From assembly GCA_964418095.1 (NCBI GenBank), contig CAYQKM010000001.1, positions 4,173-68,172 of the forward strand: a DNA stretch of 64,000 bases. Reading direction: 5' to 3'. The DNA comes from Candidatus Woesearchaeota archaeon (lineage in GTDB: Archaea; Nanobdellota; Nanobdellia; Pacearchaeales; GW2011-AR1). The notes beneath the pieces are model-generated. The model was not told where the DNA came from, ran no database searches, and saw only the letters and a list, made by a program, of their open reading frames with translations. A program made the translations under genes and the position numbers. Positions 1 through 64,000 of the stretch are shown piece after piece; within the stretch, counting starts at the first letter, position 1, and the number at the start of each line of letters is the position of its first letter.

Positions 1-1542
1 CTCTTACAAATATTAAATAAAAGAGAACTTGAATTAGAAAAAACCTCCTTTTCCAATGAAAAAGAAATAGAAAAAGAGAAAAAAATAACAGAAACAATTT
101 CTAAGATGGATATTTGTCCATTATGCAAGAACAAAATAACTAAAAGCCATATAGAAAGCATACACAGAGAAATATTCCCTAAAATAAATTCACTCACAAA
201 AGAACTTGAAGATTCAGATAAAGAACTCTCTCAAATAGGATTTAAAAAAGAAATCCTCTCACAAGAAATAGAAAATCTTAGTTCAGAAGTTTCAAAAAGA
301 GACTTGGATTTATTAAAGATATCTAATATAAATGAAAAGAAAAACGCAATTAAGCTGCTTAATGATAAAATAATAATCTCAAAAAACGCACTATCTGAAA
401 TAGAGAAATTAAAAATTAAATTAGAAAAAGAATTAGATGAAAATTCTAATGTTGAGCAAAAATATGAAACAGCGAGAATAGAATTGCAGGAAATCTCATT
501 AAGGACAAAGGAAAACATAAACTCAGAAATCTCTTTTAAAAAGAAAGAGTACGAGCGTGTAAAGATTTCTTTAAAACAAATATCTAGAGAAGAAGAAGAT
601 GTAAAAGAAGAACTTAAGAATTTTAAAATAAAATTTGATGAAAGAGAAAATTCACTTGATAAGAAGAAGAAACAAGAAGAAGAATTAGTAAAGAAGTTCC
701 AAACAATGATAACTAATAGAGATGCCCTTCAATCTAAAATAAGAAAAGACGAGCAAGAACTCTCAATAAAAAAGAATTTTGTATATAATATTGAACAAGA
801 AATAAACAATACTAAGATAGATCAAGCAAGAATAAATGCTGAAATAGAGAACCTTGAAATAGAAATGCTTAATTTCCCAAATATTGAATTGATAAAAGGT
901 TCACGAGAATCATTATTTGAAAGATTAACTAAACTACAAGAGTCATTTTCACAAATTGGTCCAGTAAACCTGCTTTCAGTTGAGACTTATGATGAAATAA
1001 AAAAAGAATATGACACAGTAAATGAAAAAGCAAATAGCATAACTAAAGAAAAGGAAAGCATCTTAAAAATAATCCATGATATTGACATTAAAAAGAAAAA
1101 AGCATTCATAAAAACACTTAATGAATTAAATCAAATTTTCTCTAGAAATTTTACGCAAATTAGTGTTAAAGGACAGGTTTCTTTAGAACTTGAAAATCCT
1201 AAAGAGCCATTTGAAGGCGGAGTAGGAATATTAGTAAAGACAGGTCATGGTAAATATTTTGATGTGACCTCTCTTTCAGGAGGAGAACAAACAATGGTTG
1301 CACTCTCACTTATCTTTGCAATACAAGAACTTAACCCCTATTGCTTTTACATCTTAGATGAAATAGATGCAGCCCTTGATAAGAGAAACTCAGAGAGATT
1401 AGGAAACCTTTTAAGAAAATATATGCAAAAAGGACAATATATTGTAATTACCCACAATGACGAGGTTATAACAAATGCAACAAACCTCTATGGTATTTCA
1501 ATGCATGAAGGAATATCTAAAGTTGTGAGTTTAAGAGTTTAG
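1..1542 (+). CDS. smc: SMC (structural maintenance of chromosomes) ATPase, C-terminal part; N-terminus lies upstream of the window
   Basis: Frame is open from base 1 into ORF 106..1542. Long coiled-coil region, then ABC signature LSGGEQTMVALSLIFA and Walker B/D-loop FYILDEIDAALD at the C-terminus. Confidence 0.85.
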   Translation, partial: LLQILNKRELELEKTSFSNEKEIEKEKKITETISKMDICPLCKNKITKSHIESIHREIFPKINSLTKELEDSDKELSQIGFKKEILSQEIENLSSEVSKRDLDLLKISNINEKKNAIKLLNDKIIISKNALSEIEKLKIKLEKELDENSNVEQKYETARIELQEISLRTKENINSEISFKKKEYERVKISLKQISREEEDVKEELKNFKIKFDERENSLDKKKKQEEELVKKFQTMITNRDALQSKIRKDEQELSIKKNFVYNIEQEINNTKIDQARINAEIENLEIEMLNFPNIELIKGSRESLFERLTKLQESFSQIGPVNLLSVETYDEIKKEYDTVNEKANSITKEKESILKIIHDIDIKKKKAFIKTLNELNQIFSRNFTQISVKGQVSLELENPKEPFEGGVGILVKTGHGKYFDVTSLSGGEQTMVALSLIFAIQELNPYCFYILDEIDAALDKRNSERLGNLLRKYMQKGQYIVITHNDEVITNATNLYGISMHEGISKVVSLRV

Positions 1543-1680
1543 CTTCATACACCTGTGTTTCAATAAACACTTATTCACAGGATACAAATCCACACAGTGA
1601 TTTGCATAATGCATGAAGGAATATCTAAAGTTGTGAGTTTAAGAGTTTAAAACAGATTTTAATGGTTTAGCTTCATACAC
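1501..1680 (+). repeat. duplicated 3' end of smc (41 bp plus 11 bp segments) flanking a palindromic insert
   Basis: atgcatgaaggaatatctaaagttgtgagtttaagagttta occurs at 1501-1541 and again at 1609-1649. gcttcatacac occurs at 1542-1552 and 1670-1680. The insert contains the inverted repeat cctgtg(18 nt)cacagg at 1552-1581. Confidence 0.8.
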
Positions 1681-1706
1681 TCTTTTTTCAAAACAATTAA
1701 ATAAAA

Positions 1707-2333
1707 GTGATACCTTCATATTATATGGATCGTGAGGGTTTAATTAAGAGTTTAAAGGCTAAGGGTTTTAGAGATAATATAATCCAAGCATTTTGTAATG
1801 TTAAAAGAGAGGACTTTGTAAGCGAAGGTTTTCAAAGCCTAGCTTATGATGACATTGCCTTGCCAATTTCTAATGAACAGACAATTTCACAACCCTCCAC
1901 AATTGCTTTAGCCCTCCAACTCCTTAAGTTAAGAGAAAACCAAAAAGTCCTTGAAATAGGCTCTGGCTGCGGATACACTCTAGCACTTATTGCAGAAATA
2001 ATTGGAGAACAAGGTAAAGCTTATGGTGTAGAAATTATAAAAGAGTTAGCTGAAAAATCAATTAAAAATTTAAAGAAATACTCAAACACTCAAATAAATA
2101 ATCAAAGCGGAAAAGAAAAGCACACTGATTCTCCTTTTAACAGGATTTTAATTAGTGCAGCAATTTCAGAAATTCCTCACGAAATACTTGACCAATTATC
2201 AGAAAATGGAATAATTGTAGCCCCAATTGGCTCAGGATTTTTGCAGACACTCACTTCAATACGAAAAATTTCAGGAAAATACATTGTAGAAAAAGAAATA
2301 CCTGGATTTATGTTTGTAAGATTTATTGAATAA
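1707..2333 (+). CDS. pcm: protein-L-isoaspartate O-methyltransferase
   Basis: SAM-binding motif VLEIGSGCGYTLALIAE and overall PIMT-like length and layout. True start probably the internal Met (MDREGL). Confidence 0.8.
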   Translation: MIPSYYMDREGLIKSLKAKGFRDNIIQAFCNVKREDFVSEGFQSLAYDDIALPISNEQTISQPSTIALALQLLKLRENQKVLEIGSGCGYTLALIAEIIGEQGKAYGVEIIKELAEKSIKNLKKYSNTQINNQSGKEKHTDSPFNRILISAAISEIPHEILDQLSENGIIVAPIGSGFLQTLTSIRKISGKYIVEKEIPGFMFVRFIE

Positions 2334-2447
2334 TTCTCTAATTAACTTACTAAATAACACCAATTTTTTATAGCTTAATAAAATTTAATTTTAAAATAAA
2401 AAAAGGAGAAAGACTAAATAAAAAAATAAAAAAATAAAAAAGGGATT

Positions 2448-3716
2448 TTAGTAGTAACTTTCTCCAAATTCTTCAGTTTTTTGTGGTTTTTTACCTATTA
2501 GTACAATCAATACTACTAGCAATACTAAAAAGATTATTGCTAACACAACTGTTAATACAACAATTGGGTTAATTGCTTTTCCTTCTGCATCCAATTTAAG
2601 AGTTACTTTTTCTACAAGCTTATCATTAGAAAGTACATTCACATTGAATGAATATTCTCCTTCTGACTTAGCTTTAGCAGTTATTTTAACTGTCTTACTT
2701 GAACCAGCTGGAACAGCAACAACAGCACTATCTACATTTGAAGAAACATCGTCATTTGATTCTACAATTATCTTGTATACAACTAAACTATCAGTTGGGT
2801 TTACAAGTAACATACTGTATTCAGCTTCTCCACCCACTGCAACTGTCTTTTTGTTGCTTGTTACAATAACACTTTCAGGCAAATTGTTTTTTATAGCAAT
2901 TTGTCTTACAAATGTTGATTTAACATCGTCGTTTTCAACAAAAACTTCAAGGTTATAGATACCTTCTTCAACTCCATATGGAATTTCTAGGTATATTCTA
3001 CCACTAGCTGTATCTTCCTCTTTACAGTTTTCAGTGCATGTTTCTTTAGCTACTAAATCACCAAAGTAAGCTGTTCTTTGAAGACCAATTGCTGGTATTC
3101 CAACAGTTACATAAACATCTTCCAAGTCATTATATCCTAAGTTTGTAACCAATATGTCAACAGGTATTGTTTTACCAACATTAACTGATTGAGCAACACT
3201 TATTGATTTAACAACTGGGTTGTATGAAGGTCTTTGAACTCTTACAGCAATATTTCCATATTCTGATTTGTAATCTGAATTCCAGATTCTTACAGAAAGA
3301 GTCATATCATCTGATAAGTCTTTTTTAAGTTCAGATAAAGCTTCAAGTTTCAAAGTTCTTGTATAAGTGTGTCCTGCTTCTACATCAAACGGACTTGTAG
3401 TAGCTTTAACACTATCCTTTTTACCTTCAAGCTCAGCTCTTACTACTATGTTTTTTGCACTTACTTCAGATGTAAAAGTTACTTTAACATTCATAGGCTC
3501 ACCAGCAATAACACTTGGGTTATTATTGATGTTCATACCATCTATTTCAATTGTAACACATCCTGCAACAGGATCACTAGATGGAGTAGATATGAGTGTT
3601 CCGCAACATTCACATTCAGTAGCATTTGTTGCACTAACTGTAGCAACTAAAAACAATGCTATTGCGATTGTACAAAGAGAAACCAAGATTTTCTTTGTAT
3701 TCATTTTTGCTCTCAT
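2448..3716 (-). CDS. secreted cell-surface protein (S-layer/adhesin-like) with N-terminal signal peptide and C-terminal TM anchor
   Basis: N-terminal hydrophobic signal (ILVSLCTIAIALFLVATVSA). Thr/Ser/Val-rich beta-type body. C-terminal hydrophobic helix followed by a basic tail (LIGKKPQKTEE). Strong TATA-like box about 50 nt upstream and a T-rich tract downstream. Confidence 0.6.
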   Translation of the reverse strand: MRAKMNTKKILVSLCTIAIALFLVATVSATNATECECCGTLISTPSSDPVAGCVTIEIDGMNINNNPSVIAGEPMNVKVTFTSEVSAKNIVVRAELEGKKDSVKATTSPFDVEAGHTYTRTLKLEALSELKKDLSDDMTLSVRIWNSDYKSEYGNIAVRVQRPSYNPVVKSISVAQSVNVGKTIPVDILVTNLGYNDLEDVYVTVGIPAIGLQRTAYFGDLVAKETCTENCKEEDTASGRIYLEIPYGVEEGIYNLEVFVENDDVKSTFVRQIAIKNNLPESVIVTSNKKTVAVGGEAEYSMLLVNPTDSLVVYKIIVESNDDVSSNVDSAVVAVPAGSSKTVKITAKAKSEGEYSFNVNVLSNDKLVEKVTLKLDAEGKAINPIVVLTVVLAIIFLVLLVVLIVLIGKKPQKTEEFGESYY

Positions 3717-3955
3717 TTTATTTAATTGCGTAGAAAGTTTTTTTCTACAATATTCTAGGAGTAGAGGCAGTTTATAAAGTTTACTATTGTAGTAATTTAA
3801 TAGTTACACCATAGTAACTAGATGTCAGTACATTCAGTGAACATTTCGAATATAATCAAATAAAAAATAAAACATCGTGTCACTTTATGTTACTCAATGT
3901 CATGAAAAACAAAAAACAAGATAAGGATTTCTCCTTACCTTGCACTATTATAAAA

Positions 3956-5113
3956 TTAAAAACTTAATAATTTAATATTGTTGCTTGTTGCAGCAAAATT
4001 TCTTGCAACAAGAACTTGACACCCTGCGTCTTCAGCTGAATCTATAACAGAACCTGTTACAGTTCCATCAAGAACAATTGCATAAGGTCTTTCATTCACT
4101 CTTCTTAAACTTCCACCAAATCCTCTTGAAGATATTTCTCTTATTTCTCTAAGAGATTCATCCAAAAGAATTGCTTTACCAGAATCTTCAATTTCTTTCA
4201 GAATCTTTTTCAGCTTTTCTTTTTCTTCATCATTCAATTCTTTGGTTCTTGAAGAGTTGTGAAAACTGTTTCCATTATTCTCTCTTCTTTGCATACCTTC
4301 TCTTTTAAGGTATTCACTTAATGGAACTTTCTTTCTTAAATTCATAAGAATTTCTTTTCCTGCAAGTTCTTCAACTTCTTTTCCATCAGGTGCAGTTACA
4401 ATGTAATCAACATCAGCATTGTCTGAGACATTTTGTATTATAAGCTTTCCACCTCTGTCTCCATCAACAAAAAGAGTTATTTCTTTCTCTTTTCCAAGTT
4501 CTCTTATTGCATTAGGCATTTTAGTGCCGTTCATAGCAATAACATTTGTAACACCAGCTCTTAAAAGATTAACAACATCTGCTCTTCCTTCAACAACAAT
4601 TATCTCTTTTCCAGAGATATTTCCGCATGGTAATTTTTCACTTCCATATTCTTGTATATTTGAAGTCTTTGCAGAATCTTTGATTTCATTTGAAATCTCT
4701 CTTGAGTCTGTAGAACCTTTGATTTCAGACATAAGTCTTTTAGCTCTTTCAAGAATATAGTCCCTCTTGCTTCCCCTCACATCTTCAATTCTTTCAATCT
4801 CAATCTGAGAGTCACTTGGACCTATTCTTTCTATTGTCTCAATTGCAGCAGCTATTAAAGTTGTTTCAGACTGGTCAAGAGCAGTAGGAATCTTTATTTT
4901 ACCCACAGTCATCTTGTCTCTTCTTTCCAAGTCAACTTCAATTCTTCCTATCTTTCCTTCTTTCTGCAATTCTCTCATTTCCAACTCAGCACCCAATAAA
5001 CCTTCTGTCTGCCCAAATATAGCTCCGATTACATCAGGTTTTTCCAAAGCACCTTCAGCTGTAAAATTCGCATGTATCATGTATTTTATTGATACTGGAC
5101 TTATTTTTGCCAT
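3956..5113 (-). CDS. dnaG: archaeal DnaG-type primase (Toprim domain)
   Basis: Toprim motifs EIIVVEGRADVVNLL ... FVDGDRGGKLI; size and layout typical of archaeal DnaG. Confidence 0.85.
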   Translation of the reverse strand: MAKISPVSIKYMIHANFTAEGALEKPDVIGAIFGQTEGLLGAELEMRELQKEGKIGRIEVDLERRDKMTVGKIKIPTALDQSETTLIAAAIETIERIGPSDSQIEIERIEDVRGSKRDYILERAKRLMSEIKGSTDSREISNEIKDSAKTSNIQEYGSEKLPCGNISGKEIIVVEGRADVVNLLRAGVTNVIAMNGTKMPNAIRELGKEKEITLFVDGDRGGKLIIQNVSDNADVDYIVTAPDGKEVEELAGKEILMNLRKKVPLSEYLKREGMQRRENNGNSFHNSSRTKELNDEEKEKLKKILKEIEDSGKAILLDESLREIREISSRGFGGSLRRVNERPYAIVLDGTVTGSVIDSAEDAGCQVLVARNFAATSNNIKLLSF

Positions 5114-5419
5114 TTTTTTCCTATTTATTTAATTAATTTGAAATCTAATGATTTCTAGAAAAATATCGATTTAGCTTTTATCAAGCATACACTTTTTAAT
5201 TAGTGACCTCTAATTCTAATCTCTTTGTTGATCTAAATCAAATCAGCATAAATTGGATTGAATGTGATGTGATACCGTGATAATAATTGAAAAACGATAC
5301 TTTTCAATTATACATTATCTTAGATAGTTTAAAAGTTCTTCGGTTATATTTTTTAAAGGGTTCTTCACTTAAAACCCAATTTACAAAGGTTTATAAAACA
5401 CACTTCCTCAAACCTTCTT

Positions 5420-5839
5420 ATGACAAATAATCTATCATTTGAAACACCTGAAAACAGATATAAATACGCAAGACTTTTAAGAGGAGAGTTTGAAAAGAAT
5501 AATCTAAACTACTGGTGGGTATCACCTTCAGTTAAAACAAATGAGATACTTATAACCCCAAGAGATTTTGGAGAGTGGCAAAAAGAAGCATATCCCCCAA
5601 TTTCTCGTATAAGTATTCAAATAAATCCAGAAGGAAAACCTAATTTTGGAGTTAGTGGATATAATTTCGCTAGAATAAGCTGCGAAAATCCAGAATTTCA
5701 GTCAAGAGGATATAATTGCCACCAGCACATAAAAAAGAGTGGTGTAAAAGGAAGGTGGTGGCTAATAAAGAAACTAAACTCTATTGAAGAAATTGTAACT
5801 GAATTTAAAGATATAGAACATCTTTTAAGGAAAAAATAA
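5420..5839 (+). CDS. hypothetical protein
   Basis: 139-aa ORF with a TATA-like box (GGTTTATAAAAC) about 25 nt upstream; no recognisable motif. Confidence 0.4.
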   Translation: MTNNLSFETPENRYKYARLLRGEFEKNNLNYWWVSPSVKTNEILITPRDFGEWQKEAYPPISRISIQINPEGKPNFGVSGYNFARISCENPEFQSRGYNCHQHIKKSGVKGRWWLIKKLNSIEEIVTEFKDIEHLLRKK

Positions 5840-5844
5840 TTCTT

Positions 5845-6081
5845 TTAGAAACTTCTTAATACAATGCTCCCTTTGTAAGCACTGCACTCTGTTTTACGAG
5901 AAACCTCAAATAAATTCTCAAGATTTTTTTTAGAATACCCATAACTTTCAAGGACTTCTTTAAGCAAACCAATTGCAATCTCAGATGATTCCTCTGCTAT
6001 GTAAGCAATTGACCTTTTGCCCTGCATATCTGTATAAACTAATTTATATACAGGATATTCATTCCCCTTAGTTTCTTTCAT
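5845..6081 (-). CDS. hypothetical small protein
   Basis: 78-aa ORF, convergent with 5420..5839; no motif. Confidence 0.3.
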   Translation of the reverse strand: MKETKGNEYPVYKLVYTDMQGKRSIAYIAEESSEIAIGLLKEVLESYGYSKKNLENLFEVSRKTECSAYKGSIVLRSF

Positions 6082-6135
6082 TTGCTAAGAAATATTATTT
6101 ATTTTAAAAAGTATGTTGTTCTAAAGAACTTACTT

Positions 6136-6696
6136 TTATCTAAATCTTCTATTATTCAAAACAGAGGATTCTCTAAACTTTCCTAATTGCTCATATAAAT
6201 TTAAGAGCTTATTTTTTATCTCTGTTTTTTCTGATTCACTTAATTTCATACTAAGAATTTTCTCATATACTTTAACAGCATTATTTCTTCTAGACTCTTT
6301 TTCAAATTGCTCTGCTTGCTCTTTGTAAAACTCTTTTATATTCTCATATATTTCTGACTTTTTAATTATTGAAACTTCTTCCATAGATCTTCTCATAACA
6401 GAGTCAGCCTCGTCAAATCTCCCATTTTGAATATGTGCCTTTATCTCATTTATAAGATATCCTAGTTTTTCTTGAGAAGAGAGAGATAATAAGGATAAAT
6501 TCCTATACATCTTTGCAACATCTCCATACATCTTTTTTGAAGTGTATATTTCAATGAGTTTAGTGAAAGCAAATTTCTTTTCATGTAGTGGAGGTTTTTG
6601 AGCTATAAATCTGTTTAGATAATCAATCTGAATAAAGTCTCCTTTTCCCTTAAGCTCTCTTTCAATTTCACTCTTACTCATTCCCTTTGTAAGCAT
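6136..6696 (-). CDS. hypothetical protein (helical, possibly TPR-like)
   Basis: 186-aa ORF with helix-rich composition. Confidence 0.4.
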   Translation of the reverse strand: MLTKGMSKSEIERELKGKGDFIQIDYLNRFIAQKPPLHEKKFAFTKLIEIYTSKKMYGDVAKMYRNLSLLSLSSQEKLGYLINEIKAHIQNGRFDEADSVMRRSMEEVSIIKKSEIYENIKEFYKEQAEQFEKESRRNNAVKVYEKILSMKLSESEKTEIKNKLLNLYEQLGKFRESSVLNNRRFR

Positions 6697-6741
6697 AAAT
6701 ATTCTAATATTCTTGGGTTTTTAAGTATTGTTAATTTTACA

Positions 6742-6966
6742 CTATTTTTTGAGAAATTCACTTATTTTTTCATATTCTTCTAAACAACTATATGACCTAT
6801 AAGGATCATTTGACATTTCATATCCTTTTTCACAAGTTCCAACTTTATATCCAAATATTATTGCTTTTCTAATTAAATCTTTAGTAAACTCTTCTACTCC
6901 TTTATGGTTAAGAATATCTTCTAATTCTCTTCCCAGAATTTTTATTTCCTCAATATCTTCTGTCAT
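6742..6966 (-). CDS. hypothetical small protein
   Basis: 74-aa ORF with a 4-nt ATGA overlap to the upstream ORF, suggesting translational coupling. Confidence 0.35.
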   Translation of the reverse strand: MTEDIEEIKILGRELEDILNHKGVEEFTKDLIRKAIIFGYKVGTCEKGYEMSNDPYRSYSCLEEYEKISEFLKK

Positions 6967-7370
6967 TTTGACTCACTTAAATCACTTATATCTTCCATAA
7001 TAGAGTAATTTTTCTTAAACATTAATTCTAATTTACCTTCTTCACCACCATGCTCTCTAATTCCTCCAAAAATACTCTTAAAATAAGAAGCATCTGCACC
7101 TTTACACAAAAATTTTAAAATATCGTATGTTTTCTCATCTACCTGAGTTCTATTTCTAAAATCTTTTTCAAATACTCCTCTTTTATAATCTTCAGCTAAT
7201 CTAACATACTTATCTACAAGGTCCCTAAAATGGATTGATTCATCTCTTTCAGCAAATACTTTTAGTGATTTTGCAAGTTTAATATAATCCACATTATTTA
7301 AATCCTTAACTTTTCTAAAACTTTCTAAAAATTCCCTTGCATCATTTACGCTATATCTTTTCCTTCCCAT
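6963..7370 (-). CDS. hypothetical protein
   Basis: 135-aa ORF heading a two-gene unit with 6742..6966. Confidence 0.4.
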   Translation of the reverse strand: MGRKRYSVNDAREFLESFRKVKDLNNVDYIKLAKSLKVFAERDESIHFRDLVDKYVRLAEDYKRGVFEKDFRNRTQVDEKTYDILKFLCKGADASYFKSIFGGIREHGGEEGKLELMFKKNYSIMEDISDLSESK

Positions 7371-7546
7371 AAGATATATTCTTTAGAGTGCATTTAAATA
7401 CTTTGTTATAAATCTATACTATATTTCACTTTATTATAGATTTCTTATACTATCATAAAGATACTTTATTATAAAATAAAGAAATATCATTTTAAAATTG
7501 ATTATATATAATTATTTAGAATTTATTTTTATACAAAGAAATCACC

Positions 7547-8830
7547 TTACTTCTTTTTTACAATTTCTAAGCACATACCAGCAGCAACTGTTGCTCCAGC
7601 ATCTCTAACTGCGAATCTTCCCATAAATGGATTATCTTTAGCAGTTTCTAAGCATAAATTTCCTTGAGGTCTTATTCTAACTTTAGCAACATCTCCATTC
7701 TTTAAGAAGTCAGGATTTTGTTTTATAGCTTGTCCGGTTTTAGGGTCAATTTGTTCTATTAATTCTGTAAATTGACAAGGAACTTGAGCTGTGTGTATAT
7801 GGAATACTGGAGTATATCCTTTAGCTAACACTGTAGGGTGATTTATTACTGCAATTTGAGCAATAAACTCTTCAACTATTGGTATTGGAGAATTTGCCTC
7901 GCAGATAACATCTCCTCTAGCAATATCTTTTTTTCCTACGCCTCTAATATTAACACCTACATTCATACCAGCAGGAGCATCAGGTAAAGTTTCATGATGA
8001 GCTTCAATAGTCTTTATTTCACCTGGGATTCCAGTTCCAGTTCTTCCTGGAAGGATTATAACTTTCTGTCCAACTTTCATTATACCAGTTTCAACTTTTC
8101 CAACAGGAACAGTTCCAATTCCTGTAATTTCATATACATCCTGAACTGGCATTCTCATTGGTAAATTTGTTGGTAATTCTGGAGCAGGGAATAAATCTAT
8201 TTGTTCCACAATACTTGGTCCCTTATACCAAGGCATTTTATCTGTTTTCTTAAAAATATTATCTCCTTGCAATCCACTCACAGCCAAGAAAGGTGTGTTG
8301 TCAGGATTTATTCCAACTTGTTTTAATAATTTTCCTACATCTTCTTTAACTGCCTTGAATCTGTCTTCTTTGTATTCAACAGCATCCATTTTATTTACAG
8401 CAATAGCAAGATTCTTTACACCCATTGTTCTTAAAAGCCATAAGTGTTCTGTTGTTTGTGGTTGAACACCAGCAGGAGCAGCAATAACCAAGAAAGCAGC
8501 ATCTGCTTGTGAAGCACCAGTAATCATGTTCTTAACAAAGTCTCTGTGTCCAGGTGCATCAATGATTGTGATTTCATATTTTTGAGTAATTAATTTTTTA
8601 TAAGACAAATCAATTGTAACTCCTCTTTCTCTTTCTTCTTTAATATTATCCATTACATAAGCAAACTCAAATCCAGCTTTTCCATATTTTTGAGCTTCAG
8701 CTCTTAGTTTAGCCATTTCTTGTTCTGATACTGCTCCACCATCAAACATTAGTCTTCCTACTGTTGTTGATTTTCCAGCATCAACGTGTCCCACGAACAC
8801 TACATTCATTGTTGGTTTTTCTCTAGCCAT
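7547..8830 (-). CDS. tuf: translation elongation factor aEF-1 alpha
   Basis: G1 motif [22 protein letters not shown]; about 427 aa. Confidence 0.95.
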
Positions 8831-8976
8831 TTTAGTACCTAATTTATCTAATAAAAAAGTAGGTTTATAAACTTTTTGTTTTGTTTATTCAACTATTCTT
8901 TTTTATTTTTATTATATTTTAAATTTCCCCTCGACAAAATTAAAATTATCTTTTTTTAGAAAAAATTAAAAATTAT

Positions 8977-11175
8977 TTATTGGTTTTCAGCTAAGCCTTT
9001 TCTATCTCTTATCTTTCTTATAACATCCGCTTGTAATGCAGATGGTATTTTTTCAAACTGCTGATCAACTAAAGATGAAACCCCTCTTCCTTCAGTAGCA
9101 CTTCTTAAATCACTTGACCATCCAATCATTTCAGCGACAGGAATTTTAGCTTTTAATTGAGCTTGTCCAGCTTCTTGACTCATATCTAGAAGTTGTCCTC
9201 TTTTTCCACCAACAAGTTTTGTTCCAGAACCCATAAAGTTTTCAGGAACTTCAATTAAATGAATTTGCAAAGGTTCAAGAATAGTAGGATTTGCTTTTTT
9301 CATTGCCTCTGTTATTGCTTCTCTTACAGCAGGATAAACTTGAGCAGGTCCTCTATGGATAGCATCCTCGTGAAGTCTTATATCTCCTAATACAACTTTC
9401 ATACCCATGCAAGGTTCTCTTGCTAATGGCCCTTGATCCATTACCATTTCAAATGCATCTAAAACCATTTCAATTACTTCTCCAATATGAACCTCTCCTC
9501 GTGTTTCATCAAAAAACATGTTTCCTTTGTAAATATCTTTAACATTTCTAATCTCGTCACTGCCCCATCCTATTTTTGAAAGTGTGTTTACAACAGCCTC
9601 ACTCTTTTTCTTTACTCTTCCTTCTGGAAGCTCTCCACTCTCTATTAATTCAGATAGTGTACTATCAAGAGGTTCAACTCTAATATAGAAGCTATTATGT
9701 TTGTTTGGGCTTCTTCCTTCAAATGCTTGTCCTGAAGATTTTCCAACAGACTCTCTATAAACAACAATTGGATTTGACGTCTTAATATTTAATCCTTTTT
9801 CAGTCTTGATTCTATTTTCAATAATCTCTAAATGTAATTCACCCATACCAGAAATTAAACTCTCCCCAGTCTCTTCATTAATACTAACTTTAATTGAAGG
9901 GTCTTCTTTTGAAACTTTTCTTAAAATTTCAATAAGCTTTGGTAAGTCAGCTGTTTTTATAACTTCAATTGATTTTGTAATTACTGGTTGGAAAATATGT
10001 TTAATTTCTTCAAATGGTGTTTGCTCCTTTGTTGTGATTGTTTCACCCACATCAAGATTTAATCCACTAACAGCGAGGACATTACCCGCAGGAACACTTT
10101 CTAATTGTTCAGGCTTAATTCCATTATAAACTAAAACCTGTTGTATTTTTGCTGGTTGTTTTGCATTATTTGCATAAACATCCATTCCACTTCTAAGTGT
10201 TCCAGAATATATTCTCCCTGCAGAAATTTCTTTTCCTGAACGAGGGTCAATAACAATTCTTGTTATAACAAATCCAAGTTCTCCATTTTTATCACACTGA
10301 ACTAAGTTTTTCCCAAATTCACTATCTAATTCCCCTCTCCATATTTTAGGTATTCTATATGCTTGAGCCTCTACAGGATTAGGCAAATGTTTTATAGCCA
10401 TATCTAATATAACTTCATAAAGTGGAGCATTTTCCCAAACCCACTTATCTCTATCTTCTTTAGAAAGTGAGCCATCATATAATTGATAAATATCCTTAAA
10501 ACTTATTTTCTTCTTTACCATAAATGGAATAGACAGTGCCCAATTTTCTCTAGCAGAACCAAATGCAACACTTCCATCAGCAACATTTACTTTGAATTTT
10601 GAAGCAAATTCTTTTTCAGCAATTTGTTCAATTAATTGATTAAATTTTTCAATAATCTTTTTGAATCGGTCTTGCATTTGCTCAGGTGTAACTTGTAATT
10701 CATTGATTAGTCTATCAACTTTATTAATAAAAAGAACAGGTTTTACTCTTTCTTTAAGTGCTTGTCTAATAACTGTTTCTGTTTGAGGCATTATTCCTTC
10801 AACAGCACACACTAAAACAAATGTTCCATCAATAGCCCTCATAGCTCTTGTAACATTTCCACCAAAATCAACATGTCCTGGAGTGTCAATTAAATTTACT
10901 AAATACTCTTCACCTAAGTAATTATGAACCATAGATACATTCGCTGCATCAACAGTCATTAATCTTTCTTGCTCGTCAGAATGTTGCCAGGTTGCCATAC
11001 CCTCTTCTAAATCTCCTGCATTTTTTGCAGCCATCATTCCTGCTGCAGCTAAAAGATTATCTGTAAATGCTGTTTTTCCGTGGTGGATATGAGCACTTGT
11101 AGCTACATTTCTTATATTTTTTTGATTAGAAACTAATCTCCTAATCTTATCTAAACTTGATTCTTTTTCTGCCAT
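8977..11175 (-). CDS. fusA: translation elongation factor aEF-2
   Basis: GTPase motifs (AHIHHGKT, DTPGHVDF, NKVD), 732 aa, diphthamide-target His in DAIHRGPAQ. Confidence 0.95.
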   Translation of the reverse strand: MAEKESSLDKIRRLVSNQKNIRNVATSAHIHHGKTAFTDNLLAAAGMMAAKNAGDLEEGMATWQHSDEQERLMTVDAANVSMVHNYLGEEYLVNLIDTPGHVDFGGNVTRAMRAIDGTFVLVCAVEGIMPQTETVIRQALKERVKPVLFINKVDRLINELQVTPEQMQDRFKKIIEKFNQLIEQIAEKEFASKFKVNVADGSVAFGSARENWALSIPFMVKKKISFKDIYQLYDGSLSKEDRDKWVWENAPLYEVILDMAIKHLPNPVEAQAYRIPKIWRGELDSEFGKNLVQCDKNGELGFVITRIVIDPRSGKEISAGRIYSGTLRSGMDVYANNAKQPAKIQQVLVYNGIKPEQLESVPAGNVLAVSGLNLDVGETITTKEQTPFEEIKHIFQPVITKSIEVIKTADLPKLIEILRKVSKEDPSIKVSINEETGESLISGMGELHLEIIENRIKTEKGLNIKTSNPIVVYRESVGKSSGQAFEGRSPNKHNSFYIRVEPLDSTLSELIESGELPEGRVKKKSEAVVNTLSKIGWGSDEIRNVKDIYKGNMFFDETRGEVHIGEVIEMVLDAFEMVMDQGPLAREPCMGMKVVLGDIRLHEDAIHRGPAQVYPAVREAITEAMKKANPTILEPLQIHLIEVPENFMGSGTKLVGGKRGQLLDMSQEAGQAQLKAKIPVAEMIGWSSDLRSATEGRGVSSLVDQQFEKIPSALQADVIRKIRDRKGLAENQ

Positions 11176-11269
11176 TTTTTGTATGTTTTTTATTATTTTA
11201 GTTTGCTAATTATTAAACTTGATAAAAATAGTTTTTAAACTTTACCCAAATAATTTAATTTGTTTAAGC

Positions 11270-11878
11270 TTATCTAGCAGAATCAGCTTGAGCTTCAGAT
11301 TCTTTTCTTTTTCTTATTGCTAAACTCTCACCATTCTTATCTGCAGCCATAATTATTTCTTCTGCAAGTGTCTGAGCAATTGTTTTCTTTTTATTAAATG
11401 CTTTGTCAGATGCCCCATGAACTAAGTGTTTTAATGCTAAGTTAACTCTCCTTACAGGAGAAACATCTACTGCTTGAGGATATCTTGCCCCTCCATATTC
11501 TATAACTGTTGTTTCATCTCTTGGAGCAGAGTTTTCAACTGCTCTAACAAGAACTTCCACAGGATTTTTCCCTGTTTTATTCTCAATATTTTCAAGAACC
11601 TCTAAAATAATTTGCATGTTTTTAGTGTATTTTCCACTAGCACTTCCTTTTTCTAATCTATGCTTTTTACCTCTATGCCCACCAACAGAAAGCTTATTCG
11701 CTAATCTTTCTACAATATTTACTCTTGTTTGATTAAATTTTCCAACATCTCTCCCCTGATTTTTTAATAGTAATTTTGGTTTAAGATTTATAGAAGATTT
11801 TAATCCAGCATCATAGATTTCTATATTTGTAATATCATACTTGTCAAATATTTTAAAGTTTAATGCTTGTTCACTCAT
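11270..11878 (-). CDS. rps7: ribosomal protein S7
   Basis: Conserved position between S12 and EF-2; S7-like length and basic N-terminus. Confidence 0.85.
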   Translation of the reverse strand: MSEQALNFKIFDKYDITNIEIYDAGLKSSINLKPKLLLKNQGRDVGKFNQTRVNIVERLANKLSVGGHRGKKHRLEKGSASGKYTKNMQIILEVLENIENKTGKNPVEVLVRAVENSAPRDETTVIEYGGARYPQAVDVSPVRRVNLALKHLVHGASDKAFNKKKTIAQTLAEEIIMAADKNGESLAIRKRKESEAQADSAR

Positions 11879-12161
11879 TTTTATTTATTATTTTTTCTAA
11901 ATTCTGTTTAATTTTATTAAAGCTTGGGTGATAATTTATTATAGATAAAGTAGCTTCATCTGAATCTCCACAGCATCTTTGCAATACAAATCCGCTTGGT
12001 TTTCTACTGTTTGTGAGATAAAGTTTTCCATCTATTCCAAAAGGGTATCCAGGACGCAACTCTTTATGAGAACTTAAATATCTAATTACATCCTCATAAT
12101 GCGCTCCACTAAATTTTATTTGTTCACTCATTTTATCTTCTACCTTTTTGTATTTTGCCAA
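11871..12161 (-). CDS. hypothetical protein inserted between S12 and S7
   Basis: 96-aa ORF filling a gap of about 290 bp; overlaps S12 by 29 nt and S7 by 8 nt; no motif. Confidence 0.4.
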
Positions 12162-12555
12162 GCCACAATCTTTCTAGTGGCTGATCATTTACTTTTATAA
12201 CAGAATATCTAACACCGGGAATGTCTCCTTTACTTCTTCCTTGCTTTCCACCTATCCTTTCTATCATTACTTCATCATGCTCATCAATAAATTTTTGAGC
12301 TAAATTCCCAGGGATAAATGCAGTAACAGTTCTTCCATTTTTAGTAAGCTGAACTTTGCAACACTTTCTCATAGCAGAGTTTGGCTGTTTAGCTTCTTTT
12401 TGAACTTTAGAAAGAACAATCCCTTTAGCTTGATTAGCCCCCTCGAGAGGATCAGATTTAGCATAAAGATTTAGAGTTCTCACTTTGAATTTTCTATCTT
12501 TCCATCTGAATTTCTTTCTATCTTTCTTTTTTTTAAATGCGTTTTTTAGTCCCAT
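12133..12555 (-). CDS. rps12: ribosomal protein S12
   Basis: Archaeal S12-like sequence ([21 protein letters not shown]); conserved BRE/TATA promoter about 40 nt upstream. Confidence 0.9.
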
Positions 12556-12590
12556 TTGAATATTTCAGTTATCTATTAATTACAAAATTA

Positions 12591-12607
12591 GTTTAAAAGC
12601 TCTTCGG
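12591..12607 (-). promoter_or_regulatory. BRE-TATA promoter (CCGAAGAGCTTTTAAAC on minus strand) for rps12
   Basis: About 40 nt upstream of the rps12 ATG at 12555. Confidence 0.6.
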
Positions 12608-12610
12608 TTT

Positions 12611-12946
12611 TTATTTTGAAAAGATTTTAAACAAGTTATTCTTTTGTCCTCTCTCAAATCCCTCTCTGGCTCTTTGATAGTGTCCTTTCATAATTTTAAA
12701 ATGAAACTCTCTTTCCCCAGGATTCCAAACAGTTGGGATGTAATTTATAACCTTTTCTTCTAAATATAATCTTTGATAATTATTAAGGTCAAATGCTTTG
12801 ATAGATTTATCCAATTTAATAGATTCAAGGTTTTTTACAAGATTCCCATCTACTTCTTCAATAAGATACTTAGCAAATCTCCTTATTCTTCTTTTTGATC
12901 CAGTTATTTTAATTTTTTCTCTTTTTTCATCTATATAGTATTTCAT
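12611..12946 (-). CDS. hypothetical protein between NusA and S12
   Basis: 111-aa basic ORF with no recognisable motif. Confidence 0.4.
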   Translation of the reverse strand: MKYYIDEKREKIKITGSKRRIRRFAKYLIEEVDGNLVKNLESIKLDKSIKAFDLNNYQRLYLEEKVINYIPTVWNPGEREFHFKIMKGHYQRAREGFERGQKNNLFKIFSK

Positions 12947-12951
12947 TTTCT

Positions 12952-13416
12952 TTAAATTATCCTGAAATTTTTTTTAAAAAAATCTTTAGTTATTCTTTGC
13001 ATCTCAATTAATCTTCTTTTTTCTCTGCCAATTAATGCAGCCTTGCTTTGAGTTCCAGCATTAAGAATTATTTCATCTTCTAAAATCTCTAAATCTTTAA
13101 ATGTGACTGGGCTTACAACAAGCTCAATGAATTTTTTAATGTCCTCAGAGTTTCTAGGTATCGCAATAACCTTCACTCTTTTTTTAATTATCTCGTTTAT
13201 TCTTCTCAAATTTTTAGCTTCAGGTCCAATTGCCTTTGAGACAAATTCTTTTGGGACACAAAAAATTATTGTGTTATTATATTCAAAACAGTAATGTGTT
13301 CTTAGGTTTGTAACTTTTTCAAAAAGTTTTAGGTATCTCAAGTCCTTCATATCTAGTGTGTTAACCATTTTTATTAAATAAGAAGTGGTTTTATAAATCT
13401 GTCGATAATAACTCAC
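12952..13416 (-). CDS. nusA: archaeal NusA-like protein (KH domains)
   Basis: KH-like segment with GxxG (LIGREKRRL), about 150 aa, in the conserved NusA-S12 position. Confidence 0.7.
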   Translation of the reverse strand: MSYYRQIYKTTSYLIKMVNTLDMKDLRYLKLFEKVTNLRTHYCFEYNNTIIFCVPKEFVSKAIGPEAKNLRRINEIIKKRVKVIAIPRNSEDIKKFIELVVSPVTFKDLEILEDEIILNAGTQSKAALIGREKRRLIEMQRITKDFFKKNFRII

Positions 13417-13817
13417 TGTTTAATTACTTCATACTCTATATTTTTACTTCCTGAAACATATGGAAATATCTCTTCTGCAAATTTTTTACTAAATGGAATG
13501 TCAAAATATTTTGTAAGAATATATTCTAGTTTTTTAGGAGTGTTGGGAGTTCCAAGTTTTTCAAAAATTTCAGAAACATATAAGCAGGCGTCATTAAAAT
13601 CTTTACTTTGTGTTTGCACTTCTTTCATCCCCATCCAAAGAGTTCTAGCTAATCTATCTTCAAATATTTCTTTAATCTTATAGTCTACACCCTCTTCAAG
13701 AGGATTAAAATCTAATTTGACTGGATTTTTAATATATTCTTCCATGATTGTTAAATACTGTTGATATTTATAAAAATTTATATTTTTTAAAGGATTATTT
13801 ATTAACTTTCTCAACAA
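13413..13817 (-). CDS. hypothetical protein in the position normally held by L30e
   Basis: 134-aa ORF overlapping the rpoA start by 23 nt; does not resemble L30e. Confidence 0.4.
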   Translation of the reverse strand: MLRKLINNPLKNINFYKYQQYLTIMEEYIKNPVKLDFNPLEEGVDYKIKEIFEDRLARTLWMGMKEVQTQSKDFNDACLYVSEIFEKLGTPNTPKKLEYILTKYFDIPFSKKFAEEIFPYVSGSKNIEYEVIKQ

Positions 13818-16800
13818 CCTTTGAATCTGCTGTTTTCTTTTCAGATTCTTTCTTTGTTAACGGCCCAATTACTTTAACAAGTAATCCAGGTAATCCTGTT
13901 CCAACTGGTACAGGCTGATTTAAGATTATGTTTTCTATTACACTTGATAATTTGTCTTTTCCACCTTTCAATGTTGCTTTAACAAACTGTGGAACAGGTG
14001 TTTCAAATGTTGCCCTTGCAAGTATAGAAGATTTCTGAGCAATAATTCCCATTCTTGTAACCCCTTTAATTTCCCCTGAATTAGTCATAGCATCTGAAAC
14101 TAATTTTAAGTGCCTAATATCAATATCTAATCCCTGAGTTTTAAGAACCTCAGTTATTTCATTCATTAACAATTCCCTTGCAACTTCTATTCCGTATATT
14201 TCTGCAACTTCATAGAAATCATTAGAGATAGTTTTTTCTGGGTTAACTTCTTTCATTAAAATAATCTCTTTAAGATTTGTTCCTAGGCTTGTTATAACAA
14301 AGTTATTATCTCTCTTCACTACAAGGATTTGCTGAATTCCTTTAACTCCTGAAATTATTGATTCTTTAAGTTTTTCCTTTAACTTATACAAATCTCTAAA
14401 TCCGGTTTTATCATCGGCACTAAGAGAAATAGAGTCTTGTTTTTCTTTAACCTTAAATCCTTGCTTATTTAATATCTCACTTATCCTTTTAATATTTGTA
14501 TGAGTGTATTTTAATCCTTCTTTATCTATTTTCACCTCTATTTTTTTCTCTACAAAGTCAAGATTTATTTCTGAAGCAATTTCTTTAAGTCTAACTTCTT
14601 TTATTTTTTCAGCAACAAATCTAGCTCCTTCTTCATTATTATATTCTTTATTCAGATAAATTTCCATTTTTGGAGAAGAAGGCTTTTTTCTAGCATCAAA
14701 GATTTCAATTAATCTTGGCAATCCTGTTGTAACCTGCATTTCAGATACACCTGCCATATGGAATGTCCTTAATACCATCTGTGTTGATGCTTCACCAAAG
14801 GATTGCGCAGTTACTATTCCAATAGCTTCACCAGAATCTAATTTTTCTTTAAGATGTAATTTAGTAATATCAATTCCATCGTCTCCATATTTAAATTCTA
14901 TAATATTATTATTGCTGTCTCTTACTGTTTCATCATATTCAACTCTTAAATCTTGAAGAGCGTTAGCCAATCTTCTATATAAGTAACCAGATTTAGGAGT
15001 TCTTAACCCAGTATCCATAAGAGAGTCTCTTCCTGTAATTGCCTGGAAGAAAAATTCATCTGGCCTCAATCCTTTTATGAATGGGTTCTCAATAAATCCT
15101 CTTGCCTTAGGAGATAAATCTCCTTTTTTAAAGAAAGACAATGTTCTATCATTATATCCAAAATCAACTCTTCTATTTCCAAGAGCTTGCTGTCCAACAC
15201 ACGATGCCATCTGAGTAATATTTAAAATATTTCCACCCCCTCCTGACTTAATCATATTACTTACAGGGTTTTCAGAAGGAAATTCTTTTTTTACTATTTC
15301 ACTGATTCTTGTTCTTACTTCATTAAGTGTTTGAAGTATTCTTATTTCTCTTGATTCTTCTTTTGTTTTTCCTGGAATCAGTTCTAAAGTTCCATTACTA
15401 TCTGCTTCAATTATATCTTGTGCTTTCTTCTGGGCTTTCTTTATAACTTCATCACACTGTTTAAGTATACTTTCACTTAAATCTAAATCATTAACAGAGA
15501 TAGTAATTCCTCTTTCACTTAAATAATTCTTTCCAAGGTTAAATGCTTTTTTTATTATCTTAAATGCTTCTTCTCTTCCTATTGACTTATCAAGGACTTT
15601 AACTAATTCTCCATCTTCACTTCCAAATGCTGTTTTATCTATTACACCTTTCACAATCTCTCCATCTTTAATTGTTATTGACTCATTTGAGAAATTAAAT
15701 TTTGGTAAAATCTTTGAAAATACTTCTGCTCCTGAAACAGTTTTTTTAGTTATTTGAGCATCAACTTCTGAATTAAATAATAATTGATTAGCATAGTCAG
15801 ATGAAACTTCATCTAATCCCATTAAATAGTTGCCAGTTATTGCATCCCCTATGCACCCTATTAAACTTGTATTATTTTTAGGAGAAATCAAATTTCTCTT
15901 TACATCGAGTATCATCTTTGCTTCTGCTCTTGCTTCTTCATTTTGTGGAGAGTGTATATTCATTTCATCACCATCAAAATCAGCATTATATGGGGCAGCT
16001 GCAGCAGGATGCAACCTAAATGTTCTCCCTGGCAAAACTCTTACAAAATGAGCCATTAAACTTCCTCTGTGAAGACTTGGATGCCTATTAAATAACACAA
16101 TATCTCCGTCTTGAAGATGTCTTTCAACTTGATACCCAGGAACAAGCTCATTAATTATCTCTTCTTTTAATTCATTTGTTATTTTCTTTCTTTTACCATC
16201 AGTTCTTATAACATAACTTGCACCAGGATATTCTTCTCCTTTTTGTATTAATTTTTTTAATTTTTCAATATTTAAATCATTAACAGTCTCTGCAACAGTT
16301 ACAATTCTTGCAATTTCAAAAGGCACTCCTACTTCATTTATGTCTATATCTGTATCAGGAGAGATGACTGTTCTGCCAGAATAATTAACTCTCTTTCCTG
16401 CAATGTTTTTTCTTATTCTTCCTTCTTTACCTTTAATTCTTTCAGTAATTGTTTTTAAAGGTTGTCCACTCCTATGCCTTGCAGGAGGGATTCTTGTTAC
16501 AGTATTATCAAAAAATGTTGTAATATGAAATTGCAATAAATCCCATAAATCTTCTATAATAACTTCAGGAGCACCCGCATTAAGATTCTCCCATAATCTC
16601 TGGTTTGCTCTTATTATGTCAGAAAGTTTATGTGTTAAATCATCTTCACTTCTTTCACCTGTTTCAAGGATAATTGAAGGTCTTACAGTAACAGGAGGAA
16701 CTAAAAGAGAAGTTAAAATTGCCCACTCAGGTCTGCAAGCAGATGGATTAACTCCAATCTTTTTTAATTCTTCATCAGGTATCTTAGTTAATAATTCTCT

Positions 16801-17286
16801 TATTTCAATAGGGAATATTCTTGTTTTCCCTCTATAAAATGTTGTAGGCTTATCAAGTCTTACTCTCTCTTGAGGAGCTTGACAGTAAGGACATTTTTTA
16901 GCATCTTTAGCTTTTTTAGCTCTTTGACTAGGAGTGTATTTCTCTAAATCTTTTTCACTTATCATTAATTTTCCACACTGATCGCAAAAACATCTTAAGC
17001 CCATTTCAATTAGTGGAACATATTTAAGATGAACAGCAGGTCTTGCTAAATCAATGCTTCCAGAATGCCCTAAACACTCTTTTATTCTTCCACCACAAGT
17101 TCTGCATCTCACTCCTGGATCAACTGTTCCAAGTCTTAAATCCATTAAGCCTCCATCAACAGGATACCCATCAATATCATATAACTCAGGTGTAACTATT
17201 TTTGCACAAGAAAGTTTCTTGATATGTTCAGGACCAAATAAGCTAAACTTCATTTCTCCTATTTTCTTTTTTACTATTTTTGCCAT
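13795..17286 (-). CDS. rpoA: RNA polymerase largest subunit, apparently unsplit (A' and A'' fused), 1163 aa
   Basis: A' features: N-terminal Zn motif (CRTCGGRIKECLGHSG) and active site YNADFDGDEMN. A'' features: trigger-loop region GEASTQMVLRTFHMAGV and C-terminal PVGTGLPGLL. All in one reading frame. Confidence 0.9.
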   Translation of the reverse strand: MAKIVKKKIGEMKFSLFGPEHIKKLSCAKIVTPELYDIDGYPVDGGLMDLRLGTVDPGVRCRTCGGRIKECLGHSGSIDLARPAVHLKYVPLIEMGLRCFCDQCGKLMISEKDLEKYTPSQRAKKAKDAKKCPYCQAPQERVRLDKPTTFYRGKTRIFPIEIRELLTKIPDEELKKIGVNPSACRPEWAILTSLLVPPVTVRPSIILETGERSEDDLTHKLSDIIRANQRLWENLNAGAPEVIIEDLWDLLQFHITTFFDNTVTRIPPARHRSGQPLKTITERIKGKEGRIRKNIAGKRVNYSGRTVISPDTDIDINEVGVPFEIARIVTVAETVNDLNIEKLKKLIQKGEEYPGASYVIRTDGKRKKITNELKEEIINELVPGYQVERHLQDGDIVLFNRHPSLHRGSLMAHFVRVLPGRTFRLHPAAAAPYNADFDGDEMNIHSPQNEEARAEAKMILDVKRNLISPKNNTSLIGCIGDAITGNYLMGLDEVSSDYANQLLFNSEVDAQITKKTVSGAEVFSKILPKFNFSNESITIKDGEIVKGVIDKTAFGSEDGELVKVLDKSIGREEAFKIIKKAFNLGKNYLSERGITISVNDLDLSESILKQCDEVIKKAQKKAQDIIEADSNGTLELIPGKTKEESREIRILQTLNEVRTRISEIVKKEFPSENPVSNMIKSGGGGNILNITQMASCVGQQALGNRRVDFGYNDRTLSFFKKGDLSPKARGFIENPFIKGLRPDEFFFQAITGRDSLMDTGLRTPKSGYLYRRLANALQDLRVEYDETVRDSNNNIIEFKYGDDGIDITKLHLKEKLDSGEAIGIVTAQSFGEASTQMVLRTFHMAGVSEMQVTTGLPRLIEIFDARKKPSSPKMEIYLNKEYNNEEGARFVAEKIKEVRLKEIASEINLDFVEKKIEVKIDKEGLKYTHTNIKRISEILNKQGFKVKEKQDSISLSADDKTGFRDLYKLKEKLKESIISGVKGIQQILVVKRDNNFVITSLGTNLKEIILMKEVNPEKTISNDFYEVAEIYGIEVARELLMNEITEVLKTQGLDIDIRHLKLVSDAMTNSGEIKGVTRMGIIAQKSSILARATFETPVPQFVKATLKGGKDKLSSVIENIILNQPVPVGTGLPGLLVKVIGPLTKKESEKKTADSKVVEKVNK

Positions 17287-17297
17287 CTTATTTGTTT

Positions 17298-20200
17298 TTA
17301 TTCGTATTTATTTTTTAAATCAAATGTGGTGTTTATATGAAGCCCCTCCAATTCTCCTAAAAGAAGTTTAAATGCATATGACACTTCAACTGGTTCAACT
17401 TCTTCACTTCCACACATAGGGCAGTATGTTTTTCCTCTTATGCTATCATCAATTGCAATTGTTCCACATTTAGTACAGATTGGTAAAACTACTTTATCTG
17501 AATCATATCTTTCTTTCAATAACAGTGATGCTCCATGCGCTACCAATGCTTGTTGCTCCATTTCTCCTAATCTCAATGCTCCTCCTCTCGCTCTTCCTTC
17601 AATTGGTTGTCTTGTAAGAAGTGCAACTTTTCCTGAAGCTCTTCCATGAATCTTATTTCCTACCATATATTTTAATTTTAAGTAATATAAATCTCCAACA
17701 AATATTTTTGAGATAATTCTTTTTCCTGTAACTCCATCATACATTGTCTCTTTACCATCAAATCTAAATCCCATGCTTTCAAGCTGCTCTTCTAACTCTT
17801 TTTTACTCATTCCAGAGAAAGAAGTTCCATCAACTATTTCTCCTCTTAAAGAACCTACTTTACCTGCAAGCAACTCTAATAAATATCCAACAGTCATTCT
17901 CGATGGTAATCCATGAGGATTAAAAATCACATCTGGTTTTATTCCTCTAGAAGTAAAGGGTACATCTTCTTCAGGAAGTATCATTCCAACAACTCCTTTC
18001 TGCCCGTGTGCTGTTGCAAATTTATCTCCAAGCTCAGGTATTCTTTGATCTCTTGTTTTAACTTGAACTATTTTATTGCCTTCACAATCTTCTGTAATAA
18101 ACACTGATTCAACAATCCCTTTTTCTTCTTGTCTCATAGAAACACTAGATTCTTTTTTTGTTCTTATTGAGATTTCTCTTGCTTCAGATAAGAACTTTGG
18201 AGGAGACATCTTACCTATCATTACTTCTCCTTCATTAACTTCTGCTTCAGGTGAGATTATTCCATCATCTTCTAAATGATTATAACTTGATTCCATCTTA
18301 TATCCTGAAGAATCTTTTTCAGGCATAGCAATCTCATCTTTTAATCCTCCTGCATAATTCATTTCTATTGCAGAATATGGTCTAAAGTAAAAGCTTCTTC
18401 CAAGCCCTCTATCTAAGCTTCCTTTATTTAAAATTAAAGCGTCTTCCATATTGTATCCTTCATAAGTCATTATAGCAACAACAAGATTTTGTCCTGCTGG
18501 ATAAGTATCTAAAGTATTGTAAACAAAGCTTCTAACTATTGGTCTTTGTGGATATTGCAATATACTTACATCAGTATCTAATCTACACAAATAATTTGCA
18601 GAATATAATCCTAGTGCCTGTTTTTGTGTTTTTGAACCTCTGTTTAATCTTGAACTCTGATTATGATTTCCATACGGAACAAGACTTGTAACTGTTCCAA
18701 ATAGTGAAACAGGGTCAATTTCTAAATGTGTGTGCTCAGAAGTTAATTCTCCTTCACTTAATGAAACAAGAGCATTTTCTTCTTCAGCAGCGTCTATATA
18801 TTCTATTATTCCTTTTTGAAGCAATCCTTTCCAACCCAGTTCTCCTTGTTCTATCTGAATCAAATGTTCAGCTTTAAGTTTAGAGACACCATTCTCAACA
18901 ATAATTAGAGGCCTTAAAACTCTTCCAGATTCAGTTGAAATATAAATTGTTTTTATTCCCTCATCTTCTCTAAAACTCATTTCAAGTGGAAGTTGATTTT
19001 CCCTCCTCTTTTCTCTCATTTGTTGAACAAATTTGTTTCCGTCATCAATCACTCCAATAAACATACCATTAAAGAAAACATCATAATTTCCAACACCTTC
19101 AGGATTAAGTCCTAATGCTTCTAAATCTTTTGCAAATTTGAGCTTATCAAAGTCTACTCTTGTTGAAACTTTTGCAAGTATAGCTAAATTTTTTCTTAAA
19201 CCGATTTCTGTTCCTTCTGGGGTTTCAATAGGGCAAAATCTCCCATAATGGGTTGGATGTAATGTTCTTGCTAAAAAGTTTTCCTGATCTCCAGGGAGCA
19301 TGCTTGAAACTCTTTGCAGCTGAGAGATTGTTGCTAGGTAATTTGTCTTATCAATATTTTGAGTTATTCCTGAACGTTCTCCTGTCCAAGAACCAGTTGC
19401 AATTGCAGACTCAACTCTATGAGAAAATAAAGTAGATTTAGCCAATACTTTTATTGAAAAGTATTTTTTTCTTTTAGCAGATTTTTGCAAAGAGTATTGT
19501 AAATCTCTAACCAATATACCTAAATTAACTCTAAATAATGTAGCAAGTAAATCACCTGAAAGTCTTACTCTTTTATTTGCATAATGATCTTTATCTGTTC
19601 TTAGTTTAGGGTTTTCTTTAGCAATTAAAAATTGTTTAATGAATTTGCAGAGTGTTATTGCTTTCTTCATTCTATCTTCTTTCTTTTGTCCAATGTGCGG
19701 AAATAAATATGAATCTATTCTTTGTTTAACTCTATCTAAAATTTCTTTTTTAGTTCCTTGAAGATTTGTTTTTTCAGCAATAAACATCATAGCATCTTCT
19801 TTCTCAACTATGCTTGAATATTCATATAAATTAACAATTACACTGTCTGTCTCCTTTCCAATGTATTTTGCAATATCAGATTCTTTTGTTAATCCAAGTG
19901 CTTTAAGTAATATAACAGCAGGGATATCTTTAAACCTGCTAAAGGAAACATTAATTATACTTTCTTTATTTTCAGTTATTGTAACCGGTATTTTGTAAGT
20001 TCCTTTTAATGAAAATAATTTAAGTGTTAAATCTCCTTTTTTATTATTCTCGATAAATGGTTGGTTTTCAGCTAAATCCTCAGCCATTATCATTACCCTC
20101 TCATTTCCTTTTATTATAAAATATCCTCCTGGGTCTAAAGGGTCATTATAATTAGTGATTAGTTCTTCTTTAGACATTCCTGAAGTATTGCATTTTTTAC

Positions 20201-20552
20201 TTCTTACCATAATAGGGACTCTTCCTATTTCAACAATTTCAGAATCTATTTGATTATCTTTTTTCACAGTTAATTCAAGGTTTATAGGAGCAGAATAGGT
20301 AAGTTTTCTTAATCTTGCATCAGAAGGAGTTATTAAAGAATGGCTTCCATCAGCCTCGGTAACTATCGGTTTTCCAACATCGATTTTCCCAAGAGTTATT
20401 TCAAATTCTTCATTTACAATAGTTTCTGAAATCTCATCTACTATTTCCTGAAGCTTCTTTTCTATAAAATTATTAAATGAGATTATATTTGATTCAACTA
20501 GAGAGTGTTCCTTTAGATAATTTTTAACTATTATGTGTCCTTTTTTTTCCAT
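17298..20552 (-). CDS. rpoB: RNA polymerase subunit B (unsplit), 1084 aa
   Basis: Rpb2 signature GDKFATAHGQKGVVG, NPHGLPSRMTVG, C-terminal Zn ribbon CTKCG...CPMCG. Confidence 0.95.
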   Translation of the reverse strand: MEKKGHIIVKNYLKEHSLVESNIISFNNFIEKKLQEIVDEISETIVNEEFEITLGKIDVGKPIVTEADGSHSLITPSDARLRKLTYSAPINLELTVKKDNQIDSEIVEIGRVPIMVRSKKCNTSGMSKEELITNYNDPLDPGGYFIIKGNERVMIMAEDLAENQPFIENNKKGDLTLKLFSLKGTYKIPVTITENKESIINVSFSRFKDIPAVILLKALGLTKESDIAKYIGKETDSVIVNLYEYSSIVEKEDAMMFIAEKTNLQGTKKEILDRVKQRIDSYLFPHIGQKKEDRMKKAITLCKFIKQFLIAKENPKLRTDKDHYANKRVRLSGDLLATLFRVNLGILVRDLQYSLQKSAKRKKYFSIKVLAKSTLFSHRVESAIATGSWTGERSGITQNIDKTNYLATISQLQRVSSMLPGDQENFLARTLHPTHYGRFCPIETPEGTEIGLRKNLAILAKVSTRVDFDKLKFAKDLEALGLNPEGVGNYDVFFNGMFIGVIDDGNKFVQQMREKRRENQLPLEMSFREDEGIKTIYISTESGRVLRPLIIVENGVSKLKAEHLIQIEQGELGWKGLLQKGIIEYIDAAEEENALVSLSEGELTSEHTHLEIDPVSLFGTVTSLVPYGNHNQSSRLNRGSKTQKQALGLYSANYLCRLDTDVSILQYPQRPIVRSFVYNTLDTYPAGQNLVVAIMTYEGYNMEDALILNKGSLDRGLGRSFYFRPYSAIEMNYAGGLKDEIAMPEKDSSGYKMESSYNHLEDDGIISPEAEVNEGEVMIGKMSPPKFLSEAREISIRTKKESSVSMRQEEKGIVESVFITEDCEGNKIVQVKTRDQRIPELGDKFATAHGQKGVVGMILPEEDVPFTSRGIKPDVIFNPHGLPSRMTVGYLLELLAGKVGSLRGEIVDGTSFSGMSKKELEEQLESMGFRFDGKETMYDGVTGKRIISKIFVGDLYYLKLKYMVGNKIHGRASGKVALLTRQPIEGRARGGALRLGEMEQQALVAHGASLLLKERYDSDKVVLPICTKCGTIAIDDSIRGKTYCPMCGSEEVEPVEVSYAFKLLLGELEGLHINTTFDLKNKYE

Positions 20553-20561
20553 TTATTTACC

Positions 20562-20789
20562 TTATACTACAACTCTATAGTACAAATTTACTTTTCCTTC
20601 CTCAGCTCTTTCTATTTTTATTACATCACCAACAGCACAATTCAAATTTGCGAGCGCAGCATCGCTGTTAAGGATTTTAGGTAATTGAGATTTAGATATG
20701 TTATATTTCTTTAATAATTCTTGAGTTTCCTTTTCATTGAGTTTTATGTGTTTTGGTTGTAGAATGTGCATCTTGGCTCGGCATGTCAT
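20562..20789 (-). CDS. rpoH: RNA polymerase subunit H (Rpb5 homolog)
   Basis: 75 aa; conserved position upstream of rpoB; Rpb5-like C-terminus GDVIKIER. Confidence 0.8.
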   Translation of the reverse strand: MTCRAKMHILQPKHIKLNEKETQELLKKYNISKSQLPKILNSDAALANLNCAVGDVIKIERAEEGKVNLYYRVVV

Positions 20790-20859
20790 TTAATCCTCAG
20801 CACAAGGGCCACAGGATAAATATTTAACAACTTTGTGATAATAAAAGATACTGAAAATT

Positions 20860-20877
20860 GGTTTTTAAATCTTTCGG
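20860..20877 (-). promoter_or_regulatory. BRE-TATA promoter motif (CCGAAAGATTTAAAAACC on minus strand) upstream of rpoH
   Basis: One of 4 copies in the window of the shared motif CCGAA[G/A]A[G/A][C/T]TTTTAAAC; sits upstream of the rpoH operon start. Confidence 0.55.
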
Positions 20878-20984
20878 ATTACTCAGCTTTGCACAATAAG
20901 CAATTCCTGCACAAAAAGTGATATAGTTTTTATGCAAAGCTGGATTATTCTATCCCACAGAGTAAATGCTTTTTAAACATTAAA

Positions 20985-21059
20985 TGGCCCCGATGGGATT
21001 TGAACCCACGACACCTGGATTAAAAGTCCAGTGCTCTAACCAGACTGAGCTACGGAGCC
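20985..21059 (-). tRNA. tRNA-Lys (anticodon UUU), 75 nt, CCA not encoded
   Basis: Folded by hand. Acceptor GGCTCCG/CGGGGCC, D-arm GCTC-AGTCTGGTTA-GAGC, anticodon arm CTGGA-CTTTTAA-TCCAG, T-arm GTGGG-TTCAAAT-CCCAT, discriminator A. Confidence 0.85.
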
Positions 21060-21104
21060 ATATCTTGTAGCTTCATATTTCTCAGGATGGTTTGTTCGTT
21101 AGAA

Positions 21105-21134
21105 CTCTAACCAGACTGAGCTACGGAGCCATAT
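21105..21134 (-). repeat. 30-bp direct repeat of the tRNA-Lys 5' half (acceptor plus D-arm), 40 bp upstream of the tRNA
   Basis: ctctaaccagactgagctacggagccatat at 21035-21064 is repeated exactly at 21105-21134. Confidence 0.8.
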
Positions 21135-21299
21135 GAGCCATATCTCAAAAAAAGATACAAATACTTTATAAAATTATCCAATACACCCAAAGCTCTTAAG
21201 TTTTACAATTAACATTTTTTAATAAACAATATTCTTAAGAAACTGGGGAATAAAATATATGGATTAGATCTTCAAAGAAGTTTTTAGAGAATAAATCTC

Positions 21300-21566
21300 C
21301 TAACCCTTTTCAGCTAAACTATCCAATGTCTTAATATGTTTTATTAATTCAGTGGCAATATCACTTCCAATATTACCCATCCATTCTCTGGAACTCTGGA
21401 TTTTAATAACCTCTTCGTGTTGAAATTTTCTGTTAAACACCTTTTCAGCCTCACTATGATTCCAGAATTCCCCTGTAACAATGGATGTGCTCCCGTTAAT
21501 CAGACTTTTATAGGTTATAATATATGTCTGCTTTTCCCCATATTCAGCTTTATAATCAAAAGTCAT
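21300..21566 (-). CDS. hypothetical protein
   Basis: 88-aa ORF with no motif. Confidence 0.35.
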   Translation of the reverse strand: MTFDYKAEYGEKQTYIITYKSLINGSTSIVTGEFWNHSEAEKVFNRKFQHEEVIKIQSSREWMGNIGSDIATELIKHIKTLDSLAEKG

Positions 21567-21625
21567 AATCAGATAGACAGATTTTAGTTTATAAAAATTA
21601 TTATAATTAAATTGTAATTTAACAC

Positions 21626-21937
21626 TTACAAGAATTTTTTTAATCTTTCAGAAAAATCTTCTTCACTCATTGCTCCAACAAAGTTTCCAACAGATTTTCC
21701 ATTCTTAAATACTACAAAATTAGGAATTGATGAAACTCCAAACTTTTGCGCAATTTCTTGTCCATCTTCAACATTTACTTTCCCAACTTTAAGTTTTCCT
21801 GAAAATTTTTCAGCAATATCTTGAACAATAGGACCCATCATTACACAAGGCATACACCAATCAGCATAAAAGTCAATTAATACTGTCCCTTCTTTTATGA
21901 AATCATTAAATTTACCGTTTGTTAATTCTATTACCAT
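21626..21937 (-). CDS. trx: thioredoxin
   Basis: 103 aa; active site WCMPC in the thioredoxin-fold context (DFYADWCMPCVMMGP). Confidence 0.8.
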   Translation of the reverse strand: MVIELTNGKFNDFIKEGTVLIDFYADWCMPCVMMGPIVQDIAEKFSGKLKVGKVNVEDGQEIAQKFGVSSIPNFVVFKNGKSVGNFVGAMSEEDFSERLKKFL

Positions 21938-21984
21938 GGCTTTTATAAAAATTAAGTATATTTAAAAGTGTTGGTTATCAGTTT

Positions 21985-23100
21985 TTATACACACATCTTT
22001 CTTCTAATTGCAGGATGAGGATTATATCCGCTAATTACAAAGTCATCAATATCTAACTCATCAAAAGGCTTTTTAGCAATTGTTAATCTAGGAAGGGGTC
22101 TTGGTTCTCTTGATAATTGTTCTAAAATAGCTGTAATATGGTCATACTTTTTTTCATTCTCATCAGCAGGTGCATTTTTGTTAACCCAATCTCTAACTTC
22201 TAAATATCCTGATTTATCACCTATTTTCTTTTCTAAATCTCTAACAGATTTAATTTTATCTTTTACTGTTTCAAAATTTTGTTTATACCACTCTGTCCTT
22301 TTCCCAATTGAGCAATAAAAATGACTATCTCCAAATGTGTGAACAAATGTTTTAGGAGTCATTCCTGTTTCTTGTGCAATAACTTGAGTTAATAAAGCAT
22401 AACTCGCCTTATTAAAAGGAACACCTAAAAATTGATCACAACTTCTCTGATACAATTGCAATTCTAATTCCCCCTCTTCATTTCCAGTCGCCTGATATAA
22501 AACATGACAAGGAGGCAAAGACATATCTGGGACATCTCCTGGATTCCAAGCACTGACAATGTGTTTTTTTCCAGTAGGTTTTTTCTTTAACCCTTCAATC
22601 ATATTCTTTAATTGATCTATCTCAACAATTTTGCCTTTATTTTTATCAAAATATTTCCATCTTCTCCACTGCTCACCATAAATTGGTCCAGCTTGTCCCC
22701 ATCTCTCTGCAAATCCATCTTTATCTTCTCTTATTAATTTTCCATATTCTTCCATTGCTGCATCCCAATCAGGAGAGTATTTTTTTATTCCTTTAGGAAA
22801 AATACCTTCTTCAACCATGCCCGGAAGATTGTACTGAAATGCATCTGGTCTCCAAATAGGACATTTATTATCTTCTACATATTTTATATTTGTATCTCCT
22901 CTTAAAAACCAAATTGTTTCATGAAGCATAGAATTTACTGCCATATCCTTTGTAGTTAATAATGGCCAACCCTCTCTTAAATCATGAACACTCTGATACC
23001 CAAATAAAGAAATAATTCCTGACTCTTTACTCCCACCTTTAAAATTAGAGCGAGGAGAAGTTAAAATATCTAATGAATGCTCTAAATATTGTTTTACCAT
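21985..23100 (-). CDS. thyA: thymidylate synthase ThyA (with two insertions, 371 aa)
   Basis: MVKQYLE, LLWFLRGDTNI, GPIYGEQWRRW, HIVSAWNP, catalytic LPPCH, YQRSCD.FLGVPFN.ASYALL, SREPRPLP, GYNPHPAI. Each aligns with canonical ThyA motifs. Confidence 0.85.
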   Translation of the reverse strand: MVKQYLEHSLDILTSPRSNFKGGSKESGIISLFGYQSVHDLREGWPLLTTKDMAVNSMLHETIWFLRGDTNIKYVEDNKCPIWRPDAFQYNLPGMVEEGIFPKGIKKYSPDWDAAMEEYGKLIREDKDGFAERWGQAGPIYGEQWRRWKYFDKNKGKIVEIDQLKNMIEGLKKKPTGKKHIVSAWNPGDVPDMSLPPCHVLYQATGNEEGELELQLYQRSCDQFLGVPFNKASYALLTQVIAQETGMTPKTFVHTFGDSHFYCSIGKRTEWYKQNFETVKDKIKSVRDLEKKIGDKSGYLEVRDWVNKNAPADENEKKYDHITAILEQLSREPRPLPRLTIAKKPFDELDIDDFVISGYNPHPAIRRKMCV

Positions 23101-23160
23101 CTTTATTATAAAATAAAATTTATATTACCTTATAAGCATAATTGAATTATAACATATATT

Positions 23161-23619
23161 TCATAGTTTTTTTATTAATGCAAACCCTCCATCTTTTTCA
23201 GACATCTCCTTTAAAAGTTCTGAAATGTCTTTTTTGATCAATTTACAATTAACAGGGTTGATTATCTCTAAATAAGGGTCATTAAAATATTTTAACACAT
23301 ACACATGTTTATTTATTCCAACAAACCCTTCATTTTTATTCATTTCTTCAAGTAAACTATCTGGCTCGTGAAAAGGAGTCTCATTCCAAAAATAATGTTT
23401 ATAATCAAATCCATTTGAAAGAAGAAAATCACTTATACTTGCATCATTAACAAAGTATCCTCCATTTTTTCCAGGAGTTAAATTTTTTGAAATTTCTTCT
23501 TGGGAAAATTCTAGATTATAATTTCTTAAAATAGATTGCAAAACAGAACATACACAAAAATCATATTTTTCTTGAGGAGTTACTCTAAACTCTTTCATTT
23601 TAATCCAGTGCTTCCCCAA
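23161..23619 (-). CDS. hypothetical protein
   Basis: 152-aa ORF overlapping the dut start by 25 nt; no confident motif. Confidence 0.35.
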   Translation of the reverse strand: MGKHWIKMKEFRVTPQEKYDFCVCSVLQSILRNYNLEFSQEEISKNLTPGKNGGYFVNDASISDFLLSNGFDYKHYFWNETPFHEPDSLLEEMNKNEGFVGINKHVYVLKYFNDPYLEIINPVNCKLIKKDISELLKEMSEKDGGFALIKKL

Positions 23620-24011
23620 CCACCTGCACCTCTATCACTCTCAGATAATTCATCTGCTTCCTCAAACTCAATTTCAGGAAATGGTAAAATAATTATTTGT
23701 CCAACTCTCTCCCCTATCTGATATTCATCTTCTCCAAATTTACTAAACCTAAAAACCAATTCTCCTCTATATCCAGAATCTAATACTCCGACAGAATTTT
23801 TTAATATTAAATCTTTATTTGTTACACTGCTTCTAGGGAAAATAAACATAACATGTCCTTTAGGAACTTCAAAAGTTAATCCTGTTCCATACTCAATAAA
23901 TTTCTCTGTTTCTTTTTTAGAAATAGCATATACATCCATTCCAGCATCCCCTTCATGCGCATATTTTGGAATAACAGCATCAGGATGTATTTTTTTTATT
24001 TTAATTTTCAT
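23595..24011 (-). CDS. dut: dUTP diphosphatase (trimeric dUTPase)
   Basis: All five dUTPase motifs present: GDAGMDVYA, PRSSV, GVLDSGYRGEL, and C-terminal RGAGGWGSTG. Confidence 0.85.
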   Translation of the reverse strand: MKIKIKKIHPDAVIPKYAHEGDAGMDVYAISKKETEKFIEYGTGLTFEVPKGHVMFIFPRSSVTNKDLILKNSVGVLDSGYRGELVFRFSKFGEDEYQIGERVGQIIILPFPEIEFEEADELSESDRGAGGWGSTGLK

Positions 24012-24023
24012 TTTTTAATTTAA

Positions 24024-24521
24024 TTACAGTTCTTTATTTAAAATTCTTCCTCTCCTAAATTTTTCTATATTAGGCAATTCTCCATTCCAGTATCTAACTT
24101 TAACTCCAACTTCTTGAAACATCTCTAAACTTCTTTTCATATGCTCAATGTCTTCAGGAGAATTTGTTTTATCCCAATCTCTATCAACAATAACCTCAAG
24201 TATTCCAGATTGAACTATGCCTCTTGCACAATCCATGCACGGAACACCATTTGTATACATCTTACACCCTTTTAGTGATGTTCCAATTAAAGTAGCATTA
24301 TATATTGCATTTCTTTCAGCATGCTCAAACCAATAGTACTTCTCTGGTTTCTCTTGCCTCTCTTTAACATTATCATCTAATCCCCTTACAAAACTATTAT
24401 AACCAGTTGTTTTAATTTCATTATTTGGTCCAACAACAACTGCTCCAACATGAGTTCTCTCATCTTTACTCTTAGAAGCAACTAAGTAAGCCATAGACAT
24501 AAAATAATCATCCCAGTTCAT
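24024..24521 (-). CDS. dCMP deaminase (cytidine/deoxycytidylate deaminase family)
   Basis: Zinc motifs HAERNAI and PCMDCA, 165 aa. Confidence 0.8.
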   Translation of the reverse strand: MNWDDYFMSMAYLVASKSKDERTHVGAVVVGPNNEIKTTGYNSFVRGLDDNVKERQEKPEKYYWFEHAERNAIYNATLIGTSLKGCKMYTNGVPCMDCARGIVQSGILEVIVDRDWDKTNSPEDIEHMKRSLEMFQEVGVKVRYWNGELPNIEKFRRGRILNKEL

Positions 24522-24584
24522 TTTTTTCTATAATTAATTTATTTTATAAACATGAGTATCTTCTAAAATATAATTCAAGAATAT

Positions 24585-27296
24585 TTATCCGCACCCCATC
24601 CCATTATCATGCTCACAATTTTTACATTTAGGAGAGTGGCATCCTGCCTCAAAATAATATTCTAAACTTCCACATCTTTCACATATAAATTTTTTATCTA
24701 ATTTTCCATTAGTTCCAGATATTTCAATTTCATCATCTCCTGAAACTCTGCTTGCTTGAGATAAAATTGATTTATATTCAGGTGTTCCTCTTTCAATTTT
24801 CCTTAAATCTTTTTTATTAACAACTTGAATCAATTCTCCTGTAATCTCATCTCTTTTAAGAATACCATTTCTTAAAAAATAGTCTTCAAAAACTAATCCT
24901 GCAGCATGCTCAATAGATTTTATTCTTCTTGGTCCAATTCCTTCATCTTCACTTGAAAAAGGAGATTCTAATCTTTTAACTAACTCTGCATAATCTGGAT
25001 TATGTCCTCTCAATATTTCTGTTCTATCCATGCCTGATTGAGAAAATGTAACACTCGTAGCAGCACCTATTGGAGCTCTAACCTGAAAATCTTCATCAGG
25101 AATAAAATAAGCTTTTTTAGTTTTATCATCAACATATAAATTACTTGTCAAAATAAAATGCAAGCTGTCTTTATTCTCTATTCTCTTAATTTTATATTTA
25201 GTTGAGTGAGGTTTTATATCTAATAAAGGATGAGGTTTTACACTCTTTTGTACAAGTTCAATATTCTCTAATTTACTTTTTTTAAGAACAGCATCTCTCG
25301 AGCCCTCCCTATAAATTGTAACTCCTTTACACCCTTCTTCCCAGGCAGTCTTATATAGTTTGTCAACTAAATCTGTTCCAACTTTTTCAGGCAAGTTTAT
25401 TGTTACACTAATTGAATGGTCTATCCATTTTTGTATTGCTCCCTGCATCTTCACCTTTTGAACCCAGTCAACATCATTTGCAGATGCTCTATAATAAGGA
25501 GATTTCTTTAATATCTCTTCTAATTCAGCTTCTTTTTCTTTATTGAGCATACTCTCTTCTGCAGTTTTTTTTACTTCATCTACATTATAGTCATTAATCT
25601 TTAGCCAATCTTCAAATTTATGATGAAATACTTTGTACCTTTGCCATTTATCTCCTTGCTCATCTACTTCATCAACTCTGTTATTAGAATCATTTTGATT
25701 AACTTTCTTTTTTCTTTCATAAACAGGTGAAAAAACAGGCTCTATTCCAGAAGTTGTTTGTGCCATCATACTTACTGTGCCTCCTGGAGCTATTGTTAAC
25801 ATTGAAATGTTTCTCCTTCCATGTTTAATCATCTCTTCATAGAGTTGAGGATCTTCTTTTTTTATTCTTTGTATAAAAGGATTATTTTTTTCTTTTTCTG
25901 AATCATATATTGGAAACTTACCTCTTTCTTTTGCTAACTCAACTGAGCTTCTATATGCTTCAACTGCAAATGTTTTATGGACTTCTGTTGCAAATTCTGT
26001 TGCTTCTTTAGTTCCATATGTTAATCCTAGTGCTGCAAGCATATCTCCTTCTCCTGTTATTCCTGTTCCTGTTCTTCTTCCTATTATTGCCTTATCTTTT
26101 ATTTTTTCCCATAATTTTTTTTCAGTGTATTTTGTTTCTTCATCTTCTGGGTCACTATTTATTTTTTTTAATATTTCATCAATTTTTTCAATTTCCATAT
26201 CAATAATATCATCATTCATTCTTTGAGCATATCCTGTGTGTTTCTTGAATAGCTCAAAATCAAATTTAGCTTCTTTAGTAAATGGATTATCAACATAGCT
26301 AAATAAATTTACAGCTAATAATCTACACGAATCATAAGGGCATAGAGGTATTTCACCACACGGATTAGTTGAAACAGTTTTAAATCCTGACTCACCATAA
26401 CAATCTGGAATAGACTCTCTTAAAACAGTATCCCAAAATAATACACCTGGCTCAGCAGATTTCCAAGCATTATTAATTATTTTATCCCAGAGTGATTTAG
26501 CATTAACTGTTTTACTATATTTTGGATTATCTGAATTTATTGGAAATTGTTGTATGTGTTCTCTTTCAGAATAAACTGCTTTCATAAAATCATCAGTTAT
26601 TTTTACAGAGATATTTGCTCCTGTAACTTTCCCTGTTTCAAGTTTAGCATCAATAAATTTTTCTGCATCTGGATGATCCACTGATAAACTCAACATTAAA
26701 GCTCCTCTTCTTCCATCTTGAGCAACCTCTCTTGTTGAATTAGAGTATCTCTCCATAAAGGGAACAATTCCAGTTGAAGTTAAAGCACTATTAAGAACAG
26801 CCATCCCTTTAGGTCTTATATACGATAAATCATGTCCTACTCCACCTCTCCTTTTCATTAATTGAACTTGCTCTTGATCAGTTTTCATTATTGCACCATA
26901 AGAATCTGAAGAACATTCATCATTCCCAATAACAAAGCAATTAGACAGTGAAATAATTTGATTAGTGTTTCCTATACCAGACATAGGACTTCCTTGAGGA
27001 ATAATATATTTGAAGCGATCCATTAGCCCAAATAATTCTTCAGACTTCATAGGATTAGCATATTTCTTTTCAATTCTCTCAAATTCATAAGCTAGCCTCT
27101 TATGCATATCTGTTGGAGTTTTTTCATATAAAACAATATTTGCTAAATCTTTTTCATTTTTTTGATTAGAAGAGTTTTTTAAAGCATATTTATCTAAAAA
27201 TGCATTTGCTGCTAAAGCATCACCCCTGAAATATTCTTTTGATTCTTCAAATGCTTCTTGGTAGTTATAGGTCTTTTTTTCTAAATTTTCTCCCAT
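24585..27296 (-). CDS. nrdJ: ribonucleoside-diphosphate/triphosphate reductase, class II (B12-dependent) type
   Basis: 903 aa; active-site NPCGEIPL; C-terminal Cys-rich Zn ribbon (CERCGS...CHSPKCKNCEHDNGMGCG), typical of archaeal class II RNRs. Confidence 0.8.
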   Translation of the reverse strand: MGENLEKKTYNYQEAFEESKEYFRGDALAANAFLDKYALKNSSNQKNEKDLANIVLYEKTPTDMHKRLAYEFERIEKKYANPMKSEELFGLMDRFKYIIPQGSPMSGIGNTNQIISLSNCFVIGNDECSSDSYGAIMKTDQEQVQLMKRRGGVGHDLSYIRPKGMAVLNSALTSTGIVPFMERYSNSTREVAQDGRRGALMLSLSVDHPDAEKFIDAKLETGKVTGANISVKITDDFMKAVYSEREHIQQFPINSDNPKYSKTVNAKSLWDKIINNAWKSAEPGVLFWDTVLRESIPDCYGESGFKTVSTNPCGEIPLCPYDSCRLLAVNLFSYVDNPFTKEAKFDFELFKKHTGYAQRMNDDIIDMEIEKIDEILKKINSDPEDEETKYTEKKLWEKIKDKAIIGRRTGTGITGEGDMLAALGLTYGTKEATEFATEVHKTFAVEAYRSSVELAKERGKFPIYDSEKEKNNPFIQRIKKEDPQLYEEMIKHGRRNISMLTIAPGGTVSMMAQTTSGIEPVFSPVYERKKKVNQNDSNNRVDEVDEQGDKWQRYKVFHHKFEDWLKINDYNVDEVKKTAEESMLNKEKEAELEEILKKSPYYRASANDVDWVQKVKMQGAIQKWIDHSISVTINLPEKVGTDLVDKLYKTAWEEGCKGVTIYREGSRDAVLKKSKLENIELVQKSVKPHPLLDIKPHSTKYKIKRIENKDSLHFILTSNLYVDDKTKKAYFIPDEDFQVRAPIGAATSVTFSQSGMDRTEILRGHNPDYAELVKRLESPFSSEDEGIGPRRIKSIEHAAGLVFEDYFLRNGILKRDEITGELIQVVNKKDLRKIERGTPEYKSILSQASRVSGDDEIEISGTNGKLDKKFICERCGSLEYYFEAGCHSPKCKNCEHDNGMGCG

Positions 27297-27309
27297 CTTT
27301 TTTACCTTC

Positions 27310-27747
27310 TTATAATTCTTTCATCTCCTGTTTAAAATCATTTATATCTTGAAATTGCCTATATACTGATGCAAATCTTACATAAGCTATTTCATCAAGT
27401 TTTTTTAGTTTCTTCATAACTAATTCTCCTATTACTGAACTTTTAATCTCCTTTTTCCCTGCTTTTCTTATTTGCTCATCTATTTGATTTATCATCGTGT
27501 TTACCTTGTCTTGAGGAACAGGGCGCTTCTCAAGTGCCTTGCTTATACCAGCCTCAAGTTTTTTAATATCAAATTTTTCTCTGCGTCCATCTTTTTTTAT
27601 TATGTATAAGTCTGTTCTTTCAATTCTTTCATAAGTTGTAAATCTCTTTTTGCATTTCAAGCACTCTCTTCTTCTCCTTATCACATTAAGAGAGTCTCTT
27701 TTATCAGTCACTTTTGATTCATCATTACCACAATATGGGCAGTTCAT
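27310..27747 (-). CDS. nrdR: NrdR transcriptional repressor (Zn ribbon plus ATP-cone)
   Basis: N-terminal Zn ribbon MNCPYCG...CLKC, then an ATP-cone region; 145 aa. Sits immediately upstream of nrdJ, 13-bp gap. Confidence 0.85.
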   Translation of the reverse strand: MNCPYCGNDESKVTDKRDSLNVIRRRRECLKCKKRFTTYERIERTDLYIIKKDGRREKFDIKKLEAGISKALEKRPVPQDKVNTMINQIDEQIRKAGKKEIKSSVIGELVMKKLKKLDEIAYVRFASVYRQFQDINDFKQEMKEL

Positions 27748-27998
27748 TTTACTCCTTTAAAACCCAAGTTAATTTGCCTATACAACATATTGTATGTTTA
27801 AGCCTCTTTATTACCACAGGTTGTATTAATAATTTACTCTAAAAAGGACTCCTATTTAAACTTTAGTAATCACTAATCTATTCAACATCCACATACAACT
27901 TTTCCTTTGTAAAATTAAAATAAATTATATTTCAAGCACTAAATTTTCAAACCTAACCTTTTTAAAGTTTAGAAATCTCTTTAAAATTAGGAGGTAAA

Positions 27999-28259
27999 AT
28001 GGACTATTTTCAAGGACTTGCTACTCAATTAGGAATTTCTCTTTGGCTTTTAATTGTAGTTTTTATCTGGTCTTCTGTCTGGAAGTTTTTAGCATTATGG
28101 AAGTCTGCCAGAAAGAACCATGTATGCTGGTTTATTGTGTTTGCTCTGATTAGTGACTTGGGTATTTTAGAGATTTTGTACATTTATTTATTCTCTGAAT
28201 CCTGTTGTAAAAATAAAGCAAAGAATGAAACAAAAAAACCTGTAAAAAAGAGAAAATAA
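27999..28259 (+). CDS. small membrane protein
   Basis: 86 aa with two predicted TM helices and a basic C-terminus. Confidence 0.35.
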   Translation: MDYFQGLATQLGISLWLLIVVFIWSSVWKFLALWKSARKNHVCWFIVFALISDLGILEILYIYLFSESCCKNKAKNETKKPVKKRK

Positions 28260-28263
28260 ATTT

Positions 28264-28506
28264 TTAATTATTTTTTTTAGATTTTATTGTTGTTAATCCA
28301 AGTAAAAACCCTATTATAACAGAAGTTATAATTACATGAGATAATCTTGAAAAGAATACACCTATTTTAGAAACATCCATATTGCCTAACATTAATTTTA
28401 GTGAATTACTATCCCCAGAAACTTTAACATATATTAAAAAATAAATTGTTAAAAATAATACTCCTGAAAAAACTAAACTCCAAATTAACCAATTAAATTT
28501 TCCCAT
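28264..28506 (-). CDS. small membrane protein
   Basis: 80 aa with two hydrophobic helices. Confidence 0.35.
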   Translation of the reverse strand: MGKFNWLIWSLVFSGVLFLTIYFLIYVKVSGDSNSLKLMLGNMDVSKIGVFFSRLSHVIITSVIIGFLLGLTTIKSKKNN

Positions 28507-28639
28507 TTTTATATATCTTTAATGACTTTATTATTTTTAAATCTAATGAGTTTAACTAATCTAAAGATATTTTAAAATTAAGCTTAAAAATTTTAAATCT
28601 ATAAATTATTAAAGCAGAGTATATTCTAATTATAGTAAA

Positions 28640-29065
28640 ATGGATTACACTATAATTATTTTTATTTTAATTTTTCTTGTAGGAATAGCTATAGCATATT
28701 TTGTTGGAAAGAAAACAGGAGTACTTCAAAGGGATAAGTATTGGGAAAGTGAATTACCTACTCAAAGAAAACAAGCAATAGCTCAATCAAGAGCAGTTTT
28801 AGGAGGACAGTTTTCAGAACAACTTTCACCTTATCTCCCAGGATTTAAGCACTCACCAACAGAGTGCAGATTTATTGGAAAGCCAATTGACTTTATCTGC
28901 TTTAAAGGAATGGATAATAAAGAAATAAATGAAGTAGTATTTGTAGAAGTTAAAAGCGGTAGAAAATCTAAATTATCTCCTCAAGAAAAAAATCTGAAAA
29001 AAACAATTATAGATAAAAAGGTTAAGTGGGAAGAGTATAGGGTTCCAGAAGAGATTACAGAATAG
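28640..29065 (+). CDS. membrane-anchored PD-(D/E)xK nuclease-fold protein (Hjc/restriction-endonuclease-like)
   Basis: N-terminal TM helix, then E...PIDFICF...(9)...VVFVEVKSG. This matches the E / hhDhh / hhEVK spacing seen in Hjc-type resolvases. Confidence 0.5.
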   Translation: MDYTIIIFILIFLVGIAIAYFVGKKTGVLQRDKYWESELPTQRKQAIAQSRAVLGGQFSEQLSPYLPGFKHSPTECRFIGKPIDFICFKGMDNKEINEVVFVEVKSGRKSKLSPQEKNLKKTIIDKKVKWEEYRVPEEITE

Positions 29066-29106
29066 AGCATAATAATCCTTAAATACTATTTCTTTGATAA
29101 AGCAAT

Positions 29107-29379
29107 ATGGAAGATAAAAACATACAAAACCTTGAAAGGCTTACAGAGAAATTTGGAAGAAAATATGATTTAATAGAGATTCAAGGACAGTCTGTTTATG
29201 GATGTACTTCTAAAGAAAGAAAATATTTAGGCCCATTAGCAGAGTATACAAGATACAAAAGACTAAAATTAAGATATAAGAGAGGTTTAGAACAAGATGG
29301 CTCTATTGAAGATAAAGATGAAAAAAGAGCTTACAAATTATTTCTAGAATCTTCAAGGTCTCGCAGAATTACTGAGTAG
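29107..29379 (+). CDS. hypothetical protein
   Basis: 90-aa charged ORF. Confidence 0.35.
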   Translation: MEDKNIQNLERLTEKFGRKYDLIEIQGQSVYGCTSKERKYLGPLAEYTRYKRLKLRYKRGLEQDGSIEDKDEKRAYKLFLESSRSRRITE

Positions 29380-29416
29380 ACCCAAAATTTAAAAATCTCA
29401 AATACCTCCTAACAGC

Positions 29417-29722
29417 ATGAATATTAAACCTACAAAAAAGAAAGTGATTTGGACACCTGTTATTGCTCTCACAATAAATATAATTGTTCCATTAATTAAC
29501 TGGCTTATTACAACAATAACCTGGCCTTTAGTAATGAAATATATAGAATCAAATCAAGTTGAAGGATTATTTCAACCTGCTTTAGTAACCTCACTTGTAA
29601 CCTATTTTATTTCTCCATTAAATATAGGGATTTTTGTAGTTGAAATAATTGTAATTTATTTTGTCTGGAGTTTATTCCAAAGAAAAAAACCAAAAATGCC
29701 TAAGACCCCTAAAAGAAAATAA
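29417..29722 (+). CDS. small membrane protein
   Basis: 101 aa, three hydrophobic helices, basic tail. Confidence 0.35.
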   Translation: MNIKPTKKKVIWTPVIALTINIIVPLINWLITTITWPLVMKYIESNQVEGLFQPALVTSLVTYFISPLNIGIFVVEIIVIYFVWSLFQRKKPKMPKTPKRK

Positions 29723-29761
29723 AGCATAACTCTTAAAAATAGTATCTTATATCTTTTAATT

Positions 29762-30283
29762 ATGGCTAAAAAATTACTTAAGCACACTACAGAAGATAGA
29801 GAGTACGGGAAAATAGATTTTTTCTATAGTCCAGATATGAAAAAAGACATAGAACTTAATGATGAAAAAGCACTGGATATTGTAGCTTGGACAACTGTGG
29901 AGGCTTTTATAGGAATGAATCAAGAATACAATAAACTAGTAGAAGCAAATGCAAAGAAGAATAATTTAGAAAAAATAGCAATATTAGCAGCACATGGAGG
30001 AGCTGAAAAAAATAAGTGGGTTTATTTTATTAATGAAGATGCAAAGTCAATGCAAAGATGGATAAGCAGCATTGATGGAAAATACAAAGCTATAATACTT
30101 TACTCGTGCAACCCTGGAAGAAACGAAGTGTACACAAGAAAAACACCTGTTATTGCCCCTAATGAAGATTTTTCTCATAAACTACTTAATCAAGGAAGAG
30201 TCCAGATAGAGATTGTCATGCCAAACACAGGGCATGTTGACTCCTATCTTCTCGAAGAAGAATTGAAAAGATTAGAGGAGTGA
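29762..30283 (+). CDS. hypothetical protein
   Basis: 173-aa ORF with no motif. Confidence 0.4.
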   Translation: MAKKLLKHTTEDREYGKIDFFYSPDMKKDIELNDEKALDIVAWTTVEAFIGMNQEYNKLVEANAKKNNLEKIAILAAHGGAEKNKWVYFINEDAKSMQRWISSIDGKYKAIILYSCNPGRNEVYTRKTPVIAPNEDFSHKLLNQGRVQIEIVMPNTGHVDSYLLEEELKRLEE

Positions 30284-30306
30284 GAAAAAATCTGATTATT
30301 TAAGAA

Positions 30307-31761
30307 TTACTTCAATAATTTTCCTAACTCTTCAAATCCATTTAATAATTCTTCAATTTCTTTTTTAGCTTCTTTTAGAATAACATTATTTTGCCTGTAA
30401 GTTATTTCAATCTCTTCTTCTTTTCTATATTTGTTAATAGATAAATCAAAATCATTAGATTTTATCTCTTCAATTGGGACAAAGAAATGTTTCTTAGTCC
30501 TATCTTCATTATCTTCTTTGTTTCTTTTTTCAAATCTTTCTAATATATCTGGAATATCATTCTTTTCAGGCTGGGGTATCCTTTTATCATCTAAACTATA
30601 ACCATCTGCTTCCATTTTATAGAACCAAACTTTTTCAGTAGGTTCGCCTTTTGTAAAAAATAGAACAGCAGTAGAAACTCCTGCATATGGTTTAAATACC
30701 CCCGAAGGCATAGATATAATAGCATCAAGCCTGCATTTTTCTAATAATAACTTTCTTATTGACTTGTGTGCCTTGGAATTACCAAATAAAACTCCATCCG
30801 GCACTATAACAGAACATCTTCCTCCCACAGATAAAGAATTATACATTAATTCTAAAAATAACAGTTCTGTTTTACTAGTGCTTATTGTAAATTCGTCTGA
30901 CTTTTCACTTTCATTTATAGATCCTTTGAATGGAGGATTAGCTAAAATTAAATCATATGTTCCATTTTCATTATATCTCTTGGATAATGTATCTTCTCCT
31001 TTAATTTGAGGATCAGTTATTCCGTGCATCATTAAATTCATAACCGCAATTCTAACCATTGTTCTATCAATATCATATCCATATAAAGATTCTTCATCTA
31101 ATATTTTCTTTTTTTGAGGGGTTAATGTGCTTACTCCATTTTTCTTGTTTCTATTCAAAATATACTCATAAGCATTAACTAAAAATCCAGCTGTTCCACA
31201 CGCAGGGTCTAATATTCTGTCTCCTAATTCTGGGTTTGCAAGTTCCACCATCATCTTAATTATATGCCTTGGAGTTCTGAATTGTCCATTTTTACCTGCA
31301 GTTGTTAGTTCAGATAGAAGGTACTCATAAATATCTCCTTGTGTATCCTGATTTTGTTCTTTAATATGTAAATCATTAATTATATTTACTGCTTCAATTA
31401 ATAAAGAAGCTGTTGGAAGAGAAAAACTTGCATCTTTCATGTATTTAGAATATAATGAATCTTTTTCTCCGAGTTCTCTCATAAATGGAAAGACAACATC
31501 TCTTACATGAGCTAGGATTCTATCAGAAGGCATCTCAGTCCAAACAGACCATCTGCAATTTTCATGTCCTGTAAATATAGAATTGAACTTAATGCCTTTT
31601 AATGTTGCATTTTGTTGCTCCAGAACATCTTTATCCTGCATTTTCTTCATGAAGATAAGATATGATATTTGCTCAATTGCCTGAAGAGGATTGCTAATGC
31701 CTCCGCTCCAGAATTTATCCCATAACTTGCGTATTTTTGATTTAAGGTCAGCATGTAACAT
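30307..31761 (-). CDS. hsdM: Type I restriction-modification system, M subunit (N6-adenine DNA methyltransferase)
   Basis: Motif I DPACGTAGFL and motif IV ILANPPFKG; 484 aa. Confidence 0.9.
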   Translation of the reverse strand: MLHADLKSKIRKLWDKFWSGGISNPLQAIEQISYLIFMKKMQDKDVLEQQNATLKGIKFNSIFTGHENCRWSVWTEMPSDRILAHVRDVVFPFMRELGEKDSLYSKYMKDASFSLPTASLLIEAVNIINDLHIKEQNQDTQGDIYEYLLSELTTAGKNGQFRTPRHIIKMMVELANPELGDRILDPACGTAGFLVNAYEYILNRNKKNGVSTLTPQKKKILDEESLYGYDIDRTMVRIAVMNLMMHGITDPQIKGEDTLSKRYNENGTYDLILANPPFKGSINESEKSDEFTISTSKTELLFLELMYNSLSVGGRCSVIVPDGVLFGNSKAHKSIRKLLLEKCRLDAIISMPSGVFKPYAGVSTAVLFFTKGEPTEKVWFYKMEADGYSLDDKRIPQPEKNDIPDILERFEKRNKEDNEDRTKKHFFVPIEEIKSNDFDLSINKYRKEEEIEITYRQNNVILKEAKKEIEELLNGFEELGKLLK

Positions 31762-31763
31762 GT

Positions 31764-32597
31764 TTATTGTTGTGAATCCTCCTTTTTAGATTTTTTTAGA
31801 AAGGTAAGATTTTCAAATAAATTAGTAAACTTATCAATTAGCCTTTCTTGTTTTTCTAGATTTATTTTAATATCTGTTTCTACTCTTTTTATGTTTGCTT
31901 TTGGAAAATTATAAAATTTGTCTCCACTATTTAAATGGATATATTCTTCATCTTGTTTAATTAGCCTACCAGTAAATTTTTTTTCATTTAAATCTATAAT
32001 TTTAACTTCATTATATTTAATTGTCTTTGCTGTATGAAGGACAATTATTTTATTTAGTGTTGGCAATAAACAGATTAAGATAAAAATACGGACTATCCAA
32101 TTATCAAAAAATAAAAAAATGTTTATAGAGATGAAGATAGTTAAGTATCCAATTATTAAAACAAATATTTGATTAGGCAAGGTCATGAAAAATTTCTTAA
32201 AGAACTGATTTAGTTTTGTTTTCGTTTTCAAATCTATTCCAAATTTTTTGATATTTCTCAAACACACCTCATAAAAATAGGAATCTTTTTTATTTCTTAT
32301 TATTTCAAAGATTTTCATTTTAATATACAAATAAAAATACAATAAACTATAAATTAACCAAAAAAGCAAAAATCCAACTATTGTTAAATTTAATTTTAAA
32401 TTAGGAAAATAATAAAAAAATAACAATGGGATTATGATGTATATTAAAAATAGGATAAAACCAATTATATAGTTAAGGCTCTTATTTTCTTTGGAGGGAT
32501 AAAAATCTAACACGACCTTGCCCAAATAAAATGAGAGAATTCCAGCTATACTGATAAACAATGTTATCCCTCCTGGGGTTAAATATTCTTCAATCAT
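31764..32597 (-). CDS. integral membrane protein (about 6 TM) with C-terminal soluble domain, embedded between hsdS and hsdM
   Basis: Highly hydrophobic N-terminal two-thirds. Gaps to neighbours are 2 nt upstream and 2 nt downstream, consistent with an operon. Confidence 0.5.
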   Translation of the reverse strand: MIEEYLTPGGITLFISIAGILSFYLGKVVLDFYPSKENKSLNYIIGFILFLIYIIIPLLFFYYFPNLKLNLTIVGFLLFWLIYSLLYFYLYIKMKIFEIIRNKKDSYFYEVCLRNIKKFGIDLKTKTKLNQFFKKFFMTLPNQIFVLIIGYLTIFISINIFLFFDNWIVRIFILICLLPTLNKIIVLHTAKTIKYNEVKIIDLNEKKFTGRLIKQDEEYIHLNSGDKFYNFPKANIKRVETDIKINLEKQERLIDKFTNLFENLTFLKKSKKEDSQQ

Positions 32598-32599
32598 CT

Positions 32600-33658
32600 C
32601 TACAACTCTCCTCTAAACGCCTTCTGCATCAAAGAATTAAATAATTCTTCAGAGTTTTGTTTAGTTTTATTAATATTTTCTTTCATCTTCTCAACTTGTT
32701 CAACAATTGAAGCAAATTTTTGCTGAAGGGAGAGAGGGACGTCTACGAAATCCATATTATAGATATCGTACCTGTTCAAACCAGGTATTGCAGTAGACCT
32801 GTCCAATTTTAAATTATATGATTTTAATAAATAATATAAAAAAATAAAATTTGTTCCCTTAAATGGAATTAGATAATAGGTAGTATCTATAGCCCAAAAA
32901 TCATCTTTAGAATAATTAACTTTTCCTATTGAACCTTTTCTTCCGATAACAATTCCCGGGCCTTTAATTAAAAACTTTGAATGATTTCCAACTACTCCGT
33001 TAGACCCATAAACAGAATATTTTCCACCATCTCTCTCTTTTTCGGGTAATCCTTTACCATATGCTAACTCAAACATTTCTTTTCCTTTTTTTCTCTCAAA
33101 TCCTTTATTATAAAACATCTCATAAAAAACACTCTTTAAATATTCATCAAGCAATTCCTCTGCCCTCTGCCCTCTTTCCCTTAGCTTTTCTGCTTTTTCT
33201 AAGATTGAAACAATTCTTTCTTGTTCTTTTAAGTCTGGAATACCGTTAGAGAAAGGAAGGGGGATTTTTATCTTAATCAAATAAGACTTTGAGAGGTGCT
33301 TTAAACCAGCCCCTTTAAATCCTTGTTCTAAAAGGTATATTCTTGATTTTAGTAGAAAATAGAGAAACTTTGCATTGTGGTCTACCACTCTTACCACAAA
33401 ACAATCATTGGAAGATGAGAAATTCTCATTACAATAATGCACCGCAGCCTTACCACCGGTTGACAGAATCAAATGTGCTCCTTCATAATCTGGATTGTCA
33501 ATAAATTTTGTCTGCTCTGGACTTGATGTAAAAAATTTGTACTTTCCTTCATCGAAGCCATCTCCGGCTTTTTTACCGCTTTTAGGCTCAAACGTTAATA
33601 TCTCCTTTAATTCAACTTCTTTCCATTCAATTTGATTAGTTTGTGTTTGTTGTGTCAT
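32600..33658 (-). CDS. hsdS: Type I restriction-modification system, S (specificity) subunit
   Basis: 352 aa; two target-recognition-like halves separated by a helical conserved region; position between hsdR and hsdM. Confidence 0.7.
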   Translation of the reverse strand: MTQQTQTNQIEWKEVELKEILTFEPKSGKKAGDGFDEGKYKFFTSSPEQTKFIDNPDYEGAHLILSTGGKAAVHYCNENFSSSNDCFVVRVVDHNAKFLYFLLKSRIYLLEQGFKGAGLKHLSKSYLIKIKIPLPFSNGIPDLKEQERIVSILEKAEKLRERGQRAEELLDEYLKSVFYEMFYNKGFERKKGKEMFELAYGKGLPEKERDGGKYSVYGSNGVVGNHSKFLIKGPGIVIGRKGSIGKVNYSKDDFWAIDTTYYLIPFKGTNFIFLYYLLKSYNLKLDRSTAIPGLNRYDIYNMDFVDVPLSLQQKFASIVEQVEKMKENINKTKQNSEELFNSLMQKAFRGEL

Positions 33659-33659
33659 T

Positions 33660-33965
33660 TTATTTGAAGATTAAAATTTTTAGTAAAATTGTTGAAATTG
33701 TGAATAATGAAAGAGGAACATGAAACTCAAAATTAAAAATCTTAAGATTGATAGTCCAAAAAATATTTTTTAATTTATCATCTGAAAATAATTCTATCAG
33801 ACCACCGCAAATTGCTGAAAAAACCAAGCCTATCCCCAAAGAAATAAATAGATTAGTTAAATTATCTATAGTTTTTATAGATAATCCCATCAAAGTTCCT
33901 ACTAATACAGTTAAAATTACTATGTAAATTAAAATCTGAAGAGATTTTTTAACACTCATTTTCAT
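33660..33965 (-). CDS. small integral membrane protein immediately upstream of hsdS
   Basis: 101 aa, three hydrophobic helices, 1-nt gap to hsdS. Confidence 0.4.
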   Translation of the reverse strand: MKMSVKKSLQILIYIVILTVLVGTLMGLSIKTIDNLTNLFISLGIGLVFSAICGGLIELFSDDKLKNIFWTINLKIFNFEFHVPLSLFTISTILLKILIFK

Positions 33966-34065
33966 TCTTCCATTCTCTCCTTGACTTTTATGTTTATTCT
34001 CTTACCTTTTTTCATTTTATCTTTCTCTCCGAAACATTTTTATAGTTCATCTTATTATATCTTTT

Positions 34066-34156
34066 GTAAGCGGGCCGGTTCCATAAAAGGTTTGATTATT
34101 CAAACTGACCAGCTCTTTATGAGTGTGATTGGTTGGGAAGACCGCTAATCGCTTAC
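34066..34156. ncRNA. GC-rich structured element (candidate small RNA or hairpin) between the small membrane ORF and ORF 34153..34659
   Basis: Terminal 7-bp inverted repeat gtaagcg...cgcttac closes about 90 nt. Contains an internal hairpin ggtttga-ttat-tcaaac and an ACA trinucleotide right after the stem. GC content is well above the local background. Confidence 0.3.
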
Positions 34157-34659
34157 ACTTTATTTTTTTTTAATTCCTCCCAATTTTGTTTTATAAGATT
34201 AAAGGTTATCTCTACTACATTCAATTTTCTCCCTCGAATTTGCTTGTTTAGTTTTAATGCTCTTCTTCTGTAAATCCCCGCGTAGTTATCTGCAAAAGAA
34301 CCTATATTCCTCCCAAGCCTTTTCCTAAATTCAGAAATATTTATTATTTCAAAATCAACTGGTTTCAATAATTGATTTAACACTTTCTTAACAATGTTAA
34401 AATCTTCATCATTACAGATAATTAATGTCTTTATATTTCTACGGACATTTTTAACAAGCAAGGAAATGCAAATAGCATAAAGTTTAGCTGAGTCTTCGTA
34501 AATATTTTTTTGAAATAATTTTCTTTTTATTAGTTTAACAAGATTCCCTCTTAGGGCACATCCATAATGTATCTCTTTATTTGTGCTAACTAAAGCAATT
34601 CCAATTGTTCTTTCTTCATAAATTCTTCCGCTCATATCAATATGAAAATCTTTTTTCAT
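34153..34659 (-). CDS. hypothetical protein between hsdR and hsdS
   Basis: 168-aa basic ORF with no recognisable motif. Confidence 0.4.
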   Translation of the reverse strand: MKKDFHIDMSGRIYEERTIGIALVSTNKEIHYGCALRGNLVKLIKRKLFQKNIYEDSAKLYAICISLLVKNVRRNIKTLIICNDEDFNIVKKVLNQLLKPVDFEIINISEFRKRLGRNIGSFADNYAGIYRRRALKLNKQIRGRKLNVVEITFNLIKQNWEELKKNKV

Positions 34660-34959
34660 TTCTCTTCCTCCAATCCGCTCTCCTTTCTAATCATCTCCCT
34701 AAGTTTTGTATTTATTGTCTTTCCTTCTTGCTCACAAATTTTTTTGAAAAAGAGAAATTCACTCATGTAAAGGCGAGTACCGACTACTTTACGCTCCTCA
34801 CCACTTAAAGGGTTATTTTTTAAAACCATAAAAAAAGGAAATATCCTATACTATTTAAAGATTTAGATAATTAACTGTTTACACTTTTTTTCACTTTTTG
34901 AGCAGATACAGTTCTTTTCTCTCTATCTAATGTACAAATACTAAAAGAGAATACAGATT

Positions 34960-37707
34960 TTATTTCCATTTTAATTTATTACACCTTTGTACAATTATCT
35001 CAAGCTGTTTTTTAGTGAAAATGTCTAATGGTCTTTTTTCTGCTAAAGGGTGTTCTGCAAAGCTCTTTAATTCAATATGTTTTGTCCTGATAAAGACTTG
35101 CTCTAAGAATCTCAAAAATTTAAGCTGTTCAGAATTATAGTGCTCGTTTTTATCTGCTACATATTTATCAAACTCCCATTTAATCATTTCTTGTGGATCT
35201 GGCAAATCTTTTATTTCTAATAATCCTCTTAAAAACACTATAAAATCTCTATCTCTTTGGATATTTTCAATAGTAAGAGTAGGGTTTAATTCTCTAAGCT
35301 GTTTTTCAATTTCTAAAAGTTCTTTAGAAGTAACCCCCTCCCCATCTTTAATTTTCTTTAGTAATTCATTACTATTTATGAAATATTCATAGTCTGGGCT
35401 TTCTTTTACTAGCATTATCTCTTTTTCAACCTTCAAAACAATATCAGGAGCATTAATTTCTACCATCTTTTCTCTGTCTGGTTCATAAAAAATCATCAAA
35501 GGAGCTATTTCCTTTATTAAGAAATCAACATCTTCAAAAGTAATTTCTTCCCAAAATGTTTCTTGTTTGATTCTTATTAAGTCTTTTTGCTTTTGCTTTA
35601 TTGTATCTAAGTTTTTATCCCAAATCAATTTTACTCTTTTAACTACAAATTCTTGTATTTTTCCTATTTCTTCTTTATTGTTTTCTTTAATATAACCAAA
35701 TAGTTTAATACATTTGGAGACAAAACCATAAACTTTAGAATTTTCAGAAGGCGCATAAATTAATAATGGGGAAATATCATCTCTTAATTCCTTAACATGC
35801 GCCTTTAAATCAAACTTAGAAGAGACAATCTTTTTAATCATCCCTTTTTTTTCAAGAACTAATGGAGAATTTAGATCAATATTTTTTATAGTATCTCTAA
35901 TTTGTTTTTCTATAACCTTTCTCTCTTTATCACCTAGCCTTTTTTCTAATGTATTTACTTGTTCTAAGAAAATTCTTGTCTTAGCATCTGTTTCAGGAGA
36001 TTTTTGTTTCAAATTATCTAATTTATGCATTAAAACATTAGACCAATCTCCAAATTTAAAGTCTAAAATTAAAAAATCTTCTTTTATGTGTTGCCCATCC
36101 TTATTAGTTGGAAGCCATTCTTTATATTTACAGGCAGAGATATTTCTTGTTCCTCTTCCAAGCATCTGCCAAAATCTTATTGGAGACATAACTGGTTTAA
36201 CAAAAACTAAATTCATTACTTCAGGTATATCTACCCCTGTATCTAAAACCCCTACAGATAAAGCAATCCTTGGACTATCTCTCTTTACAAATCTTTTTAC
36301 TTCATCCATGTAACGAGATTTATCTGAAGTAATTACCTTTACATCTTTAGATAAATTTGGATATAATTTATGAAAGAGTAGCTCTAATGCTTCTGCATGC
36401 TTTACACTAGCACAAAAGAATATACTTTTACATGGGCGATTGTCATCTGATTTGTAACATCTTTCAATAAATTCTCTAATTATTAATTCATTTGTTTTCT
36501 TATCAGTAAAAGATCTTTCAAACTTGGAACCAGGAGTTTGAAATTTTTCTGGTTCTCTTTCTTGCTCTTTTAATTTTTGTTGTAATTCTTTACTTAATTT
36601 TTTTCCTTCAATTCCTAGAGATAAAATCTTGGTTTCAATAATCTCTGAAACATAAGGAACTAGAACACCATCATTCACTGCATCCAAATAATCATACTTC
36701 ACTGTAGGTTTATTCTCATCACAATTAAATAGTTTAAATGTGTCTCTTGTTTCTATAGATGAAGGAGTTGCAGTTAACCCTATTTTAAGGGCATCAAAAT
36801 ATTTGAATATGTCATTATTTCTATCATAATAAGATCTATGAGCTTCGTCAAATATAATTAAATCAAATGCCCCTGTTCCAAACATCTCATAAAATTTACC
36901 TCTCGGTTTTTGAGAAGACATTAATGTTTGTATAGTAGATACATACAATCTAGCACTGCTAGAGTATCCTTCTACATTTAGCTCGCAAACAGGATCATCT
37001 GGAAAAAACTCTTTAAATCCATTTTCTTTAGCTTGATTCCCTAAAGAAATTCTATCAGTTACAAATAATACTTTTTGGACATAGTCTGCTTTTCTAAGAG
37101 CTTCAATAATTGCCATTGCAACTCTAGTTTTGCCTGTTCCTGTTGCCATATTAACCAATGCTTCCCTATGGCCTTTGGAAAAATGCTCTAACACTCCCTT
37201 TACAGCTTCTATACCTCTCATCCTATCAACAATTTTGGGGTTAATCTTAATATTAGATGGGTCTTTTTTCTTTTGCATTAACTCAACAATTCTATGCAAA
37301 TCTTTTTGAGAAAATGGCAGTTTTACCTGTCTCCTTCTATCTAAATCATCAACATAATACCATTTTTCTCCATTTGTTAAGAAAATAGGAATTTTTCTTT
37401 TAATTTGCTTTTCAATATCTTCTCTATATGTTCTTGCTTGTATCTCTCCATTTTCAACACCAACAGAAGTCTTTTTTGACTCTATTATTGCAAGTGGACT
37501 CCTATCATCATCTAAAAGTAAATAATCAATAAAATGATCTACTCCTTTTTCAATTCCTGCTTCACGACCTATATATTCTTTTGTGTTAAAATCAGATTTT
37601 ACAGAATTTACTTCTTCTTTTACATAACCTCCTCTAATTTTCCAACCTACTCTTTCTAAGACTGGGTCAATTAGATTTTTTCTTGTTTCTGCTTCTGATA
37701 AACTCAT
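34960..37707 (-). CDS. hsdR: Type I restriction enzyme, R subunit (SF2 helicase/endonuclease)
   Basis: N-terminal MSLSEAETRKNLIDPVLERVGW, Walker A MATGTGKT, DEAH box IIFDEAHRS; 915 aa. Confidence 0.9.
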   Translation of the reverse strand: MSLSEAETRKNLIDPVLERVGWKIRGGYVKEEVNSVKSDFNTKEYIGREAGIEKGVDHFIDYLLLDDDRSPLAIIESKKTSVGVENGEIQARTYREDIEKQIKRKIPIFLTNGEKWYYVDDLDRRRQVKLPFSQKDLHRIVELMQKKKDPSNIKINPKIVDRMRGIEAVKGVLEHFSKGHREALVNMATGTGKTRVAMAIIEALRKADYVQKVLFVTDRISLGNQAKENGFKEFFPDDPVCELNVEGYSSSARLYVSTIQTLMSSQKPRGKFYEMFGTGAFDLIIFDEAHRSYYDRNNDIFKYFDALKIGLTATPSSIETRDTFKLFNCDENKPTVKYDYLDAVNDGVLVPYVSEIIETKILSLGIEGKKLSKELQQKLKEQEREPEKFQTPGSKFERSFTDKKTNELIIREFIERCYKSDDNRPCKSIFFCASVKHAEALELLFHKLYPNLSKDVKVITSDKSRYMDEVKRFVKRDSPRIALSVGVLDTGVDIPEVMNLVFVKPVMSPIRFWQMLGRGTRNISACKYKEWLPTNKDGQHIKEDFLILDFKFGDWSNVLMHKLDNLKQKSPETDAKTRIFLEQVNTLEKRLGDKERKVIEKQIRDTIKNIDLNSPLVLEKKGMIKKIVSSKFDLKAHVKELRDDISPLLIYAPSENSKVYGFVSKCIKLFGYIKENNKEEIGKIQEFVVKRVKLIWDKNLDTIKQKQKDLIRIKQETFWEEITFEDVDFLIKEIAPLMIFYEPDREKMVEINAPDIVLKVEKEIMLVKESPDYEYFINSNELLKKIKDGEGVTSKELLEIEKQLRELNPTLTIENIQRDRDFIVFLRGLLEIKDLPDPQEMIKWEFDKYVADKNEHYNSEQLKFLRFLEQVFIRTKHIELKSFAEHPLAEKRPLDIFTKKQLEIIVQRCNKLKWK

Positions 37708-37755
37708 ACTATTATTACATTCTAGAAGTATAAAAGATTAACCTTTATTTATCCC

Positions 37756-38475
37756 TCATCTCTTTCTCTCCATCCAGCTCCAATAACGCTCTTTTCCGAT
37801 AACTACATGATCCAAAACAGTTATACCAATTGTTTTTCCAACTTCAATAAATCTTTTTGTTATATCTAAATCTTCTTGACTCGGTTCTGAATTTCCACTT
37901 GGATGGTTATGCACAAGTATAATTCGAGCCGCACTGTTTTTTATTGCAGGCTTGAAAACTTCTCTTGGATGAAGAATTGCTGAATCAAGTATGCCTTTAG
38001 AAATAAATTCCTTTTTTATTATATTGTTCTGATTATTCAATAATAAAATATAGAAATGTTCTTCTTTTTTATCTTTTAACTCTTCATGCATTAAATCAAA
38101 AACATCTTTTGCACAGGAAATCTTCTTTACAGGAGTTTTTGATTGATTTATTCTTCTTTGAATTTCTGCCATTGTTAGTATTTGCATTGCTTTGTTTTGC
38201 CCAATCCCTTTTATCTTTTGCAGCTCTATTAGTGAGCATTCAAAAAGCTTGCCTAAACCATATTCTTTAATCATCCTATTAGACATATCAATAGCATTTT
38301 CTCCGCCTTCATATTTTCCTTCTTTATTCTTTTTACCTCTTGTTCCTGTTCTCAGAATAATTGCAAAAAGCTCTGCATCACTTAATGCTTCTGGACCATA
38401 TTTAAGAAATCTTTCTCTTGGTCTATTTGAACTCGGAAGGTCCTTTATTTTCATAAAGAAAATAAGAAAAAACAA
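37756..38475 (-). CDS. radC: RadC-like JAB/MPN-domain protein
   Basis: JAMM motif HNHPSGNSEPSQED; N-terminal helix-hairpin-helix-like region; 239 aa. Confidence 0.8.
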   Translation of the reverse strand: MFFLIFFMKIKDLPSSNRPRERFLKYGPEALSDAELFAIILRTGTRGKKNKEGKYEGGENAIDMSNRMIKEYGLGKLFECSLIELQKIKGIGQNKAMQILTMAEIQRRINQSKTPVKKISCAKDVFDLMHEELKDKKEEHFYILLLNNQNNIIKKEFISKGILDSAILHPREVFKPAIKNSAARIILVHNHPSGNSEPSQEDLDITKRFIEVGKTIGITVLDHVVIGKERYWSWMERKR

Positions 38476-38479
38476 GTTT

Positions 38480-39394
38480 TTATTGATTTATGTTTATTGC
38501 TTCCTCACTTAAACCCTCTTTTTCATTTAGAGTATTTTTATTATTAATCATTTTTACAACTATGTCAACTTGATGTTGATTTAAAAAATGAGAATTGAAT
38601 GAAAACAATCCCTTGAATTCATCATTCATTAAATTAAATTTTGTCCTTCCATAATACCGAATGTCTAATAAACCAAAAACATGACCTGTTTCATGAGCCA
38701 AATTCCAACCTGTAAAATCAGAAATCCACGATTTTTCTTGACTAACTAAAGCAAAATTAAGTCCACATAATGATCCTCTTCCAGCATGTTTAGAGTTATT
38801 ATTATCCAAAAAAATTATGTTAGAGTTTTCTGTATTATCTACTAATTTACTTAAGATAATAGTATAATTCAAACATTCTTCTTCATTATTACCATTACCA
38901 AACAAAAAAAGAATCTCTTCTTGGGACAGATTAATATTTTTCTTTACAATTTGAGAGTATTCTATTGAAATATTATACTTTTCCCACACTTCTTTATTAT
39001 AATTTAAATAAGAATTAAGTTTTTTATCTTCAATTACATTATTTATAACATAGACATCAAATGAAATATTTTTTTCTTCAAAATTTACTCCTTGTGTCAT
39101 ATCATATTGTGCAAAGAAGATAACAGATAAAAATAGGCAGATAGTAGAGGTGAAGAAAAGTTTAGAAAACAACCAGAGAGGCCCCTTAAATTCTTTTTTA
39201 GTAAAATAATAGTACAAAAAAATTAATGCTGAACTCAAGATAATTGAAAAGGCAATCACTAATGGGTGTATTGTTTGATTTAAAAGAACAACAGATAAAA
39301 TAAAGATAAAAATGGATAATACAAAAATAAAAAAATCCAATGAAAAATAATCTATTTGTATATTATTATCACTTTTGTTTAATTTTCCTTTCAT
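38480..39394 (-). CDS. membrane-anchored zinc metalloprotease (HExxHxxGxxD type)
   Basis: N-terminal hydrophobic helices, then AHETGHVFGLLD zinc-binding motif. Confidence 0.55.
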   Translation of the reverse strand: MKGKLNKSDNNIQIDYFSLDFFIFVLSIFIFILSVVLLNQTIHPLVIAFSIILSSALIFLYYYFTKKEFKGPLWLFSKLFFTSTICLFLSVIFFAQYDMTQGVNFEEKNISFDVYVINNVIEDKKLNSYLNYNKEVWEKYNISIEYSQIVKKNINLSQEEILFLFGNGNNEEECLNYTIILSKLVDNTENSNIIFLDNNNSKHAGRGSLCGLNFALVSQEKSWISDFTGWNLAHETGHVFGLLDIRYYGRTKFNLMNDEFKGLFSFNSHFLNQHQVDIVVKMINNKNTLNEKEGLSEEAININQ

Positions 39395-39532
39395 TTTTTA
39401 CAATTGCTTAACAAAGAATCTGCCTAATCATAATAATTTTAATTATCTGAATTAGAATAAAAGTAAGAAAAGTGAGATTTAGTGTTAAAAGTAAATAAAA
39501 AACTACATGCAAAATCTTATTTAATTTCTTTT

Positions 39533-39910
39533 TCACCTCACTATCCCTCCAGCCTTAATCCAGTCTTCTTTTTCCCTTTGAGCTAAAGATTTCTGCTGTT
39601 TCTGTTCTTTTTCTTCTTCAATTTTCTCTTTCTTTTCTTCTTTTTCTCTCTCTTCCTGAATTTTCTCCCAAATCTCAGGCTTAAGCTCTTTGAAAATAGT
39701 TTTGTATTCTTCTGGATATTCTCCTTCTAATGCTTTCATCTTATATCCTACACCTAATCCAAATTTCTTACCAAGAATATACTTTTCAATATAAATTAAA
39801 TCATCAATATATTCTTTATCTCTCTTCCAATCTGCTTTATTTAGCTTTTCCTTTATGAATTTTGATTTTACTTCTGTATATTTTCCCATTTTTCCATGTG
39901 TCCAAACCAT
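39533..39910 (-). CDS. hypothetical protein with Lys/Glu-rich C-terminus
   Basis: 125-aa ORF with a low-complexity EKKEKIEEEKEQ tail. Confidence 0.35.
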   Translation of the reverse strand: MVWTHGKMGKYTEVKSKFIKEKLNKADWKRDKEYIDDLIYIEKYILGKKFGLGVGYKMKALEGEYPEEYKTIFKELKPEIWEKIQEEREKEEKKEKIEEEKEQKQQKSLAQREKEDWIKAGGIVR

Positions 39911-40000
39911 TTATTCTAAATAAACCTCCCTTTTAAACATTTCTATTAAATAGTATAATTATATATTAACAAGTATAAAAATATATAAACAAAGCATATT

Positions 40001-40669
40001 TTGCATTTTTATGCAAAATTATATAAATCAAAAAAACTACCTCAATCCTATAAAGAGAGTGAATTTATGGGAAAAAAAATATTAATTGCAACAGTTTACA
40101 GCCCAGAGCCTGTGCTTTTAGCAGCTACAAGACTTGGACCAGATAGGATGATTCTTCTAACAGATAAAGAACAAAATAAAGAGCAAGACACCTCAGTCAA
40201 ACTTATCCAAAATTCATTAGGCAAAGTTATAGACATAAAAGTAATAAAAACAGACAATTACAATATAGTTGAAGTAGCTAAAAAAGTTGTTGAGATAATT
40301 GACATGCAACCTAATGATGACCACATTTTCATCAACATAACAAGTGGAAGAAAGACAAAAGCTATAGGACTTTTATTTGCAGCATATGCTAGACATGATA
40401 AAGTTAGTAAAATAGCATATAACCCTGAAGAAGATAAAAACAAAGTAATCTACTTACCCCGTCTAAGCTTTAAGCTCACAGAAAGTCAAAAAGCAATTCT
40501 AGAAGAAATAGATAAGCACCCAGGTTTAAGCATTGCAGATATCTCAAAAAAAGTTGAACTTTCAACAGCAATGCTCTATAGAGCAATAGGGGAATTAGAA
40601 GACCTGGATTTCATAAGTAAAGAAAACGGTTATGAATTAACTGATGCTGGAAGGATTGCGAGGTTATAA
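40001..40669 (+). CDS. Csa3-like transcriptional regulator: CARF (Rossmann-like sensor) domain plus C-terminal winged HTH
   Basis: N-terminal KKILIATVYSPEPV strand and CARF core motif HIFINITSGRKTKAIGLLFAAYA (N-x-T-x-G-x-K-T). C-terminal wHTH (LSIADISKKVELSTAMLYRAIGELEDLDFI). The ORF-track start is a TTG; the likelier start is the internal Met (MGKKILIATVY) near 40067. Confidence 0.65.
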   Translation: MHFYAKLYKSKKLPQSYKESEFMGKKILIATVYSPEPVLLAATRLGPDRMILLTDKEQNKEQDTSVKLIQNSLGKVIDIKVIKTDNYNIVEVAKKVVEIIDMQPNDDHIFINITSGRKTKAIGLLFAAYARHDKVSKIAYNPEEDKNKVIYLPRLSFKLTESQKAILEEIDKHPGLSIADISKKVELSTAMLYRAIGELEDLDFISKENGYELTDAGRIARL

Positions 40670-40714
40670 TATGAGAAATAAAAAAAATCTAAAGATGTTT
40701 AATACACAATAAAA

Positions 40715-43381
40715 ATGACAGACTTAAACTTTCTCAAAGATCTCAATGAGGAAAAGCAAAAGATAGCAAAAACAGATGGAAATGTTCTTGTTGTTGCAAA
40801 CCCTGGAACAGGAAAAACAATGCTTCTCGCCTACAAATTCATTTATCTATTAAAAAAAGAGATTAAGCCAGAAGAAATTCTTTGCTTAACATTCACAAAC
40901 AAAGCAAAAAGAGAACTTGAAGATAGAATAATCTCTCTAATAAAAAAATTAAATATGGACATAGACATCTCAAAGCTTAATGTCCATACATTCCACTCTT
41001 ACACTCTTGACTTTATGGAAGAAGAGAAAGTAGTCTCTTCAAACTTGCTTAGATACTCAATTTACCAATATCTAAAAGAATATGAGATACTAAATTATTC
41101 TGACGAATATTTACTAGAAACAATTGTCCCAAGAATGGAAAATCTTTTAAGATATTTAAAGAGTTTTGGAATCACCCCAGATAAAATTAATTTAAATGAA
41201 TCTAAAAAATTTATAGAAGAAGATGGAAAACTTACAAAACAAGAACTTGACAAATTTGCTGAACACTTTGTAGACATCTTCAAGTATTATGAAAAATCCA
41301 AAGAGAAAAAAGGAGTAGATTATTCAGATATGCTCATAAATTACTTAAATATAAATAACCCGTCAAAATTCAAGTATGTTCTTGTTGATGAGCTGCAAGA
41401 TGTAAATACAATTGAAGCAGATATAGCATTAAAATCAGGAGAAAATTTTGTTGCAGTAGGAGATAAAAAGCAAGCAATATTTGGCTTCCAAGGAGGCTCC
41501 ATACTAAACTTTGAGAAATTCAGTAACTCAACTAATTTTATACTATCAGACAATTTTAGAAGCACAAACGAAGTCCTTGATTACTCAAAAGAAGCATTCA
41601 CTTCAAAAACAAAAGACTCTGTCCATAAAGAAGATTTAAAGAATTTAAAAAATAGAGAAGCAAAACCTGCCCTTAAACCTAAAATTTACGAAGCTGAAAG
41701 AGAAAACACCTACAAAGTTGCTTCTGAATTAACTAGAAAACTATCCAGAGATTATAAGAAAGTTGCAATAATTGCAAGAACAAACTATCAAATAATGGAA
41801 ATGTCCAAAGAATTAAAAAATAGAGGAATAGAACATTCTTCTACTTTCTTCTCAGCCTCAGCAAATGCTAAAAATAAGATAATAGATTTCATTAAAGGAA
41901 TATTAAGCAGAGATGTGCAAATAATAAAGAACTCTATGTTTACCCCTTTCTTCCCATGCACAATACAAGAGGCTTTTAATATAGCTAATCAAAAAACAAA
42001 AACAATTGAAGATATTTACAGATTATGTCCAGAATTTAAAAAACTAAGAGAATCAATAAAAACAATTGAAGATTTAAACATTATATTCAAAGAAAGAATA
42101 ATTCCAATATCAATCAATTATGGAAAAGAGTTCCTACTGTCAGCACTAAATGTCCAAGAAGCATTAGGAGAGGCAATAAGGGTTATTGATGTTCTTAATA
42201 TGAAAAACATAATAGACTACTTAAGATCCTCAGACTTTTTAGTTGATGGGTCAGATGTTGAAAAACAAATAATCCTCACTACAGTTCACAAGGCAAAAGG
42301 CAAAGAGTATGATGCTGTAATTTACATTCCAAGTAAAACAAGAGACACTTCTAGTTTCCAAGATAAGATAGTTGAAGCAATCTTAAAATCTAAAGGAATA
42401 GATGCTAAAGAAGAGCTTGAAGAAGAAGCATTAAGAATAGATTTTGTTGCATTTACAAGGGCAAAAACAAAGCTTTGCATAGTTACAAATAAACTTGAAG
42501 AACACTTAAATAAATATGCAGAAGCAGACACAATACAAGTAGAATCCATTGAAAGCTCTAGTTTAAATGAAAAATCAAAAAGAGCATTTGATTTGTTTGT
42601 AAATGGAGAGTATGATAAAGCAAGAGAATTAATGGAAAATGACAAATCTTGGATAATCTCTTACATAAAAAACCATTTTGAGAATCTTCCACACATTTCT
42701 TTTTCAGGTCTTAATAATGACCCTTATGAGTATCTTATGTACAATATTTTAAACATAAAGAAATTTTCATCTTCATTAAGCATAGGAGGAGATGTTCATA
42801 AAATTGCGAGCCTTTTATGTGAAAATAAAAAATGTGAGGTGGAAGAAGAATACAAACCTTACAAAGAAAATATAGAAAAACTTCTTAAAGAAATAAAAAA
42901 ACAATATCCAGAACTTGATGAAGTAGAACAAGAAGTAAAAATACCACTCTCTAAAATTGTTGAAACCAAAGATGAAATTCTCTTTAAAGGATTTATTGAT
43001 GCAGTATTCAAAAACAAAGATAATTATCTAATAGTTGACTGGAAAACAGACAAGGAAATGAGGAGCGCTTCAGATCATAGACAGCAACTTGAAGCATATA
43101 GAAGAGCATTTTCTATTAAGAAAAACATCCCTTTAAACAAAATAAAAGTAGCTATAGGGTTTATTGGGTTAAGAAGAACAATAAACACTGGAACAATTGA
43201 AAGCACATTTGATGAAAAACAACCAGTTAAATCATCTTTTGAAACATTCACAAAAAAAGTAAATAAAATACTAGAATGGAAAAAGAATCCAGACTCCTTC
43301 TTCAAAGATTTAATGGAGAAAGAATCTGATGAAGATCTTTGGAGAGCTGTTGTAGAGCAATACAAGAAAGAAAATAATTAA
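40715..43381 (+). CDS. UvrD/PcrA-family SF1 helicase fused to a C-terminal RecB/Cas4-family (PD-(D/E)xK) nuclease domain, 888 aa
   Basis: Helicase motifs: I VVANPGTGKT, Ia LTFTNKA, II VDELQDV, III GDKKQAIFGFQGG, IV NFRST, VI TTVHKAKGKEYDAV. C-terminal nuclease motifs: GFIDAVFK ... LIVDWKTDK and QLEAYRRAF (QxxxY). Confidence 0.8.
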   Translation: MTDLNFLKDLNEEKQKIAKTDGNVLVVANPGTGKTMLLAYKFIYLLKKEIKPEEILCLTFTNKAKRELEDRIISLIKKLNMDIDISKLNVHTFHSYTLDFMEEEKVVSSNLLRYSIYQYLKEYEILNYSDEYLLETIVPRMENLLRYLKSFGITPDKINLNESKKFIEEDGKLTKQELDKFAEHFVDIFKYYEKSKEKKGVDYSDMLINYLNINNPSKFKYVLVDELQDVNTIEADIALKSGENFVAVGDKKQAIFGFQGGSILNFEKFSNSTNFILSDNFRSTNEVLDYSKEAFTSKTKDSVHKEDLKNLKNREAKPALKPKIYEAERENTYKVASELTRKLSRDYKKVAIIARTNYQIMEMSKELKNRGIEHSSTFFSASANAKNKIIDFIKGILSRDVQIIKNSMFTPFFPCTIQEAFNIANQKTKTIEDIYRLCPEFKKLRESIKTIEDLNIIFKERIIPISINYGKEFLLSALNVQEALGEAIRVIDVLNMKNIIDYLRSSDFLVDGSDVEKQIILTTVHKAKGKEYDAVIYIPSKTRDTSSFQDKIVEAILKSKGIDAKEELEEEALRIDFVAFTRAKTKLCIVTNKLEEHLNKYAEADTIQVESIESSSLNEKSKRAFDLFVNGEYDKARELMENDKSWIISYIKNHFENLPHISFSGLNNDPYEYLMYNILNIKKFSSSLSIGGDVHKIASLLCENKKCEVEEEYKPYKENIEKLLKEIKKQYPELDEVEQEVKIPLSKIVETKDEILFKGFIDAVFKNKDNYLIVDWKTDKEMRSASDHRQQLEAYRRAFSIKKNIPLNKIKVAIGFIGLRRTINTGTIESTFDEKQPVKSSFETFTKKVNKILEWKKNPDSFFKDLMEKESDEDLWRAVVEQYKKENN

Positions 43382-43455
43382 AAAGTATTTTAAAAACATC
43401 TTCATTCAACATTCGAATAGGCAGGTTAATTCTCATTTAAAGTTTTTATAAGAAT

Positions 43456-44064
43456 TTAATCACTTAAATGGGAAATGTCGTTAATAAAATTAAATCTATA
43501 TCCTTCTTTATGTTTCTCATTAATTTCTAATTCTGTTAAGGAGCAATGTTCAATAAATAATTTGAAAATTGAATCATATAAATCCATCCCTAATAAACTT
43601 CCTATAAACACTTTAAGAAATGCACCATGAGAAACAACAAGGATTGTTTCTTGACTACCCCCATATTTTTCTTTTAATATTTCAAAGAATTTCTTTCCTC
43701 TTTCTCTAACTTCCTCTAAATTTTCTCCATCTGGTGCTTTTCGTGTCTCAAATGTACCTGGCAAATCATCCCAATTAAAATTTTTATGGTTCTTTCCAAC
43801 AAGAGAACCATTATCTTTTTCCCTGATTACTGAAGTATATTCTACAGGTAATTCTTTCTCTTTTAAGATATATTCAGTAGTTATTTTACATCTTGGTATA
43901 TCACTGGAAATTATTCTGCTTATGTTTTCAGTTTTTAATCTTTTAATTAACTCCCTTATTTGAGCAAATCCTTTCTCATTAACTTCTCCATGCTCTTTTC
44001 CCTGTACAATCCCCTCAGCATTTTGTTTAGTTTGTCCGTGTCTTGTAATTAATATCCTTACCAT
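43456..44064 (-). CDS. histidine phosphatase family protein (phosphoglycerate mutase-like)
   Basis: N-terminal ILITRHGQTKQN (RHG catalytic motif); 202 aa. Confidence 0.7.
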   Translation of the reverse strand: MVRILITRHGQTKQNAEGIVQGKEHGEVNEKGFAQIRELIKRLKTENISRIISSDIPRCKITTEYILKEKELPVEYTSVIREKDNGSLVGKNHKNFNWDDLPGTFETRKAPDGENLEEVRERGKKFFEILKEKYGGSQETILVVSHGAFLKVFIGSLLGMDLYDSIFKLFIEHCSLTELEINEKHKEGYRFNFINDISHLSD

Positions 44065-44113
44065 GTTTACCTGAAAGTCTTATGTTATTTAAACTTACCC
44101 GGGTTTGATATTA

Positions 44114-44800
44114 TTAAGAAAATATTTTATCTTCACTAACTCCAAGCTCAATTAAACTCTTTTTAACACCCTCAACAAATCCAGGAGGCCCACAAACATA
44201 AAAATACTTGCTAAAATCGCTTATTTCTTTTTTCAAAAAAGCCTTATTTACTTTTTTATTCAAATACCCTTTTCTCTTTTCTCCTGTTAATGAGAAAACA
44301 ACATTTTCACCAAGCATTTCACTTAATTCTTTCTCGCAAATAATATCTTTGTAAGTTTTATTAAAGAAAAAAAGCTTATTCTTCTTAACTATCTCTTCAC
44401 CTAAACTTCTAAACATACTTAAAAAAGGAGTTATACCTGCACCTCCTGCAATAAATACCCCTTCCCAATTATAATTAAAATAACTAAATGCTTCACCAAT
44501 AATTAACTCTTCTCCTGGATTTAACTCATGTATTTTTTCAGTTATTCCATTAGGATATTTCTTTATTATAAATTCAAGAACTTTTTCTTCTGGTCTTGAA
44601 GTAAATGTAAAAGGTCTCTTCTCATTTCTAAACCTAAGTGTATTTATTGAAACATCTGTAGCCTGTCCAGGATTAACAACATATCCTTCTGGTTTCTCTA
44701 CTATAATTCTCTTAACATCGTGTGTCTCAAAATCAATTTTAAGTATCTTAACAGTTTGTTCATTTATCATCTTTTTTAACTCCTGATTTATAGTTCTCAA
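44114..44800 (-). CDS. ferredoxin-NADP reductase-like FAD/NAD(P)-binding oxidoreductase
   Basis: FAD motif RPFTFTS (RxYS-type) and NAD(P) motif GGAGITPF; 228 aa. Confidence 0.55.
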   Translation of the reverse strand: MRTINQELKKMINEQTVKILKIDFETHDVKRIIVEKPEGYVVNPGQATDVSINTLRFRNEKRPFTFTSRPEEKVLEFIIKKYPNGITEKIHELNPGEELIIGEAFSYFNYNWEGVFIAGGAGITPFLSMFRSLGEEIVKKNKLFFFNKTYKDIICEKELSEMLGENVVFSLTGEKRKGYLNKKVNKAFLKKEISDFSKYFYVCGPPGFVEGVKKSLIELGVSEDKIFS

Positions 44801-45164
44801 TTGCTTTTTTTAAAGATTGAGCAGCCATAGCTGAGCAATGAATCTTAATATTAGGCAATCCTCCAAGTGCCTCAACAACATTCTTATAATTTATCTTCTC
44901 AACTTCACTTAGTTTTTTCCCCTTTGCAAGTTTTGTAATCATAGAAGAGGTCGCAATAGCAGCAGCACACCCAAAGGTTTTAAATTTTATATCTGTTAAA
45001 ATCTCCTCTCCTTTTTTATTCTTCTCAACCTTAATATATGTCCATAAAATATCTCCGCAAGTAGGATTTCCAATTTTTCCAATCCCACTCGCATTCTTTA
45101 TTTCCCCCATATTTTGCGGATTCATAAACTCTTTCAAAACTTTCTTGTTGTATTGGAGTGCCAT
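44760..45164 (-). CDS. iscU: IscU/NifU-type Fe-S cluster scaffold
   Basis: Three conserved Cys contexts: PTCGD, FGCAAAIA, IHCSAMA. Confidence 0.85.
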   Translation of the reverse strand: MALQYNKKVLKEFMNPQNMGEIKNASGIGKIGNPTCGDILWTYIKVEKNKKGEEILTDIKFKTFGCAAAIATSSMITKLAKGKKLSEVEKINYKNVVEALGGLPNIKIHCSAMAAQSLKKAIENYKSGVKKDDK

Positions 45165-45172
45165 TTTAAAAA

Positions 45173-45625
45173 TTAAATTAGTCCCTCTCCTTTTAAAATC
45201 TTTTTATGAGAATATGCTAATTCCATATCCTTAATTTCAGAAGCTTTAAACCATTTAACTTCAGAGGTTTCATCTTTAGGCTCAGCAATACTCTTAACTA
45301 TCTTGCCATAAAAAGGAACATCAATATTATGGAATTTACAATTCTTCTCAGGTAAATTTTCATAAATGTTTTTACTTCTTTTAATTATCTTAATCTCAAT
45401 TCCCATCTCTTCTCTAACTTCCCTCTTAGCAGCATCTGATAATTTTTCATTATATTCGGGTAATCCTCCAGGTAATCCCCAAAAATTAGGATATGAAATA
45501 ACATTCTTATTTCTCTTTCCAAGTAAAATTTCTTTCTTTGAATTCTGAATTATAACAGGAACACCTACTAAAACAAACTTAGGCTTTACAAACTTAGATG
45601 CAATTTTAACAATTGATTTTTTCAT
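45173..45625 (-). CDS. Nudix hydrolase
   Basis: Nudix box GLPGGLPEYNEKLSDAAKREVREEMGIE. Confidence 0.8.
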   Translation of the reverse strand: MKKSIVKIASKFVKPKFVLVGVPVIIQNSKKEILLGKRNKNVISYPNFWGLPGGLPEYNEKLSDAAKREVREEMGIEIKIIKRSKNIYENLPEKNCKFHNIDVPFYGKIVKSIAEPKDETSEVKWFKASEIKDMELAYSHKKILKGEGLI

Positions 45626-45858
45626 TTTTTCAATTTCTTTTTGCTTTTATTTAATTCCTTATTTAATTTAATAATAAATTTATCAATATCTTTATCACTC
45701 ATTCCATGAGCTTTGCACCCATCTTCAATTGTCTCCATTTGAGCCATAGGACACCCAACACACCCCATTCCAGAAGAAAGGAGCATTCCAGCTAATTCTG
45801 GTTTGTACCTAACCAACTCCAAAATATTTGTATTTTTAGTTATCTTTAGATTTTTCAT
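45622..45858 (-). CDS. small CxxC redox-disulfide domain protein (DUF1858-like)
   Basis: 78 aa with a GCVGCP motif. Confidence 0.45.
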   Translation of the reverse strand: MKNLKITKNTNILELVRYKPELAGMLLSSGMGCVGCPMAQMETIEDGCKAHGMSDKDIDKFIIKLNKELNKSKKKLKK

Positions 45859-46046
45859 TTTCTTAATTTCTAAATAATCTAGTATTCATCTTCTTCATAA
45901 AATTCACTCTCTTCTTCTTTGTAGTCAGCATCTTCTTGATCAAGTTCTTCTTCACATTCTGCTTCATTCTTGATATCACAAGAGTGCTCTTCAAACTGAT
46001 TTTTTCTTTTAGCCATTTTTCCTCCAATATATTTAATTGAATATAT

Positions 46047-47207
46047 TTATCTAATAAGAGGGCTTATGCTCCTCAATTTTCTTACAACTTTAATTATTTT
46101 CTCAAGAAAATAATCTATTTCTTCTTCAGTTGTATATTTACTTATTGAGATTCTAAGAGAGCTATTAGAATGTAATGGTCCTAAACCGAGTGCTTTCAAA
46201 ACATGACTTGTTTGAAGAGTATTAGACATGCACGCACTTCCAGTTGAAGTGTAAATCTCTTCATTCTCTAAATACCCTCCAATAGCTTCTCCTTCAATAT
46301 TATTAAATGAAACATTAATATTATTACATAACCTTTTTTCTCCAACTGGCCCATTTAAATTAACATTCTCAATCTTCAACAATCCTTTAATCATCTTATC
46401 TCTTAAATCGCTCATTCTCTTAATGTCCTTTTTACTAACAATATCAACTGCTTTTGCAAATCCAACAATCCCAGGAATATTCTCTGTGCCACTTCTTAAT
46501 TTCCTTTCATGTCCCCCTCCATGTGCAAGAGGAGTAATCTCTACACCACTTCTAATATATAATGCACCAACACCTTTTGGACCATATATTTTATGTGCAT
46601 TTAAACTAACTAAATCTAAATTCTGTTTTTTAACATCTAAGAACACTTTTGTATAACTCTGACAAGCATCAGTATGAAATAATATGTTTTTCTCTTTACA
46701 CAATTTTCCAATTTCCTCAATATCTTGTATTGTTCCTATCTCATTATTGCCATGAATAATGCTTACTAAAAAAGTTTTATCTGTTATTTCTTTTTTAATA
46801 TCTTCAATATTAACAAATCCCTCTCTATCAACATCCAAATAAGTTACTTTTGCTCCTTGAGATTCTAACCATTTGCAAACATTTAATATTGAATCATGTT
46901 CTATCTTAGTTGTAATAATATGATTCTTTTGAGGATAATTTGAGAAAAATAAGCCTTTTAGTGCAAGATTATTTGACTCTGTTCCACCAGAAGTAAATAT
47001 AATCTCCCCAGAATTTGCTCTAATAGATTTAGCAATCTCTCTTCTACTTTTTTCAAGAACTTCTTTTGCTCTTATCCCTACATCATGCTGTGAAGAAGCA
47101 TTACCATATTTATCACTAAAATAAGGAAGCATTTCTTTTACAACCCTTTCATCAACTCTTGTTGTTGCTGCATTATCAAAATATATTTTGTTTTTCATTT
47201 TGAACAC
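46047..47207 (-). CDS. iscS: cysteine desulfurase (IscS/NifS family)
   Basis: N-terminal YFDNAATT, PLP-Lys context SLNAHKIYGPKG, active-site STGSACMS. Confidence 0.9.
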   Translation of the reverse strand: MFKMKNKIYFDNAATTRVDERVVKEMLPYFSDKYGNASSQHDVGIRAKEVLEKSRREIAKSIRANSGEIIFTSGGTESNNLALKGLFFSNYPQKNHIITTKIEHDSILNVCKWLESQGAKVTYLDVDREGFVNIEDIKKEITDKTFLVSIIHGNNEIGTIQDIEEIGKLCKEKNILFHTDACQSYTKVFLDVKKQNLDLVSLNAHKIYGPKGVGALYIRSGVEITPLAHGGGHERKLRSGTENIPGIVGFAKAVDIVSKKDIKRMSDLRDKMIKGLLKIENVNLNGPVGEKRLCNNINVSFNNIEGEAIGGYLENEEIYTSTGSACMSNTLQTSHVLKALGLGPLHSNSSLRISISKYTTEEEIDYFLEKIIKVVRKLRSISPLIR

Positions 47208-47533
47208 CCCTTACACTCTTTACAATTACAATAAGTCTTTGAATGTTTATCAATTAGTTTTAGCATTGGAATTATTGTATCTTTATTAAGAGAGTAAATT
47301 CTTTCTTTGCCTTTTTTTTCTACATTAACAAGATTGCATCTTCTCAATAAAGCCAATGCATGAGATACTTTGCTTTGCTCTACACCTAATTCAAAAGTTA
47401 AGTCTCCAACAGAACTTTTCTTTTCTTTAAGCACAGAAATTATCTTTATCTTAAGAGGATTTGCTAGGTTCCTAAAAAAAATATGATAAGTTGAAAAGTT
47501 TGAGATAATCTTGGGGTTTTTATTTTCTTTCAT
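47195..47533 (-). CDS. ArsR/SmtB-family wHTH regulator with C-terminal Cys cluster
   Basis: HTH region (VGDLTFELGVEQSKVSHALALLRR) and C-terminal CNCKECKGC; directly upstream of iscS with a 13-nt overlap. Confidence 0.55.
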   Translation of the reverse strand: MKENKNPKIISNFSTYHIFFRNLANPLKIKIISVLKEKKSSVGDLTFELGVEQSKVSHALALLRRCNLVNVEKKGKERIYSLNKDTIIPMLKLIDKHSKTYCNCKECKGCSK

Positions 47534-47574
47534 ATGAAATTTATTTCACAAGTATTTATAAATATTGCGGAGTT

Positions 47575-47766
47575 TTATCCTCTATCTGGAAAAATTCTTT
47601 TTCCTGTGTTTCTATAGAACATTTTTCCTAAATAAGTTTTAAAATAAGCAAAATAATCATTATTTGGTCTTCCAATCTTCTCAGTTTTATTTAGGTAGTC
47701 CTCACTATCTAAATTTGTTTCATCTGTTAATAAAACATCTTCTGGCTCAAATTTTTTCTCTATCAT
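47575..47766 (-). CDS. hypothetical small protein
   Basis: 63-aa ORF with no motif. Confidence 0.25.
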   Translation of the reverse strand: MIEKKFEPEDVLLTDETNLDSEDYLNKTEKIGRPNNDYFAYFKTYLGKMFYRNTGKRIFPDRG

Positions 47767-47809
47767 AGAACTTGTATTGTTTTACCTTATTTAAAATCTT
47801 ATGCTTATA

Positions 47810-47880
47810 TGGGCGCGGAGGGAATTGAACCCCCGAATGACGGTCTGGAGCCGTCCAGTTTACCACTAGCCTACGCACCC
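47810..47880 (-). tRNA. candidate tRNA-Trp (anticodon CCA) with atypical D-arm, 71 nt
   Basis: Acceptor GGGTGCG/CGCGCCC with discriminator A, anticodon arm GACGG-CTCCAGA-CCGTC, T-arm GGGGG-TTCAATT-CCCTC. The D-arm cannot be drawn canonically; only CTAG/CTGG-type or 3-bp pairing is possible. Confidence 0.55.
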
Positions 47881-47925
47881 TTGTTTACACTAAAAAGGGT
47901 TTGTTTTTTAATCTTTCTCTATATC

Positions 47926-48501
47926 CTACTTCCTGCGTTTGCCTAGTGTAAATGCTTTATTCAAAATTTTCTCAGCTCTTTCTGGTTTTACTTTTCTCAC
48001 AGAATAAAAACTCTTAACTCTTACAGGGAAAACTCCTATAAAATTAAGAACAAATCTCTTTATAATCATGCTTGAAGAAACAAATGCACCAAAATAAAAT
48101 AATCGCGGCCCACCTTTAGTAAAAATTATTCTTGCTGATTTTCCTCTAAAAAATTGTCTAGGCAAAAGAGACCTCTTTTGATACTTATATGCAAATCCAG
48201 GTAAAATTGTTCTATCAAGAAGCCCCTTAAACTTTGCAGGAACACTTCCCCACCAAATTGGAGAAACAAAAACAAGATGATCTGCCCAAAGAAGGTTTTT
48301 TTGAAATAAAACTAAATCCTTTTCAAGAGGCTGGTTAACTTTATATCCTTCTTTAAGATTCATATCAAATTCCATTTTTGAAAGATACATTATTTTTGTT
48401 TTATTTCCAGAAGATTTAGCCCCTTTCAAATACGATTCTCCTATAGCTTTGCAAAGGCTTGTTTCAGAAGGATGTCCTACAAAAATAAATATTTTTTTCA
48501 T
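47926..48501 (-). CDS. flavodoxin-like fold NAD(P)H-dependent (quinone) reductase family protein
   Basis: N-terminal KKIFIFVGHPS and ADHLVFVSPIWWGSVPA, typical of the Flavodoxin_2/NQR family. Confidence 0.55.
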   Translation of the reverse strand: MKKIFIFVGHPSETSLCKAIGESYLKGAKSSGNKTKIMYLSKMEFDMNLKEGYKVNQPLEKDLVLFQKNLLWADHLVFVSPIWWGSVPAKFKGLLDRTILPGFAYKYQKRSLLPRQFFRGKSARIIFTKGGPRLFYFGAFVSSSMIIKRFVLNFIGVFPVRVKSFYSVRKVKPERAEKILNKAFTLGKRRK

Positions 48502-48525
48502 TATATTAAAGTAAAATTAAGAAAA

Positions 48526-48909
48526 TTATTTCTTGTACTTAACAGAAACAATAAGATAATTTGTAAGAGCAATTAAATGGAAAATTAAGCTCCCAAAGTT
48601 TGTTGCTCCAAGATTATCCCATTTTATTGTTGTAGTTAATACAGCAACTGTAAGCACAACAACTGGAATTAAAGCAGTGTATCTAAGTTTCCACCTCACT
48701 AAAAGAGCCAACCCAGAGCCTATTTCTCCAGCTATAAGTATAACTGCCCAAAACATAGGAGCCCATGAGAAGAGAGCAATATTAGAGAGCATAGCAGAAA
48801 CACCAGATATTTTACTTGAAAATAATTTAGTAAATCCAGATACAAGCATAAGCAAGCTCAAAAGTATTAAATTTACTGCAAATAACCCATTTATTTTTTT
48901 CTTTTTCAT
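48526..48909 (-). CDS. small integral membrane protein (DoxX-like)
   Basis: 127 aa, four hydrophobic helices. Confidence 0.4.
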   Translation of the reverse strand: MKKKKINGLFAVNLILLSLLMLVSGFTKLFSSKISGVSAMLSNIALFSWAPMFWAVILIAGEIGSGLALLVRWKLRYTALIPVVVLTVAVLTTTIKWDNLGATNFGSLIFHLIALTNYLIVSVKYKK

Positions 48910-49038
48910 TTTAACCTCCTTATATCTCTATAACCCAACCAAATCTATCTAAAAAGTAATATGAAACACAATTCATATGTATTTATAAATTTATCTAAAA
49001 TGAATTATACATATTTCTAAAGAGACTAATCTATTAGA

Positions 49039-49731
49039 TTATTTCATTTTCTTAATTTCTTCAATTTCATCCTGAGAAATAGCACAACCTTTTGACTTTG
49101 TAGCATAAAGTAATGCATCTAAAAGAAAAAGCCCATCTTTTAATTCAGTTAATTTCTTTTTCCATGCAACATAAATTAATTCAGCTGAGCGTATAACTTT
49201 AAAATTCTTAAAATAAGCAAAGTTCTGCTTAACTAAAACAATATTAGTATGAAGTTTTCTATTAAGCAATTCTTTAAGGTTCTCAGGCTTTTCAATAAGC
49301 ATTCTAGCTGTTCTCTCGTCTATAGCCAATACATTTTTTATGCCTTTTTTATTTAAAATATCACTAAGTGCAAGACAGGATGCTTCACCATAATGCAATA
49401 ACTTAACTGGTTCTCGTTTAGTAATAAAAAATGAATTTGCTAGCTCTATAATCTCTTTAGATTTCTTTTCTACTTCTAAATTACTAATTCCATAATCTTC
49501 AGCAAGCTCTATTATTTTATCATCAAGCAGCTTTTTTGTTCTGAGTGCTTCAAGCTCAAAGTTTTTTATTGTTAAAGGTTTATCAATTACTTCATTCTTA
49601 ATTTGCCTTGTAATTAGAAAAGCTCCATCAAATATCTCTTTAAGTTTTCTCAGCTCTTTATCTAATCCATTCATAGAGAGTGTTATTAAAGTTCCAGCAT
49701 CAAAGACTATTGCTTTTTTTAATTCTTTCAT
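49039..49731 (-). CDS. hypothetical protein (possible PIN-like fold)
   Basis: 230 aa; N-terminal AIVFDAGTLITL resembles a PIN first strand with Asp; otherwise unassigned. Confidence 0.35.
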   Translation of the reverse strand: MKELKKAIVFDAGTLITLSMNGLDKELRKLKEIFDGAFLITRQIKNEVIDKPLTIKNFELEALRTKKLLDDKIIELAEDYGISNLEVEKKSKEIIELANSFFITKREPVKLLHYGEASCLALSDILNKKGIKNVLAIDERTARMLIEKPENLKELLNRKLHTNIVLVKQNFAYFKNFKVIRSAELIYVAWKKKLTELKDGLFLLDALLYATKSKGCAISQDEIEEIKKMK

Positions 49732-50004
49732 TTAATTACCCAAATCCTTATACACTGGTTTAATTGAAAGTATTTTAATTATGTACACAATAGAAATCAC
49801 TCCAAAAATCAAAAATAAAGTGAATGCAGGCCAATCTTCTTTTAAAAATGTACTTAAAGCCAGCCCAATAAGTCCAAATAAATTTAAAATATGATATAGA
49901 ACATAATCTATTTTAAGTTTTTTTGCTGAACGCAAAATATATGCTAGTATAACAAATACTAATCCAATCCATCCAATAAGATTAAATGTCATATCAATTT
50001 CCAT
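49732..50004 (-). CDS. small membrane protein
   Basis: 90 aa, three hydrophobic helices; adjacent to its neighbour with no gap. Confidence 0.35.
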   Translation of the reverse strand: MEIDMTFNLIGWIGLVFVILAYILRSAKKLKIDYVLYHILNLFGLIGLALSTFLKEDWPAFTLFLIFGVISIVYIIKILSIKPVYKDLGN

Positions 50005-50564
50005 TATCCAAATATCTCCATTGCAAGTTTAATTCTTGATTCTGTAGTTTTAGTATAACTCTCGCGCACATCAGAAATTCCTGTTTTTCCAACATATTCT
50101 GCAAGTTCATACTGGTTTATTCCTAAAAGATTTGCTGTCTGCTCCATAGAAATACCGTGCTCATAAATTCTTGAAGCTTTATTAATTTCAGCTACTCTCA
50201 AAACCTCTTTTATGTATTTCTTTAATTTTCCAGAAAGGTTTTCAACACCTCTTCTAATCATTTTAAAGTCTTCTCTAAATTTATCATAATCTTCATTCTC
50301 AATATCTTTTATTGATTTGTCAAGATAAATAATAACATTCTTATAGAATTTTTTCCACCCTGGAAGCTGTCTATAATCTATTCTCTCAATAATTTTACTT
50401 AATGAGTAAACCATAACAGCAACAGCAATATTATCAACATCTTGTGTAAGAGATGCTGTATTTATTGTTTGATTACTTAATCCTCTTATTTTAAAAGAGT
50501 CGTTTTTTTCAAGAGCATCTCTAGTTTCCTTTAAAATTCTTAAAACATTATCAGATTCTTGCAT
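50004..50564 (-). CDS. hypothetical protein with C-terminal HTH
   Basis: 186 aa; C-terminal MEQTANLLGINQYELAEYVG helix-turn-helix. Confidence 0.4.
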   Translation of the reverse strand: MQESDNVLRILKETRDALEKNDSFKIRGLSNQTINTASLTQDVDNIAVAVMVYSLSKIIERIDYRQLPGWKKFYKNVIIYLDKSIKDIENEDYDKFREDFKMIRRGVENLSGKLKKYIKEVLRVAEINKASRIYEHGISMEQTANLLGINQYELAEYVGKTGISDVRESYTKTTESRIKLAMEIFG

Positions 50565-50629
50565 TCAAATTACCTCTATATCTATGCATTTTAAAAGAAA
50601 GCAGGTTATTTAAATCTTAATACTGCACA

Positions 50630-50869
50630 TCACTTTTTTCTATGAGTATAAAGATACTTCATTAATTCAATTGAAAATACTTTTGGATTAACTTCTTTAA
50701 ACTCTGAGTGTTCTTTAAGGTAATTATTAACTTGTTCTAAAACATTAGAATAATCTCTTCCTGAAAGGAAATTAGAAAAATATTCAGTGCTTAACTTAGT
50801 TAAATCTACAATAATATCTGAATTCTCTTTAGACAAAACAAATTTTTTAACTAAATTTTCTATTTTCAT
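50630..50869 (-). CDS. hypothetical small protein
   Basis: 79-aa ORF. Confidence 0.3.
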   Translation of the reverse strand: MKIENLVKKFVLSKENSDIIVDLTKLSTEYFSNFLSGRDYSNVLEQVNNYLKEHSEFKEVNPKVFSIELMKYLYTHRKK

Positions 50870-50889
50870 ATTCTTCTTTTAAGTTTTTA

Positions 50890-51315
50890 CTATTTAAAAC
50901 TTATTCCCCCTGAATGTTTAATTCCAAAAACATAATATCCTATCCAATCCCCAACACAATGTCTATCTCTTATAGATTCAGGTGGCTCTAAAGAGTAAAT
51001 TCCCCCAATAGGAGCTTTATCTCCATAATTATTAAATAAATACCTATTGAATGAGTTTAGTTTTGAAATTACTGCCTCGTGCGCATTTCTTTTATCTCTA
51101 TCAAGGTTAATCATTGTTTCAGTAGAATCGTCAATAAATCTTTCACAATCATTAAGCTTTCTTCTATATGCTTCAAAATTAACTGTTGTATCAACATAGT
51201 CAAAAGCAGAAAATGTAAGGCTTTTAAGTAATCTTAATCCATTTTCATCTCCAGCTAAAATCTCTTCTATTTCACTTCTTCTCTGTCTCGCTTTATTTAT
51301 CTTTTTTTCATCCAT
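50890..51315 (-). CDS. hypothetical protein
   Basis: 141-aa ORF. Confidence 0.35.
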   Translation of the reverse strand: MDEKKINKARQRRSEIEEILAGDENGLRLLKSLTFSAFDYVDTTVNFEAYRRKLNDCERFIDDSTETMINLDRDKRNAHEAVISKLNSFNRYLFNNYGDKAPIGGIYSLEPPESIRDRHCVGDWIGYYVFGIKHSGGISFK

Positions 51316-51537
51316 TTTACTTCATTAAAAACTTCGCAAATTTGTATATTGAGATTATAGGTAAAACTATCAAAAGCCCAATTCCCATAAAAAATACTTC
51401 TATTCCTGCTGCAACTTCATTAAATTCCATTATTTTAATTATATAATAAGCTATTTAAATCTTTCTAATTGTTACTACTTATCAGTGTTAATAAAGATAA
51501 AGATATTATTATAAGTACATTTTAACTTTGATAATAT

Positions 51538-51879
51538 ATGAAAAAACAAGTCCTATTAGATACAAATTTTATATTAACATGCATAAAACAAAAAATTGAT
51601 TTTTTTGAGGAATTTTATTTAATGGGAATTGAAATAATTATCCCTGAAAGTGTAATCTCTGAACTGAACAAATTAAAAAGAGCTTCTGCACTAACACTTT
51701 TAGAAAAAAGTTCATTTAAAGAGATTATTTTACCTGGAAAAAATGTAGATAATTCTATAATTCAATTTGCAAGAGCTAATCCTCAAATAATAATTGCTAC
51801 ACTAGACAGAACAATGAGAAAAAAAATAAAAAATAAAAAAGTAACAATAAGAGGAAGAAAAACACTAGAAATTCTATAA
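51538..51879 (+). CDS. PIN-domain protein, conserved neighbour of rpoE
   Basis: N-terminal QVLLDTNFIL and later IIIATLD acidic positions; 113 aa. Confidence 0.5.
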   Translation: MKKQVLLDTNFILTCIKQKIDFFEEFYLMGIEIIIPESVISELNKLKRASALTLLEKSSFKEIILPGKNVDNSIIQFARANPQIIIATLDRTMRKKIKNKKVTIRGRKTLEIL

Positions 51880-51908
51880 TAACCTACGAGCAGTCCATTA
51901 AATACTAA

Positions 51909-51926
51909 CCGAAGAGCTTTTAAACC
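51909..51926 (+). promoter_or_regulatory. BRE-TATA promoter (CCGAAGAGCTTTTAAACC) for rpoE
   Basis: TATA TTTTAAA about 30 nt upstream of the rpoE ATG; same motif as upstream of rps12 and rpoH. Confidence 0.6.
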
Positions 51927-51952
51927 AATTTTTACTTTAATTTTGAGATAAA

Positions 51953-52576
51953 ATGTTTTATTTAACTGAAGTTGAAGACTATGTAAGGGTTGAACCAAAA
52001 CTATTTGGATTACCGACAGTAGAGGCAGTTGACCAGCAGCTTAGAGAAGTTTATTCAAATTATTATAATAAAGAATTAGGCAGATCTGTTGCTGTTATAG
52101 AAGTGCTTGAAGTTGGTGAAGGAGTAATTATACCTGGAGATGGTGCAGCATATTACAACTCAAGATTTAAACTGCTTGTCTGGAAACCTGAACTTCAAGA
52201 ATTAGTTTTTGGAGAAGTCTCTGAAATAACTAAGTTCGGAGCATTCATAGATATGGGTGCAATGAGAGGGATGATTCATATAAGCCAGACAATGGATGAC
52301 TTTGTTAGTTTTAGTAAAACAAACATCCTTTCAGGAAAAGTTTCAAAAAGAAATTTAAAACAAGGAGATACATGCATGGCAAGAATAGTTGCAATCTCTC
52401 ACAAAGGAGATGAACCAAAAATAGGATTAACAATGAGACAACCTGGATTAGGAAAATTAGACTGGATAAAAGAAGATTCTATTAAAAAAGAAAAAGAAGC
52501 TGAAAAAGCAGAAAAGTTAGCTGCTAAAGGAGAAGCAAAATCAGAGAAAAAATCAAAAGGAAATAAAAAGAAATAA
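51953..52576 (+). CDS. rpoE: RNA polymerase subunit E' (Rpb7 homolog, S1 domain)
   Basis: N-terminal MFYLTEVEDYVRVEP, S1-fold region GEVSEITKFGAFIDMG; conserved linkage to spt4. Confidence 0.85.
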   Translation: MFYLTEVEDYVRVEPKLFGLPTVEAVDQQLREVYSNYYNKELGRSVAVIEVLEVGEGVIIPGDGAAYYNSRFKLLVWKPELQELVFGEVSEITKFGAFIDMGAMRGMIHISQTMDDFVSFSKTNILSGKVSKRNLKQGDTCMARIVAISHKGDEPKIGLTMRQPGLGKLDWIKEDSIKKEKEAEKAEKLAAKGEAKSEKKSKGNKKK

Positions 52577-52577
52577 A

Positions 52578-52772
52578 ATGGCAAAAGCAAGAGCTTGTAA
52601 ACTATGTGGAAGGATAACAGAAGAAAAAGGAGATAAATGCCCTTCTTGTGGATCAAAAGAATTAACTGAAAGTTTCAAAGGAAGAATTGTAGTTTTAGAT
52701 TCAGAAAAATCAGAGGTAGCAAAAAAATTAAATATAAAAGACACTGGAAACTTTGCAATTAAAACTAGATAG
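52578..52772 (+). CDS. spt4: transcription elongation factor Spt4 (RpoE'')
   Basis: Zn ribbon CKLCG...CPSCGS; 64 aa; position after rpoE. Confidence 0.8.
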   Translation: MAKARACKLCGRITEEKGDKCPSCGSKELTESFKGRIVVLDSEKSEVAKKLNIKDTGNFAIKTR

Positions 52773-52786
52773 ATTAACTAATTCAA

Positions 52787-53146
52787 ATGGAAATAAAAGA
52801 TATTAAAGAAATCAAAAACCTTGTTTTTGAAAGAAGAGAACTTGAAGCAAAAGTTATTGCAGATATTACTCCAACAAAAAAAGATGTTACCTTAGCTCTT
52901 GCAAAAAAGCTTTCTGTAAGTGAAGATGCAATAAAATTAAAAGGAATATATGGGAGATTTGGTGTAAGAGAATTTGAAATTAAAGCAAATATTTACAAAT
53001 CAAAAAAAGATAAAGATAAAGTAGAAAAAAAGACAAAAAAAGAAATTGAAGAAGAAAAAAAAGAAGCAGAAGCAGCAAGGAAAGCTGCTCAAGAAGCTAA
53101 AAAAGCTAAGGAAGAAGCTAAACAATCTGAGGAGAAAACAGAATAA
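52787..53146 (+). CDS. rps24e: ribosomal protein S24e
   Basis: Conserved position in the rpoE-spt4-S24e-S27ae cluster; S24e-like N-terminal domain with Lys-rich tail. Confidence 0.75.
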
Positions 53147-53151
53147 ATAAA

Positions 53152-53367
53152 ATGGCAAAGAAAATAGTAAAAAAAGGAAAGAAAAAACATGTTAATAAAC
53201 CAACTAGCAAAAAATATACAAAATATAAAGTAGAAGGAACAAAAGTAACAAGAACACACAAATTCTGCCCAAGATGCGGACCAGGAGTATTTTTAATGAA
53301 TTCTAAAGGAAGACTGTATTGTGGAAAGTGCCACTATACTGAATTTATAACTAAGCAAGATAAGTAA
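53152..53367 (+). CDS. rps27ae: ribosomal protein S27ae
   Basis: Zn ribbon CPRCG...CGKC; 71 aa. Confidence 0.85.
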
Positions 53368-53453
53368 AAAAGTTTAAGAATATTCTCTCAATTTCTAAAA
53401 TCTTTATTTAAGAAGATTTAGAAATGTTATCTGCTTTTTTATATGAATATTTG

Positions 53454-53804
53454 TCATTTTTGTTTAGAATCATATTCAGTATGACATTTTGAGCATAAAA
53501 AGCGAAAGTGTTTGTCTATCGGCTTATGGGAAAGAACTATCTCCTTTTCGGATTTATCTAAGTCTACTTTAACTAATCTACGTTCCTTATCAATTAGATA
53601 TTTTTTCAATAATATTTTTTCAATAACCTCTTTTCTAGAATTTCCCCGAATGTGTGCTGCTTCTAATTCTCTGATTTGATTACACTCTTGACAAATATGA
53701 TTTAATTCTAATTTTCTTTTTTTAGTCATAGATTGAATCACATTTCTAATTCTAGGGCCGATATATTTATGAAACTCTTCTATAGTACAAGTTATTTCTG
53801 CCAT
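53454..53804 (-). CDS. HNH endonuclease (His-Me finger)
   Basis: CQEC ... LEAAHIRGN ... CSKCH, two CxxC pairs flanking the His motif; 116 aa. Confidence 0.6.
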   Translation of the reverse strand: MAEITCTIEEFHKYIGPRIRNVIQSMTKKRKLELNHICQECNQIRELEAAHIRGNSRKEVIEKILLKKYLIDKERRLVKVDLDKSEKEIVLSHKPIDKHFRFLCSKCHTEYDSKQK

Positions 53805-53989
53805 ATTTGTTAAAGAAATAATACATATAAAAACTTATCCTCAAATCTACGACAAACTTCTATTAATCTCTTGCATTCTAGTAATGTTAAAAAAATATCC
53901 TTCACACTCTTCTTAATGCTAATAAGATAAATAGAAATTAATTTCAAAACCAGGGGAGAGACTTATAAAAACACTAGTTTAAACCCTAT

Positions 53990-54352
53990 TTAGTTATTAG
54001 TTATATTCTTCTTAGCATAATCAAAATGATATTTAAATAATTCATCATGATATATCCCAATTATGGATCTTTCTTGCTGCAAATTTCTTTGATTTTTGTT
54101 ATACTTTCTTATTATATACCAACCTAAACCAATTAAAGCAAAAATAAAATAGATAAAAATAACCCAGTAAACCTGAAATAAATACGCTACTGAAAATCCA
54201 GATAATGCCAAAGCCAATAAGGATAGTGTAATGGTGGTATTATACATAGAACCTTGATGACTGGCGATTGTTTTTGTTAAGAATCTATTTAATAAAAACC
54301 TTCTGTCTTCTTCCTTTATCTTTTTTATATCTAATGGAAATTGTCCTTTCAC
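53990..54352 (-). CDS. small membrane protein
   Basis: 120 aa, two or three hydrophobic helices. Confidence 0.35.
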   Translation of the reverse strand: MKGQFPLDIKKIKEEDRRFLLNRFLTKTIASHQGSMYNTTITLSLLALALSGFSVAYLFQVYWVIFIYFIFALIGLGWYIIRKYNKNQRNLQQERSIIGIYHDELFKYHFDYAKKNITNN

Positions 54353-54379
54353 TTTTATAATTCCGCTTGTTAATGTACA

Positions 54380-54985
54380 TCATTCAAGGAGTTTATATTT
54401 AAAGGTCATAGATTCTGCATAATTTCCTTCATTGGAATCTATATGACTTATTATTTTTATAGCTATAAATGAGTCTCCCATTATCCCATTCCTGTCTTTA
54501 TCAATAGAAAGACAAATAATCTCTTCATCTTTTACAGGAATACTATAACTAAGAGTTGTATTTACTTCAGAACTATTTTGATGTGAATTAAATTCGCTAT
54601 CTAATCCATATCTTATAAATTCGCAACTGTCTTTTGTTACCCTATCTAAATCTAATTCTTCAATTTTAACGGGCATTGAAGCAGTAATGCAATTCCCAAA
54701 TCTTGGATTTCCATTGCACCAATAACCATAAATCCTCCCTATCCCATCTGTATATTGATAGTTAGTAGACTCCCATTGAAAATTTCCCTTTAAACTATTA
54801 ATTGATACTTGTCCGTCAAAAGAATCAAATGTTTCTAAATGTTTAATTGTTACAACTTCTTTAAAGATGGCATCGTCTCCTTCAAAGACATTTCTTTGTT
54901 TAAATTGCCATATTATAATACAGGTTACAATCAATAGAATTATTATAAACCCTGCCACAATACTTATCTTCAATCTCTTTTTCAT
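54380..54985 (-). CDS. secreted/membrane-anchored hypothetical protein
   Basis: N-terminal signal-anchor helix, Cys-containing extracellular domain. Confidence 0.4.
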   Translation of the reverse strand: MKKRLKISIVAGFIIILLIVTCIIIWQFKQRNVFEGDDAIFKEVVTIKHLETFDSFDGQVSINSLKGNFQWESTNYQYTDGIGRIYGYWCNGNPRFGNCITASMPVKIEELDLDRVTKDSCEFIRYGLDSEFNSHQNSSEVNTTLSYSIPVKDEEIICLSIDKDRNGIMGDSFIAIKIISHIDSNEGNYAESMTFKYKLLE

Positions 54986-55328
54986 AACTCTATTAAAGCA
55001 ATCTCTTTTAAAAACATTTTCAAAACATAAATTATTTCAAAACCCTGGGAGAATCTTCAAGCCAACAAATAGCAGACCTGAAGCGTCTCCTGGGTAAAAA
55101 GAGGTGATAATAAATGCAATACTATTAACTATTTAAACCTTTCTATTATGTTACTCTTTAAAAATGACACTCCTTAATAAACTTAAAGTGACAACGAATT
55201 TTTTAATAGTCCCTCTAAAATTATAAAAAATATAAAATTACTTAATAACTACTTATATTTTTAATAACTACTTTATACTATCTAAATCCTTTATAAAACT
55301 TTATATATTAGAAAACCATAAATTTTCA

Positions 55329-56345
55329 ATGGAAAAGCAAGGTGAAACCTTCAATACCCTCTTAGATTCACTAAATCCAATAAAACCACAAGAGGTTGTT
55401 GAAAACACGAACACACTAAAAACAAATGTAAAGCAAGAAGAAATACACGACTTATTATTTAGTAAAGAAATTGGTTGGAGAGATATTATTTATGATTTAA
55501 TAAACACAGAACAATTAGATCCCTGGGATATTGATTTAAGTGTTTTAACTGAAAAATACTTTCAAAGAATACAAGAAATGGATGAAAAGAACTTTTTCAT
55601 TTCAAGTAAGGTACTTTTAGCTGCATCTTTACTTCTCAGAATAAAATCTGAAATACTCTTAAACAAATACATAAAAAGCATAGATGAAATCCTTTTCGGT
55701 CATAAAGAAGAAATTAAAAAAGCCTCTTTTGAGAGAATAGAACTTGAAGAAGAAATCCCTGAACTAATACCAAGAAGCCCTCTTCCAAGATTTAGAAAAG
55801 TAACACTAAAAGAATTATTAGAATCACTAAATAAAGCAATAATAACAGAGAATAGAAGAATAAAAAAGGAAATAATAAATAAAAATGCTTTAAGAGAAAG
55901 CTCAATCTCTCTCCCTAAAAGAAAATTTAGTATAAAAGACAAAATAATTGAAATAACAAGAATTCTTGATTCTAAATTTAGTACTAAAAAAGAACTTAAA
56001 AAAATAACATTCACAGAGCTTGCAGGAACTGAAAGAGAAAAAAGAATAGAACACTTTTCACCTTTATTGCATATTGAATCTCAAAAGAAAATCTGGTTAG
56101 AACAATCAATTCATTTTGAAGAAATAGAAATCTGGGAAAAAAATAATTATTGGGAAAAAAAGGGAGATCCATTTAGAGAGCTAATAACAGAATTAAAAGA
56201 AGGAACTTACACTGAAAATAAAGTATCAGATGAAGAATTTAATAAGTTTGCAGAAATAGATGAAAAATATGAACTTGAAGAGCAAGAAAAAGCATCAAAG
56301 AAATTTTCAAGGAAAATAAAGTTAGAAGAAGACCAAGAGGAGTAA
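55329..56345 (+). CDS. scpA: segregation and condensation protein A (kleisin) with acidic C-terminal extension
   Basis: N-terminal ScpA-like region (LDPWDIDLSVLTEKYFQ); 338 aa. Confidence 0.6.
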   Translation: MEKQGETFNTLLDSLNPIKPQEVVENTNTLKTNVKQEEIHDLLFSKEIGWRDIIYDLINTEQLDPWDIDLSVLTEKYFQRIQEMDEKNFFISSKVLLAASLLLRIKSEILLNKYIKSIDEILFGHKEEIKKASFERIELEEEIPELIPRSPLPRFRKVTLKELLESLNKAIITENRRIKKEIINKNALRESSISLPKRKFSIKDKIIEITRILDSKFSTKKELKKITFTELAGTEREKRIEHFSPLLHIESQKKIWLEQSIHFEEIEIWEKNNYWEKKGDPFRELITELKEGTYTENKVSDEEFNKFAEIDEKYELEEQEKASKKFSRKIKLEEDQEE

Positions 56346-56346
56346 T

Positions 56347-57015
56347 ATGAAAATAGGCTCTTTATTCTCAGGTGGAAAAGACTCTGTTTATGCAACTTAT
56401 CTTGCTAAAAAACAAGGGTATGAAATTGCTTGTTTAATAACACTTGACTCTAAAAATAAAGAATCTTACATGTTTCACACATTAAACATAAAAAAAACAA
56501 AGCACCAAGCAAAATCAATGAACCTCCCTTTAATAACCTATAATACAGAAGGGAAAAAAGAAGAAGAGTTAATTGATTTAGAAAATTCAATAAAATTAGC
56601 TATAAAAAAATACAAAATTGAGGGGATAGTTACAGGAGCAATAGAATCTACTTATCAATTATCTAGAATTCAAAAAATATGCACTAAATTAAAAATAAAA
56701 TGTTTAAACCCATTATGGAAAATAAACCCTTTTGATTATCTAAATGATTTAGTAAAGAATAAATTTAAAGTAATAATAATAGGTGTGTTTGCATATCCTT
56801 TAAATCAGTCCTGGTTAGGAAAAGAAATAGACAATAAACTAATAGAAGAAATAACCAAAGTTCATAAAAAGTATAAAGTCCATCTAACTGGAGAAGGCGG
56901 AGAGTTTGAAACCTTTGTATTAAACTGTCCTCTATTTAAGAAACCCCTTAAAATAAAATCATTTAAAGATTTTAAAGAGGGTGAAAACTCTTGGAGAAGA
57001 GAAATAAAACTCTAA
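56347..57015 (+). CDS. dph6: diphthine-ammonia ligase (Dph6 / MJ0570-family PP-loop ATPase)
   Basis: PP-loop SGGKDS near the N-terminus and family signature EGGEFETFVL near the C-terminus; 222 aa. Confidence 0.7.
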   Translation: MKIGSLFSGGKDSVYATYLAKKQGYEIACLITLDSKNKESYMFHTLNIKKTKHQAKSMNLPLITYNTEGKKEEELIDLENSIKLAIKKYKIEGIVTGAIESTYQLSRIQKICTKLKIKCLNPLWKINPFDYLNDLVKNKFKVIIIGVFAYPLNQSWLGKEIDNKLIEEITKVHKKYKVHLTGEGGEFETFVLNCPLFKKPLKIKSFKDFKEGENSWRREIKL

Positions 57016-57033
57016 TTAACTACAACAAACACA

Positions 57034-58218
57034 ATGAAAATACTAAAATTTTTAAAAAATCTATTGAAAGAAGAGGATAAAGAAGAAGTAACTAGTGAGC
57101 AAGAAATAGAATTATCTAAAATAGAAGATTCACTCAAAGAAAAAGAGAAGTCACTTAAAGAAAAAGAAACTCTCTTAATCTCTGAAATAAACTCAAAGAT
57201 AAATTTATTTATTAAAGAACTTAAAGAAAAAATAGAAATTGTTAAAGAAGTAGAAATAGAATCAAAAGAAAAAAATGAAAAAATAAAGTCAGTTGTTTAT
57301 GAAGGAAGAAAAAAATACATTGAATTTCTTGAAAAGCTTATGAATAATCTAACAGACACCCTAGATATAACTGAATTTAGTAAAAAAATAAAAGACATTA
57401 ACTCCTCATTTTCAAGGTTTAATGAAACCTCTCATAATAGCTATGAAAGGGCCACAATACTTATTGGAAAAGAAATGGGAAACATAAAAGAATCCTTAAA
57501 AAAATTCTCTAATGAAATTCTAGAAATATTCAATGAAAATAAGCAGATAATCTCAGACTACAACACTCTAATTGCTATCAAAAACACACACAAGAATATA
57601 ATCAAAAATGAAGAAGAAATTAAAAAATCAGAAAACAAATCAGAAGAAACAATAAAAAAAATAGAGTCAAATAAAAAAGAAAAAACTAAATTAGAAAATA
57701 AATTAGAAGAAACAAAAAAAAGCAAAGAATATCTTGAAAATCTAAAAATTAAAGAGCAAATAAAATTGCAAGAAGAGGATATTAAAAACCAAATATCTGA
57801 ATTAAGGCAATTAATAGATTTTAAAGCACTCTCTAATTTCTTTCATATTTTTGAAGATAAGATGAGCTTAATAAAAGCACATAAAGATAATTTTAGTGGA
57901 GAATTTAATCTGGATAATGGAGAAAAAATATTAAAATTACTAGAAGATTCTAATCTAAATAATAAAGAAATTTCAGATAAAATAGAAGAAATAATCTTGA
58001 ATAAAAACAATCTAAAAGAAAAGGAAAAGAGCATAAGAGAAGACAAAACTATCCATATAATTTCAGAAGTAAATGCCGTCGAGGAAAAGATAGAAAACCT
58101 AAAAAAAGAATTAGAATGGATTAATAAAACATCAGAAAAAGCTAAACTAAATAATCAGGAAAACTTAAAAAGCATAAAAGAACAGGCAAAATCAATAAAA
58201 ATAATAATAAAAGACTAA
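57034..58218 (+). CDS. coiled-coil protein (K/E-rich)
   Basis: 394 aa with heptad-like low-complexity composition. Confidence 0.4.
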   Translation: MKILKFLKNLLKEEDKEEVTSEQEIELSKIEDSLKEKEKSLKEKETLLISEINSKINLFIKELKEKIEIVKEVEIESKEKNEKIKSVVYEGRKKYIEFLEKLMNNLTDTLDITEFSKKIKDINSSFSRFNETSHNSYERATILIGKEMGNIKESLKKFSNEILEIFNENKQIISDYNTLIAIKNTHKNIIKNEEEIKKSENKSEETIKKIESNKKEKTKLENKLEETKKSKEYLENLKIKEQIKLQEEDIKNQISELRQLIDFKALSNFFHIFEDKMSLIKAHKDNFSGEFNLDNGEKILKLLEDSNLNNKEISDKIEEIILNKNNLKEKEKSIREDKTIHIISEVNAVEEKIENLKKELEWINKTSEKAKLNNQENLKSIKEQAKSIKIIIKD

Positions 58219-58273
58219 ATCAAAAGATTAAAAAAGCATATAATCTATAATATATTATTAAAGACAATCTAAA

Positions 58274-58519
58274 ATGAGGAAAAAAAGAGGTTCTAAAAAG
58301 AAGAAAAACTGCGCTAAGGTAAATAAATTTCTTAACTTTGGAACTCAAAAATCAGTGTTTTGGGCAATAACCATTTCAGCAATAGTTCTAACAATTCTCG
58401 GATTAACACTTGTTTCAGAGGAAAGACAAATCATAATCTCTCTAAATATTATTTGGATTATGGAAGCAATATATGTTTGGATATACCTTGAAGCAAGAAA
58501 AACATATAACTTCAAATAA
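58274..58519 (+). CDS. small membrane protein
   Basis: 81 aa, two hydrophobic helices. Confidence 0.3.
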   Translation: MRKKRGSKKKKNCAKVNKFLNFGTQKSVFWAITISAIVLTILGLTLVSEERQIIISLNIIWIMEAIYVWIYLEARKTYNFK

Positions 58520-58567
58520 ATTTGAACACTTCAAATTGTTTATAAATAGCTTTTTCTTAGATTTTCT

Positions 58568-59191
58568 ATGGGTGAAAATCATTTTATACTAGTATCTTTA
58601 GATGATTCAAAATCAGAAGCTATCTCAAAGGTTTTAGGAAATAAGTCTTGTAAAAAGATAATTGCCTATTTAAGTGAAAAAAAAGAAGCAAGTCAAAATG
58701 ATTTATCTAATGCTCTAAATATTCCTTTAAACACACTAGATTATAATATAAAGAAACTTTTAGAATCAGGATTCATACAAAAAAAGAAAGATTTTTTTTG
58801 GAGTAAAAAAGGTAAAAAAATAATTATGTATGAGCTCTCAAACAAATCAATAATAATCTCCCCTAAAAAATCAAATTTTAAGAAAATTAAATCTATTATG
58901 CCTGCATTTATAATCACAGCAATAGCCACATCTGCTATTTGGATATATGAAAAAACAAAATACTCTTTAAACTATTCAAAACAGAGCTTAGTAGAGCCAG
59001 CCAGAGAGTATATTGTAAAAGAATCACCTGAAGTCCTCTTAAGAGGAGCAGATGCAGGCAATATAATTGCAACTTCATCTGATTATGCACCTTTAGCACT
59101 CTCTACACCTCATTTAGTCTGGCCCTGGTTCTTAGCAGGAGCATTAATAATAACACTCATACTTTCAATTGTAAATTGGAAAAAACTTTAG
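58568..59191 (+). CDS. membrane-anchored winged-HTH regulator
   Basis: N-terminal ArsR-like wHTH (SQNDLSNALNIPLNTLDYNIKKLLESGFI) and hydrophobic helices in the C-terminal half. Confidence 0.5.
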   Translation: MGENHFILVSLDDSKSEAISKVLGNKSCKKIIAYLSEKKEASQNDLSNALNIPLNTLDYNIKKLLESGFIQKKKDFFWSKKGKKIIMYELSNKSIIISPKKSNFKKIKSIMPAFIITAIATSAIWIYEKTKYSLNYSKQSLVEPAREYIVKESPEVLLRGADAGNIIATSSDYAPLALSTPHLVWPWFLAGALIITLILSIVNWKKL

Positions 59192-59226
59192 TTAAATAAA
59201 GAATAATTGAAAGGAGGTAAAAACAA

Positions 59227-59994
59227 ATGAGAAAAAATAATGGAATAATAATAACCTCAATAATAGCAGTAGTGATTTTAGTAATTGTGATTCTTGTTTT
59301 AGGCGCATTTAGGTCAATGAACCCATATTCAAAAAACACTGTTAGTGCAGAGGGAATATCTAAGGTAAAAGCAACTCCAGATTTAGTTTCAGTATATATT
59401 AATATTAAAACTAATGGAACAACAAGTTCTACAGCAACAGCAGAAAACACAAAAGTCTACAACAAGTTAGTTGAAGAATTAATTTCTGCAGGATTTGAAG
59501 AAAAAGATTTGAAAACAGAGAGTTTTAGTGTGTATGAAGATATATCTTGGGACTCTAAAGATCAAAAAAGCAAAAAAGAGGGATATATAGCTTATCACTC
59601 TCTTAAAATTGAACTTGATTCTGCAAAAATGGATAAGGTTTCAAAGATAATTGATGCTGCTGTAAATGCAGAAGCTGGAATAAGTTACATAAATTTTGAG
59701 TTAACTCAAAAATCTCAAAATGAGTATAAAGCACAAGCTCTAAAAGAAGCTTCACAAGATGCAATGGTAAAAGCAGGTGCAATTGCTTCAGGACTTAATA
59801 AAAAACTAGGAAAACTTCTTTCAGTTCAAACAAGTGACTTTGGATACTCTCCTTGGAATATTTACACTGCAAGGAGCTTAGATGCAGGATATGGAGAATC
59901 AGAAGCACTAATGGCTAAAGAAGCTACAATAAACATTCAACCTGGAGAAGAAGAGATATATGCTACAGTAACTGCAATCTTCCAGATGAAATAA
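59227..59994 (+). CDS. SIMPL/DUF541-domain secreted protein
   Basis: Signal-anchor, then EGISKVKATPDLVSVYINIKTNG and overall DUF541-like pattern; T-rich tract downstream. Confidence 0.55.
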   Translation: MRKNNGIIITSIIAVVILVIVILVLGAFRSMNPYSKNTVSAEGISKVKATPDLVSVYINIKTNGTTSSTATAENTKVYNKLVEELISAGFEEKDLKTESFSVYEDISWDSKDQKSKKEGYIAYHSLKIELDSAKMDKVSKIIDAAVNAEAGISYINFELTQKSQNEYKAQALKEASQDAMVKAGAIASGLNKKLGKLLSVQTSDFGYSPWNIYTARSLDAGYGESEALMAKEATINIQPGEEEIYATVTAIFQMK

Positions 59995-60079
59995 ACTAAT
60001 TTTTTTATTTTTTTATTTTTTTTATTTTAAATGTATTTAATCACTAAAAATTTATAAACCAGTATTTTGTAAAAGATAA

Positions 60080-60877
60080 ATGTCTGACAAGAGAATAATC
60101 GAGGTGAAAAATCTTGTTAAAAAATTTAATGGATTTACAGCAGTAGATAAAATATCCTTTAATGTAAAAGAAGGTGAAACATTTGCATTTTTAGGTCCAA
60201 ATGGAGCAGGAAAAACAACTACAATAAAAATGCTTACAACTTTGTTGCACCCTACTTCTGGAGAAATAATAATTGATGATAATCTAATAAGTGAAACAAA
60301 TAAAATAAGAAAATCATTTGGAATTGTTTTTCAAGATCCAAGTTTAGATGATGAATTAACAGCAGAAGAGAACTTAGAATTTCATGCTGTCCTTTATAGT
60401 GTTCCAAAAGAACTAAGGAAAAAAAGAATACCTGAATTACTTAAACTTGTAGATTTATATGAAAGAAGAAAAGATTTAGTAAAAGTTTTCTCTGGAGGAA
60501 TGAAAAGAAGATTAGAAATAGCAAGAGGACTAATTCATCATCCTAAGATATTATTTTTAGATGAACCTTCAGCAGGGTTAGATGCTCAAACAAGGAATTT
60601 TTTATGGAAATACATTAAAGGATTAAATAAAAAAGAAAATATGACAATTTTCTTAACAACACACTACTTAGAAGAAGCAGAAAAAGTAGCAGATAAAATA
60701 GCAATTATTGATAATGGAAAAATAATAAAAATAGGAACATCTGAGGAAATTAAAAAAGAAACAAATTCAAAAGATCTTGAAGAAGCATTTTTGAAACTCA
60801 CAGGGTATAAAATACGAGAAGAAGAAGCAAGTTCTCTAGAAAAATTAAGAGCAAGACGCAAGAGGGGAGGAAGATGA
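60080..60877 (+). CDS. ABC transporter ATP-binding protein (ABC-2 type)
   Basis: Walker A GPNGAGKTT, signature FSGGMKRRLEIA, Walker B ILFLDEPSAGLD. Confidence 0.9.
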   Translation: MSDKRIIEVKNLVKKFNGFTAVDKISFNVKEGETFAFLGPNGAGKTTTIKMLTTLLHPTSGEIIIDDNLISETNKIRKSFGIVFQDPSLDDELTAEENLEFHAVLYSVPKELRKKRIPELLKLVDLYERRKDLVKVFSGGMKRRLEIARGLIHHPKILFLDEPSAGLDAQTRNFLWKYIKGLNKKENMTIFLTTHYLEEAEKVADKIAIIDNGKIIKIGTSEEIKKETNSKDLEEAFLKLTGYKIREEEASSLEKLRARRKRGGR

Positions 60878-61623
60878 CTGGACCAATCTATATAATGTGG
60901 CTAAGGCAGCTTAAGAGAACTTGGCGCTCAAAACCTCGTCTAATTGGCTCTCTAGCTCAACCACTCCTATTTCTAGTTGCACTTGGCTTTGGATTTGGAC
61001 CAATTTTCCAGAAAGCAGGTGAAGGAAACTACCTTAATTTTCTTTCTCCGGGGATAATTGCAATGACTATTTTATTTAGCTCAATGTTTTCTGGGATGGA
61101 AGTTCTTTGGGATAAAGAATTTGGATTCCTTAAAGAAACACTAGTAGCTCCAGTACCAAGATGGAAAATAATGTTAGGAAGAACACTAGGAGGAGCAACT
61201 GTCTCTTCACTTCAAGGACTTGTTGTCTTTATGCTTGCAATTGCAATTGGATTTAGACCCTCAAATATGAGTTTAATAGCACTATCTTTCTTATTTATGT
61301 TTTTAATTGCCATGCTCTTTACCTCACTAGGAACAGCAATAGCTTCTAAACTTAGTGATATGCAAGCATTCCCAATAATAATGAATTTCATAATAATGCC
61401 TTTATTCTTTTTGTCAGGAGCTTTATTCCCTGTAGAAGGGCTTTCAAAAGGGCTATCAATTGTAATAAAACTAAACCCCTTATCTTATGGAGTTGATGCT
61501 ATGAGACACTCTCTTACAGGAGTTGGAAGCTTCGGATTATTTTTAGATTTCTCAGTTTTATTTATTATCATGATGACAATACTCTTTATTGGAAGCAGAT
61601 TATTTAAGAGAATAGAAGTCTAA
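60874..61623 (+). CDS. ABC-2 family transporter permease
   Basis: Six hydrophobic helices; 4-nt overlap with the ATPase gene. Confidence 0.75.
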   Translation: MTGPIYIMWLRQLKRTWRSKPRLIGSLAQPLLFLVALGFGFGPIFQKAGEGNYLNFLSPGIIAMTILFSSMFSGMEVLWDKEFGFLKETLVAPVPRWKIMLGRTLGGATVSSLQGLVVFMLAIAIGFRPSNMSLIALSFLFMFLIAMLFTSLGTAIASKLSDMQAFPIIMNFIIMPLFFLSGALFPVEGLSKGLSIVIKLNPLSYGVDAMRHSLTGVGSFGLFLDFSVLFIIMMTILFIGSRLFKRIEV

Positions 61624-61638
61624 AAGAAGTAAAAAGAA

Positions 61639-63324
61639 TTATCTACCTCCACCACCGCCTCCTCCAATTCCTCCTCCACCTGCTCCAGAAAATCCTCCAC
61701 CAGCATTTCCTGAAAAGTTAGAAGTATCTCCTATTCCAAAAAATGTTCCTGTAGTTATTCCAATACACACTTTCTCTTGTTCATTAGTAATCAAATTATT
61801 TGCCTTTAATTCTTTAATAACTCTCTTAGAAACACCTAAAGCTGTAGCATAAATCAAATATTCATTCCAGATAATAAGTGTTTTATGCTTTGCTGTTTTA
61901 ATTGAAAATGAGTTATTTAAGTATCTCTTAAATGCTTTCCATTTTTGATATTCAATATAATATTCTCCTTTAAACTTAGAATAAAGAGGACTAAAAGAAA
62001 GCATTATTCCAGTAAAGAGTCCTAAAACATAAACAAAGTAAATAGATTCAGGAGAATTTAGTAAATGTGAAACAGATACCATTCCAATAAATAGTGCGAA
62101 GAAGCAAATCATAATTACAGCTCCTCTTTGATAAATATTATTCAAATAATTTTTTCCTACTTTATCAATATCTTTCTTTAGCAGGTTAGTTTTAGCTAGA
62201 GAGTTTTTAGCAATAAAATTCACATAATAATAACTTCTAGTAAATCCCTTAAAATTAAAATACTCTCCATCAATGAATTTACTATCTTTATCTGGTCTAA
62301 GGTTTAATTTAGCAAATTCTAATAAATCATAAACCTGTTTTTCTATTTTATCCCCTACAAATTTATTTAACTTAATATATGTCTCTCCTTCCTTCTCTTT
62401 AATATCAATAATTTTTTTATTGTAGAATTTTAAGAGTACAGAAGAAAAAAAGTTTTTATCTATTTTGAAAAAAGGAGGATTAAAATAAGCTGCAACTTCC
62501 CAGTATTTTCTTTTATTAGGGAAAGCACTTAACTCTTTTGGAATAGATTCATAAGAATTTTCTTTTCCAAAAATAAACCATAATATGAGAAATAAAATGC
62601 CTGGTAAAATTGCAAAAAGTATAATGAAAAATACAAGTAATGAGTCAAACTTAAATCTCTTTTGCTCAATTATCTTAAATCCACTAACATCTCCGTAATA
62701 TGGAATATAAACTATAACATTCTCACTAGGGAAATAAACTTCTTTTTTAATAGCCTCTCCTTCAATAACAAAATTCTTAGGAGTGAGTTTAACATGATTT
62801 TTAGGAGAGTATATTATAAATTTAATATAGTACATTCCATTTATTTTAAATAAATTTTCAGGTTTTAATTGGTAATTTGCACTTATTTTATATTCTGTTC
62901 CTTTTAGATACCCCAATTCATTTCCAAAACTACACCCATACTCATTATTTTCAGTGTAAGGTTTACATGAAAACTCCTCTCCATATAAGTAACACACTCC
63001 AAAACCAGTTCTTAGATAAGGTTCTCCTAAAGAACACTCTAAATTATTAAAAATAACTGAATCAGAGTAATCTGAATATTCTGGGATATTCCAAAATACT
63101 CTTGTTGAAAATGTTCTAAATAGTGTGTGGTAGGGTTTATCTGGTTTAAAAGATAATTCTTCATATATTTGATCACCATTAATTATAATTTTAGATGAAT
63201 GAAAATTAAATTTATTTAAATCCAATACAAAAATAGAAACTAGCCCGAGTGCTATAAACAAGATAGTTATAATTAAGATAATTGGTAGTTTGGGGTCTGA
63301 TGCTCTCTTTTTATTATTTTCCAT
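61639..63324 (-). CDS. DUF2207-like membrane protein with Gly-rich C-terminus
   Basis: N-terminal TM, large extracellular domain, further TM helices, C-terminal GNAGGGFSGAGGGGIGGGGGGG tail. Confidence 0.55.
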   Translation of the reverse strand: MENNKKRASDPKLPIILIITILFIALGLVSIFVLDLNKFNFHSSKIIINGDQIYEELSFKPDKPYHTLFRTFSTRVFWNIPEYSDYSDSVIFNNLECSLGEPYLRTGFGVCYLYGEEFSCKPYTENNEYGCSFGNELGYLKGTEYKISANYQLKPENLFKINGMYYIKFIIYSPKNHVKLTPKNFVIEGEAIKKEVYFPSENVIVYIPYYGDVSGFKIIEQKRFKFDSLLVFFIILFAILPGILFLILWFIFGKENSYESIPKELSAFPNKRKYWEVAAYFNPPFFKIDKNFFSSVLLKFYNKKIIDIKEKEGETYIKLNKFVGDKIEKQVYDLLEFAKLNLRPDKDSKFIDGEYFNFKGFTRSYYYVNFIAKNSLAKTNLLKKDIDKVGKNYLNNIYQRGAVIMICFFALFIGMVSVSHLLNSPESIYFVYVLGLFTGIMLSFSPLYSKFKGEYYIEYQKWKAFKRYLNNSFSIKTAKHKTLIIWNEYLIYATALGVSKRVIKELKANNLITNEQEKVCIGITTGTFFGIGDTSNFSGNAGGGFSGAGGGGIGGGGGGGR

Positions 63325-63338
63325 ATTTAGTTTGGGTT

Positions 63339-64000
63339 TTATTTCCTTTGGACAATAACATTCTTTTTTGTTATTTTTTCTAAAGTAAGGGTTTTCTCTT
63401 TCCCTGTAACCATATCTTTAACTTTGAATTTTTTTGTTTTTACTTCTTTAGCACCAACAAAAATAACTTGGCTCATATTCAAAGAGTTTGCATATTCAAG
63501 TGCTTTTGAAGGTTTACCATAATAAATAGAAACAATGTTTCCTTTTTTTCTAAGAGATTCTGCAATTTTTATTGCCTGCTTATCTTCGTCTAAAGAAACA
63601 ATTAAAATACTATTTTTATTAATGCTTAGGTTTGATAAAGAAGTTAATCTATCTAATCCAAAACTTATCCCAGTGCATTGTATCCCATTAAACTCATAAC
63701 TTCCACCTCCACAAATAGTTTCTTTCATCTTATTTGTCTTTATTTCAAAGACTGTTCCATTGTAATAACTTAATCCTCTTGATAAAGAAGGAGAAAATTT
63801 TGCTGTGGCTCCATATAGTGAAAGATAATTTTGAAATTCTTTAATTTCTTTGTAAGAATCATATTTTAAAAAATAATTTTCAGGTTTTTTAAATATCTCT
63901 AGTATTTTTTCAGCATTATATTTTTTAAGATTTTCTTTAATTTCTTTTTCTTCAAGTTTATCAATCTTATCTATTTCCCTTATAATGCTAATATAATCTT
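63339..64000 (-). CDS. hisS: histidyl-tRNA synthetase, C-terminal portion (N-terminus lies beyond window end)
   Basis: Frame is open to the window edge with no stop between 63729 and 64000. Class II motifs RGLSYYNGTVFE and GGGSYE...SFGLDRL, then the anticodon-binding domain. Confidence 0.75.
   Translation of the reverse strand, partial: DYISIIREIDKIDKLEEKEIKENLKKYNAEKILEIFKKPENYFLKYDSYKEIKEFQNYLSLYGATAKFSPSLSRGLSYYNGTVFEIKTNKMKETICGGGSYEFNGIQCTGISFGLDRLTSLSNLSINKNSILIVSLDEDKQAIKIAESLRKKGNIVSIYYGKPSKALEYANSLNMSQVIFVGAKEVKTKKFKVKDMVTGKEKTLTLEKITKKNVIVQRK

Follow-up and report, generated by a model that had tools for sequence, protein, structure and literature searches.

The window, a 64,000-nucleotide stretch of archaeal DNA, carries rpoA in the canonical archaeal operon rpoH-rpoB-rpoA-nusA-S12-S7-EF2-EF1a. 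The features on which the analysis rests are as follows.

20562-20789, minus strand: rpoH (Rpo5), 75 aa, first in the cluster (PF01191 RNA_pol_Rpb5_C, E=1.1e-20)
17298-20552, minus strand: rpoB (Rpo2), an unsplit 1084-aa ORF, 11 nt from rpoA on its upstream side
19077-19115, minus strand: B''/B' join of rpoB, residues about 480-492 (...GLNPEGVGNYDVFFNG...), end to end with a short linker
13795-17286, minus strand: rpoA (Rpo1), fused A'+A'', a single 1163-aa ORF with an ATG start
14854-17286, minus strand: A'-homologous part of rpoA, residues 1-811 (clamp with Zn sites, active site, funnel, bridge helix)
15958-15987, minus strand: metal-A catalytic motif NADFDGDEMN, residues 434-443 (sequence and alignment)
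14947-15054, minus strand: bridge helix, about residues 745-780, with P764 (RTPKSGY) (alignment to yeast Rpb1)
14833-14871, minus strand: fusion junction, a 13-residue spacer at 806-818 (ITKLH/LKEKLDS, the slash marking the join) (MAFFT junction alignments)
13798-14853, minus strand: A''-homologous part of rpoA, residues 812-1163 (trigger loop, jaw, cleft and clamp C-terminal elements)
14698-14811, minus strand: trigger loop region, about residues 826-863 (AQSFGEASTQMVLRTFHMAGV...) (alignment to Rpb1 1053-1156)
12952-13416, minus strand: nusA-like gene downstream of rpoA (TIGR01952 nusA_arch, E=1.9e-16)

The minus-strand location of the rpoA ORF was unmentioned in an earlier note on this DNA. 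For the gene-context comparison, an 88%-identical relative (L081) was used, and the nusA-like protein was 90% identical to its orthologue there. The small ORFs flanking nusA gave nothing useful in searches of Pfam (E<=1) and NCBIfam (default threshold).

The earlier note had described rpoA as one unsplit 1163-aa ORF, and this was borne out by the ORF list, the translation, which holds no internal stop, and Pfam. The five Rpb1 domains (PF04997, PF00623, PF04983, PF05000, and PF04998) were found in canonical order in one frame, each above the cut-off, with E-values of 6e-77 to 4e-21. The A' model PRK08566 (NCBIfam) matched residues 4-822 with its positions 4-874 of 883 (1040 bits; cut-off 819), and the A' chains (Rpo1N) in the PDB aligned to residues 5-811, ending at about 805-811. 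The A'' homology that had been claimed for the C-terminal part was likewise recovered, since TIGR02389 (NCBIfam) matched residues 807-1132 with its positions 32-361 of 367 (E=1.7e-111) and the Rpo1C/A'' chains in the PDB aligned from about residues 806-814 onward (E=1e-71 to 7e-76). The scores for the two equivalog models were just under their cut-offs (1016.8 vs 1042.55 for the A' model TIGR02390, and 372.8 vs 420.65 for TIGR02389), as the fused RpoA lacks the ends of these models on either side of the junction.

All the motifs quoted in the earlier note were located. The N-terminal Zn motif of the clamp, C61/C64/C71/H74 (CRTCGGRIKECLGH), is present and conserved, as are the further clamp Zn ligands C101/C104/C132/C135. 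Within the NADFDGDEMN motif, D438, G439, E441, and N443 were invariant in a 56-sequence alignment, and N434, D436, and D440 were conserved in at least 90%. In the A'' part, GEASTQMVLRTFHMAGV lies at residues 831-847 and PVGTGLPGLL at 1127-1136. The bridge-helix proline P764 was invariant in 41 close homologues and is common to the Woese-type sequences; this nanoarchaeal-type proline is the counterpart of P810 of neA' (PMC8204694). The ORF is very likely the functional rpoA of a Pacearchaeota-type DPANN archaeon, encoding the catalytic largest RNAP subunit in a derived one-piece state, and the catalytic mechanism is presumably as in the split archaeal enzymes. The window holds no second copy of rpoA or of A'', and a paralogue explanation was therefore dropped.

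The fold of the isolated chain was predicted with AF2. A shallow alignment of close homologues (75-91% identity) yielded an unusable model (pLDDT 50.5, pTM 0.29), whereas a diverse alignment gave a pLDDT of 85.1 and a pTM of 0.77. The latter model superposed on single-chain Rpb1/Rpc1 with query TM-scores of 0.83-0.86. The pLDDT was about 90 over residues 791-830, which span the join, and about 50 at the flexible tip of the trigger loop (residues 843-848). The model thus shows a confident predicted fold across the A'/A'' join.

The split point had been expected at about residue 800, and alignment with A'/A'' pairs and with Rpb1 placed the join at residue 811/812. Directly after residue 811, 62 alignment columns are empty in the window RpoA and filled in the split relatives. 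About 61 residues, consisting of the A' C-terminal tail and the A'' N-terminal helices, are missing exactly at the join, together with the stop codon and the gene boundary. The spacing between the anchors GID and (S/P)GEA was 13-15 aa in all 40 fused sequences, compared to 64-87 aa in the split ones. In the alignment to yeast Rpb1, query residue 817 falls on Rpb1 884 and query residue 811 on Rpb1 1053, and the helices that were lost are what archaea retain of the 'foot' of eukaryotic Rpb1. They are probably dispensable. Two lesser deletions, of 18 and about 19-24 residues, lie elsewhere in RpoA, and in the alignments it is the junction deletion that makes up most of the shortness of the protein. 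The earlier note took the length of the ORF, below the usual A' plus A'' total, as fitting a reduced genome; diffuse reduction is not supported, since about 61 of the missing residues form one block at the join.

The same single ORF and the same junction were observed in more than 120 protein clusters. The 120 closest (75-100% identity), collected from NCBI, JGI, ENA, and Logan, were almost all 1159-1165 aa long, with P0054 at 1132 aa. The Pace-type GTDB species representatives (57-76% identity) also had one ORF across the junction, and together with the window they formed a fused set of 40 sequences (39 species-representative genomes plus the window). His811 was nearly invariant across this set, which, together with the constant length of the join, fits a single origin of the fusion. 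Only two Pace-type rpoA genes were broken (L003 and L037), both away from the junction. The apparent single 2088-aa ORF of rpoB plus rpoA in L020 was rejected as an artefact, since its two parts meet in 100 consecutive N, which mark either a scaffold gap or masking.

The nearest relatives outside the fused clade are split. All 30 Woese-type loci carried separate A' and A'' genes, divided at query residues 809/815 and 47-56% identical to the query. A neighbor-joining (NJ) distance tree of RpoA was computed without the junction columns. It recovered the fused clade, the split clade, and the two together as monophyletic groups, each with 100/100 bootstraps; this is a gene tree rather than a species tree, and the polarity read from it also relies on the names of NCBI records, which are often unreliable. 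The unsplit state is phylogenetically informative, as had been proposed. Da Cunha et al. (2017, PMC5484517) already speak of 'a secondary fusion in Pacearchaeota'. By these comparisons, the one-piece rpoA is a derived, secondary fusion and not a retained ancestral state. With a split sister clade, the 100/100 monophyly, and about 61 residues gone exactly at the join, fusion by in-frame deletion is the best reading.

Under fusion by in-frame deletion, the ancestor of Pacearchaeota and Woesearchaeota would have carried A' and A'' as adjacent genes. A single in-frame deletion would have taken out the stop of A' and the gene boundary, along with ~16 codons at the end of A' and ~45 at the start of A'', leaving the end of the post-bridge-helix segment joined to the start of the trigger-loop helix via the 13-residue spacer. 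The fused gene would then have been fixed and become a signature of the whole Pace-type clade. The consequences may include obligatory 1:1 synthesis of the two halves, their assembly in cis, and the loss of a surface element.

Alternatively, the fusion may have arisen in two steps, the stop between A' and A'' being lost first, to leave a read-through fusion with the foot remnant kept, and the ~61 residues being deleted later. In the DPANN loci L039, L044, L045, and L068, A' and A'' are in frame and one stop apart, so that stop loss would be an easy route. Moreover, the rpoB fusion in the same clade is such an end-to-end join, and the length of the region varies in other DPANN (L068 and L044, both split, have spacers of 34 and 50 aa, respectively). 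However, no intermediate, fused and with the ~61 residues kept, was found among the 40 fused Pace-type sequences, all of which have 13-15 aa, and one deletion covers both fusion and shortening. We therefore consider the two-step route rather unlikely and infer one deletion event.

It is far less probable that the unsplit rpoA is ancestral and predates the archaeal A'/A'' split, as has been proposed for Thaumarchaeota, Korarchaeota, Aigarchaeota, and Bathyarchaeota. TACK lineages do have unsplit RpoA (PMC3082918; PMC3852633; L062, P0123/P0130), DPANN are deep-branching according to some authors, and the earlier note had likened the ORF to the rpoA of those few deep-branching lineages in which it is reported as unsplit. 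Nevertheless, that likeness broke down on comparison, for the TACK-type proteins are only about 40% identical to the window RpoA and keep about 86 residues where the latter has 13, and L062 was an outgroup, not a sister, in the RpoA tree; the protein is accordingly not of the TACK type. Instead, the window RpoA groups with the split Woese-type A'/A'' genes (51-56% identity), with which it has the bridge-helix proline in common. Nanoarchaeum equitans is split as well, with A', A'', B', and B'' all separate genes (PMC8204694). Furthermore, split archaea possess the missing residues, which align with the flanks of the Rpb1 foot, and their absence is therefore the derived state.

Two further explanations have next to no probability. 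A missed stop or frameshift that wrongly merged two genes might be feared in a metagenome-assembled contig, the more so with the breaks in rpoA of the related MAGs L003 and L037 and the scaffold gap in L020; however, no stop or frameshift, a possibility raised earlier, occurs at the junction, the junction length and continuous ORF are identical in the more than 120 independent clusters from several projects and assemblers, the other 39 clade sequences are also continuous, the L003 and L037 breaks lie at other positions, and the junction is modelled confidently by AF2. Horizontal acquisition from a lineage with an unsplit subunit (a TACK archaeon, a eukaryote, or a giant virus) could call on the single-chain eukaryotic and viral Rpb1 homologues, many with E<1e-170 to the query, but their representatives are only 34-40% identical, the best non-Pace relatives are the split Woese-type genes, the synteny of rpoH, rpoB, nusA, and S12 is conserved with relatives, the Nanobdellota-specific bridge-helix proline is present, and the G+C content is uniform at about 30%.

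The rpoB gene has also been re-fused, end to end, later than rpoA within the clade. Its join site is a stop and restart in the Woese-type and basal Pace-type relatives, and the basal lineages L024, L029, and L033 have a fused A and a split B. The split of rpoB in Nanoarchaeota has been regarded as ancestral (PMC3655853). With rpoA and rpoB each fused, the catalytic core is encoded by two genes instead of four. We lean, with modest confidence, toward the view that this DPANN order re-assembled a split core stepwise, A' with A'' under excision of the foot remnant and later B'' with B', and that foot-less A fusions arose independently elsewhere.

The fusion itself is already known for Pacearchaeota (PMC5484517, PMC8204694), where it is treated only in passing; the ~61-residue junction deletion and the later rpoB fusion are not described in the parts of these papers that were consulted. 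No description of the stepwise A-then-B pattern or of the junction deletion was found in the literature searched, and fused rpoA is unmentioned in a survey of archaeal fusions and fissions (PMC11237513), in a paper on Undinarchaeota, and in a preprint on complete Nanobdellota genomes. The S. shibatae RNAP paper leaves the foot remnant undiscussed and so supplied no contact map of the deleted helices. The new detail is that rpoB was re-fused later in the clade and that other DPANN have independent foot-less fusions; the finding of a fused rpoA leaves current understanding unchanged.

RNAP core genes rarely fuse or split, and such events have been used in arguments on the archaeal root and deep branching. 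As a late secondary fusion with a deletion scar, the unsplit rpoA should not be read as an ancestral or 'eukaryote-like' trait. The fused rpoA is a clean molecular signature of the Pacearchaeota-type clade, and the rpoB fusion marks a subclade. At 1163 aa, this Rpo1 is naturally minimised: the foot remnant is gone, as are a Cys-rich loop and a portion of the clamp head. With its unusual nanoarchaeal bridge-helix proline, it could guide the design of a single-chain archaeal RNAP. If the stepwise reading is true, selection for fewer and shorter RNAP core genes would act recurrently on streamlined symbiotic archaea, and the helices of the A' tail and the A'' head would form a surface module that can be dispensed with, making this protein a natural minimal Rpo1.

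Compared with the split Rpo1N/Rpo1C of Woesearchaeota, N. equitans, Euryarchaeota, and Crenarchaeota (for example, PDB 4qiw, 2waq, 8cro), the window RpoA has the same domains, motifs, and operon position. However, the split forms are two genes and two polypeptides (the Woese-type pairs being 47-56% identical to the window), and they keep about 23-25 A' C-terminal and about 50-52 A'' N-terminal residues that are absent in the window RpoA. The unsplit Rpo1 of Thaumarchaeota, Aigarchaeota, Korarchaeota, and Bathyarchaeota is, like that of the window, one continuous chain whose gene follows an unsplit rpoB, but it is about 1270-1280 aa long (1281 aa in the bathyarchaeotal L062 and 1268 aa in the korarchaeotal P0130) and retains the inter-anchor segment (86 aa in L062). 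It is considered ancestral or separately derived, and a different event from the fusion in the window. Eukaryotic Rpb1/Rpc1 resemble the window RpoA in the single chain, the overall fold, and the NADFDGDEMN motif, whereas the foot of about 170 residues (Rpb1 884-1053), the larger clamp head and jaw, and the CTD are all absent here.

Foot-less fused RpoA was also found in other DPANN, namely L047 (LFW-156_1), L048 ('Altiarchaeota'), L059 ('Aenigmatarchaeota'), P0122, P0124 ('Nanohaloarchaeota'), and P0204. Like the window RpoA, each is encoded by one ORF (1125-1171 aa), with 8-21 residues between the anchors. Nevertheless, the junction sequences and boundaries differ and each groups with split relatives elsewhere, suggesting independent, convergent fusions. 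The closest counterpart is the known fused subunit A of Pacearchaeota, for which a previous report lists two continuous A'+A'' polypeptides (MAG61561.1 and NCO11196.1; Weinzierl and colleagues 2021, PMC8204694). It belongs to the same clade, the 75-100% identical homologues being named Pacearchaeota or Nanoarchaeota, and the exact window protein is already in NCBI (P0001). Both are continuous polypeptides of ~1160 aa with the nanoarchaeal-type bridge-helix proline, and the window protein has the 13-15-residue spacer and the place in a clade sister to the split Woese-type genes that mark the Pacearchaeota type. There is no essential difference between them, and the window RpoA is one more member of this group.

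The rpoA gene lies on the minus strand together with rpoH, rpoB, a nusA-like gene and the genes for S12, S7, EF-2 and EF-1alpha (Pfam), a layout that is the canonical archaeal arrangement, in a window with a uniform G+C content of about 30%. The features considered here were as follows.

20562-20789, minus: rpoH (PF01191)
17298-20552, minus: rpoB, unsplit, 1084 aa (Pfam, NCBIfam)
about 19077-19115, minus: B''/B' join of rpoB, end-to-end with a short linker (GLN-PEGVGN-YDVFFNG)
13795-17286, minus: rpoA, 1163 aa, ATG start (ORF listing)
RpoA residues 61-74 (translation): Zn motif CRTCGGRIKECLGH
RpoA residues 434-443 (translation): NADFDGDEMN
RpoA residues 831-847 (translation): GEASTQMVLRTFHMAGV
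RpoA residues 1127-1136 (translation): PVGTGLPGLL
14995-14997, minus: P764, mid-helix proline of the bridge helix (RTPKSGY)
13413-13745, minus: 110-aa ORF (MEEYIKNP...) between rpoA and nusA
12952-13416, minus: nusA-like gene (NCBIfam)
12611-12946, minus: 111-aa basic ORF between nusA and S12
11871-12161, minus: 96-aa ORF, TTG start, between S12 and S7

The rpoA translation was uninterrupted and contained all the motifs of the earlier note. Rpb1 domains 1-5 were present in order (Pfam). Of the 883 positions of the A' model PRK08566, 4-874 matched RpoA residues 4-822, and of the 367 positions of the A'' model TIGR02389, 32-361 matched residues 807-1132 (E=1.7e-111; both NCBIfam). In the PDB, archaeal Rpo1N chains aligned up to residue 805-811 and archaeal Rpo1C chains from residue 806-814 to about 1138. 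By the A'' model and the Rpo1C matches, the last 350 residues are thus homologous to A'', and no stop or frameshift was found at the A'/A'' join. Thus, the observation of the earlier note, a single unsplit ORF with A' and A'' signatures, is confirmed, and neither a broken join nor an unrelated C terminus, the two defects it had named, was found; its interpretation was partly right. By homology, RpoA would form the clamp, active centre (metal A), bridge helix, trigger loop and jaw of RNAP. The best 120 matches to RpoA in a 5.8-billion-protein collection were 75-100% identical and nearly all 1159-1165 aa long (1132 aa for the protein P0054), and the named ones were labelled Pacearchaeota, Nanoarchaeota, Diapherotrites or plain archaeon. 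The source organism is a Pacearchaeota-type member of Nanoarchaeota/Nanobdellota (DPANN).

Eighty related loci were collected by a GTDB species-representative scan, and their stop-to-stop ORFs were extracted and matched to RpoA. The group next in similarity to RpoA (Woese-type; 47-56% identity, for the most part named Woesearchaeota) had A' and A'' as two genes in 30 of 30 loci, including the complete genome AR15 (L074). A' of the split relatives ended about 16-18 residues past RpoA residue 809, and A'' started about 45-50 residues before residue 815. In the junction alignment, 62 columns filled in the split relatives were empty in RpoA right after residue 811; in these columns, the related locus L049 reads KGTIVVSKIIKDVLGE-stop-MNPIVKEYEGKIPRKLLEDADREFSNSKLTQAQMKKVMEELEVRY. 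The A' C-terminal 25 and A'' N-terminal 52 residues of Sulfolobus, and the corresponding 23 and 50 residues of Thermococcus, have no counterpart in RpoA. In the alignment with yeast Rpb1, RpoA residue 817 corresponded to Rpb1 884 and residue 811 to Rpb1 1053. The Rpb1 segment between 884 and 1053 is the 'foot' domain (cf. Cramer et al. 2001). A single in-frame deletion across the A' tail, the A' stop codon and the A'' head would be the simplest account of the fusion. A two-step origin, in which the A' stop was lost first and the junction segment was deleted later, seems rather unlikely, as no fused sequence retaining the junction segment was seen in this clade.

Beside the junction deletion, RpoA lacked 18 clamp-head residues of the split relatives after residue 118 (window about 16930, minus strand) and, behind residue 533 (window about 15685, minus strand), a Cys-rich loop (CxxC...C...C/H) of about 19-24 residues. 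The loop was still present in the basal loci L015, L029, L032 and L033 of the fused, Pacearchaeota-type (Pace-type) clade, as well as in Bathyarchaeota and others, and is a probable Zn-binding element lost in this subclade. The junction block accounts for most of the shortness of RpoA, and the clamp-head and Cys-rich-loop deletions add to it. The earlier note had considered RpoA to be shorter than A' plus A'' in keeping with a reduced genome; the shortness was found, but it reflects mainly one junction deletion rather than diffuse genome reduction.

The AF2 model of the isolated RpoA chain reached a pLDDT of 50.5 with close homologues only, and a pLDDT of 85.1 and a pTM of 0.77 with 56 diverse sequences. 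In the latter model, confidence was about 90 over residues 791-830, and residues 843-848, the tip of the trigger loop, were the only ones with low confidence. A short helix (807-812) ran into the trigger-loop helix (822-840), and the whole model superposed on single-chain Rpb1 and Rpc1 with query TM-scores of 0.83-0.86 (Foldseek). The confidently modelled join and this superposition make the A'/A'' join appear structurally plausible. The fusion should enforce equimolar synthesis of the A' and A'' parts and make the trigger-loop/jaw module assemble in cis, and it would remove a small helical surface element from RpoA.

The unsplit gene had been likened to that of deep-branching lineages. An NJ gene tree of 77 RpoA sequences, with a Bathyarchaeota sequence as the root, gave 100 of 100 bootstraps to each of three groups, namely the fused clade, the split clade and the two together, and did so also without the junction columns. 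The TACK-type unsplit proteins were longer than the 1163-aa RpoA (1281 aa for Bathyarchaeota L062, 1268 aa for Korarchaeota P0130) and only about 40% identical to it. Furthermore, their G-I-D (805) and (S/P)-G-E-A (819) anchors were separated by about 86 residues, compared to 13-15 residues in 40 of 40 sequences of the fused clade. The split sister group, the well-supported clades and the dissimilar TACK-type proteins speak strongly against a retained ancestral rpoA and for a secondary, derived fusion grouping with the split Woese-type genes. The likeness to deep-branching lineages was not upheld; the gene is genuinely unsplit and, as had been proposed, phylogenetically informative.

Every locus of at least 57% identity had a single ORF spanning the A'/A'' boundary, and His at RpoA position 811 was nearly invariant in the fused clade. 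Just two rpoA genes of the fused group were broken, both away from the junction: L003 by an in-frame stop at 7450-7452 (RpoA residue 492), and L037 by a frameshift at about 3560-3569 (residues about 221-230). Both are otherwise intact fused genes, and the interruptions are probably assembly errors. Since one ORF with the same junction occurred in 40 sequences and the breaks lay elsewhere, a sequencing or assembly artefact is excluded as the source of the unsplit rpoA.

B'' and B' were separate in all Woese-type loci, split at RpoB residues ~483-491. The rpoB gene was still split in the early-branching fused-A members L024, L029 and L033, and was a single ORF of 1084-1126 aa in the other fused-A members, the window included, with B'' and B' connected end to end by a short linker at the site where the relatives are split. 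For Nanoarchaeota, the split rpoB is considered the ancestral state (PMC3655853). The fused A with split B in these three members points to rpoB as a second, later re-fusion within the fused-A clade, the A fusion having come first.

Compact single-ORF RpoA proteins (1125-1246 aa, 8-21 residues at the junction) were also found in other DPANN-labelled lineages (L047, L048, L059, P0122, P0124, P0204 and P0251), named 'Altiarchaeota', 'Aenigmatarchaeota' or 'Nanohaloarchaeota', others being unnamed. The junction sequences of these proteins differed, and in the gene tree the first six fell within or next to split groups, which suggests that these foot-less fusions arose independently. Both anchors were present in 130 of the 150 best 50%-identity representatives, with a spacer below 45 residues in only 6 of the 130. 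Other arrangements were seen among the related loci. In two Woese-type MAGs (L078 229-6324, L080 1-4005), A'' lay upstream of A' in the inverted order rpoB'-A''-A'-...-S12-S7. In L060 (8558-11164) and L061 (2895-5444), the A'' ORFs were 850-869 aa long; an insert of about 470 residues breaks up their homologous part and is a candidate intein by its size (cf. the 860-aa A'' model PRK14898). The MAG CAYOOQ01 carried two rpoB''/B'/A'/A'' clusters on different contigs (L075 and L079), sister sequences in the gene tree, which may represent either a paralogous RNAP core or a mixed bin; RpoA paralogues are mentioned in a Nanobdellota preprint.

The 110-aa ORF had no Pfam or NCBIfam match and no tblastn match in the 80 related loci. 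Since the rpoA end abuts nusA in the 88%-identical relative L081, this region is an insertion of about 365 nt, specific to the present genome, in a strongly conserved operon. The 111-aa ORF had no family match; its L081 counterpart (102 aa, same position) was only 32% identical, with flanking genes 90-96% identical; this small protein is fast-evolving. No L30e gene was noted in the nusA-S12 part of the cluster. The 96-aa ORF overlapped the S12 end and the S7 start, had no Pfam match and was 63% identical to L081 10750-11028.

The literature searched, the coverage of which was incomplete, gave no description of the scar left by the deletion, of the re-fusion of rpoB or of the convergent fusions. 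The identical RpoA protein is already in NCBI (P0001, on a 145-kb contig), and the unsplit rpoA is already known for this clade. In agreement with a secondary origin, Da Cunha et al. (2017) mentioned 'a secondary fusion in Pacearchaeota' (PMC5484517), and unsplit RpoA of Thaumarchaeota, Korarchaeota and Aigarchaeota has been tabulated (PMC3082918). In N. equitans, A', A'', B' and B'' are all separate, and the paper on the N. equitans RNAP also reported A' and A'' as one polypeptide in two pacearchaeal sequences (PMC8204694). RpoA P764, invariant among close homologues and common to Woese-type A', is the counterpart of N. equitans neA' P810, the same unusual substitution, which has been studied biochemically and cuts activity when put into the M. 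jannaschii RNAP (PMC8204694).

What the first reader, a model, noticed from the sequence alone, without database searches (positions are those of the whole stretch)
30307..37707. Type I R-M operon with two tightly coupled integral-membrane ORFs and an unknown 168-aa ORF between hsdR and hsdM
On the minus strand the order is hsdR, ORF168, a 3-TM small protein, hsdS, a roughly 6-TM protein with a C-terminal soluble domain, then hsdM. Intergenic gaps between the last four genes are 1-3 nt, implying co-translation. Type I R-M systems are cytoplasmic and are not known to need membrane components. A membrane-tethered or membrane-gated Type I system, or an embedded auxiliary/abortive module, would be unusual.
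Basis: seen in the sequence. Interest (0 to 1): 0.6.

Follow-up and report, generated by a model that had tools for sequence, protein, structure and literature searches.

The report
Membrane protein embedded in archaeal restriction operon
A DNA-restriction (Type I R-M) operon of a tiny DPANN archaeon carries a conserved but unannotated membrane protein that, in all 15 related loci examined, lies next to restriction-modification genes, so it is a credible new accessory part of such systems, although its function is untested.

Summary
On the minus strand lie hsdR, a missed 57-aa ORF, ORF168, a small 3-TM ORF, hsdS, a 277-aa membrane ORF (X277) and hsdM. The last four genes are 1-2 nt apart.

- **X277** has 5 TM helices (not 6), a cytoplasmic Sm/SH3-like barrel and a C-terminal helix. 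It matches no Pfam, NCBIfam, PADLOC or PHROG family. Only 28 representatives turn up among 1.84 billion proteins. In all 15 distinct loci examined it lies beside R-M genes, usually right after hsdS, even at 16-25% identity, in three gene orders, and once after an Eco57I-like methylase. It is under purifying selection, but its alleles are swapped independently of hsdM.
- **ORF57** is a ribbon-helix-helix protein conserved in these operons.
- **ORF168** is a probable RNase H-fold protein from a large DPANN family. The one homologue I checked lies outside any R-M locus.
- **ORF101** is conserved elsewhere, but its contexts could not be checked.

Genes embedded in Type I operons are already known (PrrC, TgvAB, rlo). 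A membrane protein restricted to R-M loci is a new variant of that kind. My best guess is an R-M-dependent membrane effector or sensor. That mechanism is inferred, not shown.

The parts
34960..37707 (-). hsdR, the Type I restriction subunit (915 aa), EcoAI/EcoEI-like (type IB-like)
   Evidence: Pfam ResIII 5e-36, HSDR_N, EcoEI_R_C and Helicase_C. PADLOC REase_I 4.5e-91. The closest NCBIfam model is restrict_EcoAI, at 231 bits, below its equivalog cutoff. The translation shows D...ExK (IIESKK), Walker A (ATGTGKT) and DEAH (FDEAHR) motifs.
34852..34859 (-). TATA-box-like TTTAAATA, centred about 26 nt upstream of the ORF57 ATG. Possible archaeal promoter of a leaderless ORF57...hsdM transcription unit.
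   Evidence: Read directly from the sequence. The assignment is inference from the usual archaeal promoter geometry and is not tested.
34656..34829 (-). ORF57, a ribbon-helix-helix-type small DNA-binding protein. It is a conserved element of these operons and a candidate regulator.
   Evidence: Homologues sit downstream of hsdR, as the first or third gene, in L009 (70% identity), L006, L014 and L016. A further homologue lies upstream of hsdS in L020, where hsdR is off the contig. A profile of the family hits the archaeal-virus RHH regulator AvtR (4hv0) at E=0.0026. No Pfam hit.
34153..34659 (-). ORF168, a probable RNase H-like-fold protein (candidate nuclease). It is inserted cargo, not R-M-specific.
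   Evidence: At least 175 homologue clusters, mostly 55-80% identical, labelled Pacearchaeota or Nanoarchaeota. Homologue P0146 lies between ASCH and DUF2779 genes with no R-M nearby. It is absent from the related R-M operons. The AF2 model has pLDDT 92. Foldseek hits are weak (E>=4.5e-3) and are dominated by RNase H-like folds: integrase core, NurA, RNase HII, QIP exonuclease. D84 and E85 are invariant and D8, D86 and D124 nearly invariant.
33966..34152 (-). 187-nt spacer between ORF168 and ORF101. No structured RNA was detected.
   Evidence: RNA fold z-score +0.80. No Rfam match at E<=1.
33660..33965 (-). ORF101, a small 3-TM membrane protein (real start probably at codon 3, giving 99 aa)
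   Evidence: Three hydrophobic segments. Eight homologue clusters at 63-80% identity with 42 invariant positions; one is labelled as a Caldisericia bacterium. The NCBIfam SLATT_1 hit (13.8 bits against a cutoff of 41) is not significant. Not found in the other X-containing operons.
32600..33658 (-). hsdS, the specificity subunit (352 aa, two target-recognition domains)
   Evidence: Pfam Methylase_S 7e-32 with two stretches. PADLOC Specificity_I 3.7e-53. Only the conserved N-terminal, central and C-terminal segments align at DNA level to related operons, as expected for swapped TRDs.
31764..32597 (-). X277, a 5-TM membrane protein with a cytoplasmic Sm/SH3-like beta-barrel and a C-terminal helix. 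It is the member of a small, unannotated, R-M-linked family.
   Evidence: AF2 model (pLDDT 67): helices 8-30, 39-63, 73-101, 143-163 and 167-188, barrel 197-241, helix 248-276. Hydropathy agrees. The barrel matches Hfq/Sm by Foldseek at E about 3e-3 with target-normalised TM about 0.65. No Pfam, PADLOC, NCBIfam or PHROG family. 28 representatives among 1.84 billion proteins. R-M context in 15 of 15 loci. Family dN/dS 0.11-0.30.
30307..31761 (-). hsdM, the N6-adenine DNA methyltransferase subunit (484 aa)
   Evidence: Pfam N6_Mtase 3e-67 and HsdM_N. PADLOC MTase_I 1.2e-173. Motif I (DPACGTAGF) and motif IV (NPPF) are visible in the translation.

Best explanation
This is a complete, apparently functional Type I (IB-like) restriction-modification operon of a Pacearchaeota-like DPANN archaeon. 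Its interior, between the conserved hsdR and hsdM genes, is a cassette-exchange zone. Four extra genes sit in that zone and they are of different kinds.

1. **ORF57** is a ribbon-helix-helix protein conserved in this operon type. It probably regulates the ORF57...hsdM unit.
2. **ORF168** is an RNase H-fold protein from a widespread DPANN family. It was inserted here as independent cargo.
3. **ORF101** is a small, mobile 3-TM protein of unknown role.
4. **X277** is the significant one. It belongs to a rare family of 5-TM proteins carrying a cytoplasmic Sm/SH3-like barrel, and the family is found only next to R-M methylase and specificity genes.

My inferred mechanism for X277 is as follows. It is made together with HsdS and HsdM through translational coupling. 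It oligomerises in the membrane, possibly as a ring through its barrel. It acts as an R-M-dependent accessory module: a membrane effector or sensor giving a second line of defence, analogous in logic to PrrC, which reads the state of its Type I partner. It is not a housekeeping anchor.

What is shown: the gene anatomy, conservation, purifying selection and exclusive R-M linkage. What is inferred: oligomerisation, physical contact with HsdS or HsdM, and any effector or sensor activity.
For: **Exclusive linkage.**
- Eleven loci with close homologues all place X between hsdS and hsdM. In L026, whose contig is cut upstream of X, only hsdM is seen, and in L020/L027 only hsdS is seen.
- P0012 (25% identity) is also between hsdS and hsdM.
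- P0017 (Woesearchaeota, 22% identity) is in an hsdR-hsdM-hsdS-TM112-X arrangement.
- P0031 (16% identity) is in hsdM-hsdS-TM100-X.
- P0010 overlaps the end of an Eco57I/MmeI-like methylase gene.
- The HsdM proteins of L031 and L033 are only 29-32% identical to the window's, so the link spans different Type I lineages.
- No copy was found in plasmid, phage or viral-contig collections.

**Tight coupling.** The X start overlaps hsdS or the preceding ORF by 4-8 nt, or is 0-2 nt away, in most loci.

**A real, constrained gene.** A1 has 73 invariant columns. dN/dS is 0.11-0.30.

**More than an anchor.** The best-conserved parts across 22 divergent members are the TM1-loop1-TM2 hairpin (31-37% identity) and the barrel (30%). 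The soluble helices are at 16-17%.

**Allele shuffling typical of conflict genes.** The HsdM of L030 is 86% identical to the window's, yet its X is 25% identical. Between the window and L009, HsdM is 90% and X is 51-54% identical.

**Defence-type neighbours in the same slots.** These include AbiJ/Abi_C, NYN, Schlafen-AlbA_2 ATPase, DUF3800, DUF4145 and Bro-N.

**Precedent.** PrrC is almost exclusively embedded in Type I R-M. TgvAB and the rlo genes are also embedded in Type I loci.
Against: - There is no experimental or structural evidence of any contact between X and Hsd subunits.
- X has no recognisable catalytic, nucleotide-binding or sensor domain.
- The Sm/Hfq similarity is at fold level only and weak: Foldseek E about 3e-3, a model at pLDDT 67, Pfam and PDB profile hits below threshold, and hhalign probability 1.7%.
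- The eleven close loci are orthologous operons, so they count as roughly one evolutionary observation. Independent support rests on about four divergent loci.
- The discordance between X and hsdM is also what simple cargo in a recombination hot spot would show.
- Whether related R-M operons commonly lack X could not be tested.
- Co-transcription was not tested.
Confidence: 0.4

Rival explanations
1. Membrane tether or assembly factor. X is a structural partner that holds the M2S1 methylase, or the full R2M2S1 enzyme, at the cytoplasmic membrane, for example at sites of DNA entry or host contact. It could also control assembly of the nuclease. On this reading X has no effector activity of its own.
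For: - X sits directly after hsdS with translational coupling in most loci, and keeps its adjacency to hsdS in three different gene orders.
- The link is to methylase and specificity genes rather than to hsdR. L033 and L028 show no hsdR on the short contigs available.
- The cytoplasmic barrel and the K/R-rich helices could be docking surfaces.
- From my own knowledge: Holubova et al. 2004 (BBRC 319:375; the reference is listed in PMC2481252) reported family-dependent membrane association of E. coli Type I enzymes.
Against: - A dedicated docking partner should co-evolve with HsdM or the conserved HsdS helices. Instead, X alleles at 25-54% identity sit on HsdM backbones that are 86-90% identical.
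- TM segments of a mere anchor are usually the least conserved part, but here they are the most conserved.
- The family is very rare, with 28 representatives in 1.84 billion proteins, so Type I systems in general do not need it.
- One member accompanies a single-chain Eco57I-like enzyme with no hsdS.
Confidence: 0.2
2. Independent cargo. The interior of these operons is a recombination and insertion hot spot that collects unrelated genes. X, alone or with small TM partners, is a self-contained function, for example a stand-alone defence or superinfection-exclusion membrane protein. Its link to R-M is then positional, not functional.
For: - The slots between hsdR, hsdS and hsdM hold many unrelated genes that differ between otherwise similar operons.
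- ORF168 demonstrably belongs to a family found outside R-M loci.
- X alleles are shuffled independently of hsdM.
- Embedded genes elsewhere are often autonomous systems, for example TgvAB, which still protects when expressed without the R-M genes, though 10- to 100-fold less well against several phages.
Against: - Autonomous cargo should also occur elsewhere, yet 15 of 15 X loci are R-M loci. That includes members at 16-25% identity in different gene orders and with HsdM at only about 30% identity.
- X stays in its slot while all other cargo turns over.
- No X was found in plasmids, phages or viral contigs.
Confidence: 0.25
3. DNA-uptake or scavenging coupling. X, with small TM partners, forms a membrane conduit, and the ATP-driven HsdR translocase or the methylase acts on DNA crossing it. 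This would link restriction to DNA import or nucleotide salvage in a symbiont that depends on host material.
For: The evidence is contextual only. DPANN cells form cytoplasmic bridges with hosts, and exchange of methyltransferases has been proposed (PMC11001535). X has a conserved TM hairpin and a possible ring-forming barrel. Small TM ORFs recur next to X.
Against: There is no similarity to any known DNA-uptake or channel family. The family is too rare to be a general DPANN uptake route. Nothing ties X to hsdR specifically.
Confidence: 0.05
4. The membrane ORFs are spurious open frames in AT-rich spacer DNA.
For: The window is about 30% GC, which favours long chance ORFs rich in I, L, F and K codons.
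Against: X277 has conserved homologues with 73 invariant positions, and pairwise dN/dS among family members is 0.11-0.30. ORF101 has 8 homologue clusters at 63-80% identity. Gene callers on independent assemblies call the same frames.
Confidence: 0.01

Closest known systems
PrrC anticodon nuclease embedded in the EcoprrI Type IC R-M locus (and its relative RloC)
   Same: An accessory gene sits inside a Type I hsd operon and is found almost exclusively in that context. Its activity depends on the state of the R-M enzyme (review PMC12707154; Payne et al. 2024). X277 shares the exclusive embedding.
   Different: PrrC is a soluble ABC-ATPase plus anticodon nuclease. X277 is a 5-TM membrane protein with a small beta-barrel, and it has no Pfam, PADLOC or NCBIfam similarity to PrrC or RloC. 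No trigger or target is known for X277. The host is archaeal (DPANN).
Other genes embedded in Type I R-M operons: TgvAB in Vibrio cholerae VPI-2, rlo genes of Campylobacter jejuni hsd loci, and 'guilt-by-embedding' candidates (HEC/PDC)
   Same: Extra genes are nested between hsdR, hsdS and hsdM, often defence-related (PMC11411939; bioRxiv 10.1101/2024.01.29.577857). The variable cargo seen here (AbiJ, NYN, Schlafen-like ATPase, DUF3800, DUF4145) fits this pattern.
   Different: The described examples are soluble nucleases or ATPases, and TgvAB still protects without the R-M genes. X277 matches none of the 5027 PADLOC models, which include PDC candidates. The Payne preprint text does not contain the words 'membrane' or 'transmembrane'.
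Hfq/Sm (LSm) small beta-barrel proteins
   Same: Residues 197-241 are predicted as a five-stranded bent barrel. Its best PDB matches are Hfq proteins. Sub-threshold Hfq, Lsm and RimP-C hits recur across family members.
   Different: No significant sequence match was found (hhalign probability 1.7%; Pfam hits below cutoffs). Hfq is a soluble RNA chaperone, whereas here the barrel is fused to five TM helices. Ring formation and nucleic-acid binding are untested.
Membrane components of other anti-virus systems (for example Kiwa KwaA, Zorya ZorAB, RexB, TM effectors of CBASS; from my own knowledge)
   Same: They share the general logic of a defence operon that pairs a DNA- or nucleotide-acting module with an integral membrane sensor or effector.
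   Different: There is no sequence or detectable fold relationship, with no PADLOC hit. None of those systems is a classical Type I R-M system.

Membership tests
Type I restriction-modification system (IB/EcoAI-EcoEI-like) | HsdR with an N-terminal PD-(D/E)XK nuclease region, an SF2 helicase/translocase core and an EcoEI-type C-terminal domain | tested here: met
   Pfam HSDR_N, ResIII, Helicase_C and EcoEI_R_C. PADLOC REase_I 4.5e-91. ExK, GTGKT and DEAH motifs are visible in the translation. The NCBIfam EcoAI equivalog score of 231 is below its cutoff of 550, so this is 'IB-like' and not an equivalog.
Type I restriction-modification system (IB/EcoAI-EcoEI-like) | HsdM with an HsdM_N domain and a gamma-class N6-adenine methyltransferase domain carrying the NPPF motif | tested here: met
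   Pfam HsdM_N 1e-12 and N6_Mtase 3e-67. PADLOC MTase_I 1.2e-173. DPACGTAGF and NPPF are in the sequence.
Type I restriction-modification system (IB/EcoAI-EcoEI-like) | HsdS with two target-recognition domains separated by conserved helices | tested here: met
   Methylase_S with two matched stretches. Only the conserved segments align to related operons at DNA level.
Type I restriction-modification system (IB/EcoAI-EcoEI-like) | ATP-dependent restriction and sequence-specific m6A methylation activity | not testable with these tools
   Needs methylome data or biochemistry.
PrrC/RloC R-M-embedded anticodon nucleases | N-terminal ABC-type ATPase domain and C-terminal anticodon-nuclease domain | tested here: not met
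   No Pfam, PADLOC or NCBIfam hit of that kind for ORF57, ORF168, ORF101 or X277. X277 is an integral membrane protein.
PrrC/RloC R-M-embedded anticodon nucleases | Occurrence almost exclusively inside Type I R-M loci | tested here: met
   X family: 15 of 15 loci have adjacent R-M genes. This is a shared behaviour only, not membership.
Hfq/Sm (LSm) fold family | Significant match to the Sm/Hfq sequence profile (Sm1/Sm2 motifs) | tested here: not met
   Pfam Hfq appears in only 2 of 22 members, best E 0.069. PDB profile hits to Hfq/Lsm are at E about 0.3. hhalign against E. coli Hfq gives probability 1.7%.
Hfq/Sm (LSm) fold family | Five-stranded bent beta-barrel superimposable on Hfq | tested here: inconclusive
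   Foldseek top hits are Hfq chains with E 2.5e-3 to 8e-3, target-normalised TM 0.62-0.75 and rmsd 1-3 A over about 50 residues. However, the model is only pLDDT 67 and no hit reaches E<=1e-3.
Hfq/Sm (LSm) fold family | Hexameric or heptameric ring and RNA/DNA binding | not testable with these tools
   No multimer prediction or biochemistry was available.
MscS-type mechanosensitive channels (TM helices followed by an Sm-like beta domain) | Match to the MS_channel profiles | tested here: not met
   No MS_channel family appears in the window protein's table or among the 25 most frequently matched of 34 families when all 22 members were scanned at E<=1. MscS is absent from the top 50 PDB fold hits shown. 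The resemblance is architectural only and rests on my own knowledge of MscS.
SLATT 2-TM effector domain (for ORF101) | Score above the NCBIfam SLATT_1 cutoff | tested here: not met
   13.8 bits against a cutoff of 41, E 0.044.
Ribbon-helix-helix (CopG/Arc/MetJ-like) DNA-binding proteins (for ORF57) | N-terminal beta-strand followed by two helices, with a profile match to a known RHH protein | tested here: inconclusive
   The family profile hits RHH regulator AvtR (4hv0) at E=0.0026 over positions 11-53. The alignment shows the V-S-T-R-L strand plus two helices. No Pfam hit. No structure was predicted.
RNase H-like fold nucleases (for ORF168) | beta1-3/alpha/beta4/alpha/beta5 core with conserved acidic residues on beta1, after beta4 and on a C-terminal helix | tested here: inconclusive
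   The AF2 model (pLDDT 92) has the matching order of secondary-structure elements. D84 and E85 are invariant and D8, D86 and D124 nearly invariant. Foldseek hits are mostly RNase H-like folds but weak, with E>=4.5e-3 and TM 0.24-0.43.

The most novel reading that the evidence does not exclude
The X family could be a dedicated membrane subunit or partner of restriction-modification systems. It would be an oligomeric, Sm-ring-capped membrane complex, functionally coupled to the HsdS-HsdM core, that converts R-M status or virus attack into a membrane event. The event could be pore opening or dormancy, or it could gate the enzyme at the membrane. If so, this is the first classical Type I R-M system with an obligate integral-membrane component, and the component is diversified by cassette exchange in DPANN archaea.
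Probability: 0.3. Interest if true: 0.75.

Novelty: new variant of a known kind. Interest (0 to 1): 0.55.

Why it matters
Type I R-M systems are textbook cytoplasmic machines, and their few known embedded partners are soluble (PrrC, TgvAB). A membrane protein family that occurs only with R-M genes would add a new class of R-M accessory. It would also give a concrete candidate defence component in DPANN archaea, whose immune repertoire beyond CRISPR and R-M is largely unknown (PMC12988326 abstract).

The family is small and compact, and its members are about 250-290 aa. Several natural allele swaps sit on nearly identical hsdM backbones. It can therefore be tested directly by heterologous expression with and without hsdMS/R.

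Tried and rejected
1. **Spurious AT-rich ORFs.** Rejected on conservation and dN/dS.
2. **Known families for X277, ORF101, ORF168 and ORF57.** Pfam, PADLOC, NCBIfam and PHROGs gave nothing significant. Scanning 22 X members one by one gave only sub-threshold RimP-C, DUF6897 and Hfq hits.
3. **Sequence-level Hfq membership.** Rejected: hhalign probability 1.7% and PDB profile E about 0.3.
4. **Viral or plasmid origin of X277.** No hits in IMG/VR contigs, INPHARED phages or PLSDB plasmids. BFVD gave only small-barrel matches.
5. **ORF101 on plasmids.** No hit.
6. **ORF101 related to the small TM ORFs beside X in other loci.** No blastp similarity at E<=1.
7. **ORF168 as part of the R-M system.** Rejected. 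It is absent from related operons, and the homologue checked is in a non-R-M locus.
8. **Insertion-type repeats flanking the ORF57-ORF168 module or the operon.** Only low-identity AT-rich chance matches turned up.
9. **Structured RNA in the 187-nt gap.** None found.
10. **RusA domain in the C-terminal extension of P0031.** E=0.042, a hint only.
12. **Literature on membrane localisation of Type I enzymes.** Full-text searches found only the Holubova 2004 citation, not its text.

Full report
**1. The observation**

One search lists these ORFs on the minus strand:
- hsdR, 34960-37707 (915 aa)
- ORF168, 34153-34659, whose start overlaps ORF57 by 4 nt
- ORF101, 33660-33965
- hsdS, 32600-33658
- ORF277, 31764-32597 (called X277 here)
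- hsdM, 30307-31761

The last four genes are separated by 1, 2 and 2 nt. The rest of the cluster is looser: 130 nt separate hsdR from ORF57, and 187 nt separate ORF168 from ORF101.

The R, M and S assignments are firm.
- HsdR hits ResIII, HSDR_N, Helicase_C and EcoEI_R_C. Its best NCBIfam model is the EcoAI-family R subunit, though below the equivalog cutoff.
- HsdM hits HsdM_N and N6_Mtase and has NPPF and DPACGTAGF motifs.
- HsdS has two Methylase_S stretches.

The window is about 30% GC throughout. Close homologues carry source names of Pacearchaeota or Nanoarchaeota, so the host is a DPANN archaeon.

**2. The 277-aa membrane protein (X277)**

Hydropathy and an AlphaFold2 model built on seven homologues (pLDDT 67, so moderate) agree on the following layout:
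- five TM helices at 8-30, 39-63, 73-101, 143-163 and 167-188
- two K/R-rich helices at 105-138
- a five-stranded beta-barrel at 197-241
- a long C-terminal helix at 248-276

The charge distribution places the 102-142 region and the whole C-terminal part in the cytoplasm and the short acidic N-terminus outside (positive-inside rule, inference).

The barrel's best PDB matches are Hfq/Sm proteins. The scores are Foldseek E 2.5e-3 to 8e-3, TM about 0.65 normalised to the target, and rmsd 1-3 A. Sub-threshold RimP-C SH3, DUF6897, Hfq and Lsm hits recur across family members. A direct profile comparison with E. coli Hfq is not significant, at probability 1.7%. I therefore call it an Sm/SH3-like small barrel and not an Hfq family member.

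X277 matches no Pfam, PADLOC, NCBIfam or PHROG family.

**3. Is X277 a real gene, and how common is it?**

- A word-indexed search of 5.8 billion proteins found only seven clusters, at 45-54% identity.
- A full HMMER profile search of 1.84 billion cluster representatives found 28 at E<1e-3. Nearly all are full-length proteins of 250-290 aa.
- The seven-sequence alignment has 73 invariant columns.
- Pairwise dN/dS among family members is 0.11-0.30, with dS close to saturation.

So this is a genuine, constrained and rare protein family. Across 22 divergent members, the best-conserved parts are the TM1-loop1-TM2 hairpin and the barrel. The hairpin carries a recurring YFGK...KPxKE...YxxG...P signature. 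The least conserved parts are the soluble helices. A protein that only needs a membrane anchor would not show that pattern.

**4.

I examined every locus I could fetch.

*Close homologues.* Eleven distinct loci carry close homologues: the window, L006, L009, L012, L014, L016, L017, L020/L027, L022, L025 and L026.
- All place X downstream of hsdS and upstream of hsdM, in the same overall order hsdR ... hsdS ... X ... hsdM. Where the contig is cut, only one of the two flanking genes is seen (L026, L020/L027).
- X usually overlaps the stop of hsdS or of the preceding ORF by 4 nt.

*Divergent members.* Four more loci carry distant members.
- P0012 (25% identity) lies between hsdS and an hsdM that is 86% identical to the window's.
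- P0017 (Woesearchaeota, 22% identity) ends an hsdR-hsdM-hsdS-TM112-X operon.
- P0031 (16% identity) ends an hsdM-hsdS-TM100-X cluster.
- P0010 overlaps the end of an Eco57I/MmeI-like N6-methylase gene.

The HsdM proteins of L031 and L033 are only 29-32% identical to the window's. The association therefore spans different Type I lineages and three gene orders.

No X was found in viral contigs, phage genomes or plasmids.

That makes 15 of 15 loci with an adjacent R-M methylase or specificity gene. Two caveats apply.

**5. The operon interior is a cassette-exchange zone**

Between the window and its nearest relative L009, identities are:

| Gene | Identity |
|---|---|
| HsdR | 85% (aa) |
| HsdM | 90% (aa) |
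| ORF57 | 70% (aa) |
| HsdS | 35% (aa) |
| X | 51-54% (aa) |

The remaining inserted ORFs are unrelated.

Other operons carry different genes in the same slots:
- DUF3800
- DUF2283
- a Schlafen/AlbA_2-HATPase-HTH protein
- Bro-N
- NYN
- AbiJ/Abi_C
- DUF4145
- many unannotated ORFs

Several ORFs next to X are small membrane proteins: L009 c90, c297 and c122; L017 c152 and c122; L025 c150 and c227; L031 c112; L033 c100; and L028 c52 and c75. They show no detectable similarity to each other or to the window's ORF101.

X identity is discordant with HsdM identity in both directions.
- X is 25% identical where HsdM is 86% (window against L030).
- X is 51% identical where HsdM is 90% (window against L009).
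- X is 75% identical where HsdM is 70% (L017 against L025, and L012 against L016).

X is therefore exchanged between operons much as hsdS target-recognition domains are, while always keeping its slot.

**6. The other extra genes**

*ORF57* has homologues downstream of hsdR, as the first or third gene, in L009, L006, L014 and L016. A further homologue lies upstream of hsdS in L020, where hsdR is off the contig.
- Its profile hits the archaeal-virus ribbon-helix-helix regulator AvtR at E=0.0026.
- A TTTAAATA box is centred about 26 nt upstream of its ATG. That is the geometry of an archaeal promoter for a leaderless mRNA (inference).
- ORF57 is thus probably the regulator at the head of the ORF57...hsdM unit.

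*ORF168* belongs to a large family.
- At least 175 clusters exist, mostly 55-80% identical, from Pacearchaeota and Nanoarchaeota.
- It is absent from the related R-M operons.
- The one homologue looked up (P0146) lies between ASCH and DUF2779 genes, in a region that also holds a HEPN_Swt1 gene, with no R-M present.
- A confident model (pLDDT 92) has the strand and helix order of the RNase H-like fold.
- Its Foldseek hits are weak (E>=4.5e-3) and are dominated by RNase H-like proteins: retroviral integrase cores, NurA, RNase HII, QIP exonuclease and a terminase nuclease.
- D84 and E85 are invariant, and D8, D86 and D124 nearly invariant.
- I read it as a candidate RNase H-fold nuclease inserted as independent cargo.

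*ORF101* is real. It has eight homologue clusters at 63-80% identity and 42 invariant positions, and its true start is probably at codon 3. One homologue is labelled as a Caldisericia bacterium, which suggests mobility or mis-binning. Its contexts could not be examined. A SLATT_1 hit is far below the cutoff.

*The 187-nt spacer* shows no RNA structure or Rfam match.

**7. Mechanism**

*Shown:* an intact Type I operon; a conserved, selected, rare membrane protein confined to R-M loci and translationally coupled to hsdS and hsdM; and allele shuffling.

*Inferred:* X is an R-M-dependent accessory module. The reasoning has four steps.
- Autonomous embedded systems such as TgvAB still function without the R-M genes.
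- PrrC, which functionally depends on its Type I partner, is almost exclusively embedded. X behaves like PrrC in this respect.
- X has a conserved TM hairpin, a possibly ring-forming barrel and cassette-like diversification.
- These features fit a membrane effector or sensor at a host-virus interface better than a passive tether.

I give this reading a confidence of 0.4. The rivals score as follows:

| Rival | Confidence |
|---|---|
| Structural tether or assembly factor | 0.2 |
| Positional hitch-hiker with an independent function | 0.25 |
| Coupling to DNA import across DPANN-host contacts (context from PMC11001535) | 0.05 |
| Spurious ORFs | about 0.01 |

**8. Comparison with what is known, and novelty**

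Nesting of extra genes in Type I operons is established. Examples are PrrC in EcoprrI, TgvAB in V. cholerae VPI-2, the rlo genes of C. jejuni, and the 'guilt-by-embedding' survey.

X277 is not a member of any of those families. The Payne et al. text does not contain the words 'membrane' or 'transmembrane'. From my own knowledge, E. coli Type I enzymes have been reported to associate with the membrane in a family-dependent way (Holubova et al. 2004; the citation was seen), but no dedicated membrane subunit is known.

I therefore rate this a new variant of a known kind: an R-M-embedded accessory gene that encodes an integral membrane protein restricted to R-M loci, in DPANN archaea. Interest is moderate (0.55). 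The association is striking and testable, but the sample is small, the family is rare, and the function is entirely inferred.

Noticed in passing
window 40001-40669 (+) and 40715-43381 (+): A CARF (Card1/HFX_2341_N-like) plus winged-HTH protein is followed 45 nt later by an 888-aa fusion of a UvrD-type helicase and a PD-(D/E)XK nuclease. This may be a separate signal-regulated defence or repair module about 2.3 kb from the R-M operon.
   Followed up: partly
window 37756-38475 (-); L006 14238-14900; L009 12603-13265; L014 9367-10059: A RadC/JAB gene flanks the operon in several genomes. In the window it sits next to hsdR on the same strand. In L006, L009 and L014 it sits next to hsdM on the opposite strand. 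The whole R-M operon therefore appears inverted relative to RadC.
   Followed up: partly
L030 2254-3096 versus window 31764-32597: Two operons have HsdM proteins 86% identical but X alleles only 25% identical in the same slot. This is a natural allele swap that could be exploited experimentally.
   Followed up: partly
L033 5329-6576 (P0031): This is an X-family member with an extra C-terminal domain of about 150 aa containing 'DIDNLVKPVVSALEK'. Its RusA (Holliday-junction resolvase) hit is weak, at E=0.042 and below the cutoff. It may point to a nucleic-acid-directed output of the family.
   Followed up: partly
P0011 (158 aa, no locus fetched): This protein joins the C-terminal barrel of an X-family member to a sequence ending in 'LFNALMQKAFSGEL', the conserved C-terminal motif of HsdS (compare HsdS). 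It is either an assembly chimera or a recombination product at the hsdS/X junction.
   Followed up: no
window 33660-33965 (ORF101) and P0161: A 77%-identical homologue of this small archaeal membrane protein is deposited under a Caldisericia bacterium MAG. That means either cross-domain transfer of a small mobile gene or a binning error.
   Followed up: no
window about 33962-34015 (-): A 17-codon upstream ORF (MKKGKRINIKVKERMEE) ends in an ATGA overlap with the annotated ORF101 start (read). Its significance is unknown, and it may be chance in AT-rich DNA.
   Followed up: no
L006 6980-7777: One cargo ORF in a related operon (265 aa) hits RVT_3 (an RNase H-like 'reverse transcriptase-like' domain) just above its gathering score, and a SWIM zinc finger just below its own. 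Together with ORF168, this makes a second RNase H-fold candidate in the hsdR-hsdS slot.
   Followed up: no
window 24585-27747 (-): An NrdR-like regulator (Zn-ribbon plus ATP-cone) is encoded directly upstream of a 903-aa ribonucleotide-reductase-like ORF. The ORF's C-terminus has several CxxC pairs.
   Followed up: no

Follow-up and report, generated by a model that had tools for sequence, protein, structure and literature searches.

A Csa3-family CARF–wHTH gene and a UvrD-type helicase–nuclease as a probable minimal form of a variable archaeal defence operon

In a 64-kb window (the whole stretch of DNA analysed) from a tiny symbiotic DPANN (Nanobdellota/Nanoarchaeota-type) archaeon, a gene predicted to encode a Csa3-family CARF–wHTH protein (ORF1, 40067..40669, + strand, 200 aa) is followed by a gene for a UvrD helicase–nuclease (ORF2, 40715..43381, + strand, 888 aa). 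Our guarded judgement is that this locus, rather than being an obligate two-gene system, is probably the simplest version of a Csa3-regulated defence operon with variable content that extends across the lineage, because a conserved unit of CARF gene and promoter heads changing cargo and the helicase link is clade-specific. In the window the cargo is the UvrD–nuclease only, with a predicted AddA/RecB fold and an intact RecB-type nuclease.

The regulator and the helicase–nuclease

The ORF list starts ORF1 at a TTG (40001-40669, 222 aa). The true start is almost certainly the ATG at 40067 (200 aa, MGKKILIATVY), because the PADLOC CARF3 profile aligns only from residue 25 of the 222-aa form, many orthologues are exactly 200 aa long and begin with MGKK, and the 66 nt 5′ of this ATG contain the conserved promoter described below. 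The protein comprises a CARF domain (approximately residues 1-135) and a wHTH domain (approximately residues 138-200). It scores 77.1 bits against the NCBIfam family TIGR01884, “CRISPR-associated CARF protein Csa3” (curated cut-off 60.2 bits), and matches PADLOC CARF3 (2.2e-69) and the Pfam families HFX_2341_N, CARF_Card1, HTH_24 and MarR; the top Foldseek matches to its AF2 model (pLDDT 89.4) are S. solfataricus Csa3 structures (2wte/6wxq/6w11), over the full length and with E 1.6e-10. By curated profile and predicted fold, ORF1 is a Csa3-family CARF–wHTH protein, which bears out the Csa3 architecture that an earlier note on this DNA had read from a CARF core motif plus a C-terminal wHTH. It is a dimer-type protein with nearly invariant ligand-pocket motifs: NITSGRKT is nearly invariant across the CARF family (N90, T92, G94, R95, K96, K98). 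We found 1012 CARF–wHTH homologues, the best 120 of which are 70-86% identical to ORF1, and the family had a single match among 2.9 million viral contigs, in a contig binned as a giant-virus MAG.

The helicase motor of ORF2 (residues 12-600; 40748..42514, + strand) is recognised by Pfam UvrD-helicase (1.7e-44, residues 12-272) and UvrD_C (1.3e-15, residues 426-592), and contains the Walker A motif GTGKT (residues 31-35) and DELQD. The PD-(D/E)xK nuclease core lies at residues 723-823 (42881..43183, + strand; Pfam PDDEXK_1, 2e-6), with the motifs GFID762, D775-W-K777 and Q791-x3-Y795 and a pLDDT of 87-95 over the region (82.5 for the AF2 model of ORF2). Every motif quoted earlier for a complete SF1 UvrD/PcrA set was found: GTGKT, DELQD and GDKKQAIFGFQGG, as well as D762, D775-W-K777 and Q791..Y795 of the nuclease, are invariant in 20 ORF2 homologues. 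Across more than 100 clusters, helicase homologues are 52-87% identical. Full-length Foldseek matches are AddA (4ceh_A, 1e-22), RecB and AdnB, and the PDB sequence matches to the motor are PcrA (9e-34), UvrD and Rep. Judged by these profiles and its model, ORF2 is a single-chain SF1A (UvrD/PcrA-type) helicase with a C-terminal RecB-type nuclease and an AddA/RecB-like fold. Of the earlier label “RecB/Cas4-type”, the first half stands, whereas a Cas4-style four-cysteine cluster is missing from the nuclease as read from its sequence. The description of ORF2 as an AddA-like enzyme with no partner subunit nearby also holds, in that no AddB-, RecC- or AdnA-like partner occurs in the window or the orthologous arrays.

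Genomic setting, promoter and cargo

Both ORFs were confirmed on the + strand; the 45-nt spacer between them shows no terminator-like site on that strand, and we lean towards regarding them as a two-gene operon. The remaining defence island, upstream of ORF1 (28640..38475, mainly on the − strand) and identified with Pfam, confirms the R-M setting proposed earlier. It contains an Endonuc_Holl-like gene (28640-29065, + strand) and, on the − strand, a type I R-M block (30307-37707) of hsdM (30307-31761), a 277-aa unknown protein, hsdS (32600-33658) and hsdR (34960-37707), and a RadC-like JAB protein (37756-38475). A divergent K/E-rich protein of 125 aa (39533..39910, − strand) has no Pfam or PADLOC match, and its homologues (family f14) lie near the CARF gene in three other loci (L003, L008, L096). 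As the earlier note had stated, cas genes and CRISPR arrays are absent from the window: TRF detected no CRISPR-like array, Rfam found tRNAs only, and PADLOC, applied to the 47 remaining ORFs of 110 aa or more, identified no Cas10, CD-NTase or cas gene. To our knowledge, type III CRISPR is mostly missing from these archaea. A second “Csa3” match in the PADLOC screen proved to be a 112-aa ArsR-type wHTH protein without a CARF domain.

About 130 bp of conserved upstream DNA always accompanies the CARF gene. It carries three BRE/TATA-like boxes, and a palindrome overlaps the proximal one; aligned across 20 non-redundant orthologous loci, this promoter is conserved irrespective of the gene on its far side. 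The first conserved block, Box A/A′ (TTTTAAACATTTCTAT then AGTATAAT; 39931..39959; consensus in the 20 loci TtTaTAaA-N-aTTTCTAt..tttaGTAtAAtt), resembles, on the minus strand, a BRE/TATA-type promoter of the divergent gene; Box A has one exact match in the window, and two 2-mismatch matches look like chance. Box B (AGTATAAAAATATATAAA; 39972..39989, + strand), also BRE/TATA-like (consensus in the upstream alignment tAgAAA-N2-taTAtAAA), falls within a 20-nt period repeat found by TRF (39944-39998). Box C (ATGCAAAATTATATAAA; 40011..40027, + strand), the proximal BRE/TATA-like operon promoter, lies 40 nt 5′ of the start codon and overlaps the right arm of the palindrome. Its consensus, ATGGAAA-N-tTaTATAAA, is the best-conserved block in the 20 loci and is not a generic promoter motif of the genome (2 matches vs 1.74 expected).

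The palindrome itself, ATTTTGCAT-TTTT-ATGCAAAAT (39998..40019), has no second copy in the window, even at up to 3 mismatches; the inverted repeat described earlier is thus present, but its perfect arms measure 9 bp (39998-40006 / 40011-40019), not 11 bp. Perfect inverted repeats (arms ≥9 bp, loops ≤12 nt) number 18 in the 64-kb window, and 2 of them lie inside the 157-bp upstream region (0.044 expected), which is more than chance. Orthologues carry short palindromes at the same position (TTTCC-TAT-GGAAA, TCCATATGGA, CCATATGG, TTCCAT-n5-ATGGAA and CTTTCC-n5-GGAAAG). We regard the window’s copy as a candidate operator for a dimeric wHTH, although it is weak evidence for one because Csa3a bound its own putative palindrome non-specifically in vitro (PMC8699464). 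No convincing copy of the palindrome or Box A occurs elsewhere in the window, and therefore there is no sign of control over the adjacent R-M genes.

The CARF gene comes first in a co-directional array in each of the 11 genome loci and in every further CARF-side locus. Only -4 to +4 nt separate its stop codon from the start of the first cargo gene in 13 of 21 distinct arrays, whatever the cargo family. What follows is interchangeable and all of defence type: MmeI-like type IIG R-M; the type IV restriction systems GmrSD and McrBC; type I R-M with a MORC-like ATPase; AbiU; Hhe/PDC-S37; PLD, NucS-like, DUF1016/YhcG, PDDEXK_1, PDDEXK_4, GIY-YIG and DUF2779 proteins; and, in one orthologue (L005), type I-B cas6-cas7-cas5-cas3. 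The absence of cas genes beside this csa3, taken earlier as a peculiarity of the locus, is therefore the norm in the DPANN subfamily, to which L005 is the exception. The UvrD–nuclease is the most frequent cargo, yet it is found in only 5 of the 18 independent arrays of our CARF-side survey. Two arrays hold a solo CARF gene without cargo, one of them among housekeeping genes, so the CARF protein may work in trans, whether additionally or exclusively. Overall, the CARF–wHTH protein gives the impression of an innate-defence regulator that can be moved from one gene set to another.

Linkage of the two genes and competing explanations

From the helicase side, no neighbour but the CARF gene recurs strongly (12 of 37 loci; the next family, 5). 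When the helicase-retrieved loci were split at about 53.7% identity to the window helicase, a CARF gene lay upstream on the same strand in 10 of the 13 at or above that value vs 0 of about 10 below it (Fisher p 5e-4 to 3e-3 with a 54% cut-off), and CARF and helicase divergence are weakly correlated (Mantel r 0.47, p ~0.005). The link is non-random. Defence genes cluster generally and the window offers a single instance, as would suit a chance juxtaposition of two unrelated genes inside a defence island, but this reading is effectively refuted by a co-orientation that recurs in 12 independent loci, is clade-specific and far exceeds the expectation of <1% for a single-copy gene within 7 kb. An obligate, self-contained two-gene anti-MGE system, with a cyclic-oligonucleotide-sensing regulator specific to one helicase–nuclease effector, strikes us as improbable. 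It would suit the strong linkage in the nearest helicase clade, the intact CARF pocket with a fold matching cA4-binding proteins, and the direct adjacency of the genes in the window and in L067 (12 nt). These are, however, the only two adjacent pairs, and the survey of contexts weakens the case: 1-5 other defence genes usually separate the CARF gene from the closest helicases (gaps of 627-6353 bp), 13 of 18 CARF-headed arrays lack the UvrD–nuclease, most helicase homologues have no CARF gene, and no synthase was found in the 64-kb window. The gene pair proposed earlier is thus conserved as an upstream association among the closest helicases, whereas adjacency is rare and the distant helicases lack the association; as a discrete two-gene system it does not hold up.

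A housekeeping role in repair, to which we give a modest chance, would make the UvrD–RecB protein the lineage’s end-resection/repair enzyme and the CARF–wHTH protein a stress or damage regulator, with defence genes inserted passively between and around the two at a site that tolerates insertions. Both proteins are highly and collinearly conserved in several archaeal phyla (hundreds of clusters), many unrelated settings have the helicase but no CARF gene, solo CARF genes sit in housekeeping neighbourhoods, ORF2 is predicted to fold like AddA, RecB and AdnB, which are repair enzymes, and Csa3a is described as activating CRISPR and DNA-repair genes (Liu et al. 2017, as cited in PMC5704561). Yet restriction, Abi and cas genes, not repair genes, make up the great majority of those joined directly to the end of the CARF gene; the tight -4 to +4 nt junctions favour deliberate co-expression over passive insertion; the window’s neighbours are type I R-M and RadC; and the helicase–nuclease fusion clade has been read as defence-ancillary from independent contexts (PMC5704561). 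We also doubt that the CARF–wHTH gene and its bidirectional promoter are the switch of an integrated DPANN plasmid or provirus, the downstream slot being a hotspot for accessory or defence cargo. The divergent side carries a double-AAA+/nSTAND3 ATPase in 12 loci and, in several, MCM/MCM_OB, runs of small ORFs, TraC-like genes, integrases or transposases; both flanks of the cassette vary between genomes, and the promoter boxes are mirror images, as in a genetic switch. Against this, the window locus has no adjoining double-AAA+/nSTAND3 ATPase, MCM or integrase and no att-like repeats, base composition is uniform over the island, the CARF family is essentially absent from viral contigs, and one solo copy is flanked by ordinary housekeeping genes.

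If the locus is a minimal form of the variable defence operon, a Csa3-like dimer on the palindromic operator over its own BRE/TATA would set the transcription level of itself and its cargo. A nucleotide-derived ligand in the CARF pocket (cA4-like, as the predicted fold suggests) would shift the wHTH domains and, when the cell is infected or under DNA stress, activate or silence the operon. The helicase–nuclease might then load at DNA ends or nicks, made for example by the neighbouring type I R-M or, in relatives, by type IV enzymes encoded between the CARF and helicase genes, unwind 3′-5′ and degrade foreign DNA. Ligand identity, direction of regulation and the enzyme’s role are what we infer here; if they are right, ORF2 would do in a single polypeptide what RecBCD/AddAB do in post-restriction degradation, in organisms without those complexes. 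We count several observations against the variable-operon reading: neither Cas10 nor a CD-NTase was found in the window, and CRISPR-Cas systems are under-represented among DPANN archaea (PMC12988326); two CARF arrays carry no cargo; the CARF pocket motifs differ from those of canonical Csa3; and both proteins, at the identities given above, are unusually conserved for defence genes, so that housekeeping roles would fit as well.

Comparison with known systems

Csa3a and Csa3b of the Sulfolobales (PDB 2WTE, 6WXQ, 6W11) are CARF–wHTH regulators of type I-A CRISPR-Cas. ORF1 shares their two-domain architecture and full-length predicted fold, passes the curated Csa3 profile and, in one orthologue, heads a type I-B cas operon; the palindromic element beside BRE/TATA recalls the CAPPa of Csa3a (PMC8699464). 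Csa3a has been proposed to recognise palindromic sites beside BRE/TATA, and cA4 binding in its CARF dimer pocket moves the wHTH domains (PMC8699464). In contrast, identity in the structural alignment is only 11-13%, and S. solfataricus Csa3 was not among the matches of a PDB sequence search with ORF1. The first pocket motif is T-h-Y-S-P-E in the ORF1 family vs T-h-G-F-(N/D)-E-x4-R in canonical Csa3, and the second is I-T-S-G-R-K vs L-x2-G-h-R (PMC8699464); this second motif of the ORF1 family resembles that of Can2 (NISGGTKS). Unlike in the Sulfolobales, the window has no CRISPR-Cas locus, and the CARF–wHTH gene stands next to the promoter in operons that carry many cargos other than CRISPR, in archaea where CRISPR-Cas is generally under-represented.

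The CARF–wHTH family resembles WYL-domain BrxR/CapW-type regulators, which head diverse bacterial defence systems: in both, a conserved protein with a ligand sensor and an HTH is encoded directly 5′ of many unrelated defence systems and presumably regulates itself. The archaeal family differs in sensor fold (CARF, not WYL), in its archaeal promoter architecture and in lineage; CARF and WYL domains have been viewed in general terms as sensing ligands to regulate defence (PMC4012209).

With AddA, RecB and AdnB (subunits of AddAB, RecBCD and AdnAB), its best full-length structural matches, ORF2 shares the order of SF1A motor and RecB nuclease and the catalytic motifs. It is, however, about 300 residues shorter, its motor is nearer by sequence to PcrA/UvrD (9e-34) than to AddA (8e-19), and it falls far under all equivalog cut-offs. 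Gabija GajB, Druantia DruE (bioRxiv 10.64898/2026.05.13.724313) and Hhe share with it the principle that an ATP-driven helicase works together with DNA degradation in immunity. The ORF2 motor gives generic matches to GajB UvrD-type models in PADLOC and matches no full system model there; it has no GajA or DruH partner, its nuclease being fused in cis. A UvrD-like SF1 helicase with a C-terminal Cas4-like (PF12705) nuclease also defines a fusion clade of bacteria and mesophilic archaea, found in defence neighbourhoods with type III R-M or Dcm/Vsr and earlier proposed as an ancillary defence helicase–nuclease (Hudaiberdiev et al. 2017, PMC5704561). The C-terminal cysteine cluster that ORF2 lacks is present in distant members behind the CARF gene in L003, L008 and L013. 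The archaeal contexts of that clade were described as stand-alone or non-conserved, with no Csa3/CARF association reported (PMC5704561); to these we add a clade-specific link of the UvrD–nuclease to a Csa3-like gene.

The Csa3-like regulator and its helicase–nuclease neighbor

Two co-directional ORFs span 40001-43381 on the plus strand. The first, as originally listed, begins with a TTG at 40001, but we now place its start at the ATG at 40067 (40067-40669, 200 aa), because the PADLOC CARF3 profile alignment begins at residue 25 of the long form, because many orthologues are exactly 200 aa long and begin with MGKK, and because the 66 nt between TTG and ATG belong to a conserved promoter. With that correction, the two-gene arrangement described in the earlier note stands.

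The first protein exceeds the cut-off of the NCBIfam Csa3 model TIGR01884 (77.1 bits against 60.2, model positions 25-202 of 202). Pfam places it with HFX_2341_N and CARF_Card1, both above their cut-offs, and with HTH_24 (1.6e-8) and MarR (2.8e-7) over residues 159-208 of the long ORF; in a PDB profile search this winged helix-turn-helix (wHTH) matched Lrs14 and Lrp-type wHTH proteins. The AlphaFold2 model, built with 31 homologues, has a pLDDT of 89.4, a pTM of 0.82 and the beta-alpha alternation of a five-stranded domain. All of its top 43 Foldseek matches are CARF proteins: the best is S. solfataricus Csa3, both apo and cA4-bound, over its full length (E 1.6e-10), followed by Can2, Cam1, Csm6, Card1 and Cad1, which are cyclic-oligoadenylate-binding CARF proteins. 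When we searched by sequence only, the sole solved CARF-protein relative detected was the Can2-type 8bao (6.5e-6). The canonical Csa3 pocket motifs, T-h-G-F-(N/D)-E-x4-R and L-x2-G-h-R (PMC8699464), have nearly invariant positional counterparts in this family, T9-h-Y11-S-P-E14 and I91-T-S-G94-R95-K96, which lack the Gly-Phe pair and depart from the Arg spacing. Profile and fold both place the protein in the Csa3 family, with divergent pocket motifs, and the CARF core plus C-terminal wHTH that the first reading of the sequence proposed is borne out. The resemblance of the predicted fold to cA4-bound Csa3, Can2 and Cam1 suggests that cA4 may be a ligand, and the conserved K96 and K98 would make its turnover plausible.

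The second ORF (40715-43381, plus strand, 888 aa) follows after 45 nt. A scan of this spacer found no terminator-like site on the plus strand, although such a scan, being of the sigma-70/intrinsic-terminator type, is uninformative for an archaeon. Pfam recognizes UvrD-helicase (1.7e-44), UvrD_C and, at residues 723-823, PDDEXK_1. The 20 homologues we aligned (52-77% identity) share the Walker A, DELQD and motif III residues of the helicase without exception, and likewise D762, D775-W-K777 and Q791/Y795 of the nuclease, confirming the complete UvrD-type motif set and RecB-type nuclease claimed previously. The "RecB/Cas4-type" label holds only in its first half: there is no Cas4-like Fe-S cysteine cluster, and the residues invariant among these homologues include no Cys after C57. 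Three distant helicase relatives (at loci L003, L008 and L013) carry C-terminal C-x2-C-x5-C motifs. Among the top 120 homologues, every one spanning the full query has both PF00580 and PF12705, the latter missing only from two C-terminally truncated entries, P0017 and P0080. AddA, RecB and AdnB match the whole AlphaFold2 model (pLDDT 82.5), and UvrD, PcrA and Rep match just its motor. In sequence, that motor is closer to PcrA (9e-34) than to AddA (8e-19), and the protein scores far under the equivalog cut-offs for addA_Gpos (79.5 vs 707.65), recB (92.1 vs 696) and RecB-like (91.4 vs 650). PADLOC assigned it to no known defense system, returning only generic UvrD-motor matches (RTasHel, and GajB without a GajA partner).

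The locus lies in a genome of approximately 30% G+C that is most closely related to metagenome-assembled Nanobdellota/Nanoarchaeota (DPANN) archaea. On the opposite strand upstream are a K/E-rich 125-aa protein of no family (39533-39910, minus), divergent from the CARF gene and with homologues near CARF genes at L003, L008 and L096; a 304-aa protein with a sub-threshold Pfam match and no significant family match (38480-39394, minus), in which we read an HExxH motif (AHETGHVFGL) and hydrophobic N-terminal segments; and, beside it, a RadC-like gene. Further upstream are a type I restriction-modification (R-M) system (hsdR, hsdS, an unclassified gene, hsdM) and an Endonuc_Holl-like gene, in keeping with the R-M defense island noted before. 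The unclassified gene (277 aa, 31764-32597, minus, between hsdM and hsdS) matches nothing in Pfam or PADLOC; the equivalent position holds a 156-aa gene at L105 and a MORC-like ATPase at L135. As the earlier note also stated, there are no cas genes or CRISPR array here: a repeat search found no CRISPR-like array in the 64-kb window, and PADLOC detected neither Cas10 nor CD-NTase nor cas genes among its other 47 ORFs.

Downstream of the helicase are convergent housekeeping genes (histidine phosphatase, NifU, NifS). A candidate second Csa3 gene, a PADLOC match at 47195-47533 (minus), was rejected: it encodes a 112-aa ArsR-type wHTH protein without CARF, which could be mis-annotated as Csa3 because it matches the HTH-only part of the PADLOC "Csa3" models. 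Its gene overlaps that of the NifS-like cysteine desulfurase (46047-47207) at the latter's start, and its probable role is in Fe-S or metal regulation. At the window's edge, an SMC_N-type, LmuB-like ATPase (106-1542, plus; PADLOC mad3, 5.5e-30) and a 208-aa protein (1707-2333, plus; mad2, 1.7e-19) may represent part of a MADS-like or Lamassu-like defense system; another window ORF matches mad8. ARAGORN reports a 92-nt tRNA-Tyr (13480-13571, plus), with room for an intron, that the Rfam tRNA model does not report at its gathering threshold. An approximately 22-nt repeat of the tRNA-Lys body (21105-21127), 45 nt past the tRNA-Lys gene, may be either a piece of a tRNA or a second tRNA that was missed.

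A conserved promoter and variable cargo

The inverted repeat upstream of the CARF gene is real, with perfect arms of 9 bp (39998-40006 / 40011-40019) rather than the 11 bp first reported. The palindrome occurs once in the window, which contains 18 perfect inverted repeats with arms of at least 9 bp; two of these fall within the 157-bp CARF upstream region, where 0.044 would be expected. In 20 non-redundant loci with proteins of only 54-83% identity, approximately 130 bp 5' of the CARF gene are conserved as DNA, independent of the gene on the far side. The consensus comprises box A, an inverted BRE/TATA-like block that faces the divergent gene; box B, also BRE/TATA-like; and box C, ATGGAAA-N-TTATATAAA, approximately 40-60 nt before the CARF start codon. 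The box C element ATG(G/C)AAA is the right arm of the window palindrome, and short palindromes occupy the equivalent position at other loci (TTTCC-TAT-GGAAA, TCCATATGGA, CCATATGG and others). These features suggest a putative autoregulatory operator overlapping the proximal promoter; the in vitro binding of S. solfataricus Csa3a to its own putative palindrome was non-specific (PMC8699464). We could rule out that the boxes are a generic promoter consensus of this genome, since GAAANTTATATAAA at one mismatch has 2 matches vs 1.74 expected, and neither the palindrome nor box A is convincingly repeated elsewhere in the window, as a dispersed regulon would entail.

Seen from the helicase, the CARF gene is the sole strongly recurrent neighbor, present at 12 of 37 loci with helicases at least 45% identical to ours (the next family is found at 5). 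When the count is limited to loci retrieved via the helicase and having sufficient upstream sequence, a same-strand CARF gene lies upstream of 10 of the 13 helicases at or above approximately 53.7% identity and of 0 of approximately 10 more distant ones (Fisher p 5e-4 to 3e-3 at a 54% identity cut-off). The gaps between the two genes are 12 nt, 45 nt and then 627 to 6353 bp. The intervening genes encode DUF5677 in the closest relative (L012, with AbiU after the helicase); DUF2130 at L105, with an Hhe/PDC-S37-like helicase and type I R-M after; GmrSD at L030 and L106; a PLD nuclease at L062; RhuM, two unannotated proteins (496 and 184 aa), McrB and McrC at L085; and two DUF1016/YhcG nucleases and an unannotated 248-aa protein at L009. 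Pairwise divergences of the CARF proteins and helicases give a Mantel r of 0.47 (p ~0.005) and a Spearman coefficient of 0.26 that is not significant, too weak a signal for strict co-evolution. We also rejected a model in which the two genes frame a hotspot as its fixed left and right borders, because defense genes often extend past the helicase.

From the CARF side the picture is broader. In 18 independent arrays, drawn from 11 species genomes plus annotated contigs, the CARF gene comes first in every array that has co-directional downstream genes, and at 13 of 21 distinct junctions -4 to +4 nt separate it from the gene that follows, regardless of what that gene is. The cargo differs almost every time: a type I-B cas operon (cas6, cas7b, cas5b, cas3b) at L005, an MmeI-like type IIG enzyme and Endonuc_Holl at L022, GmrSD with DUF2779 and Bro-N at a further locus, DUF2130 and others at L016, a PDDEXK_1 nuclease and type I R-M with a MORC-like ATPase at L135, GIY-YIG, PDDEXK_1, HAD, MazG and an SLFN-type helicase at L134, a NucS-like nuclease at L001, a DUF4268-containing array at L002, and nothing at L136 and L137. 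A UvrD-nuclease of any subfamily is downstream in 5 of the 18, and one of the orthologous subfamily in 2. Viewed from the CARF gene, the pair of the earlier note is not conserved; viewed from the helicase, the link is clear but confined to one clade.

Several other features of these loci deserve mention. Cargo family f3 (approximately 135-160 aa, at the 8 loci L025, L004 and L016-L021) and a 193-aa protein at L013 (10995-11576 region) have no Pfam match; D...(D/E)xK-like patterns picked out by eye (e.g. VDIVIV...LDVKG) suggest that they may be further small PD-(D/E)xK nucleases. In the type I-B operon of L005 (10621-18929, a Micrarchaeota genome), a 438-aa protein between cas6 and the putative large subunit weakly matches pAgo/SIR2-associated N-terminal domain models. 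The commonest divergent neighbor of the CARF gene, at 12 loci, is a double-AAA+ ATPase of approximately 450-520 aa with an nSTAND3-like first P-loop (upstream of CARF at L025, L002, L022-L024, L003, L007, L067, L030, L032, L073, L012 and L136), which could represent another conserved component or belong to a mobile element; the window contains no homologue. At L136 this ATPase is the first gene of a minus-strand array that also holds MCM_OB and many small ORFs and finishes with a 1070-aa UvrD-PDDEXK protein. Close homologues of both of our proteins occur in non-DPANN bins (L006, Paceibacterota; P0108, Leptospiraceae; L002, L007 and L011, "Methanosarcinales"), which points to mis-binned DPANN contigs or horizontal transfer.

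Competing explanations

On balance we slightly favor the view that the conserved unit is the Csa3-like gene with its promoter, a cassette heading a variable defense operon of this archaeal lineage, with the helicase as its most frequent cargo. The UvrD-RecB nuclease is the sole cargo in the window, and the locus would therefore be the minimal form. This view draws directly on the folds, the intact catalytic and pocket motifs, the conserved promoter, the operon-type junctions, the defense-type cargo and the clade-specific CARF-helicase linkage. A dimeric regulator would bind the operator over box C, and a nucleotide ligand in the CARF pocket would alter that binding. The helicase–nuclease would degrade DNA from ends or nicks left by restriction enzymes, acting as a single-polypeptide analogue of post-restriction degradation by RecBCD/AddAB. 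The main rival casts the helicase as a housekeeping enzyme of resection and the CARF protein as a stress regulator. The unusually high conservation of both proteins speaks for it, as do the solo CARF genes found amid housekeeping genes; we judge it rather unlikely. An obligate two-gene system, as the earlier note had it, seems improbable to us given the arrays just described, and that note's interpretation is upheld in part only.

We give equally little credence to the idea that the CARF gene and promoter are a switch belonging to a mobile element. Nothing within the window speaks for it, and we retain it at low weight only because other loci have AAA+, MCM and integrase modules divergent from the CARF gene. 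For the window we rejected an integrated element: the three tRNAs around the island have no att-like repeats, no long direct repeats flank the island, and the recurrent AAA+ ATPase is absent as well. Nor did IMG/VR scans favor a viral origin, giving one CARF match, on a contig binned to a giant-virus MAG and probably mis-binned, and for the helicase only UvrD-like proteins at no more than 30% identity.

Returning to the preferred cassette-and-cargo view, its most far-reaching extension is a CRISPR-independent CARF circuit, in which the cassette, in DPANN archaea without Cas10, senses a nucleotide messenger from another source and switches on a captured innate defense module, the UvrD-RecB nuclease being the commonest partner. 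We consider this extension as a whole a long shot. The messenger could come from an unrecognized cyclase, from degradation products of associated nucleases, or from the host archaeon's type III CRISPR system, whose cyclic oligoadenylates could be passed to the episymbiont.

Relation to known systems

To our knowledge, CARF sensors are understood almost wholly as receivers of cyclic oligoadenylates made by Cas10. In the present case, a sensor-regulator of the Csa3 type ranks among the most conserved genes of a defense locus, in organisms with under-represented CRISPR-Cas, and it is hard-wired, via a conserved promoter and start-stop coupling, to interchangeable restriction, Abi, cas and helicase–nuclease modules. 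The large, uncharacterized family of UvrD-RecB-nuclease fusions thereby gains a likely physiological setting. If the regulation we infer is true, the cassette would parallel, in archaea, the ligand-sensing regulators found at the head of bacterial defense islands, and it would pose a concrete question: which ligand, made by whom, in a cell without Cas10? The importance of the system would hang on that ligand and its source. The Csa3 gene and promoter boxes would also be a practical "anchor" for mining as yet unrecognized defense genes in DPANN metagenomes; many of the cargo genes found behind CARF have no family assignment.

Parts of this arrangement are familiar. A 2014 paper had already mentioned, in broad terms, CARF genes that lie outside CRISPR loci (PMC4012209), and the present subfamily was already represented in PADLOC-DB v2.0.0 (2023), as its full-length CARF3 match (2.2e-69) indicates. 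A survey of archaeal immunity found CRISPR-Cas under-represented in DPANN and does not mention a Csa3-headed module (PMC12988326). The association of Csa3 with CRISPR-cas is absent from the 64 kb around our locus, whereas the orthologue at L005 has a type I-B operon directly downstream. Like the AddA and RecB subunits, the helicase joins an SF1A motor with a full motif set to a C-terminal RecB-type nuclease, but no second helicase/nuclease-like large subunit (AddB, RecC/RecD or AdnA) adjoins it in the window, as the earlier note had recognized, and no partner of the AddAB/RecBCD/AdnAB type is consistent across the arrays of orthologous helicases. Its combination of a UvrD-like SF1 helicase and a PF12705 nuclease places it in the UvrD-Cas4-like fusion clade, for which Hudaiberdiev et al. 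described type III R-M and Dcm/Vsr contexts and proposed an ancillary role in defense (PMC5704561); the same paper mentions no link between that clade and Csa3. What is apparently new is the architecture: a strongly conserved cassette of Csa3-type regulator and promoter, with start-stop coupling to interchangeable innate defense modules and a clade-specific UvrD-RecB partnership, in organisms largely without the known source of CARF ligands.
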